A model generated the notes under the pieces. It searched no databases. It had not been told where the DNA came from and was given only the letters and a program-made list of their open reading frames with translations. Source: Oikopleura dioica (lineage: Eukaryota; Animalia; Chordata). Taken from it: 64,000 bases of DNA. Position 1 is the first letter of the stretch; each line of letters starts with the position of its first letter. The translations under genes were made by a program, and so were the position numbers. Positions 1-64,000 of this stretch are shown here, piece by piece. The DNA is taken from positions 1,922,001 through 1,986,000 of the forward strand of contig OU015566.1 of assembly GCA_907165135.1 (NCBI GenBank), in the 5' to 3' direction.

Positions 1-2352
1 AATAAAGCTAATTAGCTTTGTATTTCCACCAACGAAAAAGAATAAAACGGAGATAAGAGTCGGAAAAAGAACGACCATGTCGTATCTTTCTCCTACCCAA
101 GAATAGATTTTCAACTTATAAAAATCCTTCAAATATTTGAGCTTTTTGCGATAAGCCGCCAGAAGAGAAGGATTACTTCCTTGTCCAGCTTCTTTCTTTT
201 TGTTTTCATCTTCGATCAGCTTTTCATAATGTTGAACACCTTGAAATATACAACCAGGAATCAGACTCTCCATTTTCTTCTGAAGTATGAGAAGGTAATT
301 GATAAATTCTGTAAGCATTATTAAAGATCCTTCGACTTCATCCGTTTTACGCACAAAGCACTCGCGTTCACCATTACTGGTGACAGTCGCCAATGTTGCT
401 AATTTATGATATTTATCTCCAGTAGAAAAGCCATTGCAATTCATTGTGCACTCAATATCATAAACAACGAAGTATTCTTGCACATAATCAAATGCAGGCA
501 AGAATTTTTCAGCAACTAGCTCGTGCACGTGATCCATGATTCGGTAAGATTCGACAGTCTGATGAATTATATCAATGGTGTCCATGTTACAGGTTGATTC
601 GTGTTTTTTCATTTTACGCTTATCGGCATGGGTATACAGACAATTTGGCGTTTTACACTTTGGAAGTTCGACGACCATGCGATCAGGCAAAACTCGAACA
701 AGAGTTTGATCATTGAAGACATTTGGTATTAGAGTAAGAACGTTTCGTATTGGCATGTATTCTGCGTAAAGCGACGATTCGACGCTATCGTGAGTGCTTT
801 GCGCCCGTGGAATTGAGTCGTTGTTTTCATCTGAAGAATCACTTTCATGAGCAGGCTCTGGCAACAAATCGTCGGTATCGTAATTAAGCAAATCGTCATT
901 TGTATGCAAGGAAGACGAAGTATCCTCGCCATTTTTCGATACTGCACATTGGTTATCAACAAATGGATTTCGCGCTTGACTCTTTTCTGAACTTGCATTT
1001 TCAGTCAATTTATCAAAATCAACAAAAGATAAATCGTCATCATTTGTTTCCATCGCAGCTGTTTCCATAGCAGTTGTACCTTCGAGTTCTTGCAAATCTT
1101 CCTCATCGCTTTGCAATACTTCTGTTGCATCGTGTAAGTTGTGTTTGTGATTTTTTGTCCAACGCAAAATTTGAGCTGTCTTCTTCTTACCCAGATATCT
1201 TGAACATTTACTGTAACGTCGTTGAAAATCTTTATTCGCGGCGTAAAGTGGTAGCAGACCAGGATAATTATCAAATTCCCTGTACGTTAGATTTGTAAGC
1301 CGTTTGAATTCGTTTGCAAACTCATCCTCTTGCATGGGCGCCGCTAGAATATTCATATTGATACAATCCGAATTCCCCATCGCTGCGTAAACGCACCGCT
1401 TCAAATTAACGTTGTCGTTTATAATTTTTCCAACAAAAAGGCGAATGTTGACTTTGTATTTGTTTCTTATTTTCTGGAAAATGCCATCTGCAATCGAAAA
1501 TTGTTTATCTGCGTAAGCTTCGCCAAACAGCTCCTTTTTTATCTCCGCAATTTTGACATTATACTCGCGTAGATGTAGTTTAGGCCACCGTACTTTTATC
1601 AACGCGTGCCAAATACTTACCCAGTTTTTATCTCGATCTTCAAAAGTACGCCTAGTTGGCAAAAGATGAAATGTTCCAAGACGCCAAAAATAAGGTCGCG
1701 CGCTTTGCAGAACAACGCAGGGTCGAGTTGACATTGGATTGACGGACTCTAATCTGCCAATAACTTGTTCAACATTTTCGCGGTCACCAACTCGATGAGG
1801 TCGATAACTAATACCAAGAGGGCGAAAATAGCCTCCATACAAAGCGTAAATATCAATGTCCAAGAAACGCTCTAACTTTGGTAAATCTGCTCTCGTCGGC
1901 GACAAACCAAACTTTTCCACTAGTTCGCTAGAATCCACTTTTGAAAGCTCTTCGCGCAGTTCTTGGTTTAATTTTGTAGGAATTTTCGGGTGTATTTTTT
2001 TAAGATAGTTCCACCAGTTGATCCCCAAAAGAATCGTATCGTACACATTCGAGCGATTACGCTCATCGTCAGGATTTGCAGGAGAATAATCATCGCTAGA
2101 ACTACTGGACGTACGAGTTCGATTTCCATTTGACTTATTGTTGTCATCAGAACTTTCATCGCTCTCCAAAGGATCCGGTCTCTGACGAGGCCTTTTAACT
2201 ACATCATCTAATTCACTATCATCGCTGTCATCTGCTAAAAAAGAGCTTTCTGCAGTTCGTTGACTGTTTGCCGAAGCTAACAAATGCCTTCGTTTTTTTT
2301 GATAATTTGTTTTTGATAAACCTTTTGCTTTATTTGGAAGAAAACGCTTCAT
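1..2352 (-). CDS. polB: Protein-primed family B DNA polymerase, N-terminal 784 aa (terminal-protein region plus exonuclease); 3' end lies outside the window
   Basis: Manual translation from ATG at 2352 stays open to base 1; it is absent from the ORF track, probably because it has no stop in the window. Contains CKTPNCLYTHADKRKMKKHESTC, ExoI YFVVYDIECT and ExoII-like KIYSWVGERYDMVVLF. Confidence 0.85.
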   Translation of the reverse strand, partial: MKRFLPNKAKGLSKTNYQKKRRHLLASANSQRTAESSFLADDSDDSELDDVVKRPRQRPDPLESDESSDDNNKSNGNRTRTSSSSSDDYSPANPDDERNRSNVYDTILLGINWWNYLKKIHPKIPTKLNQELREELSKVDSSELVEKFGLSPTRADLPKLERFLDIDIYALYGGYFRPLGISYRPHRVGDRENVEQVIGRLESVNPMSTRPCVVLQSARPYFWRLGTFHLLPTRRTFEDRDKNWVSIWHALIKVRWPKLHLREYNVKIAEIKKELFGEAYADKQFSIADGIFQKIRNKYKVNIRLFVGKIINDNVNLKRCVYAAMGNSDCINMNILAAPMQEDEFANEFKRLTNLTYREFDNYPGLLPLYAANKDFQRRYSKCSRYLGKKKTAQILRWTKNHKHNLHDATEVLQSDEEDLQELEGTTAMETAAMETNDDDLSFVDFDKLTENASSEKSQARNPFVDNQCAVSKNGEDTSSSLHTNDDLLNYDTDDLLPEPAHESDSSDENNDSIPRAQSTHDSVESSLYAEYMPIRNVLTLIPNVFNDQTLVRVLPDRMVVELPKCKTPNCLYTHADKRKMKKHESTCNMDTIDIIHQTVESYRIMDHVHELVAEKFLPAFDYVQEYFVVYDIECTMNCNGFSTGDKYHKLATLATVTSNGERECFVRKTDEVEGSLIMLTEFINYLLILQKKMESLIPGCIFQGVQHYEKLIEDENKKKEAGQGSNPSLLAAYRKKLKYLKDFYKLKIYSWVGERYDMVVLFPTLISVLFFFVGGNTKLISFI

Positions 2353-2758
2353 TAAACAAGAGTTTACACAAGATTTATTCGCAGTTAGCGTTATATAGAA
2401 TAAATGTCAGCAGAGAGTAGAACGCTCAAGGAGAACGTTGGATTAACTCGCAGCGCCTTTTGTGGAGTCGCTAACGCGACATTTTAGACCTCTTGGATGG
2501 AGGTGCTCGTCCGATTTGTTCCGTATTATCTAGATGAATTGAAGGAGTTTGATTATCAGGAGTTGCCTTGCACATCACACTTGATCTTGAAATCACAGAA
2601 GCTTCTAAAATATTGTTAATACAGTTATTTTATAACGCAAAACCAACCATTTCTTGACGCGTCCAAAATTAAATTATCCACCGGAAATCGCATGATGAAC
2701 GGAGCCCAACCCTTTGTTAAAGGAGCTCTGAATGTTATTCGGATTTGAACTGTTCCCA

Positions 2759-4347
2759 TCATATCTCGGCGATCGCCAAAATAAATGGGAACAAACCAGT
2801 TTTGGTTACAAAACTGAAAAAATCAAGGCCTTCCCCTACAGTTTTATTTGCGTAGCGGCCATTATGGCGGAGAAAATTAAGGTAATGATCTTGAGCAGAA
2901 TTCCATGGAGTACCATGAGCGTGCTCGTTATCGACTAGAATTTCGAATTGCTCAATCTCAAACCCTTCCTCGAAAAGAGACGTTTTAGTAATACATCTAT
3001 CGAAAGCTGGAGTTTTACGAGCCTCGCTCATTCCCGTGAAAATCAACATGTCTGGAAATAATCCCCGAGAACATTCGACGATATACGTTCGATACCCCGG
3101 GGCCCAGGTTCCAACGCATAATCGAGGATGGTAAAAGGGGATCTTTGCCTGTCTTTTACCGATAATAAACGGTCGTTCATCTTTTGTTGGAGTGCAAAAA
3201 ACACTCTCAAATTGTAAGTGTCGAAGCATATCCGTAGTTATCGTGAAATCTGTACCCGTTTTCGCCCAAAATATAACATACGCTGTTTCATTTTCTACCA
3301 TCTTATCATACTTTGGAACTTTTCGAAAGATCTTGTGAGCCCTCCACGTACTTGATACTGCTTGAGTGTTAGTTTTTGCATTAGCAGGAGTACCTTTATT
3401 GTACAGCTCTTTGCGTTGATTTTCAGGTAAATACGCGCCACCAATAGGTTCTATTTGGAGATATTCAGGAGCAATATCCTCATCGGAGCTTGTAAACTTA
3501 GAATCAGAACAGTCACACGATGCTTCTGTTAAATGCTCCACCCATTCGCTCACCAATTGAATATTCTTGTTGAACGGATAGGTCATTTTAGTGCCTATAA
3601 CTTTTCCCCGATCGTCTTTCTGGTAGATATTTTTTCCAAAGTCCTAAGCTTTTGATATTCAGTCCATTTCATTGCCATCCGTTTAGGCGTTTCCGATATA
3701 TCCACTCCAGTTTGAGTAAGAAGCTCAAACTTAACTCTTGAATCTGCAGGTAAAACTCTTTGTTGTCTCGCCAATCCGTGGCTAATCGGCGATCTAACAA
3801 GATATCGATGATACAGTATTTCACAACTGATAGCTTTTTGATTTGTTGAAATTTCTATAGGTTTGTCCATTTCCTTCCATTCTTCCATTGCGTATTGCTG
3901 CCGATTTTCTACAAGATTGTAACCATTATGCTTACATGTTAATGCGAGCAATTCGTCGGCGTCCGCGTCGTAGGAATCGTAGTGACCTTCTGGAAATAAT
4001 TCAACCTCCTGAGCTTTTGGCGAGTAATTGAGTTTTTTAACGAAATTGTTAAAAAATAAGTACTCCAAGCCATTGGTCCACGTTGAGAAAATACACTCAT
4101 CCAAAATATAGAAGTTGAGTTTATCGATGATCTTTGACGCGAAACCGTTATCAGGGACGAAATTTGAAGGCATCTTTAATTGAAACAAAATTGCGCATCT
4201 GTCCAGTTTAATTGGTAATTTATCAGGAGGCATTGCAAAAGTTATTTTCCCATTACCAGAAGAGAAGTCGCCAAGTGTGTGGAGAACTTTATATCCTGCA
4301 TAGGGATCGGGATTCTTTTGGCTTTTTGTAGTAGAGTAGATTTCCAT
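2759..4347 (-). CDS. Polinton PY-like major capsid protein (double jelly-roll), split into two frames (3595-4347 and 2759-3586)
   Basis: N-half DNGFASKIIDKLNFYI...LNYSPKAQEVELFPEGHYD and SPISHGLARQQRVLP, and C-half AKIPFYHPR...GLFPDMLIFTGM, match from memory the pattern of Polinton PY capsids. The second frame is open back to about 3644. Confidence 0.7.
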
Positions 4348-4406
4348 AGTTTTCTTCCATCGTTAAAACTAAAATTTTATTACAATAAATTGTGAACAAA
4401 TAACAT

Positions 4407-4826
4407 CTAGCCTAAAAGATCGCTTAATTTATGTTTTGTAAGCAACGGTATCATAACCCCTAATTTAAATGATATTATGTTTAAGTGAGCATATATGAGT
4501 GAAACTAAAAGGAGCTGGGTAAAAACAATCGCGATTAAAATAATTAAAAATATGTTTTTCTTCAGTGTAGACATGTAGCATTCAGAGCATTTGGCGCACT
4601 TTGACGAGACGTCGTTCATGTTCGTCGCCTTCTTCGACGCTTTCTCCGTTTTCGATTTGGTCTTCGTCGTCGCCTCAATCGGCGAGTTCGAGGAGCTCGC
4701 CGTCGTCTTCGCGGTCGCCGTCGCCGTCTCTTTTGACGAGTTGAAGGTGCAGCTAGAACCAAATTTCGTAGTCGTGATAATCGTGGTTTTACAAGATAAG
4801 ATCTGCTTGTCATCTGAACAAAACAA
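4407..4826 (-). CDS. Small Thr/Ser/Lys-rich protein with a C-terminal transmembrane helix
   Basis: 139 aa ORF with hydrophobic stretch IFLIILIAIVFTQLLLVSLIY; it fills the gap between the integrase and capsid genes. Confidence 0.45.
   Translation of the reverse strand: MFCSDDKQILSCKTTIITTTKFGSSCTFNSSKETATATAKTTASSSNSPIEATTKTKSKTEKASKKATNMNDVSSKCAKCSECYMSTLKKNIFLIILIAIVFTQLLLVSLIYAHLNIISFKLGVMIPLLTKHKLSDLLG
4616..4813 (-). CDS. Protamine-like Arg-rich peptide (candidate virion core protein), overlapping 4407-4826 in another frame
   Basis: 65 aa with 32 Arg arranged in blocks such as RRRRRPRRRRR. Confidence 0.4.
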   Translation of the reverse strand: MTSRSYLVKPRLSRLRNLVLAAPSTRQKRRRRRPRRRRRAPRTRRLRRRRRPNRKRRKRRRRRRT

Positions 4827-4836
4827 ATAAGAATTT

Positions 4837-6801
4837 TTACTGTTGACGTAAACGTCTTTGTTTCAATTCAGAAAGAGTCATAACTAGGTTTAATTCCTTT
4901 TCATAATAACGCCTGTCTAATTTGACGCCTTTAGAATTTATGAGAGTAAACGTAAACACTTTAGCTCCGTGATGAATTTGATAAATTTGGAAAAGCTCGG
5001 TAGACCACTTAGGTGTAAAACCTTTTTCGAAGCGTTTTATATTTTTGCGAGGAATCCTAACAACATCTCCAACATGAAGCTTACTCCACGTTTGACGATA
5101 TTGCTTAGATCGTTTTGATTCTAAGTAGTCAAATAGCTGGCGGGCGTTATAACGATTTACATCAGCTGGTTTAACGTTGGTAGATGAATGCACAGTATTA
5201 TTAATAGCAGTGTTCACAGATTGTAAAATATGAATCCAACGTTTAACGTTACCCTGACTTGTGAAAGCCCTTCCAAGACGCGCTTCCAAAGTTTTACTAA
5301 AATAGAATATTATTTTGTTACAGTTAATTTTAAAAACTTACTTGAAACGCTCGACAATCGCAGCTTTATGGGGGCCCGTATTAAACACTCGAGTCATCCC
5401 CCACTTTGCCAGCAGCGCTGGCACTTCTTGCTGAAATTCTGATCCTTGATCCGTCACGAAGAAAGTGTGTCCGGGCAAGTCTAGGGTTTGAAAAATAGAT
5501 TCAAGATTGCTCGCTAATTCTCCGGCTTCTTTAGTTACTAGTTTACGAACAAAGCTCTGTCTTGATAAAGCGTCAACAACGCAAAGTATATACTTATAAT
5601 TATTGTTGAATTCTCCATAGTTTTTATAAGCTAGAATAGTATCAGCAAAGAGGCATGAGTATAAATCAGTTGCTATAATAGGATTACGTGAGAAATTTCT
5701 ATGAAGCGGCTTATGGAGAGAAATAGATTCATTCATGCGTTTAAAACGATCAACATTAAGACCACTGTAAAATGAAGGTTGTTTAGGGTTATAAAATAAA
5801 TCTAGCGTATATGGGGGTTTATTAGCGGGACCAGAAATTGGCGGTGGATTCGAGAACTGGCTCGTCGTCTTCGTTGTTGTCTGCGGTGTCTGAAGAGACC
5901 CCGTCATTCTCGCTGTATTCGGGAGAGTTTTTCCTTCGTTTTGCAGGGGCTCGTTTTGTTGAAATTGTGTTATTAGTTCTACCCCTTTTTCGGGATCTGG
6001 AAACCGGTTCAGATTTTTCAGGCTGCTTTGGTTTTCGAACTGTAATAACTCGCCCCGCGGGAGCCCGGTTTTTTTCAGTCTTTCGCTTGTTAAAGTTGTA
6101 CGCGGGGTTCTCGACAATGACGGAGAGCTCTCTTGAATTTCTTGGATTTTTTCTTCCATTCCCGGCGTTTCGTTGGTCATTATCATCGGTCGAGTATTGA
6201 GAGTCGTCGGCGCTTTTCGAATCGGTTCTGGTTGAAACGCTTTCATCTCCATCGGTGAAGTCGGAAACTTGCTCACTATCAGTTCCTGAGGGAACTTCAA
6301 TTCGCCTGTTTTTGGATTTCTTGCTGCGATGAGTTGCGTCATAAATTGAATTCCTGAATTTTCTGAAATCATCGCTGGTGATAGTATAGCCATCGTCGTT
6401 TGCTCGCCTTTTTCTTCGTACTTCTTTAGGCGCTTCAATTCTTCCTCGTTTACGCCTCGTAACTGATTGACTTTCTTCGATACTGTCTTTGTCCATTGAT
6501 CCAGCTCTCCGCCTTTTGCGACCAGTTGATTTGACATTGCGGCGTCTGGAGGGTTTTGAGTAGTCGTCGCTGATTTCGGATTCAAAGTCATCATAGTTGT
6601 TTGCTCCGTTAAGGGTTGTTTCACCTTCCGCGGGCGGCCACGTTTTCTCTTCAAAGGTGGATTCGGGCTCACTGGCTTCCTCGCTTCTGTCTCGAGGCGC
6701 TTGACCTCTAATTCGTCGAGACCGTCTAGCCTGTCCTCGAGGTATTTTCCGGTTGCAAAGTCCCGCAAGTAGCTGGGCTGTACCCTCTTCCTCGGTATCA
6801 T
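4837..6801 (-). CDS. Polinton retroviral-like (RVE) integrase, two exons (intron 5297-5341); start at 6801 or at internal ATG 5907
   Basis: FYNPKQPSFYSG; catalytic D-D-E in LFADT, VTDQGSEF and IVERF. Removing the 45 nt GTAAGT..TTTTAG intron restores VERFNKTLEARL. The C-terminal GDVVRI...KWSTELFQI segment is typical. Confidence 0.9.
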
Positions 6802-6961
6802 AATCGGGATAAGGCTCTGCTTTCGTTTTCGGAGCCCGAACTCTCACTCTATTAGTCAGGGGGTTAATTTCCCAAAAGGAGCAAATATTTAACATTTGCG
6901 ACAGTGAAAAATAACAGCCACCATTCAAGGGTATTTTATTCAGGTCAATTTGATTAGCCAT
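5822..6961 (-). CDS. Hypothetical low-complexity protein with alternating basic and acidic blocks, overlapping the integrase reading frame
   Basis: 379 aa ORF with several NLS-like clusters (RKRRR, RRKRR, KRRK). Confidence 0.6.
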   Translation of the reverse strand: MANQIDLNKIPLNGGCYFSLSQMLNICSFWEINPLTNRVRVRAPKTKAEPYPDYDTEEEGTAQLLAGLCNRKIPRGQARRSRRIRGQAPRDRSEEASEPESTFEEKTWPPAEGETTLNGANNYDDFESEISDDYSKPSRRRNVKSTGRKRRRAGSMDKDSIEESQSVTRRKRGRIEAPKEVRRKRRANDDGYTITSDDFRKFRNSIYDATHRSKKSKNRRIEVPSGTDSEQVSDFTDGDESVSTRTDSKSADDSQYSTDDNDQRNAGNGRKNPRNSRELSVIVENPAYNFNKRKTEKNRAPAGRVITVRKPKQPEKSEPVSRSRKRGRTNNTISTKRAPAKRRKNSPEYSENDGVSSDTADNNEDDEPVLESTANFWSR

Positions 6962-7215
6962 TTCTTTAAAAATAAAGCGTTACACTCATGCTCACAAAAT
7001 CATAAAATCATTCCAAATCAACATTCAAAAATTCACGCATAAATACCTGATTAATTGGTTTTCTTCTTTTGCTGTTACTTTAAAAAGAACAATTATAAGA
7101 TTAAAGAAAAGTTGATACGGTATCCGGTTTTATACGCGCGGCGCGAGCGCCCCTTAGTGTTAACATGAAATTTGGACTATAAAAACGCTCGACAGTATTT
7201 CAAAACGCCAGAACA

Positions 7216-7602
7216 ATGGACGAGTTAGCAAAAAGAGCTGAATCCTTAACCAAAGTCAAAATTGACAACTTGAACGTCCAATCTTGGATAAGCGGTGGAA
7301 CTTACAAGGTCACCGGAAAAATCAAAAAGTTTGACCTTGGAGATATAAAATTTCCAGGCCAAGAGAAATTGGAGACAAATCGCGACGCTTTTTTCCACTT
7401 CAACCCAAGAAATTGGAATCAAGAAGAGCCCGAAATCAGAAACTACTTCAACGAGCCGACTGGTCTTCTTACTGACCTTCAGGACAAAACACTCGTCGTC
7501 TGTATCAACGGATACACGCCAGCAGACGCAAACGCGCCAACTTACCAAGGAAAGATTCCTGGCCAATTCGAAGTCGCTTTCGTAAAATGCATCAACATTT
7601 AA
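7216..7602 (+). CDS. Hypothetical 128 aa element protein
   Basis: Clean ATG ORF, divergent from 6961; its stop overlaps the ATPase start. Confidence 0.6.
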   Translation: MDELAKRAESLTKVKIDNLNVQSWISGGTYKVTGKIKKFDLGDIKFPGQEKLETNRDAFFHFNPRNWNQEEPEIRNYFNEPTGLLTDLQDKTLVVCINGYTPADANAPTYQGKIPGQFEVAFVKCINI

Positions 7603-8327
7603 CGAAATTCGTCCCCGACTTTCGCTTCCGTCACCCCTGTTCACTGCTTATTGCGGGCTCGACAGGCACAGGTAAAAGTAACTTCGTAAAAAATTTAATC
7701 GAGTGTGACGGAATCAACGGCGAAATTGAATCTATTTATTATTTTATGCCACGACTAGAGCCTCTTCATATTACGCCCCATAGTCATCAGCAACTATATT
7801 TAATGGAAGGACTTCCCTCGCAAGAGTGGGTCGATGACACTTTCCAAATTGAAGCAGATAGTAAAAGCCTTATAGTGGTTGATGATTTATGGTCATCATC
7901 GGTCGAAAGTAACACTTGCGAATATTTACTGTCATACGGGCGTAGACATTTAGGTGTCTCGTTAGCCTTTATAGCCCAGAATTTTTACGAAAAGGGCAAA
8001 AAAGCTATTACTGCCAGGTTTGTTTTATTATTCGTGTTTTTTATTTCATATCTAACACTTTATTTTAGGAATTGCATGACAAGTTTTGTGCTAATGAACA
8101 ATCACACTGACTGCGGCATTAACAAAACGATTGCAACCAAGTGTGGCCTGGTCGAGCCTTACAATCAAGCAATGAAACTTTTTAAAGAAAGAAGAATCCC
8201 CAATTACAACTACGTCATCCTCCAACGGGACGTCCGACACGCGGATCAACCTCGAGTAATTACGAATTATTTCGGGGAGGTGGCTGGGCTGGGTGGTGCA
8301 CCATGGATGTTTGGCCTGTCACAGTAA
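7587..8327 (+). CDS. A32/FtsK-like genome packaging ATPase with an in-frame 51 nt intron (8018-8068)
   Basis: RFRHPCSLLIAGSTGTGKS (Walker A), LIVVDDL (Walker B), GRRHLGVSLAFIAQNFY. The T-rich GT..TTTTAG insert interrupts ITAR/NCMT. Confidence 0.9.
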   Translation: MHQHLTKFVPDFRFRHPCSLLIAGSTGTGKSNFVKNLIECDGINGEIESIYYFMPRLEPLHITPHSHQQLYLMEGLPSQEWVDDTFQIEADSKSLIVVDDLWSSSVESNTCEYLLSYGRRHLGVSLAFIAQNFYEKGKKAITARFVLLFVFFISYLTLYFRNCMTSFVLMNNHTDCGINKTIATKCGLVEPYNQAMKLFKERRIPNYNYVILQRDVRHADQPRVITNYFGEVAGLGGAPWMFGLSQ

Positions 8328-8395
8328 ATTTGCAATATAAATTTATTGATTTCTGACATGAATAAAAAAACTACATAAAAATACAAGGCATTTCT

Positions 8396-9331
8396 TTATG
8401 TTCGCAAATTCTTTCGTCGCATTCCTCTTTTGCGCAGCAACATTTTTCTTCCGCTAAATAGTTTCGAAAATGCAGGGGAAACGAGTTGTGTTCGAGCGCA
8501 GGAGTTGACCCTTGATAAAAAGTAATCAATCATCAATATAAAAAACTTACATTTACTATTTAAAAGAGAAATCCATTTTTCTCCAAGTTCTTTGTTGTCT
8601 CCAAAATACTGACCCTGATCGCGTTGAAGAAACATTTTCGCAGTAACATAATAAAAATGAGTCGTAACTTTGTCCATTTCCGATACCATATATTCGCAAG
8701 GAGCCATCTGAGCCGCGCGACAAAGGGAATAAACACGCTCATCAATCTTTTTCTTATCTGACGAGTACTTTGGATTCTTTTCCATAAGCCCTCTCGCCCA
8801 AACTTGCGCGTACAAAACATACAACGCTTTTTCGCATAAAAAAGCCTTTCCAAATAAATTCAGATTTCGAAAAAATATGTTGAGATTTGGATGTTTATGG
8901 CATTGAACAGTACATGTTAGCTTTTTATTTTCATAGACAAATTCTCGCTTGACCAAACCATTCCGTAATTTTTTATACCCCAAGCAATAAGTAGCGCCTT
9001 CTTCGGGTTGATCGTTCAAAAACTCCTTGACAGTTTTCTTTTTATTTTTAACTAATTCGTTCGGCGATGAGTGAATATTTGAAGACGGTCCGGGAGAGAT
9101 GCACTCCTCCACCTGTCTAATAACCAATGACGAAGATTTGATCCCAGTCCTTTCATCGATGTTTTCTTTCACAAAAAACGTTATTTTTGACGACGCGTGA
9201 GTAACCGCACTGCATAAAAACTCATAAAGAATAGGTTGACTGCTTTGAAAGCGATTCTGATGAGTAACAACAACTCCAACATCGTACTGATACAATTTAT
9301 CTCGAGTAAACTCTTCATAAATTTTCTTCAT
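8396..9331 (-). CDS. Hypothetical element protein, paralog family A, copy 1
   Basis: 311 aa; shares VLY(A/G)Q(V/L)WAR(G/S)L(M/L)EK(N/D)P and REFVY with 9636-10538. Confidence 0.7.
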   Translation of the reverse strand: MKKIYEEFTRDKLYQYDVGVVVTHQNRFQSSQPILYEFLCSAVTHASSKITFFVKENIDERTGIKSSSLVIRQVEECISPGPSSNIHSSPNELVKNKKKTVKEFLNDQPEEGATYCLGYKKLRNGLVKREFVYENKKLTCTVQCHKHPNLNIFFRNLNLFGKAFLCEKALYVLYAQVWARGLMEKNPKYSSDKKKIDERVYSLCRAAQMAPCEYMVSEMDKVTTHFYYVTAKMFLQRDQGQYFGDNKELGEKWISLLNSKCKFFILMIDYFLSRVNSCARTQLVSPAFSKLFSGRKMLLRKRGMRRKNLRT

Positions 9332-9635
9332 AACTTTTTATCAAATAAAACAGGAGAAATATTTTATTGAGCACAGCGCGCAAGAGCTTTTAAAGAGTGA
9401 TCGATTAGTTCTTCTTCAATCTACGAATGTAGCGCCATATTTTTCTAATTGTGCCTATACAAATTGACCATATCGTACCATTCACGCTCTATAATAAAAG
9501 ATGTAGGCCTCTGCTGAGTTAAGGCAGTTTTCCTGAAGATATTGTATTTTCGAATTTCTCGTCGGGGAACGTAAGAATCGGACGCGATTTCATGCTCTTC
9601 GTTATCTGGGAGAAAGAACGGGTGGAACTAAATCG

Positions 9636-10538
9636 TTATTGAAGCGTTGAAAAAAGAAAGCTTACAAAAGTATAGCCGCATGTCAACGCTTTTTCTTCTA
9701 ACTCTTGAATGTATGTTCGAAATCTTTGCTTGCTTCCAAACCAAGGCATGAAAGAATATACGCCTCCGAAATAATATTCCATTCTACTGCGGGAAAATCT
9801 GAAGTAGCTTCCATACACTAATCTACAGATTGAAATATGGTAGAGGAATTCGTCTTGTGTCCCTAATTCAGGATAAATTTCATCTTGAGGAATACCAACG
9901 TCTTTCAAAAGACGCTCTATGAAAAAGTTGATAGCTTGTATGTCAGGTTGATCGTCTGAAGTTTGAAAACGCGGATCCTTCTCCAACAAAGAACGAGCCC
10001 AGAGTTGCCCATATAAAACGATAAGTATTCGAAACGGGTACTCACAATTTCTGCCAGGGTTTAATGAGAAAAAAACCTCTTTCAAACATGGATAAATTAT
10101 CTTCTGAACGCTGCAAAAAATCGTTTCCGAGACGCTGCGATCATAGACGAACTCGCGTTGGACCTTGCACATGTGTTCCATAACGCCGCGGCGACCGAAG
10201 TTCACTCCAAAAGATCCACTTTTGGTCAATCCATAAGAAGTCATTGATGGTAAGTTATCGTATATCTTATTCAAGTGCATCTGATGAACGCAGAAAGACG
10301 GAGAGTACTCAATCAACCATTCGTGCTGTCGAACAACGACTCTGTTCTCTATTTTATTTGATTCCGTATTAAAATAACTTTCAATAAAGAAGGAAATTCG
10401 TTGTAACTTTTTAAAAAATCCCATAGATTTGACTGATTGAAGTATCGGATTGTGGCATTGACGGTTAGAATTCTCAAGCTTGAAACATGGAAAATCCAGT
10501 TTTACATCTTCAAAAAACTCCAGGCTTTTTATCAACAT
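9636..10538 (-). CDS. Hypothetical element protein, paralog family A, copy 2 (possibly with a further spliced 3' exon near 9445-9628)
   Basis: 300 aa ORF with the same motifs as 8396-9331; GTAAGC donor-like site near the ORF end. Confidence 0.7.
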   Translation of the reverse strand: MLIKSLEFFEDVKLDFPCFKLENSNRQCHNPILQSVKSMGFFKKLQRISFFIESYFNTESNKIENRVVVRQHEWLIEYSPSFCVHQMHLNKIYDNLPSMTSYGLTKSGSFGVNFGRRGVMEHMCKVQREFVYDRSVSETIFCSVQKIIYPCLKEVFFSLNPGRNCEYPFRILIVLYGQLWARSLLEKDPRFQTSDDQPDIQAINFFIERLLKDVGIPQDEIYPELGTQDEFLYHISICRLVYGSYFRFSRSRMEYYFGGVYSFMPWFGSKQRFRTYIQELEEKALTCGYTFVSFLFSTLQ

Positions 10539-10758
10539 TTTGCGAAATGATTGTTAGTAAAAATGAAAAGAACTTCAACTCAGACACTCCCCTCGGGCGC
10601 CACTTTTTTCTTAAGCGCTCAACTTTTTACTTTTGCTGGAAGTTATGGTAAATTGAAAAGATGTCTCAATTGAAAATCGCGCCTTTTTCAAAAATATTCA
10701 TGATAAATCGAAATAGGGTATAAATAGCCGAGCGAAACCCAAACGCCACCAATCATTC

Positions 10759-11168
10759 ATGATGGCCGACCTGACTGAAGAGGAGCGAAACGCTTACGAA
10801 GATCAATATACCAGGGGTTTACGGAAGATGCGCGACTTTCGAGTATACACAAAACACTTTGTGGACGAAATCGATTGTCTCGTATCAATCTGGCCCGAAA
10901 AAGTGATTTTAGAGGAGCGAAACGTACCCGAGGTAAGCGACAAAAATGTTCAATTTTGTTTATTTTTAAGCAATGCAAACGACTAGACGACATGAAAACA
11001 ATGCTCGATCAGAAAATGTGGAAAGACGCTGATAAGCGACCTGACGACATCGGCAAAAAAGTGCAAAACATACGAAAACTCATGCAAGACCTTGAAAACA
11101 CTCTCAAAATCCACTTTCCCGCTGCAGTTGATCGCTACTATCTCAACTTGATAAACACTTCTTTTTAG
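10759..11168 (+). CDS. Small helical element protein, paralog family B, copy 1; join(10759..10932,10971..11168)
   Basis: A 38 nt GTAAGC..TTTAAG intron joins NVPE/QCKRL; ends DLENTLKIHFPAAVDRYY. Confidence 0.75.
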
Positions 11169-11272
11169 TTATTTTTGTTACTTTCACAACTGATCTTTTC
11201 TAAATTCCTGCATGCTTTCGATTTTTAGTTCAATAAATAGGCAAATTAAAAAATTTCATCAAGTTTTTAAAG

Positions 11273-11685
11273 ATGCGCGAACTCACACAACACGAAATAA
11301 CCGCTTATCGCCAAAAAATAGCGCAAGACCTCCATCAAATGCAAACGTTCACCAACATATCAAGAATGTTTGTCAACACTGTACGGCTGACTTATATCTG
11401 CGCAAGTGATGAGATGATGCTACTTGAGCACTGGATTCCTGATGTAAGTAAATCTTTCTTAGATTTCTATAAAATAGGATTTAGCACTGCCGGCGACTGA
11501 CCAAAATCAAAAAACTCTTGAACGAACCCCTTTGGAAAGCGGCCCTTCTTGGGGGCAATAAATACGAAAAACCGACTCGAAAAGCGATAAAAATGGTCCA
11601 CGACCTCGAAAAAACACTCCACATCCACTACAGAGTAGCCGTTGAACGATACTATTTCACATCCATAGACACTCCTTTCGACTAG
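11273..11685 (+). CDS. Small helical element protein, paralog family B, copy 2; join(11273..11443,11485..11685)
   Basis: A 41 nt GTAAGT..TTTAG intron joins WIPD/HCRRL; ends DLEKTLHIHYRVAVERYY. AATAAA follows downstream. Confidence 0.75.
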
Positions 11686-11812
11686 CCTCTAGTAATACTG
11701 CTTCTAATCAAACCGCTACTTTCGACAATAAATACACACAATTTCTAGAAATAAATGTTTTTATTTGCAGCTCATAACAAGCGCACAGATTTGTCTTTCT
11801 TGCAGGCAAGAT

Positions 11813-12879
11813 TTATTCGTCTTGCTCGTCGGCCTCTTTTTCCCACTGGGGGCCGTCGACATTCCAGCTTCTTCCGCTTCGTGTAAGGAATGTAACTCGA
11901 CAGCGGCCGCTCAGGAGATCGCTCCAAAAGACGCCAAATCGCCGTTCGAATTCGGCTTCCAATTCGGCCGCTTTTTCCGCCAGAATTTCGCGGTCGTCCA
12001 CGTTCAAATACTGGCCAAGCAGACGTACTACCAATTGAATTGGTAACTCTTCGTTATGGTCGGCCTGATCGCGAGGAGACTGTTTGAAGGTCTCTCCTAA
12101 GAAAATTTTAACGTAAAATAAACGAAAAAAACTTACGTCGTCCTCGGACCATTGAGCCGACAATCTTCTTCGCACTCTTTTTGCCGGGCGTTTTACGGCC
12201 AGGCGTTTTCTTGGCGGGCGTCTTTCGGGACGGGGTTTTCTTTCCAGGGGTAAGAGCTTTTCGGAAAGCTTTACCTGGGTTTCGCGCAGCCTCGTCGAGA
12301 CTGTTGAAGATTTCATTCATCCCTCGGTGGAAGGCTGGACCCACACCGCCAGTCTCACCAAATCGTGCGCCACGTCTTGGCCCTTGACGAGGTTCCTCGA
12401 TATCAGTCGGCTCCTCGCTTGAAGGACCAGCCTTGCCTTGCTGCTTTCGTTGAGAAAGCCGATTGAACAAATCGCGTCGGTTTTCCTCCGCCAGAGGCTC
12501 GTCTCGTAGCACCGCGGCTTGACGACAAATTTCCCGGTGCTGCGCCTCCAGTTGCTCCTCCTGAATGCGAGATCGCTGTTCAAGAGGATTGGAACGTTTC
12601 CTCATGGACCCAAGCTCGGTATATTTGACAAACCCTCTCTGGTCTTCCGCATCGGACATGTCAAAGTCAGAAGGCTCGCTTGACGCCGAAGATGAATCTT
12701 CTTCGCCAAAAAGCTCGAGACGAGTTGCCCGAAGATGACGCTCAGCCGCCCGAAGATTGGACTCCAACCGGGAAAAACGAGTAGTTAGAGATCTAGTTCG
12801 CTAGAAAATCAAGTAAGTTACCGCCCCCGAATAAATTTAGCCCATTATTGCAGAAATAACGCCGATTATGACTTACCAT
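11813..12879 (-). CDS. 316 aa element protein with TP-basic repeats and a C-terminal histone H3-like segment; join(12877..12879,12137..12800,11813..12096)
   Basis: ATG/GTAAGT first exon, then 76 nt and 40 nt GT-AG introns that keep the frame. Contains TPGKKTPSRKTPAKKTPGRKTPGKK followed by LPIQLVVRLLGQYL...RVTF. Confidence 0.7.
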
Positions 12880-13175
12880 TTTGACGAAAAACGCACTTTT
12901 GACGTTTCCTTGACTGCTTGAAAAGACAAACTGACCATTTTGGCCAATTTTTCAAAACATAAGGAGCTGTTCTAGAGACGCGGTTTTCGCCGAAAAACAA
13001 CGGTATCTCTAGAAAATCACGTTCGAGAGATTTTCCGCCTAAACCACCCTTGCCGTAAATGTCAACAACATTCAACGCTTCTTTTTACTTCCTTCCGCCC
13101 AGGTGTAAAGCGCTTTAAATTCAGCGGTGAATTTACTTTGACGTCCTTTACTTCGATAAAAGTACAAGCAATAAA

Positions 13176-13711
13176 ATGACTGACGGTTTTAAAATGAATA
13201 TCCCCGCACAATCTAGCGAAGACTCGTGCTCAGCGGACGAGTGCGATCAACAACGAACGCCATTTATCCCTCAAATCCAAATGAGCCACGACGAATATAT
13301 TCAGAAATGCGAAGAACTTATCGGTGACGGGCAAAAAAGTTCGAGCCCTTCTTAGGATATCGCCTGTGGAAAGTTGTTGGTGGTGAAAACTTTTATATTC
13401 CAGCGCCAACTCTTGCCGAAATTATCAAACGAAAGAATCTCAAAGTCCCGAAAAAGTTGCGAGACAGAATTCGATCTGGCGTATCTTTTGATAACTTTAC
13501 GATCATGATCAACAAGCGAGATTATAATTATTTTGGATCATATCCTAATAATGACCCCAACCTAATGCTACTTCGACGAGAGTTACGAACAACTACCAAA
13601 ATGCGCGACCAAGAAGAGAACAAGGCAGCTCGGAGACTTCAAGGAGTTTTTGGAGACGAATCCTCTGAAAGCGAGAATGAAGACGAAAAGAAGCCTGAAG
13701 ACGGAAAGTAA
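13176..13711 (+). CDS. Hypothetical element protein; join(13176..13323,13356..13711)
   Basis: A 32 nt GT..CTTAG intron joins two otherwise separate frames into one ORF ending in an acidic tail, followed by AATAAA. Confidence 0.55.
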
Positions 13712-14143
13712 TTTCTTTTTATCAACATTCTGTTAGACAAACAAATCAAAAAATAAAAAGAATACTTTATATCATTGTTGATTTCAATATTTTTTTGACA
13801 AGGCAAAAGTATCAAATTCTACAGTAAATTGAGCTTGAAATCTAAATATATTCAGTTTTATTTGATGAATGCATGTTATTTCTGAGAAGCGCTTTGATTA
13901 AAATAAATTTATATGAATCCTTGATCAAAAGTAATTAATCAAAATAATAACACTAATTGAGATTATTATCGAGATTAATAACATCCAGATGGTCATAAAT
14001 GAAACCAAGTCCAGGTGAGAAAAATCTGCTTGCATAAACAGCTGGAAAGTCTACATATAAGCGGTCGAAAATTCCAGAGTTATCAAAATCAAAAAAAACT
14101 AAATTTTCAGAAAAAGAAGAACGAAGAAAGAAGAAAGAAGAAG

Positions 14144-14365
14144 ATGATGGACATTTTCAAGTATGGAATTGCCTCTTTTGCTCTCTTGGCTCTTTTCACT
14201 GCATTTGTAATTACTGCATTCTGGATCACCCTTGCCTATCACATCTTCTGGATCATCATCTTTGCGACACTTCTGCGAACTCTAGTTGTACACTGCAAAA
14301 AAGCATCCACTGTCACTGTAAATAACTCAGCTGAACTGCAAATAGTAACTGTACATAACATATAA
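14144..14365 (+). CDS. Small membrane protein (about 73 aa)
   Basis: MMDIFKYGIASFALLALFTAFVITAFWITLAYHIFWIIIFATLL; AATAAA about 20 nt after the stop. Confidence 0.5.
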   Translation: MMDIFKYGIASFALLALFTAFVITAFWITLAYHIFWIIIFATLLRTLVVHCKKASTVTVNNSAELQIVTVHNI

Positions 14366-14481
14366 TCACCCATTCATTCCTGCAAATAAATATAATTTGC
14401 AAAATTCGAAATTAAAGAGTTTATTTTAAAAAAGTTTTTCAAGAAAACGCGATTGTGCAGTATATGATTGATCATAAAGTT

Positions 14482-15320
14482 TCATTTTGTATTTTTATTA
14501 AGAACGTAATTAATTTTCTAACAAAAGACGAAAAGCGAAATACTTTTTGCTATCATTTTATAATTCGAATGTACATAAGAATAAATGAGACAGACAGTTT
14601 TGATTCATTTTATTTTAAGATCTCTGCGATTACTGCACAGGTTTCGTTCCTTGAGACTCATTTTATTTCGATAACATTACTCTATTCATAATTTAATTGC
14701 ATAAAGTTTCATTTTCAAGAAGTCATATACCACGCAAATTGCATTGATAGAGATTCATTTTATTTTAATTAATATATAGAATGTTTTTACTTATCGTAGA
14801 CTACATTAGATTTATCAGAAATTTTTTAGTTTCATTTAAAGAAAGAAAGTCTATTTGATTATTTAAAAGCCATCAGAAAATTAGCATCATTTTAAGAAAA
14901 TAGTTCGACATTATCTAGGCACAAACAAAAATTTAGAATTCATTTTAATATACGAAATAAATCCAGTATTTCATTAACAGAAGCGGAAATCTTTACGTTT
15001 CATTTTATTTTTATGGTCAAGTTTTATCCGAAAACTAAGAAAAATAAAGAAAGCATTTTATGATAATTTTAACGTTATTGGAGAACCTTCCAAAGGATTT
15101 CAATGCGCTTTAGATTTAACATTTTATATGACAAGTAAGCTTTCCGGTAAATCTTCTGATCTTCGTTCGGCTTCAGTATTCATTTTATTTTTTTCTAAAA
15201 ACCCCATTTAATGATCGTTGTAATCATGGAAGACTTACTTTTTTTGTATTTTATTTTCTCTCAATTGAGCGCCGTTGTAGTGGCATCGCTCTTAAATTTC
15301 AGGAAGTTGCAGCTCATTTT
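14482..15320. repeat. AT-rich degenerate array of TCATTTT(AT) motifs
   Basis: Exact TCATTTT at 14482, 14553, 14605, 14658, 14709, 14755, 14887, 14940, 15000, 15180 and 15314. Confidence 0.7.
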
Positions 15321-16190
15321 AAAAAATCATATTTTTAATAGACAATAAAACTCTTTCGCGATTTCATTATTGCAGCTCAGGATGCATTTTTAAAATTATG
15401 AAGTAGGCTCTTAGCTTCGTGGTTAAATATGGAAAAAATCAGGCTATGAAATCGGTTCCTGCTGAGAATTCTAAAGTAAAAATGAAAAATACGGGCCATC
15501 GTATTTGAAGGGGAAGCTAACGCCATCGATTCATCGACTTTTACTTCCAAGAGCGCGAGAAAAAGAGCGCTGGATATTGAACCGATTTTAAGTTTTATTA
15601 AGGGGTTGATGCTTGCGTCAATAAAGCGACTTGATTTTTTACAGTTCCATTTATTCAAATAGAAGGGGGTTTATTTATTGATAGGTTCATTCAGACTGAA
15701 AAAGGGATTACGGTTTTCGGAGGCAGTGAGAATAGACTAAGCTGAGCGATCGTGCGCGAGGGTCGTGATAATCAGTGGCAGTGAGAGTGATCGGGGCGCT
15801 GGAGCAGCTGGGCGGCGGAGGCGGCGGCTGAGCTGGTGGAGAGAGCCTGAATGGATCAATGAATAGAAAGTTCGAGAATGAGTAGAACGTGCCGAAGCTT
15901 CTAGAGCCCGATGAGTAAGCGAGAAGGCGGATCGATGCGGGACAATGGCGGGGCTAATCCATGGGCGTGGATCCGCGCGGCAATTGGCGCGTTGGTATTG
16001 GAGCGCTGGGTCGAGCGGGCGAAGAGAATTGGTGCAGAGGGGCCCGAGTTAGCGAAATTACTTTGTTGAAGGGTTTAGTTCTAAGGGTTAGAGTTAAGTT
16101 TAGAGTAATGTAAAAAGATAGGCGGGTTCAGTAGCGTTAGAATAGTGGGGTAGTGCGTTTAAAATAATTTTTATTTTTAAATAGGCGAAA

Positions 16191-16476
16191 ATAGTAGTGA
16201 CTGACCATTTGAACAAGTAAAAAATCGCTGTGTGGAGTGGAGAAAAAAATCACGCCGCCCTATAGTGTGTGTTGGTGCCATGCATGTAATGCAAGTGGTG
16301 CAGCACCTTGGTGGTGGCGTAAAATGCTTTCATTTGGAGTCTGATGAGTGTCAAGAAGGCCCTGAGGGGCCTTCCCCCCGCACTGAGCCGTGAGCCTTCC
16401 GGTTCAGTGCTACATCGCTCGCACCCAATCAACACACAGAAAAATTATCAAATGGTCAGTCACTACTATAACTACT
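16191..16476. repeat. Element terminus with a 22 bp internal inverted copy of the end sequence
   Basis: ATAGTAGTGACTGACCATTTGA (16191-16212) is the exact reverse complement of 16448-16469. Confidence 0.85.
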
Positions 16477-16644
16477 AACATGTGCTTGAAGGTTCTAGAA
16501 ACTCTCATCCTCCATCCGTCAGGAAATAAGCGGATTTTCCTGACGAATGGAGGATACAAGAATTTTCCTGACGAAAGGAGGGTCACCCAGGAATCCTAGT
16601 TATTTCTATAAAAAATTTTTATCAAACGATTTTAGGGAGAAGTC

Positions 16645-17858
16645 GTGGATGAAGAATATGTCGAAGAAAGAGAATGTCCATCAGACAACGAAGGGTCTAC
16701 CCTATCATCCAGCTGTTCGCACATTTCCGAGCGTCTCTGCGACGGGTATCCGTATCACGACTACCTCTACGAATACAAAACGGAGCCAGATTCTGACGTG
16801 GTCGATCAAAGGCCGCATCCAAAAGCATCCGACGTTCTTGGAATCAAGATCGAACCTGGCTTGAGCTATTCCGAAAAAGAGAAAATGTACCACAAGCTGA
16901 TTCGAATCCGCGGTATGGGGCCCGTCTACCCGCCGAATTTGACGAAATTGCAGCGGCATACGCGCACGGTCGAGCATCAATTGCTGGTTGATGATTTGCT
17001 CGAAGAGTTGCAGTTCAAAGCGCCCTTTCGGGAAACAGACGCGAATAGACGAAAATGTAGGGAATACAAGGCTATCGTAGAAAAGGTGAGTTATTATGAG
17101 ATATCTTGCATAAAATTGTTCAAAAGTCATGATCATCAACCGTTTTATCTTCGTTTTTCCTAAGAAATAACCTTTGACTTTAGATTTATCAAAAGGAACG
17201 CGCTTCTGCAGCTCCTATTCCCGACTTGAGCCTCAAATCCGATTCCGATGATGAAGACAGCCAAACTCCCTCCTCTTCTCAATCCATTCCTTCATCCTCC
17301 ACTGCCGCCAATTCCAAATCTCGGCCCAAGAATCTCCTTCCGCCTCGTTCCTCCACGATTGTCGTTCCCGGTCCGCCAGTCCCAGTCATGCTTCCGAACG
17401 GTTTCGCCCCGCGATTTGAAGAAACGCGACTTCAATACGCACCCGAGATGGCTCCAAAGACAGTGACGCGGACAATCTACGAATGCACAATCTGCACTCG
17501 CCAATTCAACTCATTGACGCAGCTCAACTTGCACCTTCGAAAGCACCCGAAGAAATGCAACAAATGCGGACTCAAATTCAAGCGCTTTGACGAGGTTCAG
17601 AAACACGCGCCTTACTGTATGCGGGCTAATGGATTGTAAGTCATGAATTGTGGGTTTTTGATCATAAAACTTCTTCTTAGAATTGTTATTCCTCGACGAA
17701 AATTGAAAGAAAAGCCCAAACCGCCTCCTCGACCGATCAGATGGAGAGTCTGCATCCTTTGCGAGGAAAAGTTCTTGACGGACAAGCGACTCTACTGGCA
17801 CCAAGTAAAGCGATGCGAGAAACGATACGTCTCCGACTCCTGGGTCGTCAAGATCTAA
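16645..17858 (+). CDS. Host C2H2 zinc-finger protein; join(16645..17085,17184..17635,17681..17858)
   Basis: YECTICTRQFNSLTQLNLHLRKH, CNKCGLKF...H and CILCEEKF...H; GT-AG introns keep the frame. Confidence 0.8.
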
Positions 17859-17994
17859 CTGTAAAAACAACTGTAGCAGATTTGAAAATTTTCACTCACG
17901 CAACTTTTATCCTCATTTTACTTCACTCATTGGCTTAAAATAAAATGAAGCTATGCAAGCAATTTGCCAAGCTTTTGAAATTTGAAATTTTGAT

Positions 17995-19780
17995 TTATTT
18001 CGAATTTTTAGTATCTTTCGTCCAATTTCTCATTTGCAGGTCGTAATAATCTCCAGCTAGTCTAGTGATCACCTTCGCTGTCATATTCGTCATTTCTGAC
18101 TTTGAGATTGTCTCTTTGATCGTAACCAGAAAGCTCGAAATAAACTAGATTTTGTTATTAACAAAATTCCATTGGAATTTGAATAATTGAGAAAAAACTT
18201 ACATCTGCAGCGGGGTGGATATAGTAGTTAATATCTGATCCGTCTAAAGAATCGGCCTGAAAGCGACCAAATTTTCCTAGCTCCTTCAAAATCTGAAAAA
18301 CCCTGTTTCCATTATCATTTTTGACGTCTTTACCTGGACGATTTCAGCTTTATCTAATATACCATTTCCATTCTTGTCAAATAATTTGATCATCGTCGAT
18401 CCAGTTGTCGCGATGAAATTGGCAAAAATCTTCTCAAACTCTTGAAAATCGAGCTCGCCATTCCAGTCAGCATCGAATTTATCGAACGAAAATTGAAGAA
18501 AATCAGTCATCAAGCTCGTTTCTGAGAATTTTTAGAGGAAGAGTGAGTGTGGGTTAGGCTACTTTGGCTGATTTTGAGATCTTCCATGAGTTTTTCGCCG
18601 CATCTGGACAGTTGATCTTTTGGGATCGTTTCATTTTCGCCTCGACAAAGGTCGAAAGACTTTCTTGCCGCGGGCGTGTATCTTCCACCCCACTGGAAAA
18701 TTGTGGTTTTAGGCAATTTCGGGAAAAGTACTTACTTTTGCTAACAGAGCATCAGTAATCTGAACAGATTCTTCAGCAGATTCCCAAATTATATCGTCAA
18801 CTTTGATTATCGAACTGGGAATACCAGCGAAGAGATTTTTGTCTAAAGCGGGTTGTCAGGGGAAAAGCAATTTGGGCGAATTTGGAATTAGAGCACCTTC
18901 TGATTTCAATGTGAAAAATAGTTATGAAAAAAAAAGAGAGAATCAAGCGAGTTATATTCTAAACCCGAAATCTGCCCCACCTTCGATGGTAAAATCGACC
19001 AAGCTGGATATCGCGATTTTCGCTTTTTCTATTTTGATCTTCGTGTTCTCATCTATGTCTCCACCCATTTCGAGCACCAGCTGGTCGAAGTTCGTGTTCA
19101 GTTTGTCTAAGCTTTCTTGGACGGAGGAGGTGTCGCCAATTAGGTTGTTGAATGTGGCGATTATGCTTTTTACTAAATTGGGATCAGAATACAATTCTGA
19201 TTTTTCGAAAATTATTTTTTTTGGAAATCTATTTTTTGAAATTTTCTTTCAAAAAATTCTTGCCAAACTTACATCCAGTAGCATAAACATCTTCAACAAA
19301 AGTCTGTCCACACTGAGCGACATTTTTAAACGAGTTCATGTTTCTACACGGCTCCGGCATTATAAAATTCGTTTTCGAAATTCCAGCTTTGATCTCTTTG
19401 TATCCGCTGATGCTCGATTTGAACATGGTATCCATGTCGCCGACGATTTTCTCGATCGTTTCTGTCGGAATTTCTTTGGAAAAAGAGGAATAAAGAAGAA
19501 AATTGAGAATCTTCATTTTAAGCGGTTTTGAAAGCGAGTTCTTCTGCGAGCTAGAAAATGTCTAGTCTGGTCTGAAATTGTTTGCATTTTCAAAGTTTAC
19601 TTTGCTTGCGCGGGGTTATGACCTCGTCTACCGAGTTCACTTTTGTAAAATCATTTGACTCAAATGCAAATATGGTCTTGCAGACTATGTATTTGTACTT
19701 CCAAAGATTTTTGATAATAATTCTCTTTAATGATAGGTAGAATCAGAAGAATCAGAATGAACAATGAGCAAAGTTTGACC
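17995..19780 (-). CDS. Multi-exon EF-hand calcium-binding protein, copy 1 (5' end approximate)
   Basis: EF loops DADWNGELDFQE and DKNGNGILDKAE. Confidence 0.65.
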
Positions 19781-20371
19781 ACGCAAATGCTCCGTCTTGC
19801 TCCGCCTAAGCTAATTTGGGCACGCCGTGCTCAGTCATGCTCATGCTCAGCCAAAAATGTGATTTTTCAAACCCTAAATACAGCTGCGAGCATATGCGTT
19901 GGATGAAGGTTGACAAAGTCTGCAAAAATTTTCCATAAAGCTAAACTTCGAACAATATTTTCTTGATTTTCCTGAAGCTTATATTGTTATCGAGGTAGTT
20001 AGAAGAGGTTGAATTCCACTCAAGTTTTGACCCAGATGCAATGGTTGATACAAAATTGAAAATCGAGATAAAGTCATTTTCAAAGAATTTTTATTTTTGG
20101 TCCTCATTCTTCTATTAAAACTGTCGATGTAAAGAAATAATTATAGCAGTAAATGATTCATTCTTTCGTCATAAATTTTTAATTCCTTTTTTTCTTGATT
20201 CAAAGTTACTCAAGACGAAAGGGAAAGCAATCGTCCAATCACCGCGCCGTTATTCGTCGATTTTCCCTTTCGAAGCGTGCTTTGAAATGGGGCGGAGTGA
20301 ATTTTATTCCGAAAGAGGAAAAGAGTTTTTCTTAAAAAGGAAGAATCGGATCGGCAAAGAAACGAAAGAAA

Positions 20372-21829
20372 ATGGAAGTCGACGAGCAAGGAAAGAAATT
20401 CGAAATCGTCAAAATCGAAACTGAAGCTCAAACCTCAGATCCGTCCGAGCAAAGAATCAAAATCGTCTTCAAAGCAAATGAGAAAGAAATTTTTCTGCGA
20501 AATTTGAAACATCAAGTCAAGGACAGCCAAATTATCGTCATTGGAAATTCGGGATGTGAAGCGACTGTAGAACCGGATAGAAATCAGTCCAGCAGATCTA
20601 TTATTCGAATAAAGGTTAGTTTTAACCGCTAGATGTTGGTTATGACTTCTTTTTAGTTCAAAAATATTCCCTCCGAAGAAATCACGATCGAATTCTATTG
20701 CCTCTGTGCGAATTTCAACAACGTCAAAAACCTCTTCGACTCCATCGAAGACCATGATTCAACGAAGATCGATTTCAAATGTAAGTCACCCCTTTCCTTT
20801 CCCTTCCCAATCCGTTCTTCAGCTAAAGATATGTACCTGAAAGCGTGGCCAACTCATCGTCCAGATTTGTACATACGAAAGAAACCGAAACCGAATCAAG
20901 TGGAGATATCGATCAAAGTGATGAGGAAGATTTCAACTGGGCAAGGCATGCGGCATCAGGAAGGGCAGAGCCCAGTTACTGTCATGTAAGAGCGCTTCTC
21001 TATCATGATTCTTATTTTCGAGCGACTCATTTTCGTTGGAATTTGAATGACTACTGCTGTTTACACATCCCAGCGAAAGTAATTCGCTCATCGATGAGAA
21101 TCGTTGTGTTGCTTTATTAGATGATTTTAGTTGTTTATCGTTCAAATGATCTTATTCCGAATTTCTAGCGCCGACAAAGACTTCACCCTTCACCACATTC
21201 TCGAATACGTCCGACACAAGAACGAGAACTCAACTCCGCGCGACAAGTTTATCTGGGGAACACCCAAAAATCGCGGGCAGCAGTACGAAACAAGCATAAA
21301 ACTGGGCGATCTCGTTGTCAAAACTGGCGGTACTCCTTTTGTAATGATGCCACCGCAGCAAACTCTTCAATCGCGGTCTCCAATGACTGGCAATCCAGCT
21401 GGAAATATGCAAGGTCATTTCCAACAGCAGCATTCTCACCAGCATCAGCATCATCAACACCAGCATCATCAGCATCAGATTTATCAACAGCCCCAGCAGC
21501 AGCAAATGGTAGTTCCCAGTCATCTTTCCGTCCATCCTTCTGATAATCTTCAAAATCCAGCGAATAATCTCCCCTTCAACCCAACTGGCTACGCTCTTGT
21601 GTCCGATCACGCGACTCCCAGACAGGAACTGTTTGAAATTTTACATATACGTCTCCGACTCCTGGGTCGTCAAGATCTAACTGTAAAAACAACTGTAGCA
21701 GATTTTACATATACGTCTCCGACTCCTGGGTCGTCAAGATCTAACTGTAAAAACAACTGTAGCAGATTTGAAAATTTTCACTCACGCAACTTTTATCCTC
21801 ATTTTACTTCACTCATTGGCTTAAAATAA
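20372..21829 (+). pseudogene. 3'-truncated chimeric copy of the 24257-26223 gene
   Basis: Identical to copy 2 up to ELFEIL, then reads through the duplication junction. Confidence 0.65.
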
Positions 21830-21880
21830 AATGAAGCTATGCAAGCAATTTGCCAAGCTTTTGAAATTTGAAATTTTGAT

Positions 21881-23665
21881 TTATTTCGAATTTTTAGTAT
21901 CTTTCGTCCAATTTCTCATTTGCAGGTCGTAATAATCTCCAGCTAGTCTAGTGATCACCTTCGCTGTCATATTCGTCATTTCTGACTTTGAGATTGTCTC
22001 TTTGATCGTAACCAGAAAGCTCGAAATAAACTAGATTTTGTTATTAACAAAATTCCATTGGAATTTGAATAATTGAGAAAAACTTACATCTGCAGCGGGG
22101 TGGATATAGTAGTTAATATCTGATCCGTCTAAAGAATCGGCCTGAAAGCGACCAAATTTTCCTAGCTCCTTCAAAATCTGAAAAACCCTGTTTCCATTAT
22201 CATTTTTGACGTCTTTACCTGGACGATTTCAGCTTTATCTAATATACCATTTCCATTCTTGTCAAATAATTTGATCATCGTCGATCCAGTTGTCGCGATG
22301 AAATTGGCAAAAATCTTCTCAAACTCTTGAAAATCGAGCTCGCCATTCCAGTCAGCATCGAATTTATCGAACGAAAATTGAAGAAAATCAGTCATCAAGC
22401 TCGTTTCTGAGAATTTTTAGAGGAAGAGTGAGTGTGGGTTAGGCTACTTTGGCTGATTTTGAGATCTTCCATGAGTTTTTCGCCGCATCTGGACAGTTGA
22501 TCTTTTGGGATCGTTTCATTTTCGCCTCGACAAAGGTCGAAAGACTTTCTTGCCGCGGGCGTGTATCTTCCACCCCACTGGAAAATTGTGGTTTTAGGCA
22601 ATTTCGGGAAAAGTACTTACTTTTGCTAACAGAGCATCAGTAATCTGAACAGATTCTTCAGCAGATTCCCAAATTATATCGTCAACTTTGATTATCGAAC
22701 TGGGAATACCAGCGAAGAGATTTTTGTCTAAAGCGGGTTGTCAGGGGAAAAGCAATTTGGGCGAATTTGGAATTAGAGCACCTTCTGATTTCAATGTGAA
22801 AAATAGTTATGAAAAAAAAAGAGAGAATCAAGCGAGTTATATTCTAAACCCGAAATCTGCCCCACCTTCGATGGTAAAATCGACCAAGCTGGATATCGCG
22901 ATTTTCGCTTTTTCTATTTTGATCTTCGTGTTCTCATCTATGTCTCCACCCATTTCGAGCACCAGCTGGTCGAAGTTCGTGTTCAGTTTGTCTAAGCTTT
23001 CTTGGACGGAGGAGGTGTCGCCAATTAGGTTGTTGAATGTGGCGATTATGCTTTTTACTAAATTGGGATCAGAATACAATTCTGATTTTTCGAAAATTAT
23101 TTTTTTTGGAAATCTATTTTTTGAAATTTTCTTTCAAAAAATTCTTGCCAAACTTACATCCAGTAGCATAAACATCTTCAACAAAAGTCTGTCCACACTG
23201 AGCGACATTTTTAAACGAGTTCATGTTTCTACACGGCTCCGGCATTATAAAATTCGTTTTCGAAATTCCAGCTTTGATCTCTTTGTATCCGCTGATGCTC
23301 GATTTGAACATGGTATCCATGTCGCCGACGATTTTCTCGATCGTTTCTGTCGGAATTTCTTTGGAAAAAGAGGAATAAAGAAGAAAATTGAGAATCTTCA
23401 TTTTAAGCGGTTTTGAAAGCGAGTTCTTCTGCGAGCTAGAAAATGTCTAGTCTGGTCTGAAATTGTTTGCATTTTCAAAGTTTACTTTGCTTGCGCGGGG
23501 TTATGACCTCGTCTACCGAGTTCACTTTTGTAAAATCATTTGACTCAAATGCAAATATGGTCTTGCAGACTATGTATTTGTACTTCCAAAGATTTTTGAT
23601 AATAATTCTCTTTAATGATAGGTAGAATCAGAAGAATCAGAATGAACAATGAGCAAAGTTTGACC
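21881..23665 (-). CDS. Multi-exon EF-hand calcium-binding protein, copy 2 (5' end approximate)
   Basis: Duplicate of 17995-19780. Confidence 0.65.
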
Positions 23666-24256
23666 ACGCAAATGCTCCGTCTTGCTCCGCCTAAGCTAAT
23701 TTGGGCACGCCGTGCTCAGTCATGCTCATGCTCAGCCAAAAATGTGATTTTTCAAACCCTAAATACAGCTGCGAGCATATGCGTTGGATGAAGGTTGACA
23801 AAGTCTGCAAAAATTTTCCATAAAGCTAAACTTCGAACAATATTTTCTTGATTTTCCTGAAGCTTATATTGTTATCGAGGTAGTTAGAAGAGGTTGAATT
23901 CCACTCAAGTTTTGACCCAGATGCAATGGTTGATACAAAATTGAAAATCGAGATAAAGTCATTTTCAAAGAATTTTTATTTTTGGTCCTCATTCTTCTAT
24001 TAAAACTGTCGATGTAAAGAAATAATTATAGCAGTAAATGATTCATTCTTTCGTCATAAATTTTTAATTCCTTTTTTTCTTGATTCAAAGTTACTCAAGA
24101 CGAAAGGGAAAGCAATCGTCCAATCACCGCGCCGTTATTCGTCGATTTTCCCTTTCGAAGCGTGCTTTGAAATGGGGCGGAGTGAATTTTATTCCGAAAG
24201 AGGAAAAGAGTTTTTCTTAAAAAGGAAGAATCGGATCGGCAAAGAAACGAAAGAAA

Positions 24257-26223
24257 ATGGAAGTCGACGAGCAAGGAAAGAAATTCGAAATCGTCAAAAT
24301 CGAAACTGAAGCTCAAACCTCAGATCCGTCCGAGCAAAGAATCAAAATCGTCTTCAAAGCAAATGAGAAAGAAATTTTTCTGCGAAATTTGAAACATCAA
24401 GTCAAGGACAGCCAAATTATCGTCATTGGAAATTCGGGATGTGAAGCGACTGTAGAACCGGATAGAAATCAGTCCAGCAGATCTATTATTCGAATAAAGG
24501 TTAGTTTTAACCGCTAGATGTTGGTTATGACTTCTTTTTAGTTCAAAAATATTCCCTCCGAAGAAATCACGATCGAATTCTATTGCCTCTGTGCGAATTT
24601 CAACAACGTCAAAAACCTCTTCGACTCCATCGAAGACCATGATTCAACGAAGATCGATTTCAAATGTAAGTCACCCCTTTCCTTTCCCTTCCCAATCCGT
24701 TCTTCAGCTAAAGATATGTACCTGAAAGCGTGGCCAACTCATCGTCCAGATTTGTACATACGAAAGAAACCGAAACCGAATCAAGTGGAGATATCGATCA
24801 AAGTGATGAGGAAGATTTCAACTGGGCAAGGCATGCGGCATCAGGAAGGGCAGAGCCCAGTTACTGTCATGTAAGAGCGCTTCTCTATCATGATTCTTAT
24901 TTTCGAGCGACTCATTTTCGTTGGAATTTGAATGACTACTGCTGTTTACACATCCCAGCGAAAGTAATTCGCTCATCGATGAGAATCGTTGTGTTGCTTT
25001 ATTAGATGATTTTAGTTGTTTATCGTTCAAATGATCTTATTCCGAATTTCTAGCGCCGACAAAGACTTCACCCTTCACCACATTCTCGAATACGTCCGAC
25101 ACAAGAACGAGAACTCAACTCCGCGCGACAAGTTTATCTGGGGAACACCCAAAAATCGCGGGCAGCAGTACGAAACAAGCATAAAACTGGGCGATCTCGT
25201 TGTCAAAACTGGCGGTACTCCTTTTGTAATGATGCCACCGCAGCAAACTCTTCAATCGCGGTCTCCAATGACTGGCAATCCAGCTGGAAATATGCAAGGT
25301 CATTTCCAACAGCAGCATTCTCACCAGCATCAGCATCATCAACACCAGCATCATCAGCATCAGATTTATCAACAGCCCCAGCAGCAGCAAATGGTAGTTC
25401 CCAGTCATCTTTCCGTCCATCCTTCTGATAATCTTCAAAATCCAGCGAATAATCTCCCCTTCAACCCAACTGGCTACGCTCTTGTGTCCGATCACGCGAC
25501 TCCCAGACAGGAACTGTTTGAAATTTTAGCGAAAGGCAATGTTTCTTTACGAAAAACATACTTCCTCCGATTTTCCCCTTTTCCGTTCGAAATTTCAAAC
25601 CTAAAAAAGCGTCAAGAGACGATCGAATACTTTAATAATCAGCCATATTTTAATCCGGAAGAGGCCCAAAATCAACAGCTGAGTATGGCTGGAAATCGAC
25701 TCCGCCACATTGCTATTTTCCACAGGTAAATCGGAAATCGATCGGTCCTCCTTTCTTAACCCTCTTTTCAGAAATTTTCGAGCTGCGCTTGTCCAGTGCG
25801 TCAATAATGCAAGACCTGAAGAAAGAACCAGGTTCGTCTACTCCTCCCATTGCCCCATTCTACAGACGCATTTTAGATATAATGATCCAGAACGAATGAC
25901 CCCAGTTACGCCCCAAGCGAAAGATCTCGGTCAAGAAATCCGCCTCCTCGCCGACGACATCAGAACTTTCGGCCTCGAGCTGATCCGACTTGGCGCAGAA
26001 TTCCACCGAGACCCGAATTTCCAAGGCGACGAAGAGGGAAAAGAAAAGTTTCGCCGTCTCATTCAGGTAAAAATCATGCTGTTTTCGATCTCAAATTGGA
26101 TCTTTTTAGAACAATATGGATGCAGCTCGATATCTTCATCCTCTTTTGACGAATTTAACGAACATCACCATTCCTCTTCCTCACGATCCACCGCGATATT
26201 TGAGTGTCTATCACCCGAGATAA
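24257..26223 (+). CDS. Multi-exon hypothetical protein with a Gln/His-rich region
   Basis: Successive exons from MEVDEQGKKF through QQQHSHQHQHHQH to RRLIQ/NNMDAARYLHPLL...HPR*; family not recognised with confidence. Confidence 0.55.
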
Positions 26224-26425
26224 TTGTTATAATGATGTTTAATTGTTTATTAGAAATTAAAGAAAAAATCTCTGTATAAACAAAAAATGAAATTATTTTT
26301 CTCGCTCCTGTTTTGATTTTGATTCTCTTCTCTATTCTTTTCGAAAATTCATACAGGCTGTATGAAATTATCTGTAGAAATCATATTAAATTTGAACAAA
26401 TAAACGTCAATTTTTGAAATTCTAG

Positions 26426-27153
26426 ATGGGTTTGCTGGCGTTGCTCAGGAGTTTGCGGCCGAAGGAGACGAAAGAATGCAGAATTCTTTTACTAGGGCTT
26501 GATAATGCTGGTAAAGTACCTCGAATTTCCACAGCTTCAATTTTTCAGGAAAAACGACGATTGTCAAGAAATTCTCGAGCGAAGACATCACGGAAGTCAC
26601 TCCAACGCAAGGCTTCAACATCAAATCCGTCAATACAAATGGCTTCAAGGTACCTTAACCCCCTCCTTAACCTCTCTCACCTCTTCTTTCTTTAGCTGAA
26701 TGTGTGGGACATCGGAGGACAGCGGCGATTGAGGCCATATTGGTCGAATTATTTTGAAAACACAGATGTGCTGATTTACGTCGTCGACAGCGCGGATATT
26801 CGAAGACTTCAGGAAGCAGCAGAGGTAAGAGAAGACGCAAAAGAGCTGTAGAAATCGTCTTTTGAGGAATTCGACGAGCTTCTTCAAGAAGATCGCCTGG
26901 CAAAAGTCCCTTGTTTGGTTTATGCGAACAAGCAGGACTTGGAAACCGCCGAGACTTCGTAAGTCGCCTTTTTAGAAATTTCAAACCTTTATTTTTGAAT
27001 TCTAGCGCCGACGTCGCCCGAGAACTGAAGCTGCACAAGTTGAAAGACCGCGCGTTTCAAATCCAGCCATGCTCAGCCAAATCTGGCGAAGGTGTCAAAG
27101 AAGGCCTCGAATGGGTCCTCAAGCAAGTCAAAAACGCGACAGCAAAGAAATGA
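26426..27153 (+). CDS. ARL3: ADP-ribosylation factor-like GTPase 3 (5 exons)
   Basis: [11 protein letters not shown]...[46 protein letters not shown]. Confidence 0.9.
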
Positions 27154-27443
27154 AAAATACGCTGGAAAAGTCAAAACGCAACGCCACGACAATTGAGAAA
27201 CCTTTCTTTCGCTTTTCTCGTCTTTTCTTGTCCCTGTATTTTCGCACTAGTCTGTTCTTGCATTCGCTTTTGTGACTGTAGCTTTTTCGAGCAAACTTTT
27301 AGACATTCTTTTATTAATTATTTTTGCAACAATCAATTTTGGATTCAAAATCTGCTATTTTTATACAAAAAAGTAATAAATTCTTTTTGTTTTGTACCTT
27401 TTTCTGTTACAGTAACTGTCTAACTGTCAATTCTTTCTATAGA

Positions 27444-27991
27444 ATGCTGAGAATATCCGGAGCAGCGTGTAGATATTCAATTCGTCAAGCAAGGTTCAAG
27501 GTAAAAAAGGGACACAGAAATCGGAAAATGATAAAAAAATCTAGTTTGATAACGATTTCGCGCTGAAAAAGAAACCTATCGCGTCGATTCCCACGAAAGA
27601 AGAGCTTCTCGAGCTGATAGAAAATGCCCCACCAGGTTTTTCATAAATTTCTCGCTGTTTGTAAACAAACCTAGCCAGCACAAATGTAGAAATGACGATC
27701 AAAGTGGACGATCTCGCCAAAATAAGCGAAAAATCCACGTTTATTCGTCCTTCTTTCGGGGAAATTTTCAAACTTAACCGCGATCCGAACAGAATTCCTC
27801 ATGGTTTTATTACGAATCAGAATTGCTCGCCGCTTGTTTTTCTTCAGGTGAATCTATTTTCTTTCGGCTGGGGGTTGATGTTCTTTTTCTAGGAAATTTC
27901 GGAGATGGGCTGGTACAAATATAATATTGTCCAGAAAGGCGACTTTTATTTGGCGAAAGATCTTGAAAGAATTGACTTGGAATCGACCTGA
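27444..27991 (+). CDS. Four-exon hypothetical protein with a mitochondrial-presequence-like N-terminus
   Basis: MLRISGAACRYSIRQARFK/FDNDFALKKK.../...LERIDLEST*; exons joined by short GT-AG introns. Confidence 0.5.
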
Positions 27992-29236
27992 AATTTGGAC
28001 GAAAAACTTTTCTGTTTGATGAGCTATCAGAATCTGCATATAAAGGAAATTATTTTTTTGACTTTCGTCAATTCGGGTAGGAAACCCTTACGAATAAACT
28101 GAGATTTAGTATCCGTTTTAGACTCAAATATTTTGAGTTATCGCAGCTTCTGTAGGAATAAATAAGGTCAAAAAGAGTTCATTCAATCGAAAAAGTTCGA
28201 AAAAACAGCTAGTTAACGAAGCCTGCAGCTCATGGAAAAGGAATCTAAAATCATTATTAATCCGTTGAAATGGCCGTTATATTATTCCGAAAACATGAGA
28301 AAGCGAGCAGTTCAGAGCTCAACCTCTCAATATCTTTGATTAATTCAAAAATATCAAAATAATGAGACAACGATAGGGACAGATTTTTCAATTGAAAAAT
28401 TAATTAAAGTATTTGACAGAAAAACAGGGCTGACCGTTAAAATTCACTTCGAGCCTTCAACATCGGTCTTAATTTAATTTATAATTCGTTTATCGCTGCG
28501 AATATGCTTATTTTCTGCTGAAGGAATCGCAATTATTTTCCCCGTTTATGCAAAAACAGAGACAGCAATTGTCAATTGGAACCATGAGCAGCAATTTACG
28601 CTGCAAATTGAGCAGATCCTGTCATACAGCGGGCTATTAATTGATAACGTGAAAAAGGACCAGTTGGGCACGATGAGGGTTAATATAATATTTCGATCCA
28701 AATGATACTTATTTGACCGCGCCTTTTTAATCTATTCCACGATTAGTTTAATTTTGGGAATCATTTCCCTACGAATTTTGCTTCTTGCTTCTGTTTTTTT
28801 TTAAATTGGGTTAATTAATTTCTTCCGAAAGCTCAGGAGGTGCTCATTCTAAATCTAATCGGTCTTTTAGTGACAAATTTTTGTTCAAAATACAGCACCC
28901 TTGTAGCTGGGGTCATGTTCACTGGAAATTTAAAAATTCAACGAAACCAATTTCCAATTTCTTTGTATATAGCGGGGTTAAATATCAAAATTTCAACGTT
29001 GATTTTTTAAACCACCGAGGGAAGAGATTTCCAGGACTGCGTATTTACCCAAAAGCAGTTGAGCGCAGTTCATTTTGCGATTCGAAGTTTTATTTTCGTG
29101 TAAAACAACCGTTCTGTTGGCGCCATCGCCAGTTCCAGCAGGTATAAAACAGCCGCAAATCTTGCCAAAATCATCAAAATCAATCATTCAAATAGAAAAA
29201 ATTTGAATCGATAAAAGACAAAAAAAAAACAGGAAG

Positions 29237-30244
29237 ATGAAAATTTTTAAAGCCGCCAGTCTTATCTCCGCCGCTGCTGCTACCTGCTCCTGGAAACAGG
29301 ACAAGAAGCCGAATAGGTGTAACGACGTCTCCTACAAAATGACCAAGACCAACACTTGGGTTTGCAAGGACTGCTTCAATTACAGGTTAGATTCCCAGAA
29401 AGCTTTATAGCTAGCTTATTCATTTAGAATCGAGTTCCAACTGCGCGAATTGAACATGAACTGGTGGTGGACCCACGACGACTTCATGTACATGACCTTC
29501 GACGAGCCCGTCACCTTCATCACCGCTGCCCATCCAGTCGACAACGTCGAACTCCACGACACCAATTCCGCCGGCGACCAGATTTACAAAATCTCCTTCA
29601 AAGATGGCTTCGTTCCTGGCGACGGTCGAATTGACTTCAACATCCGTAAGTTTTTATCAACCACTAATTCTATGATTCCTTAATCCTCACCGATCCTTTT
29701 TCTCTAGAATTCCGAGAAGACAACCTGACTTCGCACGCCACAGCCGGCCACGTCTGCCCCAACTGCTACGACCTTCCCAAAGATGGAACCATGTACGCTC
29801 AGTTCATCGACCTCCGAGACATCGTACTCAGCTCCGCAAAGAAGAGCCAAATGAATCACAATAAATATATTAACTTGATGAACCGCGTCAACGGCTTCTT
29901 CACCTCCCACGACGAAATCATCATCGACAGACCAGCTATAGGCGGCTGCAGATTGCCATTTTGGCCCGGCAACTATGGAACTGATTCTTATGAAACTTGG
30001 TAAGAAGAAAAGCTTTTCATCATTTCTATTCCATTTTAGGAAAGCGGCTAACAACGACGAACTTGAAAGACTTCGAACTAGCGACTCACTCGCTGATACT
30101 TGCGCCATGATCGACCTGATCGAAGAATACGTTTTGGAAATCGCCAAAAACGCCGCCTGCCTTGACAAGATGCCAGACCGAAAGAAGGCGAAATTTGCCG
30201 ACAAAATTCAAGAAATCAGCTGGTCAAAGAGCCCAAATTGCTAA
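29237..30244 (+). CDS. Secreted Cys-containing protein (4 exons)
   Basis: Signal-like MKIFKAASLISAAAA; exons linked by short GT-AG introns. Confidence 0.6.
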
Positions 30245-30336
30245 ATGTTCTTTCTCTCTGACTGCGAAAAATATTTTCATCTTCATTGATCAAAAAATAA
30301 AAAAAAATTCAAAGAAACCTCTTTTTTTTCTCATTT

Positions 30337-30876
30337 CTAGCAGTAAAGAGCATTCTTGAATTTGCAGGTAAATTGACGTTTTTCATTGCATTTTCGGTCA
30401 ACCCATCTGTTTGTCAAATGAATCTCGGAATCCATGAACGGCCCTGGATTTGGGATGTTGTAAATATGAAGCCCATCGATTCCAACACAGTTTTCTCTTC
30501 CCCTCTGATTATTTGGTTCTTCTGGAGCCCAGATGTTGAAATTTTCGGGGGTGAAACTCGCTGAAATCTGTTGTCCGTCCAAATTGATGAATTTATCATT
30601 TTTTCTCTCAATACCAAGCCACTCAAAACGGTATTTTCCGAGGTTCTCTTGAGCAAGTATGTTCAAACTTTCCTTGTAAAGCGAATATTCTTCTTCAGTG
30701 TCGAAGTAGGCCAGTTCTCCCCCGAGTTTCTCACAAATCTTCTTCGCCTTATTCCATGAAAGTTTCAGATGGGAAGGCATATTGAAAAACTTTACGCATT
30801 CTTCTGATTTGTTCGTCGAAGAAGTGACTTTTTCGCCTCGAAAATATGCAAGAAAAAGAAGAGTTCTTATGCTCAT
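30337..30876 (-). CDS. Secreted single-domain C-type lectin
   Basis: SWNKAKKICEKLGGELA, WLGI, WAPEEPNN (EPN motif), ENCV, WVDRKC. Confidence 0.88.
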   Translation of the reverse strand: MSIRTLLFLAYFRGEKVTSSTNKSEECVKFFNMPSHLKLSWNKAKKICEKLGGELAYFDTEEEYSLYKESLNILAQENLGKYRFEWLGIERKNDKFINLDGQQISASFTPENFNIWAPEEPNNQRGRENCVGIDGLHIYNIPNPGPFMDSEIHLTNRWVDRKCNEKRQFTCKFKNALYC

Positions 30877-31029
30877 GTTGAGATAGCAAAATGTTTTTAG
30901 GAAGAAATCGAAAAGAAATCGTTGCGGGGCGATTTTTATTGATTTTCTATCATAATTATTTTGTCAATTATCTCAAAAAGCAATGTCATTAGAACAATGA
31001 ATTTGAAATTCTTCTGTAAAAATGTTTTT

Positions 31030-31820
31030 TTATTGAGAATCGTACGTAGCTGAATTTGTTAAATCTTCTGAAATCAGTGTCCATGGTTCGCCAACTGATT
31101 CTTTCAGGTCTTTCAGTAGACTGAAGCCAGTTTGTCCTTGATTATTCTTTCTCGATAATCTGGCAGAGTTCGCGAGCAACAGCTTGAAAAGTTTCAGATC
31201 TTCGCATTCTAGAGCAAGATGAACCGCCGTGCAACCATCTCGGTCTATTCTTGAGTTTTAATTTTGATGAAAATTGCTTTCGTTATTTTAACTCAGTCGT
31301 GTCGTGAAGATTGACTTTGCATCCCTTTTTCAGCAAAAATCTAACGCAATCAATTTGGCCCGCTGCAGTGGCCTCCATGAGTGGGGTAGATTTCGAGTAG
31401 CTGAAGTCAAATTTGAAATCAAGGAAGAGTTTTTAGAAAAATATTTTTTACCTCAAAATATTCAAATCAGCGCCAGATTGAACGAGAAACTATCAAAAGG
31501 CATATTCCTGATTCTTTGATAGAATTTTTATTAAAAGAAGCATCCTTTTCCTTTACAATATCCAAGTGCCCAAATCGAGAAGCCATATGAAGCGCGCTCC
31601 AACAAGCCGAAGTTGTCCAATTTACCAAATTTGGTCGAATCCTGAATTTTTAAATTTTCGAAACCTCTTCAATAATTTTTCCCACAAACTTGAGAATTCT
31701 CTGAACTTGCAGCAAATCTCCACTCTCTGCCGCATAAACAATCCTGCTCTGCTCACAACTCGCTCTTCTGAAAACTTCATCTTCGAGTTGAATATTTCTT
31801 ATTTGAGAAAATTGCTCCAT
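31030..31820 (-). CDS. Ankyrin-repeat protein (multi-exon)
   Basis: Manual translation: IVYAAESGDLLQVQRILK, SALHMASRFGHLDIVK/FLVQSGAD, TPLMEATAAGQIDCVRFLL, TAVHLALECEDLKLFKLLL. Confidence 0.8.
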
Positions 31821-31986
31821 TTGAAACGGGAAAATGAGAGTAACGCAAATCGAAGACCTCAGACAGAGAGTTGCCTCGGTTTATGTTATAATTGGAGTTT
31901 TTTAAGGTCACGAATGATCATTATTCCTGCTTTAATTACGTTTTAACAGACGATTTTTGACGAATGAAGGTTTTAAAAGAAGAGAT

Positions 31987-32749
31987 TTATTTTTTATATA
32001 ATTTCTTTGGATTTGCTCCAAGCAAAAGATATTGTGGCGTCGAAAAATACTCCAGCCCTAAAAAAAGGATGAAAAAAAATCGGGGATTGTCAAATTGACA
32101 ATGTCAATCCCGGATTGATTAATTTAAAATTTACCTTTTCCAGAAGTCGGATGCATTTTGTACCATTGTTTAATCACAAAAACAACAGAAGAAAATTGCA
32201 AGAAAAACGAGCAAAGAAGTGAGCTCATGAAAAGAGAGTCCCGAACGCAAGTGGCGATGACTTCATTTTCGCTCAAATCTTCCGTGACTTCGCGATTGGA
32301 GCTGAAAACTTTGGTCGCTTCGATGGTCAGGGAAATTGTATCGCGGCTAGAATTTGTTGTCGGGCGATTTTTGGTGAAATAGGCTTACATGGATGCGAAA
32401 ACTAGGAAACAGTAGCAGACCATCAACGGCAAACTGTCACGTGATAAGGCGTTGAGGCCAAAAATGCCAGTAAATAGCGCTAGAAACAGCTCTCCAAGGG
32501 GTTTGATGTAGATCTCTTAATAGTTTTTTTTTCACTTTGAAATATTTTTTTAGCCGCGCGCGGCTTAAAATTTTCACCTTTTGACGAAATATTTTTATCG
32601 AATAATCCCCAAATCGATGTCGCAATTCCAATAACACTGACGCTTATCAAAAAAATCTGCAGAATAAAGAAGAGTCTCGCCCCTTTTCGATCAATAAAAC
32701 CGAAATCAATTCCAGAATACGATTTCGGTATTTTCTTCGTTTTCGTCAT
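31987..32749 (-). CDS. Small multi-pass membrane protein (multi-exon)
   Basis: Three to four hydrophobic segments spread over separate exons. Confidence 0.45.
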
Positions 32750-33820
32750 TTTCGATCTCGTTCGATCTCTTTTTCGCGAAAAATTATTTCTCCGGTCTCG
32801 GCACGTTTTATGGCCGAAAGGGATGAAAGACCACAAACATAGAGAGCAGACTCTTATCACCTTTGCTAGCTCTGGCGAGCTCAAAGAGAGAAAATGAGGC
32901 TATTTATAAGTTCCTCTGTCAGCTCAGAGCTCTAGAATCCCACGACCCTTTGATGGTGGCATCCGTGCGTCAACAAATCTGGGGATCAGGGAAGTGTGAT
33001 TTATTGCAAGAAAGTCAGCACGTCTGTTTCTAAAAATATACTCTGAATGTCAAAAAAAAAACGATTTTTTCCCAATTTTTGTAAAATTGACATTTTTTCT
33101 TCAATTTCTGAGGGTTTTTTCCATCATCCTCATTTACGTGGGAAAACAAGGAAAGCGGGAAATGAAACGTCAAAGAAGGTATTTGGGAAAGAAAAAGGAA
33201 TGTCGTTTATCAAATGTTCCCAATTGGGAACGAGCAATTTATTTTTTTTTTGATTTTTTGGAAAAAAAAAGAAATCGTAAAATGAAAATGAAGTTTTTTT
33301 TTCTTTTGAAAAATGTTGTTTTTATTTGATGTATTCATAAACATATTCAGAGTGTTCTTTCTTTTTCTCAACCCTTTTTCGTTTTCGCTTTTCTTCTCCA
33401 TCGACAGTTTCATATTCGATCAAGTAATTGTGTTCTGCCTTTCTGGTTCCCATCGATTTTGCCTGACGAAAGACTGAAGGCATGGATTCTTGCTTCTCGA
33501 TTGTTTCATAATCGGGCTCTGGTTTTGGTGGAAGCTTCTTGTTGCGTAGATTTTCCAGTTTGTTCTGATCGAAATCGTCTTTTTCAAGCTTATTAACTGT
33601 TTTTTGATTGAATTTTTTGTTTAAAAGCTTTTCCTGGTTCAAAAAGAATTTCTCTCTTTGACTTTGTTTTTTCACCTTTTTTGATTGTTTTCTCTGATTT
33701 TTGCTTACAACACTTGCAACCCATTTTTTGAAAGAATGAATGAAGGGAATAATGAACATGATCAAATAAAGAGTCGATATCTAGAAAAAATATGGCTATT
33801 TTATTTTATTTTTTGAAAGA

Positions 33821-35176
33821 TCAGTATCGATAGGAAGCAGCATTCTTTTGGTCTTCAAGAAATTGCTCATCGTCCCAAATATTGCTCCTCCCGATCCAAA
33901 GAATCCCATCGGCTCCGACTGTTATATCATCGATTTCTTTGATTGGGTCGATGTTGTTGATGAGTTTGGAGTTTCGATCGGTTATTCCGTTGTAAAACAA
34001 TTGTCGTGGCCACTTTTTTAGATGATCAATTTTGCTCGAAAAAGGTTTTTTACCTCGATTTTGCACTGCGCCCGAATTTTATCTCGAACGGATCTGACTG
34101 TGTCTTCCCTATTGATCATCAATTCACGCTTTTCTGGAGCAATGGGCTTGCCAAATCGATTTTGAATCCACCCTTATCCTTTATTCGATTTAAAAACGAA
34201 GATATAATTACCAAAAGTAAGTTTTTTGAAGTCATTTTGCCAAGGAATCTGTTTTCTGACAAAGTTAGTTCCAACATTAGGGCCGTATCGAAGCGGTCTC
34301 GTGACGATTCTTTCATTTGGTGGTGGTGGATTATTGAGTCGCTCCTGGTGCTGGGCGATCATTATTCGATTTGCTAAAAGATTTTCTTTCTCAGAATGGA
34401 CAATTTTGAAGAGAAAAATACCTTGTTGCTCAGTTTGGCGAAGTTGTTCTTTTTGTTGGTTGAATCTTGTTTGGAGAATATCTTCGCGCTGTTGGACTTC
34501 TTCGATCTTCATTTTTGCTTCGTGTTCGCTTTTTATCGCATCTTCCATTCTTTTTTTTGAAAGCGCTGAAAAAAAATAAAAATCTCAGAAGTCGACTTTA
34601 AAAAGAGGCTGAATCGATCAATTCTTAGATTTACCGGCTTCTCTTTCTAGCCTAGCTCGTTCGCGATGAATTGCCGCTGCATCGGTATTTTTGGCGCAGC
34701 TTTCGACATAATCCGCTCCATGATGTCTTTCGCAATGGCGACAGTAAACAGTTCGCCTAGCACAGTCATCCTTCATATGCCGTGGAAGAAGATCGTATCG
34801 AAGCGGTTTGGCAAAGCATTTTGTACATTCGAAATCTCCGGCTTCGGCAAGTTCGTTTTTCATTGGGCGATCTTCAATGTGGTCGACTTTTCAAAATTTC
34901 AGAAAAAAGTGGCTTCGAAAATAGTTTTTGAAATGTTATTTTTTTGAAATTTTCCTACATTTTGGCCACAAACGCACTCTTCATTCCCCCTTTTCTTTGA
35001 GTCGTAGCATTTTCTACAACAATGCTCTTCGCAACAAGCTAAAGCCACAACATCTTCAAGTACCTCCCTGAAAATGAAAAATCAAAGCTAATTCGATATT
35101 CATATCCCTACTTGCAAAGATAGCAAATGACGGAATCGGCGAAATCGCGATCCAAAAGTCTTGCCGCGAATCCCAT
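33821..35176 (-). CDS. RING-like plus TRAF-type zinc-finger plus coiled-coil protein, paralog 1
   Basis: MGFAARLLDRDFADSVICYLCK/EVLEDVVALACCEEHCCRKC, FECTKCFAKPLRYDLLPRHMKDDC, coiled coil, INNIDPIK..DDIT..G.DGILWIGR. Confidence 0.7.
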
Positions 35177-35306
35177 TTCTCTCGATTTGAGACTGGCTTG
35201 GCATTTTTAAATTTGCAAAAGAAATCGACTGAGGCGCTGCGTAATATTTAATATTTGACTTTTGCCTTCGCCAGTTTTGTAGATTCGTCATTTTTCGTTA
35301 GAAATA

Positions 35307-36585
35307 ATGGGATTTTCTGCAAGACTTTTGTCAGATGATTTCAGAGATTTAGTCGAGTGCTACTTTTGCAAGTAAATATTTCTTTGCTGAATAGTCATTT
35401 TTGTTATTCTAAGGCTTGTAATAGAAGATGCTGTTGCTTTAGGATGTTGCGAAGAACATTGCTGTAGAAGATGTCTTGAGAAAAAGCAAGAAAGAGGACA
35501 AGAATGCCGATGCGGTGAACAAGTAGGTAAATAAAAACTCCCAAGAAAAAAGACCTAATCAAAAAATTAGATTCTCTGATCGAAGATCAGCCGAAAATCA
35601 TCGAACTTCGCCAACTTAACGGCTTTGAATGCTGCCAATGCTTCACGAAACCCCTCGGTTATGATCAACTATCGTGGCCAGGGTTCGGTAATTTGAGCTC
35701 AAGCTAAAACTCATTTTGGCTAGACGCTCAAATTTCCTCAAATTGAGAACTCAAAGTGACTTGAGAAATCATTTTGAGAAGATTTGAGAGTTTTGGGAGT
35801 TTTGAGTTTTTGAGAGATTTGAGAGTTTTGAGTTTTCAAAACTCAAATTAAGCGAGCGCTTCCTTGATTGGCTCATGGATCGCCAGAATTGATTTCTCAC
35901 GTGAGCTCTCATCTCTGAGTTCTCAAAACTCAAATTAAAAAACGTGAGTCTCAAGCTTTGTTTCCTTGAGTTTTAGCGTGAGCTCAAATTACCGAACCCT
36001 GATCGTGGCACATGAGCGAAGAATGCGAGTTCAAAAACGAAGTCAGAAAAATCTCAAAGAGAGAAAAACCAGTGCCGCAAGATGAAATCGTCAAAAGACC
36101 GAAAAGATTCGGAGAAACGGTTTCTAATGATTTTGCGCGAAACAAAATTTCTGAAAAGACAAAATTCAAAATTGGTAAATATGAAAAAAATTTTTGTCAA
36201 AATATTTCTTGATAGGTTGGATTGCTGACCGATATGGAGATATTATTGAACCGAAAACAAAAACCATAACAGTAAACGAAGGTAAGCTCAAAATTCAACT
36301 AATAAAATTCCTCTATTTGGCCGAAAAAATAACGAAATTCTAAGGCGATGATGTGATGACTTTGAGATTAAAGATACGAGAACACTCGAAAGTTGACGTA
36401 AGAAAATCTTCAAATTTTAATTTTGATTTGTTCTTCAGCCGAGATGGCAGTTATTCTTCAACGGAATTTCCGAGAACAAAAAAGAGCTGATCAACAACAT
36501 CGATCCAATCAAAATGTTTGACGACATCACTACTGGAGAAGACGGAATCTTATGGATAGGAAGAAAGAACCACTGGGAAGAATAA
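35307..36585 (+). pseudogene. RING-like plus TRAF-finger paralog 2, interrupted by a MITE
   Basis: MGFSARLLSDDFRDLVECYFCK, EDAVALGCCEEHCCRRC, FECCQCFTKPLGYDQLSW[MITE]HMSEEC, INNIDPIKMFDDITTGEDGILWIGR. Confidence 0.7.
35679..36001. mobile_element. hAT-type MITE, 323 bp
   Basis: 34 bp TIRs beginning CAGGGTTCGGTAATTTGAGCTC (one mismatch); 8 bp TSD ATCGTGGC at 35671-35678 and 36002-36009. Confidence 0.9.
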
Positions 36586-36799
36586 AAAAACTGCTCTAAG
36601 AATGATCTTCAATAACAATAAACTGTCAACTTCAAAAGTCTGAAAAACTCTGATTTAGACATAAATCATTTTCGATGAGAGGATAAGAGGGGTTAATTCT
36701 CCGTCATTATCCGGCGGATAAAAATCAGCGAAGGGGGATAAAATCGCCGATCGACTTTTTCTTTGTTTCAAGGTCCAGTCGATCTTCGAGAGAAAAAAG

Positions 36800-39700
36800 A
36801 TGAAGACTCTGTTTATAGGTTTGTTGTTTTATATGTTTCGAGAGTATTTTCAAGGTCTAAGTGAAAATATAAGACAAAAAATTAGGTCTTCTCGGCCTGG
36901 CGAATGGCCATGGCCGGATGATGTTCCCTCCTGGTCGATCTACTGCTTGGAGATTTGTCGATTCCAATCCACTTCTTACTCCTTATAAAAATATTCTCGG
37001 AATCGAGTATACCGATAATGGAATAAACTGCGGAGGATTGTCCTACCAAATCAGCCAAGACTACCGATGCGGAGTTTGTGGAGATCCCTACGGGTAGGCT
37101 AAGTTTTCTTGTCCTCTCATTTATAAAAAAAAGGAACCCGGAGCCGCGAAAAAACGAAGATGGCGGAGCAATGGGACAAAAAGTAATCGTCGCTCATTTG
37201 ACGCCAAATACAGTGATGACTTCTCGAATCCAAATTACCGCTCACCACAAGGGCTGGATTCAGTTCCACATCTGCGCGCAGAACAATCAAGTTCTTACCG
37301 CTCAAGAGCTCGAAGATTGCCTTCAATCAAATATCATGCAGATTCAGGGGCAGGGAGACAAATTCATGGTTCCTGATCCATCTGCCGCGGATTATGCTGA
37401 ACAGGTACGTTTCCGCTTGAAATTTACATTCTTTTATTAAAAGGGTTACTGGTACGATGTTCCAGTGATGATTCCAGATATCCAGTGCAGCCGATGTGTG
37501 ATCCGATGGACCTATCATGCTGGAAACGGTTGGGGCTGCGACGGACCCGATGATTGCGGAATTGGTAAGGGTTACCAAGAAGAGTTCAAAAACTGCGCCG
37601 ATGTGATGATTTCCAACGACGGAACTCCCCAAACAACAACCACCACTACCACAACAACGACGACAAACAGCGGTCCGACAACAACAACGACCACGACGAC
37701 AACAACATCGACGTCGACAACAAAAGATCCATTGAGTTTCTGCCCTCCCTGGCAAGAAACTTGGGAACGGGCAATTATCAAGTTGACTCAGGCTCAAATT
37801 GATGAGGGCAAAGATGGCTGTACTGATGGAGGTCATATTGGAAAGAAATACTCGAAGTGCTGGATCTCTTGTGAAAACGACTACAAAATGGTCTTTCAGG
37901 ATGATGGGGATCAAGAATCAAACAGTGTCGAGATTCAATGCAAAGCTACTGGAAAGTGGAGAGCTTCCCGACCATTCTAGTAAATCCTCATGAAAGTCGA
38001 ATCTTTTGAAATTTTTCTAGCTGCAAAAAGCGCTGTCCGAAAATGTACAAAAACAAGCCATTCTTTGCCGCTCGAACTATCCATAAATGGCAGCATGGTT
38101 TCGCGATGAAACTCGGAATCCAGCCGGAAATGGACTTGAACACCTGGACAGTTGTTCTTTGGTTCACTGATGAAGTCGAAGCTACTTTGTCTTTCAATTC
38201 CTGGGAGACTTCTGTCACGACCTCAGTCGGTCACCGAGTCGCTGTTTTTACCTCGAATATGTTCAATCAGCAAATTGCTGCTGGAGAAAAATACAAATTC
38301 CTCGTCACAATCGTCGGAGCTGCTCAAGATGATTTGCCAAATTTCAACGTTCGCTACATTCCTGGCATTCATGAAGATCTCTCCTGCCTCTTTGAAGACA
38401 ACTTTGACTGGGTCAGCACGACATCAACAACGACTACGACGGTTTCGACAACAACAGAGGGACCAAGCGATCCAGAAGATCCAAATTTCTGTTTTGGTCA
38501 GAATGATGGGTACTATGCTCATCCAATCTGCGAGAAATATTACCAGTGCCATGCCGGGAATACTTATATTCAGGTTTCTTCTTTTTTTAACCTTTATTAT
38601 CAGGATAAACGTAGACTTGCGCTCCTGGAACCGTCTGGAACGCCGATGCTGGCTACTGCGACTGGGAAATGAATGTCGACACTTCCAACTGCGGCGATGT
38701 GGCTCCACCGGGGCCAACAACAACGACTGCTTCGGCAACAACCACGACCGGCGACGGCGGGGGAGGAGGCGGTTGCCAGGATGACATGACCTATTGTGAT
38801 GGAAAAGCTCCTGGATACTACTCTCACTGCGATTGCAAGAAATATTATCAATGCTCGGGAGTTGGACATCCGACGAATATTCTCGAGTGTCCTGATGGAA
38901 CCCTTTGGAATGGTGTGAACTGCGACTGGGAGGCAAATGTTGATACGTCGAGCTGTGGCACTACGGATCCAGGAACTACAACAACTACTACCACAACCAC
39001 AACAACTCCCTACACTGGCCCCCCAACAACGACTACCACCACAACTACAACAACAACAACTCGAGATCCCAACGCGAAAGAAATGGTGATGATGTGCTAT
39101 TTCATCAACTGGGCTCAATACAGAAACGGTGCGGCGAAACAAATGCCGAGCGATCTCGACCCTCATCTCTGCACTCACTACGTCTACTCCTTTGCCAAGA
39201 TTCCTCAGGGATCGAATCATCTTGAGCCATACGAGTGGAACGATATCTCCGCCTTGTATCCAGCAATGATGCAACTGAAGAATGTCAATCCAAATCTCAA
39301 GATTCTCCTTGCTGTCGGAGGCTGGACTCATGGATCTGGTCCATTTACTGCTATGGTCGCTACTCCTGAAAATCGAGCTGAATTTGTCCAAAACTCGATC
39401 ACCTTCCTCCGAACCCATGGATTTGATGGACTTGATTTGGACTGGGAGTACCCAGCAAATCGCGGATCACCAGCAATTGACAGAGATAGATTCACTTTGC
39501 TCTGCAAAGAATTGAAACAAGGCTTTATTAACGAGGCCAAGAACACTGGCAATCCACAACTCGAGCTCACTGCAGCAGTTGCTGCTGGCTACGCCACAGT
39601 CGATTCCGCTTACGACATTCCCGGAATTTCAAAATGGCTGGACTACATCAACTTGATGTCGTACGATCTTCACGGCACCTGGGAGTTGACACTTGGTCAT

Positions 39701-41598
39701 CATTCCGGCTTTGAGGCGAATTATGGAGACCCTAAACTTTCTACCAAATTCGCGGTTGAGTACTGGCTCGCCGGAGGTGCTCCAGCTGATAAGCTCGTTT
39801 TCGGAATGCCAGCGTATGGCCGAGGGTGGCGAATGCTCAACGGAGCCAATAGTCCTGGTGATCAAGCGAACGGAGCTGCTCCTGGTGGACCTTACATGTA
39901 CAGTGAAGGCTACTGGAGCTACTACGAAATCTGCAATGCTCTGAATACTGGCACTTATACAACAGTCCTCGATCCAGCGATTGGCAGTGTCTATTCTTAT
40001 AGCACTGTTTCAAATGTCTGGATGGCTTATGAAAATGTGGAGACTCTGACCGAGCGATGCGAGTGGGTAAAATCCATGGGTCTCGCTGGTGGCATGTTCT
40101 GGGACACTGCGATGGACGATTTCAGAGGCCAATTCTGCGGCCAAGGCAAATGGCCACTTTTCAAGACAGTCAAAGATTGTCTCTCCCAGCCAGCAGTGAC
40201 CACCACTACTGATGAGCCATACACAGGTCCTCCAACAACAACTACAACGACGACGACAACAACAGTTAGTACAACAACAGATCCAACAACTCCTAACTCA
40301 AAAGTGCTCATGTGTTACTTTATCAACTGGGCGCAGTACAGAAATGGCGACGCTCAACAAATGCCAAGGTAAGAAAAAATCGTATGCAATCCTCTGAAAA
40401 TCTCGTGTTCTAGCGATCTCGATGCTAATCTCTGCACACACTATGTTTATGCATTCGCAAAAATTCCTCAAGGACTAAACAAACTTGAGCCATATGAATG
40501 GAACGATATTTCAGTCTGGGGGCTCTTTTCTAGTTCGTTCTTTAAGCGATCACCAAATTGAATTGATCCACCAAAAAATTCCTAAAAATCATAAAAAGCC
40601 CCATGAAAGCTCTTTACCCTGGTATGATGGAGCTCAAAAACGTGAATCCGGACCTCAAAGTCCTTCTTGCTGTCGGCGGCTGGACTCATGGATCTGAACC
40701 ATTTACAGCGATGGTCGCTACTCAAGCAAATCGAGCTGAATTTATCCAAAATGCAATTACCTTCTTGAGAGACAACGGATTCGACGGACTCGATCTCGAC
40801 TGGGAATACCCGGCTCATCGAGGAAGCCCGCCAGAAGACAAAGATCGCTTTAGTCTTCTTTGCAAAGAATTGAAAGAAGCCTTTATTGCAGAAGCAATTT
40901 CTACTGGACAACCACAGTTGGAATTGACAGCGGCTGTTGCGGCGCCAGCTTCAACTGCGAGTAGCGCGTATGATATTGCTGAAATTTCGAAGTGGCTTGA
41001 TTATATCAACTTGATGAGTTATGACTTGCATGGATCTTGGGAGGCGAACTTGGGTCATCATTCCAATTTTGAGGCGAATTATGGTGATACCCAGGTAAGA
41101 AGCTCAAAAAGAATATGTATCTAATCGTGACAAATTCTTTAGTTATCAACAAAAGCTGCGGCAGAATACTGGCTTTCCGAAGGCTGCCCCGCCAACAAGC
41201 TCGTCTTCGGTCTTCCCGCTTACGGTCGAGGCTGGAACATGCTCAACGGAAACTTTTCCCCAGGAGCACCAGCTAACGGAGCTTGCCCTGCGGGCCCTTA
41301 TCTCGCTACTTCCGGCTACTGGGCGTACTATGAAATCTGCAACGCTCTCAACTCGGGTTCATACACGACTGTTGTTGACCCTGCACTCGGCAGTGCTTAT
41401 TCGTACAGCCATTCGACGAATATCTGGATGGGATATGAAAATGTCCAGACCGTGACGGAACGATGCAACTGGATCAAAGAAATGGGACTCGCTGGTGGCA
41501 TGTTTTGGGACACAGCGATGGACGATTACAGAGGCAAATTCTGCGGAGAAGGAACTTGGCCTCTCATCAGCGCTGTGAAAAATTGTCTGAATAATTAA
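36800..41598 (+). CDS. Secreted multidomain chitin-degrading enzyme: AA15 LPMO, CCP-like, CBM2-like, CBM14, CBM14, GH18, GH18, with Thr-rich linkers
   Basis: Signal peptide then [54 protein letters not shown] (AA15). Two six-Cys CBM14 modules. Two GH18 domains, each with [11 protein letters not shown]. Exon junctions checked are in frame. Confidence 0.88.
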
Positions 41599-42126
41599 AA
41601 TTTTCATCTGCTTCTTTATTTCTGTCCAATATTTTCTTAAAAATTTAATTAGAATTATTATGAAATAAATATGATCAGCGCAAAACGTCAAGTGTTGGGA
41701 GAAAAAACCTTGAGTTTTTTGAAACTTTCTTTCAATAAAAACTTTGTAATTTTCTCAAAACAAATTTGCGACAATTTGTCAAATTTTGCAGAAAACGCCC
41801 GGAGGTTCTTTGACAATTTCTTGTCCATGGACGGCGCTGAAACCCCGAGATCGACCTTCATTTCGATGGAATCATCAGGCGAAGAAAATTTCTCAACTTG
41901 CCGAGAAATTTGACGACGACTGCGTCCTAGAGTTCGATAATTATTACGTTCCCTAATTACTGTTCTGGGCAAAACATGACATTATTTTCCAATAAAGAAT
42001 AAGCATATTCCCGAAGATATTTTCTCAGCGAGGGGCTCATAAATTTGCTCTGCGGGAAGGACACAAAGCGAAAGATTTGTCGAAGTCAATATTGGTTGAT
42101 TTTGATAGTGTCAAGATTGCTCTACA

Positions 42127-43536
42127 ATGGCTCAGCATCGGAGAAAAAATTGTAAAGATAGAAAATGGAAAACTTTAAACTAGAGGACTTTCAGGAAGCG
42201 ACGAGAGTTATCAGAGAATTCATCCCAAGGTTCTTCATTTCAAAAAATTGGGGAAAATTGAAATTTTAAGGACCGCCCTTCATAAGTCACCGAGTTTGTC
42301 CAATCTGCTATCTGCAAAGATTTATCTCAAATTGGAGAATCAAAATGTCACTGGATCTTTCAAAATCAGGGGAGCCATGTATTCAGTAAAAACTTTGAAA
42401 AATATTTATGAAGAATTTATGAAAGGGTCAATTTAATTAAGAAAATAAGCTTTTTTTCATCAAAAAAGAATTCCCTGAAGACCGTTTTGGCGAAAATTAA
42501 CCCGAAAAAGAACCGCTAGCTCTGGAAATCATGGTCTTGCATGCGCTTGGGCGTTTTCTAGAGTCAATACAATTGGAAAAATCTATCTTCCTGAGAAAAT
42601 TTCTCAGCTGAAACTCGAAAAACTAACGAAAACTGGATGTGAACTCATTTTCGTCGATGGGTTTGTTTCAGAATTTCGAAAAAATCGAGAATTGAAAGAT
42701 TTTTGTTGAAACAATAAAAAAAGCGATCAAGTCGAAGTCGAGTTGGCGGCAAAAAATGCAGCGGAAGCAAACAAGAGCAAAGTCAAATTTCTCAGTCCCT
42801 ACAACGACTTGAACATCATCCGGGGCCAGGGAACAATCGGCATCGAGATTTTCCAGCAATGCCCAAAAGTCGACGTCGTTTTTGTCACTGTTGGTGGAGG
42901 CGGGCTGATTTCAGGTTTGAGATTTGCATTTTTTAGCGGATAGATTTGGGTTCTCTTCGTTGATTTCAGCAAAAAATTAAGGAGTTGCTGCGGCGCTGAA
43001 GCTTCAAAAACCATCGATCAAAATCTATGGATGTTTACCAAAGAATTCTCCAGTCATGAAGGAATCTATCGAAGCCGGGAAGATAATTGAAATGGAATCG
43101 AAGGAAACTCTTTCGGATGGGTCAGCGGGTGGAATCGAGCCCGGAGCGATTACTTTCGACATTTGTCAAGTAAAAAAAATATGAATGATATTTTTATTGA
43201 CGCAAAAGTTTAAGGAGTTGGTCGATGATTGGGTAACGGTAACAGAATCAGAAATTGAAGATGCCATTTTCATCGCGCACAAGTCAACTTTTCCCAATTT
43301 TCTCAAAATTTCAACGCTTTTCTAGAAATGAGGAGCAAATAATCGAAGGCGCAGCTGGAGTGGGTCTTGCTTCAATGATCAAAAAAGCGCCAGAAATCAA
43401 GGGAAAATTCGTCGTTTCGATTCTTTGCGGAGGCAATATTGATGAAAAGACGCATTCGAAGATTTTGTTCGACAGAAAGAAAGTGCGAAAAACAAGAATT
43501 GTTCGCTCTCTTGAGGAGCCAGAATTGATTACTTGA
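42127..43536 (+). CDS. PLP-dependent serine/threonine dehydratase (racemase-like) family
   Basis: KLENQNVTGSFKIRGA (PLP lysine), SSGNHG, SPYNDLNIIRGQGTIG, VGGGGLISG, IEGAAG, LCGGNID. Confidence 0.88.
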
Positions 43537-43997
43537 AGTAAATCTGTTTATTTTGTCTGATAAATACAATTATATTTTTATTTGATTTCGATGTTTTATT
43601 CGCTTATTCTTGAGAACGAGTTCGTTTCTTTCCCACCGTCAACAATCTTGAACATCAGTAAAACTAAAGAATAATTATCTTTTCTCTTATAAAATATTTA
43701 CCAAAAACAACCAAAAGAAGCATAAACAGAGCGCTCAGAACTTTCTGTCTGAAATGAGGAGTAATCGTCATCCTCAAAAAAAAAGTCCAAAGCTCTCTAC
43801 AGATTTTTCGCCCGTTTTTTTTTTGAGTTATTTTAGCTTACCGACGAGTTCAATGATTAACTTTGACAAGTCACTGTGCAAAGCTTCCAAAATGAATGCA
43901 AATAAGGCAGCGTCTTTTTTGCTTTTTGAAACATAAAAAGACACAAGAACGATTTATAAGAACAGATGACTTTTTCAACAATTATTTTTTATATAAG

Positions 43998-45359
43998 ATG
44001 AGAGAATTTTACATTTTACTTCTGTTTGTTGTTGCGGGCTCTTTCTACATTTTATTCTTTGGAGAAAATTTTTACAGTTCTTCGCAAGAACTAACTGTGA
44101 AGAAAGAATTATTGCCGAAAAGAAATATTTACTATCTTAAAAGTATGATTTATTTTAAATAAAAATAGATGAAAATATTTATTCAGCTCATAAAACAGGC
44201 AGCACAACGATGCTTAACATGATTTTCCGACTTGCAATCAAGGAAGAACTCAAAATTGGCTTTCCAAAACTCAAGTTGAAAGGAAGAACAAACTATATTT
44301 GCAAACATGTTCCATTTAAACCCTCATGCATAGATGAGGTGCAATATAATGTTATTGCGAATCATCATGTTTGGTCCCCAGGAAAGGGTTTCCGAATTTA
44401 TTGCGTTGGGGCATTTGTGATAAAAAACATGTATAAAAAAATCCTTTGTTACATGTTTTCAGACATAAATTAAACGAACCTTTCTTAAGAAATCGACCGA
44501 GTTCTTCCAAATGCAACGAAAATAACGATTCTACGCGAGCCAATTTCTCAATTTGTTTCAGCTTTTGAATATTTCGGGAAGTCCGTATTTGGTTTCGATG
44601 GAAAGGAAAAGGGTTTTTTGTGTTCTTTATCATGATATTGAAGCGAAATTTTTTTTGTTTAAAAAATTAGCTTTTAGCCTTATTTTGATCCTTAAAAAGA
44701 GCCCAACTGCCGCGGCACTAGAAAAGTATATTGAAAGAACGTCACCAAGCCTCTCCGAGATAAATAATCAATCGACAAAAAATAAGAAAGCGAGGATTGC
44801 GGAAAATACTCAAAACCCGATGGCATTCGATCTAGGTGATGTGAATTCTTGACTTTCACTCGTCGATTTTCTTATCAGATTTTCGCCAAATATATTTTCT
44901 TATGTCAATTATTCATTTTATTTTGTAGGTCTTTCATACATGTACAAAACAAAGACCGAAGATGATCTCGGAGAGTGGCTTGTTGATTACTACGATTTGG
45001 TCATGATCACAGAATACTTTGACGAGAGCCTTATTCTTCTAAAAGAGCTCATGAAACTAGAATTCACGGATATTGTTTATCTTAAGTCAAATTCGAATAA
45101 GAAGAAGAAATTCTCAGAAGATAATCTGAGTAAAGAAACAAAGGCACGACTTTATTACCGCGAAAGAGTTGATGATGCTTTATATAAACATGCAAATAGA
45201 ACTTTATGGAAGAAAATTGAAAAATTCGGGCACGAAAAGATGAAGCAAGAGGTAAAACAACTACAAATCCACTGCGATAATATTGTTGATGATCATTTCA
45301 TGCGTCTTGGCGAATGGGAAGCGATGGCTTATATGAGGAAATTACAAGAAGATTACTGA
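43998..45359 (+). CDS. Galactose-3-O-sulfotransferase family, type II membrane protein
   Basis: N-terminal anchor, LK/xHKTGSTT (PAPS-binding), NPMAFDLG, LVMITEYFDESLILLK. Confidence 0.82.
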
Positions 45360-45464
45360 CTGAGTATTAAAAATTTTTAAAATTTTAATTTGAAATTTTT
45401 TTTTATTCTGTATTCTTATTGCTGCTATCAAAACATTTAATTGTAAACAACCAGATCATAGTTT

Positions 45465-46860
45465 TTATCTTTTATGATGACAGCTTTTTCCTAGACAGTA
45501 TTTTACAAGATCTTTAGCTTTGTGGCAGTATTCACGTGTCTTCGTTATATTCTGATCGAAGCACTCCAAATATCTTTGCAAGTTTGGCAGGGCTTTGTGA
45601 TACGAAACCATCTCGCCGCAGTAAGGCTTTTTCAGAGGATTTCGGAAGGGAGCAACAAGGCCATGATTCGTGTGGACCATTCTGTCATTCATTCTAAATT
45701 TTTGTAGTTAATTCTCATTTCTTCGCTACGATTTAACCTGACTCCATGAATGTTGCCAATATTCTCTAGCCAGCCACCAAGAGATTGCCCTCCAAAGTTA
45801 TTCCCGAATCTTTGGAAATGTTGTTTTAATCGATTCATAGGAAAGGTATAAGAAAATAAAGAATCAATAATCAGATTTGTCTTACCTTACATCAGGGTTC
45901 TTTTCGTCGCAGTTTGGCTGGCCTTCTGAGCTTTTACAGTTTTGAAACTCAAAGGCTTCCAAAAATTGCCTATCTAGGATCGCTGTCTGTGAAAGATATC
46001 TTTTGTTTGCTTGGCAACGCAAAGACAAGCTACTAATTATGGTTTCATGAGAAAAACTGATAACGCAAGACTTGTTAAACAGCATTATTAATTTTAAATT
46101 TCGAAATGATATCTTCATACGAATCTTTCTTACAAAAGTTCAAAACATTTCAAAAAGGCTTTTCCAAAATTTCTTTCATTAAATTCCATGAGATAAGCAC
46201 AAGTTGCGCATCAGGGTGGTTTACTTTTAATTTTGGAAAATTTGGATCACCAGGGGGATCGTTGTCCTTTGGGCCGTTAGGATGCCACCAGCCAAAATAC
46301 ATTCGATCATCGTAATTTTCCATAACAGTCTCCCAAAGATTTGCACATGCGTAAAAATCATCATCTGCTTTGCCCACGATTGTGCCCTCTTAAGTATTCA
46401 TTTTACAAATGAAAATGCTTTCATAGACACTTGCCTGGATAATTTTTAGAAACAAATTCGTACCAACGATAAAGCTTTTCCGAAAAGCCTTTCGCGTATC
46501 CATGAAATGATGCGTCAATAGAAATTATATCCCCATAAGTTTTATTTTCTGCGATCCATTTCTCATTCCATTCATCGATCAGATATTTATGCTCGAATTT
46601 TGAGGATAAAAGCCAGGTTTCTCGCTGAGCAAGTCTGCGGTCAAAGTTTTTAAGATCCCTAAGAATATAAAGATAAATCAAAAAATCTCGACTTACGCTA
46701 GAATTCCGATAACAACTCGTCTTTCTTTTTTTTCGATAATTTCAAAATCAGATTTTTCACTTATAAAATCTTTGCTTGTTTCAATGCTCCCAGTCATGAA
46801 AAAATAAAAAGCTCCAATGACAGCGAAGATAATCAAAATCCAACGATAAAATTCTCTCAT
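45465..46860 (-). CDS. GT31 (beta-1,3-galactosyltransferase-like) glycosyltransferase
   Basis: Type II anchor, RRLAQRETW, ENKTYGDII, EKLYRWY, KADDDFY. Confidence 0.72.
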
Positions 46861-47846
46861 TTTATTTTTAATATACGATTTTCCTGAAGAAAGGAATAAG
46901 TGACAGATGCATTATTTACAGACTGTAAAATGTGTAATCTTCTCACTATAGAAACGCCAAGCATAGGAAAAATGACAATCCTATCAAAGTTTGCATTTCT
47001 TTTTGCAAAAATGAGCATTTTTTAAAACCCGGAAGAATTTTGCAAGATAGCAAATAACTCCCACGTTTCCTTATCATTTAATTATTGCATTGAAGAAAAA
47101 TAAGCAAGTGCGAGTGAGGGTGTAATTGGAGGTTTTTCGCGCATAAAACAGAGAACTTCTCTGAAAACATGGGAAAAAAGGCTTCTCCCTTCTTGGATGA
47201 AGAAGGAAAAAAAAGTTTTTGAAAACCCAAGTTTGTCGCAGTGCGGCTTTTTTGGCAAAATGCTGAAACGTGTGAAAAGTGTGTTTCGGAATAGGATCGG
47301 CGGCTGATCTCGGCCCTTGTCAACCGGACGGCGCTCTCCAGAGTCGCTTATCTGACGTTTTCAAATCGAAAGAAAACCGCCGTTACAAAAACGACGAGTT
47401 CATTTATCCGGTTGACGCCCTTTTTACTGCAAATACTCTATCCTGTCAAAAAATGGCGAAAATTCTAGAATCTAGAGCGAAAGTTAAAAAGAGCCTCTTT
47501 TTTAATCGAAAACTGGAATAAACTTGGTTTTTAAAAAATAGCGATAAAAAATGAATCTAAAAGCGGCGAGTTTATTTTTGTGAGAAAATCACACTTGAAC
47601 AAATTCAAGTGGCCAGTCTTTTAACGCGGCCAGGTTATCTCTACACGTTTCGAATCGAAAATTTGTTCAATTTTGAGGCCTGAGAAATTTTTTTACAAAA
47701 TAAGGTTTTGAATTAGGGAACAGCTGATTTCTAGCGCGCCCCTGGAATATTTAGATTAAGGGAACTCGTAGATAAATGATAAGATTTAATTTTAAAACAC
47801 GATTTTGAAAATAATTTTATTCAGAAATAAAAAAATCGATTTTTTT

Positions 47847-49367
47847 TCATTGAGAAAAATGAGATAAAAGCCCAATTTTCGCAAATTTGCCGAGTTTGAA
47901 TCCTTCTTCTTTCAGCCACGATCGCGGGTAGTTCTTGTTTTCTGTGATTGAAGATATTTTAAAGTACTGAAAAGTTTTACCCTATCCTTATTTTTTCATC
48001 CTACCTGGAGTCGTTTTTTCTGATCAAATTTCTCCAATTTTTCGATTTCTTCTCCAGAAAGGGCGAAACCAAGCTCTGTTTTGGGCAAAACTCCTTCAAG
48101 ATTTTTCGAATCGACCAGAATCGGAGTTCCTCTTTGAAAAAAATAATTACAATGAAAAAAAGAAAAATTCAAACTTTTGGCAGAAAAATCGAGCAGCAAC
48201 GTCAGAAGGTTGTTTTCGATGAGATTTTGCGACTTCAGTCAAATTGTCTTCAGAATCCAAGTCGGAGAATACGGTAGAAGCGATGGGGAGAATATTCTTG
48301 TTTCGAAGAAATTGAACAAGATCTGGTTGTTGGTGGCGAAGATGGAGTTCGATGAAGTTGCAGGCGGGCTTGATTTTTGCAGCGACTTTTTTGCGGCTAA
48401 TTTTTTGAAAAATTTTATTTTAGTAAAAAATGTAAGAAACCATTCCTGAAATATGATTGACCAAATCCTCATCACAATTCGCCAGTCCAATCGCTTTCAC
48501 CAACCCTTTTTCATAAACCCTCTCCATTTGCTCCCAAACGTCTCTGATTGGAACATATTTTTTTGCCGGAATTCCTTCTCCTCCCAGAAAAATAGGAAGA
48601 TCGCCAGAGTCCGTTTTGAATTGCCCGTCGAGTTCTTCAGTTTTTGATGCAAGCTGCCAAGGAGTTTCAATCACGTGAAGGTCGGAATATTCGAGTTGCA
48701 GTAATTCGAGTTCTTTTTCCAGCGCTAGAATTCTTTATTGAGTCCCGGAAAGGCCCTATCCAATAAGAAAAATGACGAGATAATCCCCTATTCTTTTAAT
48801 TGTTACCAAAAAGCGTGTTCAAGGCAATTCTAGAGGAAGTGTCCTTACGTATGAGAATAATTGATTGAATCACCTTTTTCGACATGGTCGTGGTGTACCG
48901 GCGGTAGTTTTGTGGTGACGAACAAATCCTCGCGTTTTAACACTCCCGCCGCAAGCGCCCGCCCGATTCCAACGCCGACTAAAAAAAGATGCTTATTTTC
49001 CGTAACTTTGCGGTTTCGACCTTTTAGAAAATGGAAAAAATGCTTTCTCAGAAAATAAAACGAAGAATTGTAAAAACGCTTTCTTTTTGATTTACCTTCT
49101 TTCTGATTTTGAGCAGACATTTGCGTGTCAATGTGCCTAACTCCTAGTTTGATAGCTTCTTCGACGATTCTAGCTGCTTTTTCGCGCGGCAAATCGCGAG
49201 TTGAAAGTCCCACTTTTCATGTTTTTCAAAAAAAAACTCGATGTTTTTTTCGTTTTTTGAAAAATAAATTTATTTCTGTGCAAAATTGAAACATGATTTC
49301 CTACAGGAATCTTGCTGCCATTATTCAAAACACAGTATCCCACGGCTGAGCTAAGTAATCCAACCAT
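47847..49367 (-). CDS. Aldo-keto reductase family protein with atypical catalytic residues
   Basis: LNNGSKIP/VGL, GVRHIDT, REDLFVTTKL, VWEQMERVYEKGLVKAIGLAN. Confidence 0.82.
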
Positions 49368-51110
49368 AATTCCGTCAAGAGTAGTTCGCTCGTTTCTTTT
49401 TCTCTGAGTGGAGGCACTCGTTAATCGCAAATATTATGCGCGTTCAACAAAGGCGATAGAGCTCCCTGCGCAAATACTGTCAGATCGACAATCAGCTTCC
49501 TTTCTTTCTGAGCACATCAAATATCCACAGATTAAGTACTGTCAATATTTATCAAGAAAAAAAAGTTGAAATTTGAAATTAAATTCCTACTGCTCGTTTT
49601 CGCTATAACGAAGATTTCTATCAGCCATTTTATTGGTCAAAATTCAAATATTTTTTAATCTCATGAATGCAACCAATACGCGGGCTGATAGAAATTTTTG
49701 TTATAAAACCGATTAATTGTAGGAAAAATCTATAAATTTCGACCAAAAAATTGGTCATTTTTGAAATTTTCCTTTGACGGGAAAATTTTTTTTCGATAGT
49801 TTTTTTTGAAAAATACAGTTCATTGAAAATTAATAGAATTATAAGAGACCCTTCTTTTTTGAACAAAAAAGCCACGTGCTCCAGGTGTTCATAAGCTTCC
49901 GACCACAGTAAAAGGTCTCTTATGCGTCTCAGGGTTAACCGATGACGAGTTAATATCGGATTACTTTTCCTATCCCTTCTCTTTTTCATGATTTCCAAGA
50001 AAAGAAACCGGTCCAGAAAAAGCAGTTGTCACTCAAGAAAACTCAAAAGTTGTCAGCGGCACGTTACGTGATGTGCCACCCTTAACTCAATATTTTTATT
50101 AAGCAAGTGATCTGACTTGTATTTCAAATTCCAGCATTTCAGGTGAAAGAATTTTCGAATAAAGAAAAATGAAAGTTCGAAAAAAGTGAAATTTGAGGAG
50201 CGAGAAGTTGCAAGTAAGAAGCTTATTGAGATTCTTTCGACGGATGGAAACGTCATCGAGCAGTGAGGGTAATTCACAAACGTGGATACCCTTAAGTTGG
50301 TACTATCAATTATGAAGAATTTGAAGGACAAGAAAAGCGAGTTCAAGAACGACCTCATTCGTGAACGTCACTTCAAAGAAGGAATAAGCCTGGATGATGC
50401 TATCCAGGTTCCTTGCGGTTGTTTATGACCAAATCGCGATCCCCCTCGACATCGAGCAACGGTCAAAAGTTGCTTCCAGCTGGGCGCACCTGGGCACCAC
50501 AAGACGTGAACATACATCCCCAGGGAAACATGCCTTCTTGACAAATGAAATTGCGCAGTTTTTTCCTTCTTCTATTTTTCTTTGAAAAATTTCATCAGAA
50601 AAGGGGTCGAATCGACAAAAAAATCCGACAATTTTTATAAAAAAAAAAGTCGATTTTTAGTCGCAAATTTTTTTGACTCGAATTTTGATGAAATTTTTCA
50701 AAAGAAAAAACTGAAGGAAAAAATGCTTCATTTTGACATTCGTCGCCTAGGCGGCCGAAACCACGTGGAAAGTCGAATTCTAATATAAAAATCTCTTTTT
50801 GGATTATTCAAAGTGCAAAAACCTGGCAGCGGCGCGATAAGCAAATTCAAAATACAAAAATAAGAAATTAAGTTTTCTAGATTCTACATTCTAGACTGGC
50901 ATTCTTGATGAGTTGCGAAATTTGACCATTTTTTGACTTGAAAAAAGCGCGCTCTGAAGAAGTTCAATTTCTGGGATGCGGGCACAGAGGACGGTATTAG
51001 GAGTTAATCCGAATTTGAGACGGGTTCCTAATCCACTCGTTTGATTTTGATCGCGCAGACTCAATAATCGCTCCATTCGAAAATTTTGAGAGAGCCAGAG
51101 GAAGTCGTTG

Positions 51111-53903
51111 ATGAAGACCGCGGCTGTTATCGTTGCTTCGGTCAGTTTTATTTCTTCAGTTTGAAGTGTTTTTGCTTCAAATACTTAAAAAGAGATATTT
51201 TTTAATTTTTGCTGTGAAATCTAACTAGCAGAAATTTTGTAGGTGAAAGCTATTTCCTGTCCAACTGGCTACTACTGGAGCGGATCAACCTGTTTAGACT
51301 ACGATGAATGCAATCCAACAACAACCACAACAACGACAACAACAACCACAACGACAGTAGAAACAACAACAACAAGCGATTCAGCGGTGCCAGCTTTCCC
51401 GGGACTTTGCGAAGCTGGACCGAAGTTGGCATATCTTGATGCTCTTGCGTACTGCCGCTCTTTTGGAGGAGAGCTTTTCAACCCACGAACATTGAGGGAT
51501 AAACAATTTCTTTCAACGATCGAAGAGGACGTCTGGATTGGGCCAAGGGCTCAAAATGGTTTCTACCAATATTCCGATAATCTCGGCTGGGCGGATCTGA
51601 GCTTCATCGGTTGCAAGAAACCCGAAAATCAAGGATACATGGCGAAAAAGAGCTGCATCAAATACAAGGACGGCGACGAGTGCGATGAGGATCACGATTG
51701 CACCCACAAGCATTACGTTCTTTGTTCCCATCCGGGTTGGTTCGACTGCTCTCACTCGAGACCTGAAAATTTTTGCCGAGTTTTGCCAAAAGCGACGTAC
51801 AATGAAGCGACAGTGAATTGCGAGGCAATGGGAGGGCATCTTTTTAATCCTCAAGATGGCCAGGATTGGGCTTTTGCGATTGATCATTTCCGTGAGGATA
51901 TTTGGATCGCTCCGAAAGTAAGACAAAATTGACTAAGAAATTTCGCAAATAAAAAAGGCTTCCCAATTTTCTGAATATTTATATTTAGTTTGCAAATGGA
52001 CGATACGAATTCGAAGGAAAGCCCATGAGCGCCGTTTTCAATTCGATGTGTGGAATCCGATCAGCTCTTGAAGCTCCTGCTCAACGAAAAGGAGGACCAG
52101 ATGAATGCATCAAGCTCAAAAGGCCGACGAGTGCGATTTGTTCCACGACTGCTCGCACGATCATTATTACGTCTGCGAAAAAGACGGTGTTCCTTGCCGA
52201 TCAAACGGGCTTGCTGGTCGCCGAAAGCGATCTCTAGAAGACCCTTGCCCAGCAGATCACACGTGTTTGAACCTCCCTGGCTTTTACCAGTGCATCCCGC
52301 CTTTTTCATGCTTCGACGGGGCTAATGGCGGATGCTCTCATATTTGCAACTCGAAGGAGCAAAAATGCGAGTGCCCAGAATGCTCAATTCTCGATTCGGA
52401 CGGCAAAACTTGCATCGTCGATCCCAGTACGATCCAAGTCAGCTGCTCGTTTCATGGAATCGATGTTCGCATTTCTGATGGTTGTATTCTCCTATTGACA
52501 GAATAATATTTAGGACACCATAATGATGGAAAATTCTATGTCAATTTGAATTTTTCTTGGACACTTTTCAGGGATAAAAATTTTATTTTCGTTTTATTTT
52601 CTTTGTTATCACAATCCCAATGCTAATTTGAGTTTCTGTCAATAGTAGACTACAACCCTCAAGATTGCCTCCTTGGCCCGAATGCCGCTGCCATCGGCGT
52701 CGTTGGGACAAATTGCTGGACTGATGTCACATCTCCAACTACTGAACTAACAGTACCCCTCGGACAATGTGGAACGCAGTTAGTTCAAACTCCATCTGAA
52801 CTGAAATTCTCCACCAATATCAAAATTACTCAACGAAAAACACCTCTTCAGGCAATTTAAAAGTATATGAACTAAAACAATTAAATTATCATTTATTCTT
52901 TATTTTCATTTAATAAAAATTCTAGATGGCGAATTTGGACCTAGACGTGAGCTGCTCGTTCAACTCAATTTTAAGCGTTTCAACAAGCGCAAATACGACC
53001 CAGCAAAGGGTGGAGTTCTCCGTGCCGCCAGGACGGGTATGTTGTTTTTTGCGAATATTGGAAAATTTAGAAATAAGAAATATTTTTGAATTTTATAATT
53101 TCGCATAAATTTAATTTTCACGTTATTTTTGCTCCTCCTTTTCGCATTAAAAAGGCCTTTTACAGGAGAAAGCGGCATCAAAATCGCTATCTAATGAAAA
53201 TATTTCAGGGTGAATTTGAATTCATCGCCGCGTACTATTTGGACGAAGCAAGAACAAAGCCAATCACGACCGAGACGGTCATCAAGCAAACTCAGCTCTT
53301 CTTCTCTGTCCGACCAAGGAATCGCTTTTGATCAAAACATGCGTTTTTAGGGTCCGAGGATCATGAAATTCAGATTTAACTTGAGCTAAAAATCAATCAA
53401 GTTCTTTAAAATTCAAAAGCTTTGAAAAGTTATAAAATCGACGGACTGAAATTCCACGTCAAAAAGTGTCGGATTACAGATGGAACAACTGATTTTGAAA
53501 TTTTACAAAGTAAGTTTAATCAATGATCATTCTAGCAATCAGTTAACTCAACGTTATAAAAACTTCAGAGAGTATCATCAATGATACCAATAATAATGAT
53601 AATAACTCAAATTTAAAGAATCAAAAAAAAAGCCAACCGATCTTATTGAATCTTTATTTATGGGTTCTGCTCTCTTCGAGTCTACCTGTCCAAAAATTTA
53701 TTTCAGATGGTTGTTTGAATCCCCTTGCCACCCCCTTCGCCGTCCAGAATTCCGAAGGCTGGCTGACCGACGAATTCAAACTGAGCTACACTGCTTTCCA
53801 ATTCGCCGCTGGAACTAATCCAACAATGCTCGAAACAATTTGCGATATCGTCGTCTGCAATGGCGATTTCTGCGACGACAGTCTTATCAATTCTTCTTGT
53901 TAG
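51111..53903 (+). CDS. Secreted EGF, two C-type-lectin-like, EGF and ZP-domain protein (start approximate; one apparent frameshift near 52120)
   Basis: CPTGYYWSGSTCLDYDEC, two CTLD-like repeats, RRKR furin site, CSHICN...CECP, ZP features VSCS, CGT, FQF, ICDIVVC. Confidence 0.72.
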
Positions 53904-54105
53904 AACAAATAAACTTCAAAGCAAGTCTTTTTCTCTTTTCATGAAATCTCATGGCAAGGGCGGCACTGCTCTCTAGCGCCTCGGAAAAAACGCTCGTCGC
54001 GCGCGAAAACCGCAGCGCGGCGCAAAACTGTATAAAAGTAAATTTTTTCGCGTCGAAAAAGCGTATTTGCGAAAAAATATCAGTTTGAGAAAAACGAGAG
54101 AAAAG

Positions 54106-55533
54106 ATGAAATTTGCCATTTCGCTTTTGAAATTGACGAGTTTTGCTTTCGGGCAAACAGAATCGGAAGACTACAGTTTTCCCGCGGATTATCCTGAAGA
54201 GGGACAAGCTCTGAACATCCGACTTCAGCGAACTCGAACCGCGGATTTGAACCTTGGCGATAAATTGAGGCAGATTTCTCATCGGAGAAGATTGATCAAC
54301 TCTCAGGTGGGTCGATTTGAGTGCTTATCGCGTTATTTTTCCATTTAGATTTCTCAAGCGAAAAAGTTCTACTTTGAATTTCACAACTACGGCTGCTACT
54401 GTGTTGCCCCGTCGGATCCGAACAAGATGAGAGGTCGACCGGTTGATGAGCTTGACAGGAAATCGGTTCTAGTCTTATTACTAATAGATGATTGACCATG
54501 ACGGTCTTCATTAAAATTTTACGTCGGGTTCTCTAGAAAGATTCGGGCTATCGACTAACCATAAGCGATTTTTTATATATCGATTTGTAGAGTTTTCCTT
54601 TGGTAGATTACAGGAACTCTAGATGTTAGTTTTCTGACCAAAGCTATTTAAAAATTTTTTATATATTTTCAAAAAATAACCAAAGAAAAGTGCTTGCAAA
54701 AAACACTCCCTCTGTTACTCCTGCGCCTTTTCCGACTACAAATGCGATCCGAAAACCATGGGGTGAGATTACTTTCTCTCTTTCCCCCCCCCTTCATGAC
54801 CGTTCATTTTCAGCTATCGTTATAAAATAACGAGTACATCATCCGGAAACCAAATTCAATGCACAAATGACCCAGATTCTTGCGCTTATGCTTCGTGCAT
54901 GTGCGACAAGGGGCTTGCTGAAGATCTGGGCACGCTGCTCATGAATGGAATTCAGCTCAATTCTACCTACAGGTAAATTCCGATAGCGAAATTGAAGACT
55001 AACAAAAAGCAAGGGAGTATGATGGGGCAAAGTGTACTTCTGACGTCAGAATTCCGGAAAATAACGATTCTGGAATCAACGAAGAGAAAAATAGAAATGA
55101 GGGATTCGCGAATTCAGTAATTGACCAGGCAGTAACATCAAGGAATCGTTCTAGAGATGAAAATAGCAAAAAAAAAAATCGAAACTTTGCGACATTTTTC
55201 GAAAAAAAACGACTAAATTTTTCTTGCGCGAAATTTTTTGAGTCTCGCTATCTCTAATTTTTTAATGCGAAAACCAATAAGACTCTCAAGAACAAATCAA
55301 GCTTCTCAACCGACATTCCCGAAGGCGTCTTCTTCGACGATGCCTCGACCAGTTCTTTTTCCAGCAATTCCGAGCAAATCACCTTCTTGAGCTCAGATCA
55401 TCAGAAAACGAATCACAAAGAGAAAAAGTGCTGCGGTCAGTATCCAAAAAGATTCCCATATGTTGTCGGCGGAAATCATGAGTGCTGCAAAACGGGCTTT
55501 TTGGAGCATTTAAAGCCAATCGGGACTTGCTAA
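54106..55533 (+). CDS. Secreted phospholipase A2-like protein
   Basis: Signal peptide, FHNYGCYC, GRPVDELD/SACKKHSLCYSC, CMCDKGLA, CCGQYPKRFPY. Confidence 0.72.
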
Positions 55534-57559
55534 GGGAAATTTCGAGCGATGACAAAATGGATTTTTTTGTAAATATCAAAACTAATAAATTTTAGTAAAA
55601 AAACAAAGAGTAGGGTGGGCAAAAATCTCTGACGATCCTGAAAGCTCAACGCTTTTTGGGGTCAAACCAATAAGAGATAAGTTTTTGGGAAATAAGCGAA
55701 TCAAAATATGAAAATAATCTCTTATCCAATCAGACGCCCTCATTTTTTTTTTGCGATTAGCCAATCAGATTCTTCCATAGCGGTTTTGCTTTTTTGCCAT
55801 CAATTAGCCCACCCTATCGATTTTTTTTATTATAACTTTTCAAAATAACTGGAAAGCAATTTCAACATGATAATTTGTAAGTATCATCTGAACCTAACTG
55901 TACATTCTTATTTTGCCAAAAAACTGCGCTTTGTTGGAAAGGAAGGAAAAAGAAGGCCACTTTTTGCTCCCACAACGAAGAAGTACAATTGAAGACATAG
56001 AAGAGAACAATCAGAAGAAAATTTTTCAAAGGATTTTTTTCTTGATAATAAATTTCTCTTTCTCAGCTTTATTTTTTTATGATTTGATGATTTTGGAGAG
56101 CAAGAAGAGGAAAATCAGGAAAATAAGATTCGAGGACGAGATGTTCTGAGCGCTAGAATTTGGCGATTCTGTTGTTGTCCATCCACTCCCTTCCTCATTT
56201 CTTTTCAGAGCTAAATTGAAGGGGTAATCCTTAATAAAGTAGTAGGGGGTTATCAGTCAGGCAGCCCATAAGCCGAAGCCTAACCCAGGGGCTATCCCCC
56301 CCGGTACCCCCTTAGGCCTAACATGTGTAGGGGGCTTCCCCCCGGACCCCCAAGTAAGCACTCCTTGTCTCCCAACCCTAGCCACTAACTAAGAAAAGGG
56401 TTCAAACGAACAGGCCTTTTTGGGTGCCCGACCGATAGCCCCGCAACACCCTTATTAAGTGTTTCATAAGCTGATTTACCTATTGGTTGTTGATTCTCGC
56501 AAATATGTCTTCCGGGCCCAAGAACCTTCGCTCGACAATCGAAATCAAAAAGCGCCTCTTCTTCAGCTTTCACAACCTCCACAAAGCTGTACTTTCGGCA
56601 GTCAGCATCGCAAATTCTATCATTACAGAACAGTGCCGACTGCGCTTGAAAATATTTTTCGAAACAATCTTCAATTTTTTTCTTTACTTTTTCTTTAAAA
56701 AAATAAGAAACAAACCTTTCTCTGTATTTTGCATCTTTGAGTCTGAGAAGAGCATTTCCTGTTTGAGCGAAAAAAGATCTATTTTCAAATTTCTGCCTTT
56801 TTTGTATTTTTAATCTTGACGAAATTATGAACTTTGTTGCCGAATTGGTGAATAGGTTTTTCGAGTATTTACGGATTTGGCGACAAAAGCGCTCGACAAA
56901 TTAAACGCTGAAGACGCTTGTCTCGTTTGTTATCATAATTGTTAATCGCTTATCTTTTTTCAGCAGCGTCTAGACCGGGTTCTTGAGTTTTTGTATTTTG
57001 AAAACCCGCTGATGACGCCTTATTATGTTCTACTAAAACACATCATTTCGAATACGCAGGTTTCTGTTGAGACAACAACTCGGACAGTGAAAGTACTTGT
57101 CAAACATTCAACAAAGCGGCTTTTCAGGGTAGACAATGGAGCAGAGTTCAAAACATAAAACCCCGTCGAAAGCTCTTTATTAAGGATTTCCGGTGTTTTA
57201 TTGATCAGACTCAAGAAATTTACCTCGAATTTCGATTATTTTCTCTGTAACTCCATGTGACATTCGAACTACCCGTTATCTTGTGAGAGTCCAAGATGCA
57301 AATTTCACGATTAAAAGATATAAGACGGTTTTTTGAAGCTCTTATCGAAGTATTATTGTTATCATGGTCATCCAAGGGTCTTAATTGGCAGTGCGAATTC
57401 GCATTATACAAAAGTAAGACAACTTTTATGGCATTTTTTGTAAAATATTCCATTTTAATCGACGATTTGGGTAATTATTAAAGGGCACCTTTGAGGATAA
57501 GAAGCTCAATTGATTGCATTTTCAGTCAAACATGCTAAGAATTGTCGATTTTCGGCTGA

Positions 57560-57956
57560 CACTGACTATGTCGCCGAATGTCGCCGAATGTCGCTGAATG
57601 TCGCCGAATGTCGCCAAAAAAAACAAAAACAACATGTTCTAGAAAACTTCGATTCCTTGTCATAAAATCGTTTTCTTATAGAATACTATTATGATCGTTA
57701 AAAATGTAATTTTAACAGAAATTAGCATAAAACTAGCCATAAGAAACCTAAACTAAACATCCCGTCAAGAAATTTTTGTGCGCTTCGCGCCTGGATAGAA
57801 GGAAACTCAAAAAGTGAGTCTGTCAATTTTTGCGCCTCCGTCATTTTCTAAAACGAATTTATTTTGATACCGAGACGTTTTTTTTATTTTGAGGCTATTT
57901 TCAACAAAATGGCGACATTCGGCGACATTCGGCGACATTCGGCGACATAGTCAGTG
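57560..57956. mobile_element. Foldback/MITE-like element with CACTG ends and 10 bp subterminal tandem repeats
   Basis: CACTGACT(ATGTCGCCGA)n on the left mirrors (GGCGACATTC)nGGCGACATAGTCAGTG on the right; no clear TSD. Confidence 0.7.
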
Positions 57957-59587
57957 CGTCCCCGATTTTCAGCTCGAAAAAAAGAACAAAAATAACAGGC
58001 AACATCAGGAGTAATGCAACTCTAACAAGATAACAAGGAGTTCTTACATCCATTCTGCAAACAGTTAACAAAGCTTCATCCCTCTTTAGTCAAGTTATTT
58101 CAGAAAAGCTTTGTTAATCTTGAAGAATTCAACCGTTAATAAAAAATGAGCGGTTGTTACGAGTAAAGACAAAATTACGCTCCGAAAAGAGCCATTTTGT
58201 AACACGGAAAATATGTTTTGTGGGTTACTTGATGTAAATTGCGCGGTCTGGTTTTTGACTCATGATAGCTGCCGTGTTCTCTGTTTTTAGGAACAATGAT
58301 CCACGTCGTGTTGAACATCCGTCGCTTCCTCGAGTTCCAAATATCATCACATCAAATACATTCGTTTTTAAATAGTCATCCAGGGAACGAAAACATCAGT
58401 TACTTGATTCAATTATCTTCAAAAGACGCCTTCTTTGTTTTCATTATTAGTCAGAAACGAAATCGGCGTTCTTCTGATAAGCACAAATTTTTGAGTTAAA
58501 AGGACGGTAAAATATATTTTTGAAATCGAAAAGCATTTTTCACGGCCTCAATTCGATAAGAAACGCTTCGGACGTGCTCAAGACTCCCGCTGCGCGACTC
58601 AACCTAGACTGAACTGCCGTGACTTTTTGCCAGAGGCTGCTGAAATTTTTGCAACCTCGCGAGATCGAACGCGACCTTGCGACCTCGCACCACGATTCTT
58701 TCTTTCTCTTTCACTTGAGTTGACGTTTATAGTAATTAAAATTTGATGGATCATTTTGGAACTGTGTTTTCGTCAAAAATATGTTTTTGAGTGAGTGAAC
58801 AAAATTTGTTTTTGACAAAAATAAGGCCAGAGATTGAAATGCTCCAAAACTTTATTGCACGAAAAAATAATGGATAGAATTATTCGTCGAAATGGAAAAC
58901 ACGTAATTAAGACCTGCTCAAGAACCCTGGGCTGATAAAAATCTTATCACAATGTCCTAGGAAGGCTGATCCGAAGAATGGAAGTCGCGTTTGTTGTTGA
59001 CAAAATGGAGTTAACAACCATCCTGGGCGAATGGTTGGATTTGATCACGAAAAAGAGCTTCCCCGAATGCTTGCATCTTTTTGTGGCGGATGAAAACATC
59101 ACTAATTCAAGAATATTTACGGTTTCTCCGAGTTCATCAATGAACTCCGCTGCTGATGTGTCTTTTGATTTTCTCAAAACACAAACCAACGAGTAAGTTT
59201 GTTTCACCACAACTATCAAATAATCCATGTTCAGAAATGACTCAATAATAATAGAAAAAAAAGAAGTTGAAAAAATTTTCATTAAATACTTTATTTTCAA
59301 TTTCTCAAATCGGCAAAAAGAAAAATTTTTGTACAGGAGCTTATTTTTTGAACTTGATGATTTTTTTTCTTATCAAAATGAACTTCGCAGTAGTTTTGGA
59401 CAGACAAGGAAAGTTATCTATATTTTCATGAATTTGGTTTTTTAAATAATTTTTTATGAATCTAATGCTTTTTCTGGGTACTTGTTTAATATCGCGATAT
59501 CATAATTATTTTGAACTTACAGTTGGAGAAAATTTTTTTTTTCGTTTTTCTTTAATAGTTGTAAAATAAATTTAAGAGTATAAATTC

Positions 59588-62500
59588 TCACTCGAGGAAT
59601 TTGAATGGATTAAATATTGAGAAGGAATTTTTCCAGCGAAGATTTGCGGAATCATCTGGTTGATATCGATGTGTTCGTGGCTCGACTGTAGTGTCTGTAA
59701 CTGCATCAGGGTGAGCTTTTCCGAGTGACTGTAGTTCAGTTGTCGCAAATCTAGAAATTTGGTTCGAAAAAGAAGGAAGCCTTATTATTGGGCAAAAATG
59801 GAAGTGAATTTCTGAATGACCAATGAGATTGCTGTATTTGGCCTTCCGGCCAATCAAAATCCTGATCCATAAAATCACTTCCATGTTTTTGTTGAACCCT
59901 TATTATTCACCTCTTAGGAGCTTGAGCGTTTCATAGAATCGAATCTTGGCGGTGTTGGACTGGAGTCGTTGCTCTTCGACGATGATATTCAGGTTCAACG
60001 CTTTGAGCAGTTGATTTTGCAATGTTTCCACGTCGTTTGTGTATGATAGCCCGGCGCGATCTGAGAAATTCACTTTAATTATGCTCCGTCTTTCAGCGCT
60101 TGAAGGTTCATTTTTCATTTCAGCTGTTTTCTGGTGAAGGTAAAAGGTTTAATTTGAACGAACTATTCATGCTTGATTTTTAGATTTATCGAAGAATTAT
60201 CAACGAAAAAAGCCGGGTTTAAAGCGAAAATTAGACTTTCCAAAATATTTTTCCAGCCCATTAAAATGATTATATTAGCCAAAAAGGAGGACACCGGCCG
60301 TCTAGAAAATTCGTACCTGCTGAAATGAGGGCGATGGCGGAGAAAATCGCAAGCTGGGTTTGAGAAAGCTTCAGGTCGTGGAGTCGACGGGCGTATTCGT
60401 AAAGCGCGTCAACAAGGGTCTCGACGTTTTTTACTAAAAAAAATTGAGCCTTCATCTTTTCGAGTCAGCACGAACCTGTATCGAGAAGATCTTCCTTTGT
60501 ATATCTCCTTCCGTCAGCAAAAACCAACGTAGCGGATTGAGGGTCGTAGAGGGAAGAAAATCTTGTGATGATGACCTTGAAATAGAGTTTAAATGACGAT
60601 CGATTTTACGAGGCGAAATTTTCGAAAAGCTTGCAGAAAAAAAAGTTAACGACCGTAATAAAGTCATGGTATGATTTTAGTAGACTTCTCGAATAGCTCA
60701 GCTTCAGCATTTTTCTCGACTATTCACGCCCAATTATTTTGAACTCTTTTCTTACCTCGAAAGCGCCTGATTTCATCAATTGAACTTGATCGTCTTGATC
60801 CAAAGATCGAAAAGAAGGAATTCTCGTGGCGAAGGCGACAACTTCCCGGACTGCTGGGGAAAATTGATCTGAGAAATCTTGCCAGATCTGTTGGGCATAT
60901 TCAAATCCAAGCGGAAATCGTCGCTAAAAAAGCATAAAAAACTCGTTTCAATTTTCTCCTTCCAACCTCGTCGCCAGTAAAGATGCGTAAGACTCCCTCC
61001 TTGGCATGATTTCTCCTGGCATTTCTAGAGACGACAGCTGTTGAGCCGACAAAGACGACTTTCTGCGTCAATTCAAATGAGGCAGTGTGCGCTTGTTCCA
61101 GCTGCTCCGCGATTTGCTCTGCTCCCAAAGTTGCTTCAGTAAATTGCTTCATCTTTTCGACCATCCTGAATCATCATTTTAGTTAGGGTTAGGGTTCGGG
61201 TAAAAGTAAGGGGAACTTTAGCGAAGAAGATGTTTTTTCCGCTTTAGAAATAGGGGTCGTCTTATGTTTATTTTACGTAACCAGACTGTATCCAAAATCA
61301 AACTCGGCTAACTCAACGATTGACAGTCCATTTCAAGGCCACGGTCTCGCGTCTGCCAGAAAGGCCGAGTGTTACTGTAAGGGACTGTACTTGCGCGCTG
61401 ATTTCAAAACTGTGCCCGAGTCACCCAAATCCCCTCAGTTCGCGCGCTGTTGTCCCAACACGCCCCGGGCAAGAGCAGCATTTGCCTCTGTCACACATCG
61501 ACCCGGTCTGGTAGATAAAAAGACTGGTGCAGTAGAGAGATAGAGACGCAGTAGTCAGGTGAAAGATTAGCCGAGTTGAGACAGGGTATAAAAGGTGAAC
61601 CCTGGCGACCCAGCAGGACGGGGAATAATTTAGCAGAGGCATATTTGGTCAGATCGAGGTATTGAAGTGCAGGTTAAGAATGGAAAAAGACGGACTTTTT
61701 AATTAGCGATGCTGTTGAGAATGCATCGAAAACAGAATCGTTTTGAATAAATTATTTGGACTCGGTTTCTGGTCTCAAGTTTATGTTGTGACACCCTTAT
61801 TTTCAAGCCTCGGGGTTAAGGGTCAGAGGTGGTGAGGGTTTGTCTCTTTGTCATTGTGGTTTAAAATAAGGGTATCACTATAGTAAATTCTGAAATTAAA
61901 TAAGCCTAACTACGTTGAAACTATCGGGTAGAATTCAGAAGAAAAAAGGAATTTTAAGCCTCCTTCTTTTATTACTTTCCTCCCAAAGAGCAAATTAAGA
62001 TCGCTATTAGAGCATGACGGCTGAAAAGAACTCACGTCTGCACTTTTTTGGAAGACGACGGCGATTATATAAGACTGAGGTAACAGAAGAATATACGCAT
62101 TCTATTGATACCAGCGCGACAAATCCTGAGAAATAAAATATGCATACTTTTCAATTCACATTTTTCATCAGAAAAGCCCGGAAAAAACTACGAAGAAAAT
62201 TATCGCCGATAATTTATCGGGAAGCTGTTGTTACTAAAATATGCCAAGAGGCCTTGGGGCGACAAATTGCGTTCCAAAATTACCTCTTTTTATTCTTTTT
62301 AATTTTTATTTTTTCATTAAAATCAATTATCCCGGTTTTAAAAAGAGGTCACTTTTTGGAAAAGAGGTCAAAGAGGCGGGTCAGAATATTTCTTCTTTCG
62401 AATATTTGCTCAAGTTGCGCCAGTTTCGTGCAATTTTGAAAATACGGAGCTTTGGGAAAAACGACTTTTGCTAGACAAATATACAGTAAAAAGACGATAG

Positions 62501-62807
62501 ACGATTTTGATATTGCGACTGGATAAACATGTCTGCCCTTGTGAAGCTCGGGTCAAACTCGGGTTCACTTTTCTACAAATAAGGGGGTAACTTACATTTG
62601 CTCCTTTCTGTTCTGAATCATCTGGCTTTTAACCTTCTTGGGAATGCGTCCATATTTCACCGCGTCTCGCGACATGCCCACATCGAGACACTTTTTGAAT
62701 CGACAGTATTGACAGCGGTTGCGGTTCATTCGGTAGATCTTGCACTGGCCCTGCTTCGGACACTGTCGATACGCGTAGTGATTCGAAATGGTTCGTCTGA
62801 AGAAGCC
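59588..62807 (-). CDS. NR1D/E/F-type nuclear receptor (Rev-erb/E75/ROR-like), 3' part; first zinc-finger exon not found in the window
   Basis: GFFRRT...[30 protein letters not shown]; [32 protein letters not shown] and [11 protein letters not shown]. Confidence 0.85.
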
Positions 62808-63484
62808 CTGAAATTGACAAGATGAGGTCGCTTTTTTCGAGATTTCTGACATGGAATCGACAGATTTGAGATTTGGCGATCTCGTCTGGGTCAGTTTTTT
62901 GGGCAAAAAAATCTATTTTTTTTTTCAATTTTCCCTTTTTTTTTCACCTTAAAAATAGCGTTGAGACACCCTTATTCAATTATTAAGAAAAGGGGTCCCT
63001 TGCTTAAGGGTGTCAACATCTTAATTTTTGATATTTAGTCAATCGATCAAAATCGATGTTGACACCCTTAAGGAATTTTTGACAAGGGCTTTTTTTGATT
63101 AAAATAAGCCAATAAGAAGGGCGTGATTCTGACCTCGTGAGCCTTTAACTTATTTTGGTGACCCGACTCGGGTAATAAAATTCCTCCCAGATCGACTATT
63201 TTATAGCTGGTTTTCTATGCGATCGTAAAATAAAATAATTTCATGCTCCAAAAAATTGAATGATAAATAGGGTAAATCACTTATATTTTCCACTTTTTTT
63301 CTTGCTAAGTAGAGTAGGCATATAATACCTTTTTATAATCCCCAGAAGCTGAGGATCATTTTGACTATTGATAGTGGGGGGTCATCTCGTACCCTGAGGC
63401 CATTTTGGTACCCCGGAAGTCCCAAAATGTGGCCAACTTCGGAAATTCGAATTTTCGAGGCCGTAACTAAGCTTTTTTGACGGA

Positions 63485-64000
63485 GCTATCTATACCAGCT
63501 TGTTGCTCAGGCTCTGACGGTCATTTTGAGGGGTAGAAAAGTATGTCCCGGGCTACTCTAGAAAGTGGTGGAGGTGGTGCAAAGCTGGGGTCAAGACCGG
63601 AAGTCCAGCTAAAATGAACTCTTACGTGATTTAAATACAGTAACACTTTAAAAAAAGCAACTGTAAATACATAATTGGTCACCCGAGGTCAACTTGGGGT
63701 CACTCGGGGTCATCTAAGGTCAAGATTTAAAAATACGTCTTTAATTAAATAACACCCCCAACTTGACCCCAGATGACCCCGAGTGACCCCAAATTGACCT
63801 CGGGTGACCAATTATGTATTTACAGTTGCTTTTTTAAAATGTTACTGTATTTAAATCATATAAGAGTTCATTTTAGCTGGACTTTTGGTCTTGACCCCAG
63901 CTTTGCACCACCTCCACCACTTTCTAGAGTAGCCCGGGACATACTTTTCTACCCCTCAAAATGACCGTCAGAGCCTGAGCAACAAGCTGGTATAGATAGC
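63485..64000. repeat. Long inverted repeat; arms of at least 230 bp (63485-63715 and 63771-64000), may continue past the window end
   Basis: The right arm is the reverse complement of the left with few mismatches; short AT-rich spacer. Confidence 0.92.

Follow-up and report, generated by a model that had tools for sequence, protein, structure and literature searches.

The window analysed here, a 64,000-nt stretch of Oikopleura dioica DNA, contains one end of an integrated Polinton/Maverick, in which the genes for the integrase and the packaging ATPase are each interrupted by a short GT-AG segment. We consider it highly probable (roughly 0.8) that the two segments are spliceosomal introns at sites common to diverged relatives, which the host would need to remove for working enzymes to be made. 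The case is built from sequence comparison with these relatives.

One end of a Polinton/Maverick

The visible gene set includes the start of a gene for a protein-primed family B polymerase (pPolB), a capsid gene (double jelly-roll, via a homologue), an rve integrase, an A32/FtsK-type ATPase and accessory genes, and it closes with an AGTAGT-type terminus at 16476, the core genes and the end motif being hallmarks of Polintons/Mavericks (Table 1). Both the terminus and the AACATG that follows it are present as stated in the initial annotation. No partner to this terminus was found within the 64,000 nt, and the far end lies outside the window. The pPolB ORF is 78% identical over 403 columns to residues 403-788 of P0046, the later part of which matches PF03175 (DNA_pol_B_2, E 3.5e-14); the visible part has no Pfam match of its own, the polymerase core being outside the window. 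For the minor capsid protein and the cysteine protease, no Pfam match was obtained among the 23 ORFs scanned in this element, which is cut by the window edge. The named relatives are all from Oikopleura dioica, with gene models P0016, P0051, P0052 and P0088 as homologues. Elsewhere in the window (39089-40249) there is a chitinase gene with 34-47% identity to 76 long proteins (over 679 aa); the best matches reach 45-47%, and no Oikopleura protein is among the 76.

Table 1. Features of the element, with positions in the window
Feature	Position	Strand	Basis or remark
pPolB, N-terminal 784 codons, runs off window edge	1..2352	-	open frame, no intron in visible part
Major capsid protein gene, intronless; changes of frame at about 4320, 3630 and 2810	2625..4360	-	homologue mapping
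Arginine-rich ORF, 65 aa, 48% R; ATG directly after T-rich CAG	4616..4813	-	composition; no Pfam match
Integrase exon 2	4837..5296	-	aligned to continuous distant integrases
Putative integrase intron, 45 nt, phase 2, just after VERF motif; in-frame stop if retained	5297..5341	-	homology and splice signals
Integrase exon 1, long N-terminal extension	5342..6801	-	rve match and homologues
Charged ORF, ~380 aa, overlapping integrase N-terminal extension in other frame	5822..6961	-	L001 counterpart
Candidate 5´ UTR intron, 83 nt, below TATA box	6964..7046	-	L001 counterpart
Predicted gene, 128 aa	7216..7602	+	134-aa ORF at same place in L001
Packaging ATPase exon 1, with both Walker motifs (A, B)	7587..8017	+	Pox_A32 match
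Putative ATPase intron (51 nt, phase 2), stop-free when retained	8018..8068	+	homologue signature and L001
ATPase exon 2	8069..8327	+	conserved in L001 and P0016
orfA, candidate 40-nt intron 8511-8550	8371..9337	-	splice signals only
orfB, candidate 38-nt intron 9628-9665	9445..10538	-	splice signals only
Tandem paralogue 1, putative intron 10933-10970 (38 nt, phase 0)	10759..11168	+	alignment to paralogue 2
Tandem paralogue 2, putative intron 11444-11484 (41 nt, phase 0)	11273..11685	+	same intron position as paralogue 1
orfC: lone ATG, candidate 76-nt intron 12801-12876, exon, candidate 40-nt phase-1 intron 12097-12136, exon	11813..12879	-	signals only
orfD in two frames; 32-nt segment 13324-13355, doubtful intron	13176..13711	+	composition and A run
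Element terminus, AGTAGT-type end motif	16471..16476	-	motif per vertebrate Mavericks (PMC8097293)
Putative 6-bp target-site duplication AACATG, one side only	16477..16482	+	adjoins terminus

Putative introns at shared sites in the integrase and ATPase genes

Exon 1 of the integrase matches rve with an E value of 2.6e-5, which falls short of the Pfam cut-off, and is 52-59% identical to six close homologues, with an N-terminus common to P0022 and P0025. The full-length integrase aligns to canonical rve-chromo integrases (E 2e-35), and distant continuous integrases span the junction with a 15-residue gap at the intron. All six of the close integrases end in K or M plus a stop at the intron site, and all 11 distant ones continue through ERFN. 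The integrases that stop form one side of a 100/100 branch in a tree that was midpoint-rooted, so that a single gain is not proven by it (P0028, P0030, P0043 and P0044 were left out as near-duplicates).

For the ATPase, exon 1 matches Pox_A32 with 23.6 bits (cut-off 22.8) and has 20 homologues, relatives being 51-78% identical. Fourteen of them end exactly at the intron codon, and four continue with Y, as would be expected if reading runs into a phase-2 GT. The other two are a 764-bp contig that diverges earlier and the O. dioica model P0016, which crosses the junction as predicted. The phase-2 GT signature is thus seen at this site in 18 of the 19 ORF-called homologues. Exon 2 is 51% identical to the spliced model P0016, starting from residue 91 of the latter. 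P0016 and P0051 do not amount to RNA proof, given that P0051, also a predicted model, connects the donor of the integrase with the capsid gene. The ATPase intron in the window could be partly retained in transcripts, as its length is a multiple of three, it lacks a stop and its donor, GTTTGT, is weaker.

One scan of metagenome contigs gave no match; another, over 1 of 64 parts, returned at least five loci, and among the matches listed only L001 is a true relative; it is also the sole relative read as DNA, the others being judged from where their protein records end. L001 carries GT-AG segments of 46 nt (integrase) and 44 nt (ATPase) at the same two sites, neither a multiple of three and both with stops. 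The intron interiors of the window and L001 resemble each other no better than shuffled sequence does: the observed match was reached by 223 (integrase) and 498 (ATPase) of 500 shuffles. Exon 2 is 52% identical over 62 aa in the integrase and 67% identical in the ATPase, with differences by codon position of 23/16/38 and 23/15/49, respectively, richest at position 3. In L001, the second exons of the two genes come after a stop and in another frame, yet are conserved. The initial annotation had looked to relatives without the segments as evidence against introns; the close relatives have them. Its suggestion of an intron-adapted lineage holds for these two genes, whose introns appear old, are inherited across diverged relatives and match host introns in size. 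That the element's genes were "colonised" by introns, however, is overstated, as no intron is present in the capsid gene or in the 784 pPolB codons within view.

The capsid gene in this copy and in the lineage

We found 36 homologues of the capsid protein. Eighteen are full-length (536-620 aa) and continuous, and 17 of these map to three or four frame segments in the window. The full-length proteins are 28-52% identical to P0048 (one 91%) and are open, with invariant residues. P0048, which is 49% identical to the window capsid in the N-terminal half, has a predicted fold (pLDDT 79) with the mavirus MCP as its best PDB match (E 3.8e-10, TM 0.44/0.49); the fold resembles the mavirus, Sputnik and iridovirus MCPs, with BFVD matches at 7-11% identity. 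By way of this homologue, the predicted structure assigns the lineage's capsid to the double jelly-roll class. Introns were ruled out as the cause of the frame changes, since the homologues leave no intron-sized insert. Going by composition only, the arginine-rich ORF is a possible DNA-condensing core protein.

All four frame breaks seen in the element are ≤20 nt from A/T runs of 5-6, and 9-25% of pPolB windows drawn at random contain such a run. The two copies of a 3.8-kb duplication in the window differ by one indel and no mismatch, and therefore indel noise exists in the window. The interrupted capsid frame reflects either decay or long-read assembly error.

One reading of this is that the lineage is now a transposon only, with the capsid gene on its way out and the introns a sign of domestication to the genome rather than of a nuclear virus. 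The clustering of this copy's breaks in the capsid gene and the lack of relatives found among viral contigs fit such a course, but the 18 full-length capsid homologues are open with invariant residues and both exons of the packaging ATPase are conserved, a pattern not easily accounted for in the absence of particles. We therefore regard it as unlikely. Because a double jelly-roll capsid gene is kept open, the lineage is probably able, now or formerly, to form particles, and at the level of the lineage an active virus may exist.

Less likely again is the initial annotation's idea in its strong form, with this copy an active and intact nuclear virus. Open frames are seen in its pPolB (784 codons), integrase and ATPase genes, its terminus is sharp and the position of the four breaks near A/T runs is as expected from long-read errors, of the kind that the indel in the duplication attests. 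Against this, the capsid gene changes frame three times within 1.73 kb, compared with 0.23-0.45 expected from indel noise (P 0.002-0.011), and there are none in the ~5 kb of pPolB, integrase and ATPase genes (P about 0.017 if uniform). Pattern scans of IMG/VR viral contigs, which have limited sensitivity, also gave no relative, only two weak P-loop-only matches. The proposal of an active nuclear virus is thus unsupported for a copy whose capsid frame is broken three times, and the viral-contig scans and RNA reads gave no sign of particles, free copies or transcripts. Intactness of its virion genes was likewise not confirmed: the capsid lies in three or four frames, and no minor capsid protein or protease was identified in the visible part.

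Short GT-AG segments across the element

We see very little chance that the integrase and ATPase segments are non-spliced insertions or decay, with the truncated ORFs (a 144-aa ATPase and an integrase ending at VERF) being real genes or relics. Databases do list truncated products, but the position-3 bias of exon 2, even where it stands out of frame in L001, the retention of GT and AG while lengths differ (45/46 and 51/44) and the alignment of continuous distant integrases across the junction all speak against it.

The initial annotation reported seven segments in six genes. All are present at the lengths reported, with GT...AG ends, and six have an A+T content of 0.62-0.84 and donors GTAAG or GTTTG. 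The seventh, of 32 nt, is doubtful as an intron; its donor is GTGACG, its A+T content of 0.50 (0.61 in the flanks) does not fit, and it could equally well be due to a frame break where six A residues stand in a row. We also noted three more candidates, in orfA, orfB and the 5´ UTR. Except for the composition of the 32-nt segment, GT-AG ends and host-like size and composition, as in U2-type introns, were found throughout. Host introns delimited in the same window measure 39, 41, 41, 45, 45, 48 and 98 nt (6/7 within 39-48), and the O. dioica median is 48-51 nt (PMC8008620). The size of the segments (38-83 nt) argues against self-splicing introns. Strict GTAAG...AG matches in 1-13800 number 9, compared with 4.1 +/- 2.1 in shuffles, and 6 of 300 shuffles reach 9; the chance test from splice signals alone is modest, and the main support for introns comes from homology. 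RNA reads over 1-14000, a stretch without a host control gene, numbered 2, 2, 1 and 4 in four runs chosen by species label, all <90% alike and none joined; they weigh neither for nor against splicing.

Position and phase are kept while the interior diverges at the integrase, ATPase and 5´ UTR sites and in the tandem paralogue pair. The alignment of the paralogues covers exon 1 (E 1e-6) as well as exon 2 (39%, E 4e-14), with similarity resuming right after the acceptor. At the place of the 5´ UTR candidate, a GT-AG segment of 68 nt stands in L001, 1-2 nt ahead of the ATG. The charged ORF that follows is 39% identical over 314 columns to its L001 counterpart, and both this frame and that of the integrase are open in both elements; synonymous shuffling leaves an open second frame in 0, 2 and 0 of 2000 cases. 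For orfC, the 76-nt GT-AG segment behind the lone ATG described earlier is present, and the gene structure is read from splice signals. orfA is paralogous to orfB (E 2e-13), for which the ESM Atlas gave no match above 0.78 and no lead. The 128-aa gene matches nothing in the L001 sequence at E 0.01 and has no Pfam match.

A recent burst of introner-type transposon insertions has a precedent in the eupolintoviral proviruses of dinoflagellates, with ~25% of introners in coding regions (PMC12166617), but is most improbable here, where the ten segments lack a common family sequence (only 9-11 nt A/T-rich matches, which can include the donor), orthologous introns are fully diverged and positions are common to relatives at 51-78% identity; this leaves room for an ancient introner origin.

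Comparison with known systems

Polinton core genes are usually described as intronless, as the initial annotation noted and as stated in two papers (PMC8097293; bioRxiv 10.1101/2022.07.12.499685). In vertebrate Mavericks, introns were not seen in genes belonging to intact elements, intact meaning eight intronless ORFs (Barreat and Katzourakis 2021, PMC8097293). The element here resembles these in its pPolB, integrase, ATPase, MCP and (AGT)2 end motif, and its two facing gene modules are broadly similar; it differs in the inherited introns of the integrase and ATPase and in an integrase that lacks the chromodomain found in distant homologues and overlaps a second ORF at its N-terminus. Caenorhabditis Mavericks have the same core set and introns inside the element, but their core genes are described as free of introns, which occur only in cargo genes that were captured (Widen et al., bioRxiv 10.1101/2022.07.12.499685), whereas here they are in core genes. 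The dinoflagellate elements are likewise Polinton-class proviruses with introns; theirs, however, are intron-generating insertions in recognisable families, while those here appear old and position-conserved. Ginger1 DNA transposons carry 1-4 introns, mostly GT-AG and some of them position-conserved, in genes for an integrase-type transposase, but they move by simple cut-and-paste and have neither a polymerase nor a capsid or ATPase (PMC2836005). Adintoviruses share the animal host, integrase, PolB, double jelly-roll capsid and packaging ATPase (Starrett et al. 2021, PMC8502044). The adintovirus label is tentative here; the capsid homologue is only 7-11% identical to its structural matches, and Pfam gave no OTU match at the pPolB N-terminus, a domain that was detected in adintoviruses by structure-aware search. 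One published list of O. dioica Y-chromosome elements includes a "MAV" class (PMC5240408); no gene-structure description of O. dioica Mavericks was found in the literature searched, a search outside which the primary O. dioica genome paper falls.

Model and implications

In the history that we favor, the integrase and ATPase introns would have been gained once, in the ancestor of a lineage living in appendicularian tunicates. Host RNA polymerase II would transcribe the element in the nucleus, and the short-intron spliceosome of the host would process the transcripts. As Polintons copy DNA to DNA, with no reverse transcription to purge introns, these would stay in place while their interiors drift. 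A further-reaching version, which we hold to be speculative and rather doubtful, is that an appendicularian-specific Polinton lineage which still forms particles has been rebuilt around host RNA processing. Splicing at the two motif sites would gate the integrase and ATPase, as a stage- or tissue-specific switch for integration and packaging, and a single minus-strand transcript would yield individual mRNAs through cis-splicing or SL trans-splicing; it would have a 5´ leader that is spliced, the overprinted pair of ORF and integrase, and acceptor-like sites ahead of the arginine-rich and capsid ATGs.

Polintons occupy a place intermediate between transposons and viruses. Introns are known from both DNA transposons and nuclear DNA viruses, so that as a type the mechanism is nothing new. 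Fixed introns in a Polinton integrase and ATPase nevertheless depart from published descriptions of intronless core genes. They would point to a long nuclear residence of the lineage that depends on the host spliceosome, and they predict a host range limited to cells able to splice 40-50-nt introns. Pipelines that ignore introns list these genes as 144-aa or truncated pieces, and with them elements that are live would be taken for dead. The common intron positions may also serve as a marker for vertical versus horizontal spread, and because an O. dioica-type host can be cultured and has much RNA data, the splicing prediction is directly testable.

Gene order and terminus of the element

By its four core genes and end motif, the element is a Polinton/Maverick, and its workings are like those of one. 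The terminus is an AGTAGT-type motif on the minus strand, and AACATG follows it; no partner repeat is present within the 64-kb window. A perfect inverted 22-bp copy of the subterminal positions 16448-16469 lies at 16191-16212, ~240 bp inside the end. In a Pfam scan, Pox_A32 scored above and rve below the cut-off; protein record P0046, which bears PF03175, matches the pPolB part at 78% identity. Right of the ATPase, genes without assigned function extend to ~14.4 kb and the remainder to the terminus is largely non-coding. For orfA and orfB (8371-10538, minus strand), diverged paralogues (27% over 175 aa), no match was found in Pfam or the Atlas. The public gene model P0046 joins the capsid and pPolB genes, and P0051 the integrase and capsid genes; both fusions are probably gene-prediction artefacts in such elements. 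A C2H2 zinc-finger host gene (16636-17858, plus strand) begins ~160 bp from the element end; an acceptor precedes the first exon visible in the window, so the element may lie within an intron or the 5´ region of this gene. Short MITE-like elements with inverted-repeat ends were also seen at 63485-64000, 57560-57956 and 35679-36001.

Features of the element and the evidence for them (window coordinates)
Feature	Position	Strand	Basis
Polinton/Maverick, one end	1-16476		core genes and end motif
pPolB, N-terminal part	1-2352	-	runs past window edge
Major capsid gene	2625-4360	-	homologues, fold of P0048
Arg-rich ORF, 65 aa	4616-4813	-	between integrase and capsid genes
Integrase	4837-6801	-	rve, homologues
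Integrase intron	5297-5341	-	directly past VERF motif
Second ORF overlapping integrase	5822-6961	-	
5´ UTR intron candidate	6964-7046	-	counterpart in relative L001 (68 nt)
128-aa gene	between integrase/second ORF and ATPase	+	
ATPase	7587-8327	+	Pox_A32
ATPase intron	8018-8068	+	homology to ORF-called relatives and L001

Probable inherited introns in the integrase and ATPase genes

The initial annotation had claimed at least seven short GT-AG introns, and sequence inspection located all seven listed segments as described. Strict splice-signal matches numbered 9, compared to 4.1 ± 2.1 in shuffles (6 of 300 reached 9). Since signals by themselves thus exceed chance only mildly, homology tests were applied.

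The integrase intron follows the VERF motif, whose E is the third catalytic residue. At this site, all six close homologues (52-59%) terminate in K or M plus a stop, and all 11 distant homologues (30-38%) run on through ERFN, with two of the distant proteins showing a 15-residue gap exactly at the intron when aligned to the window. In a midpoint-rooted tree of the exon-1 region, with four near-duplicates left out, a 100/100 branch separates the eight rows that have the site from the rest.

The ATPase intron interrupts the codon of a conserved Arg, which may be the arginine finger. The homologue search spanned proteins of 135-431 aa, and continuous relatives could therefore have turned up. Among the 20 matches, 19 resemble simple ORF calls. 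Of these, the split codon is the exact end of 14, four continue with Y, and one, from a 764-bp contig, departs five residues earlier. R/K followed by a stop, Y or F, seen in 18 of the 19, is the outcome expected from reading into a phase-2 GT. Five of six additional cluster members follow this pattern (the sixth stops before the motif). The twentieth match, an O. dioica gene model at two loci, spans the junction as predicted, with 51% identity in exon 2. Such models are AUGUSTUS calls with RNA hints according to the available part of PMC8008620, so this one is predicted and not proof of splicing.

The strongest evidence short of RNA came from L001, a metagenome contig carrying a diverged relative with the same gene order. 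Its integrase and ATPase introns (46 and 44 nt) have sites and phases identical to those in the window and both contain stops, and the similarity of their interiors to the window's is not above that of shuffles. The downstream exons are 52% (integrase) and 67% (ATPase) identical, with differences concentrated at third codon positions in both. The downstream frame, accessible solely via cuts at GT and AG, thus appears to be under selection, and the inherited introns in the core genes are very likely real.

Putative accessory introns and host introns

Two tandem paralogues share a phase-0 intron position (38 and 41 nt), where the interiors are unrelated and likeness picks up again directly past the acceptor. 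Of the introns claimed initially, those in the integrase, ATPase and paralogue pair are upheld by homology. The two orfC introns (76 and 40 nt) and the candidates at 8511-8550 and 9628-9665 have good donors and acceptors and no homologue, and are called from signals only. The 32-nt segment (13324-13355, plus strand) is doubtful: it has a poor donor, lacks A/T enrichment, and can be explained equally well as a break in frame where a run of A occurs.

Host introns in the chitinase and zinc-finger genes (39, 41, 41, 45, 45, 48 and 98 nt; two supported by gaps versus the duplicated chitinase domain, the others by signals) have ends of the same kinds as the element introns. Intron sizes in the window agree with the O. 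dioica peak of ~47 nt given in the available parts of PMC5240408 and PMC4122922. All taxon-named homologues (P0016, P0051, P0052, P0088) are from O. dioica, and an appendicularian is the likely host. A protein search with the host chitinase, covering records longer than 679 aa, gave 76 matches at 34-47% identity, none named Oikopleura, and so lent this no confirmation. The chitinase gene itself (~36900-41598, plus strand), encoding two GH18 domains with Thr-rich linkers, has several introns in the second domain and none in the first, a case of within-gene intron gain or loss.

Overlapping frames and transcript layout

Over ~975 nt (5822-6801, minus strand), the N-terminal extension of the integrase is overlapped by a charged ORF of 380 aa in another frame. 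Both frames are also open in L001 (730-1598), and the second stayed open in 0, 2 and 0 of 2000 synonymous shuffles; P0026 and P0051 fuse the integrase core to the N-terminus of the second frame. The Arg-rich ORF is protamine-like (48% arginine) and its ATG lies immediately 3´ of a T-rich CAG resembling a trans-splice or leader acceptor, while TTTTAG lies 8 nt upstream of the capsid ATG. Operons and SL trans-splicing both occur in O. dioica (available part of PMC4122922), and with acceptor-like sequences before both ATGs, this layout may point to a single transcript split up by splicing.

The capsid gene

The capsid family was assigned via the predicted fold of a continuous homologue, P0048, rather than the window copy (20-row alignment, pLDDT 79.4); best matches were the MCPs of mavirus, faustovirus, iridovirus and Sputnik. 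All 18 full-length homologues (536-620 aa) are continuous and many are metagenome ORF calls, indicating that the capsid gene is intronless in this lineage. The window copy shifts frame near 4320, 3630 and 2810 without an intron-sized insert, each time close to an A/T run. A 3.8-kb tandem duplication (~17825-21643 and ~21711-25528), either very recent or an assembly artefact, has zero mismatches and one indel. Given the A/T runs and this indel, the breaks could reflect assembly error. Three changes in 1.73 kb exceed the duplication-derived indel noise (P 0.002-0.011), and none occurs in the remaining core genes (~5 kb); the window copy is thus probably capsid-defective. With its capsid frame broken three times, the earlier suggestion of an active virus is unsupported for this copy. 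Viral-contig pattern scans of limited sensitivity (IMG/VR) found no relative.

Comparison with known elements and a possible role for splicing

In the available parts of the sources cited here, intact vertebrate Mavericks have genes without introns (PMC8097293) and Caenorhabditis Mavericks have introns in cargo and none in core genes (bioRxiv 10.1101/2022.07.12.499685), whereas the window element has them in the integrase and ATPase core genes. Cafeteria EMALEs are without introns (PMC8547959), spliceosomal introns go unmentioned in a nematode Polinton survey (PMC10748475), and none of PMC8502044, PMC11296320, PMC11244446, 10.1101/809541 and 10.64898/2026.07.28.741278 gives an example of spliceosomal introns inherited in core genes. 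Precedents include dinoflagellate proviruses with introners (PMC12166617), cryptophyte PLVs with group I introns (PMC12220804) and Ginger1 transposases with introns (PMC2836005). Among the papers covered, the literature search gave no account of Oikopleura Mavericks with introns. The Polinton type itself is known, and what may be new, relative to those papers, is the inherited introns in its core genes. Adenovirus splicing is a further precedent.

Sites, phases, signals and downstream exons are all conserved. We infer that the element would be transcribed in the nucleus by host polymerase II (TATA-like boxes are present upstream) and its introns excised by the host's short-intron spliceosome. 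Each core intron would have been gained once, long ago, and would persist because replication is DNA to DNA. Integrase RNA left unspliced would give a protein terminating right past the catalytic motif, and unspliced ATPase RNA a 144-aa fragment in most relatives. Splicing may thus be a control point for the integrase and ATPase.
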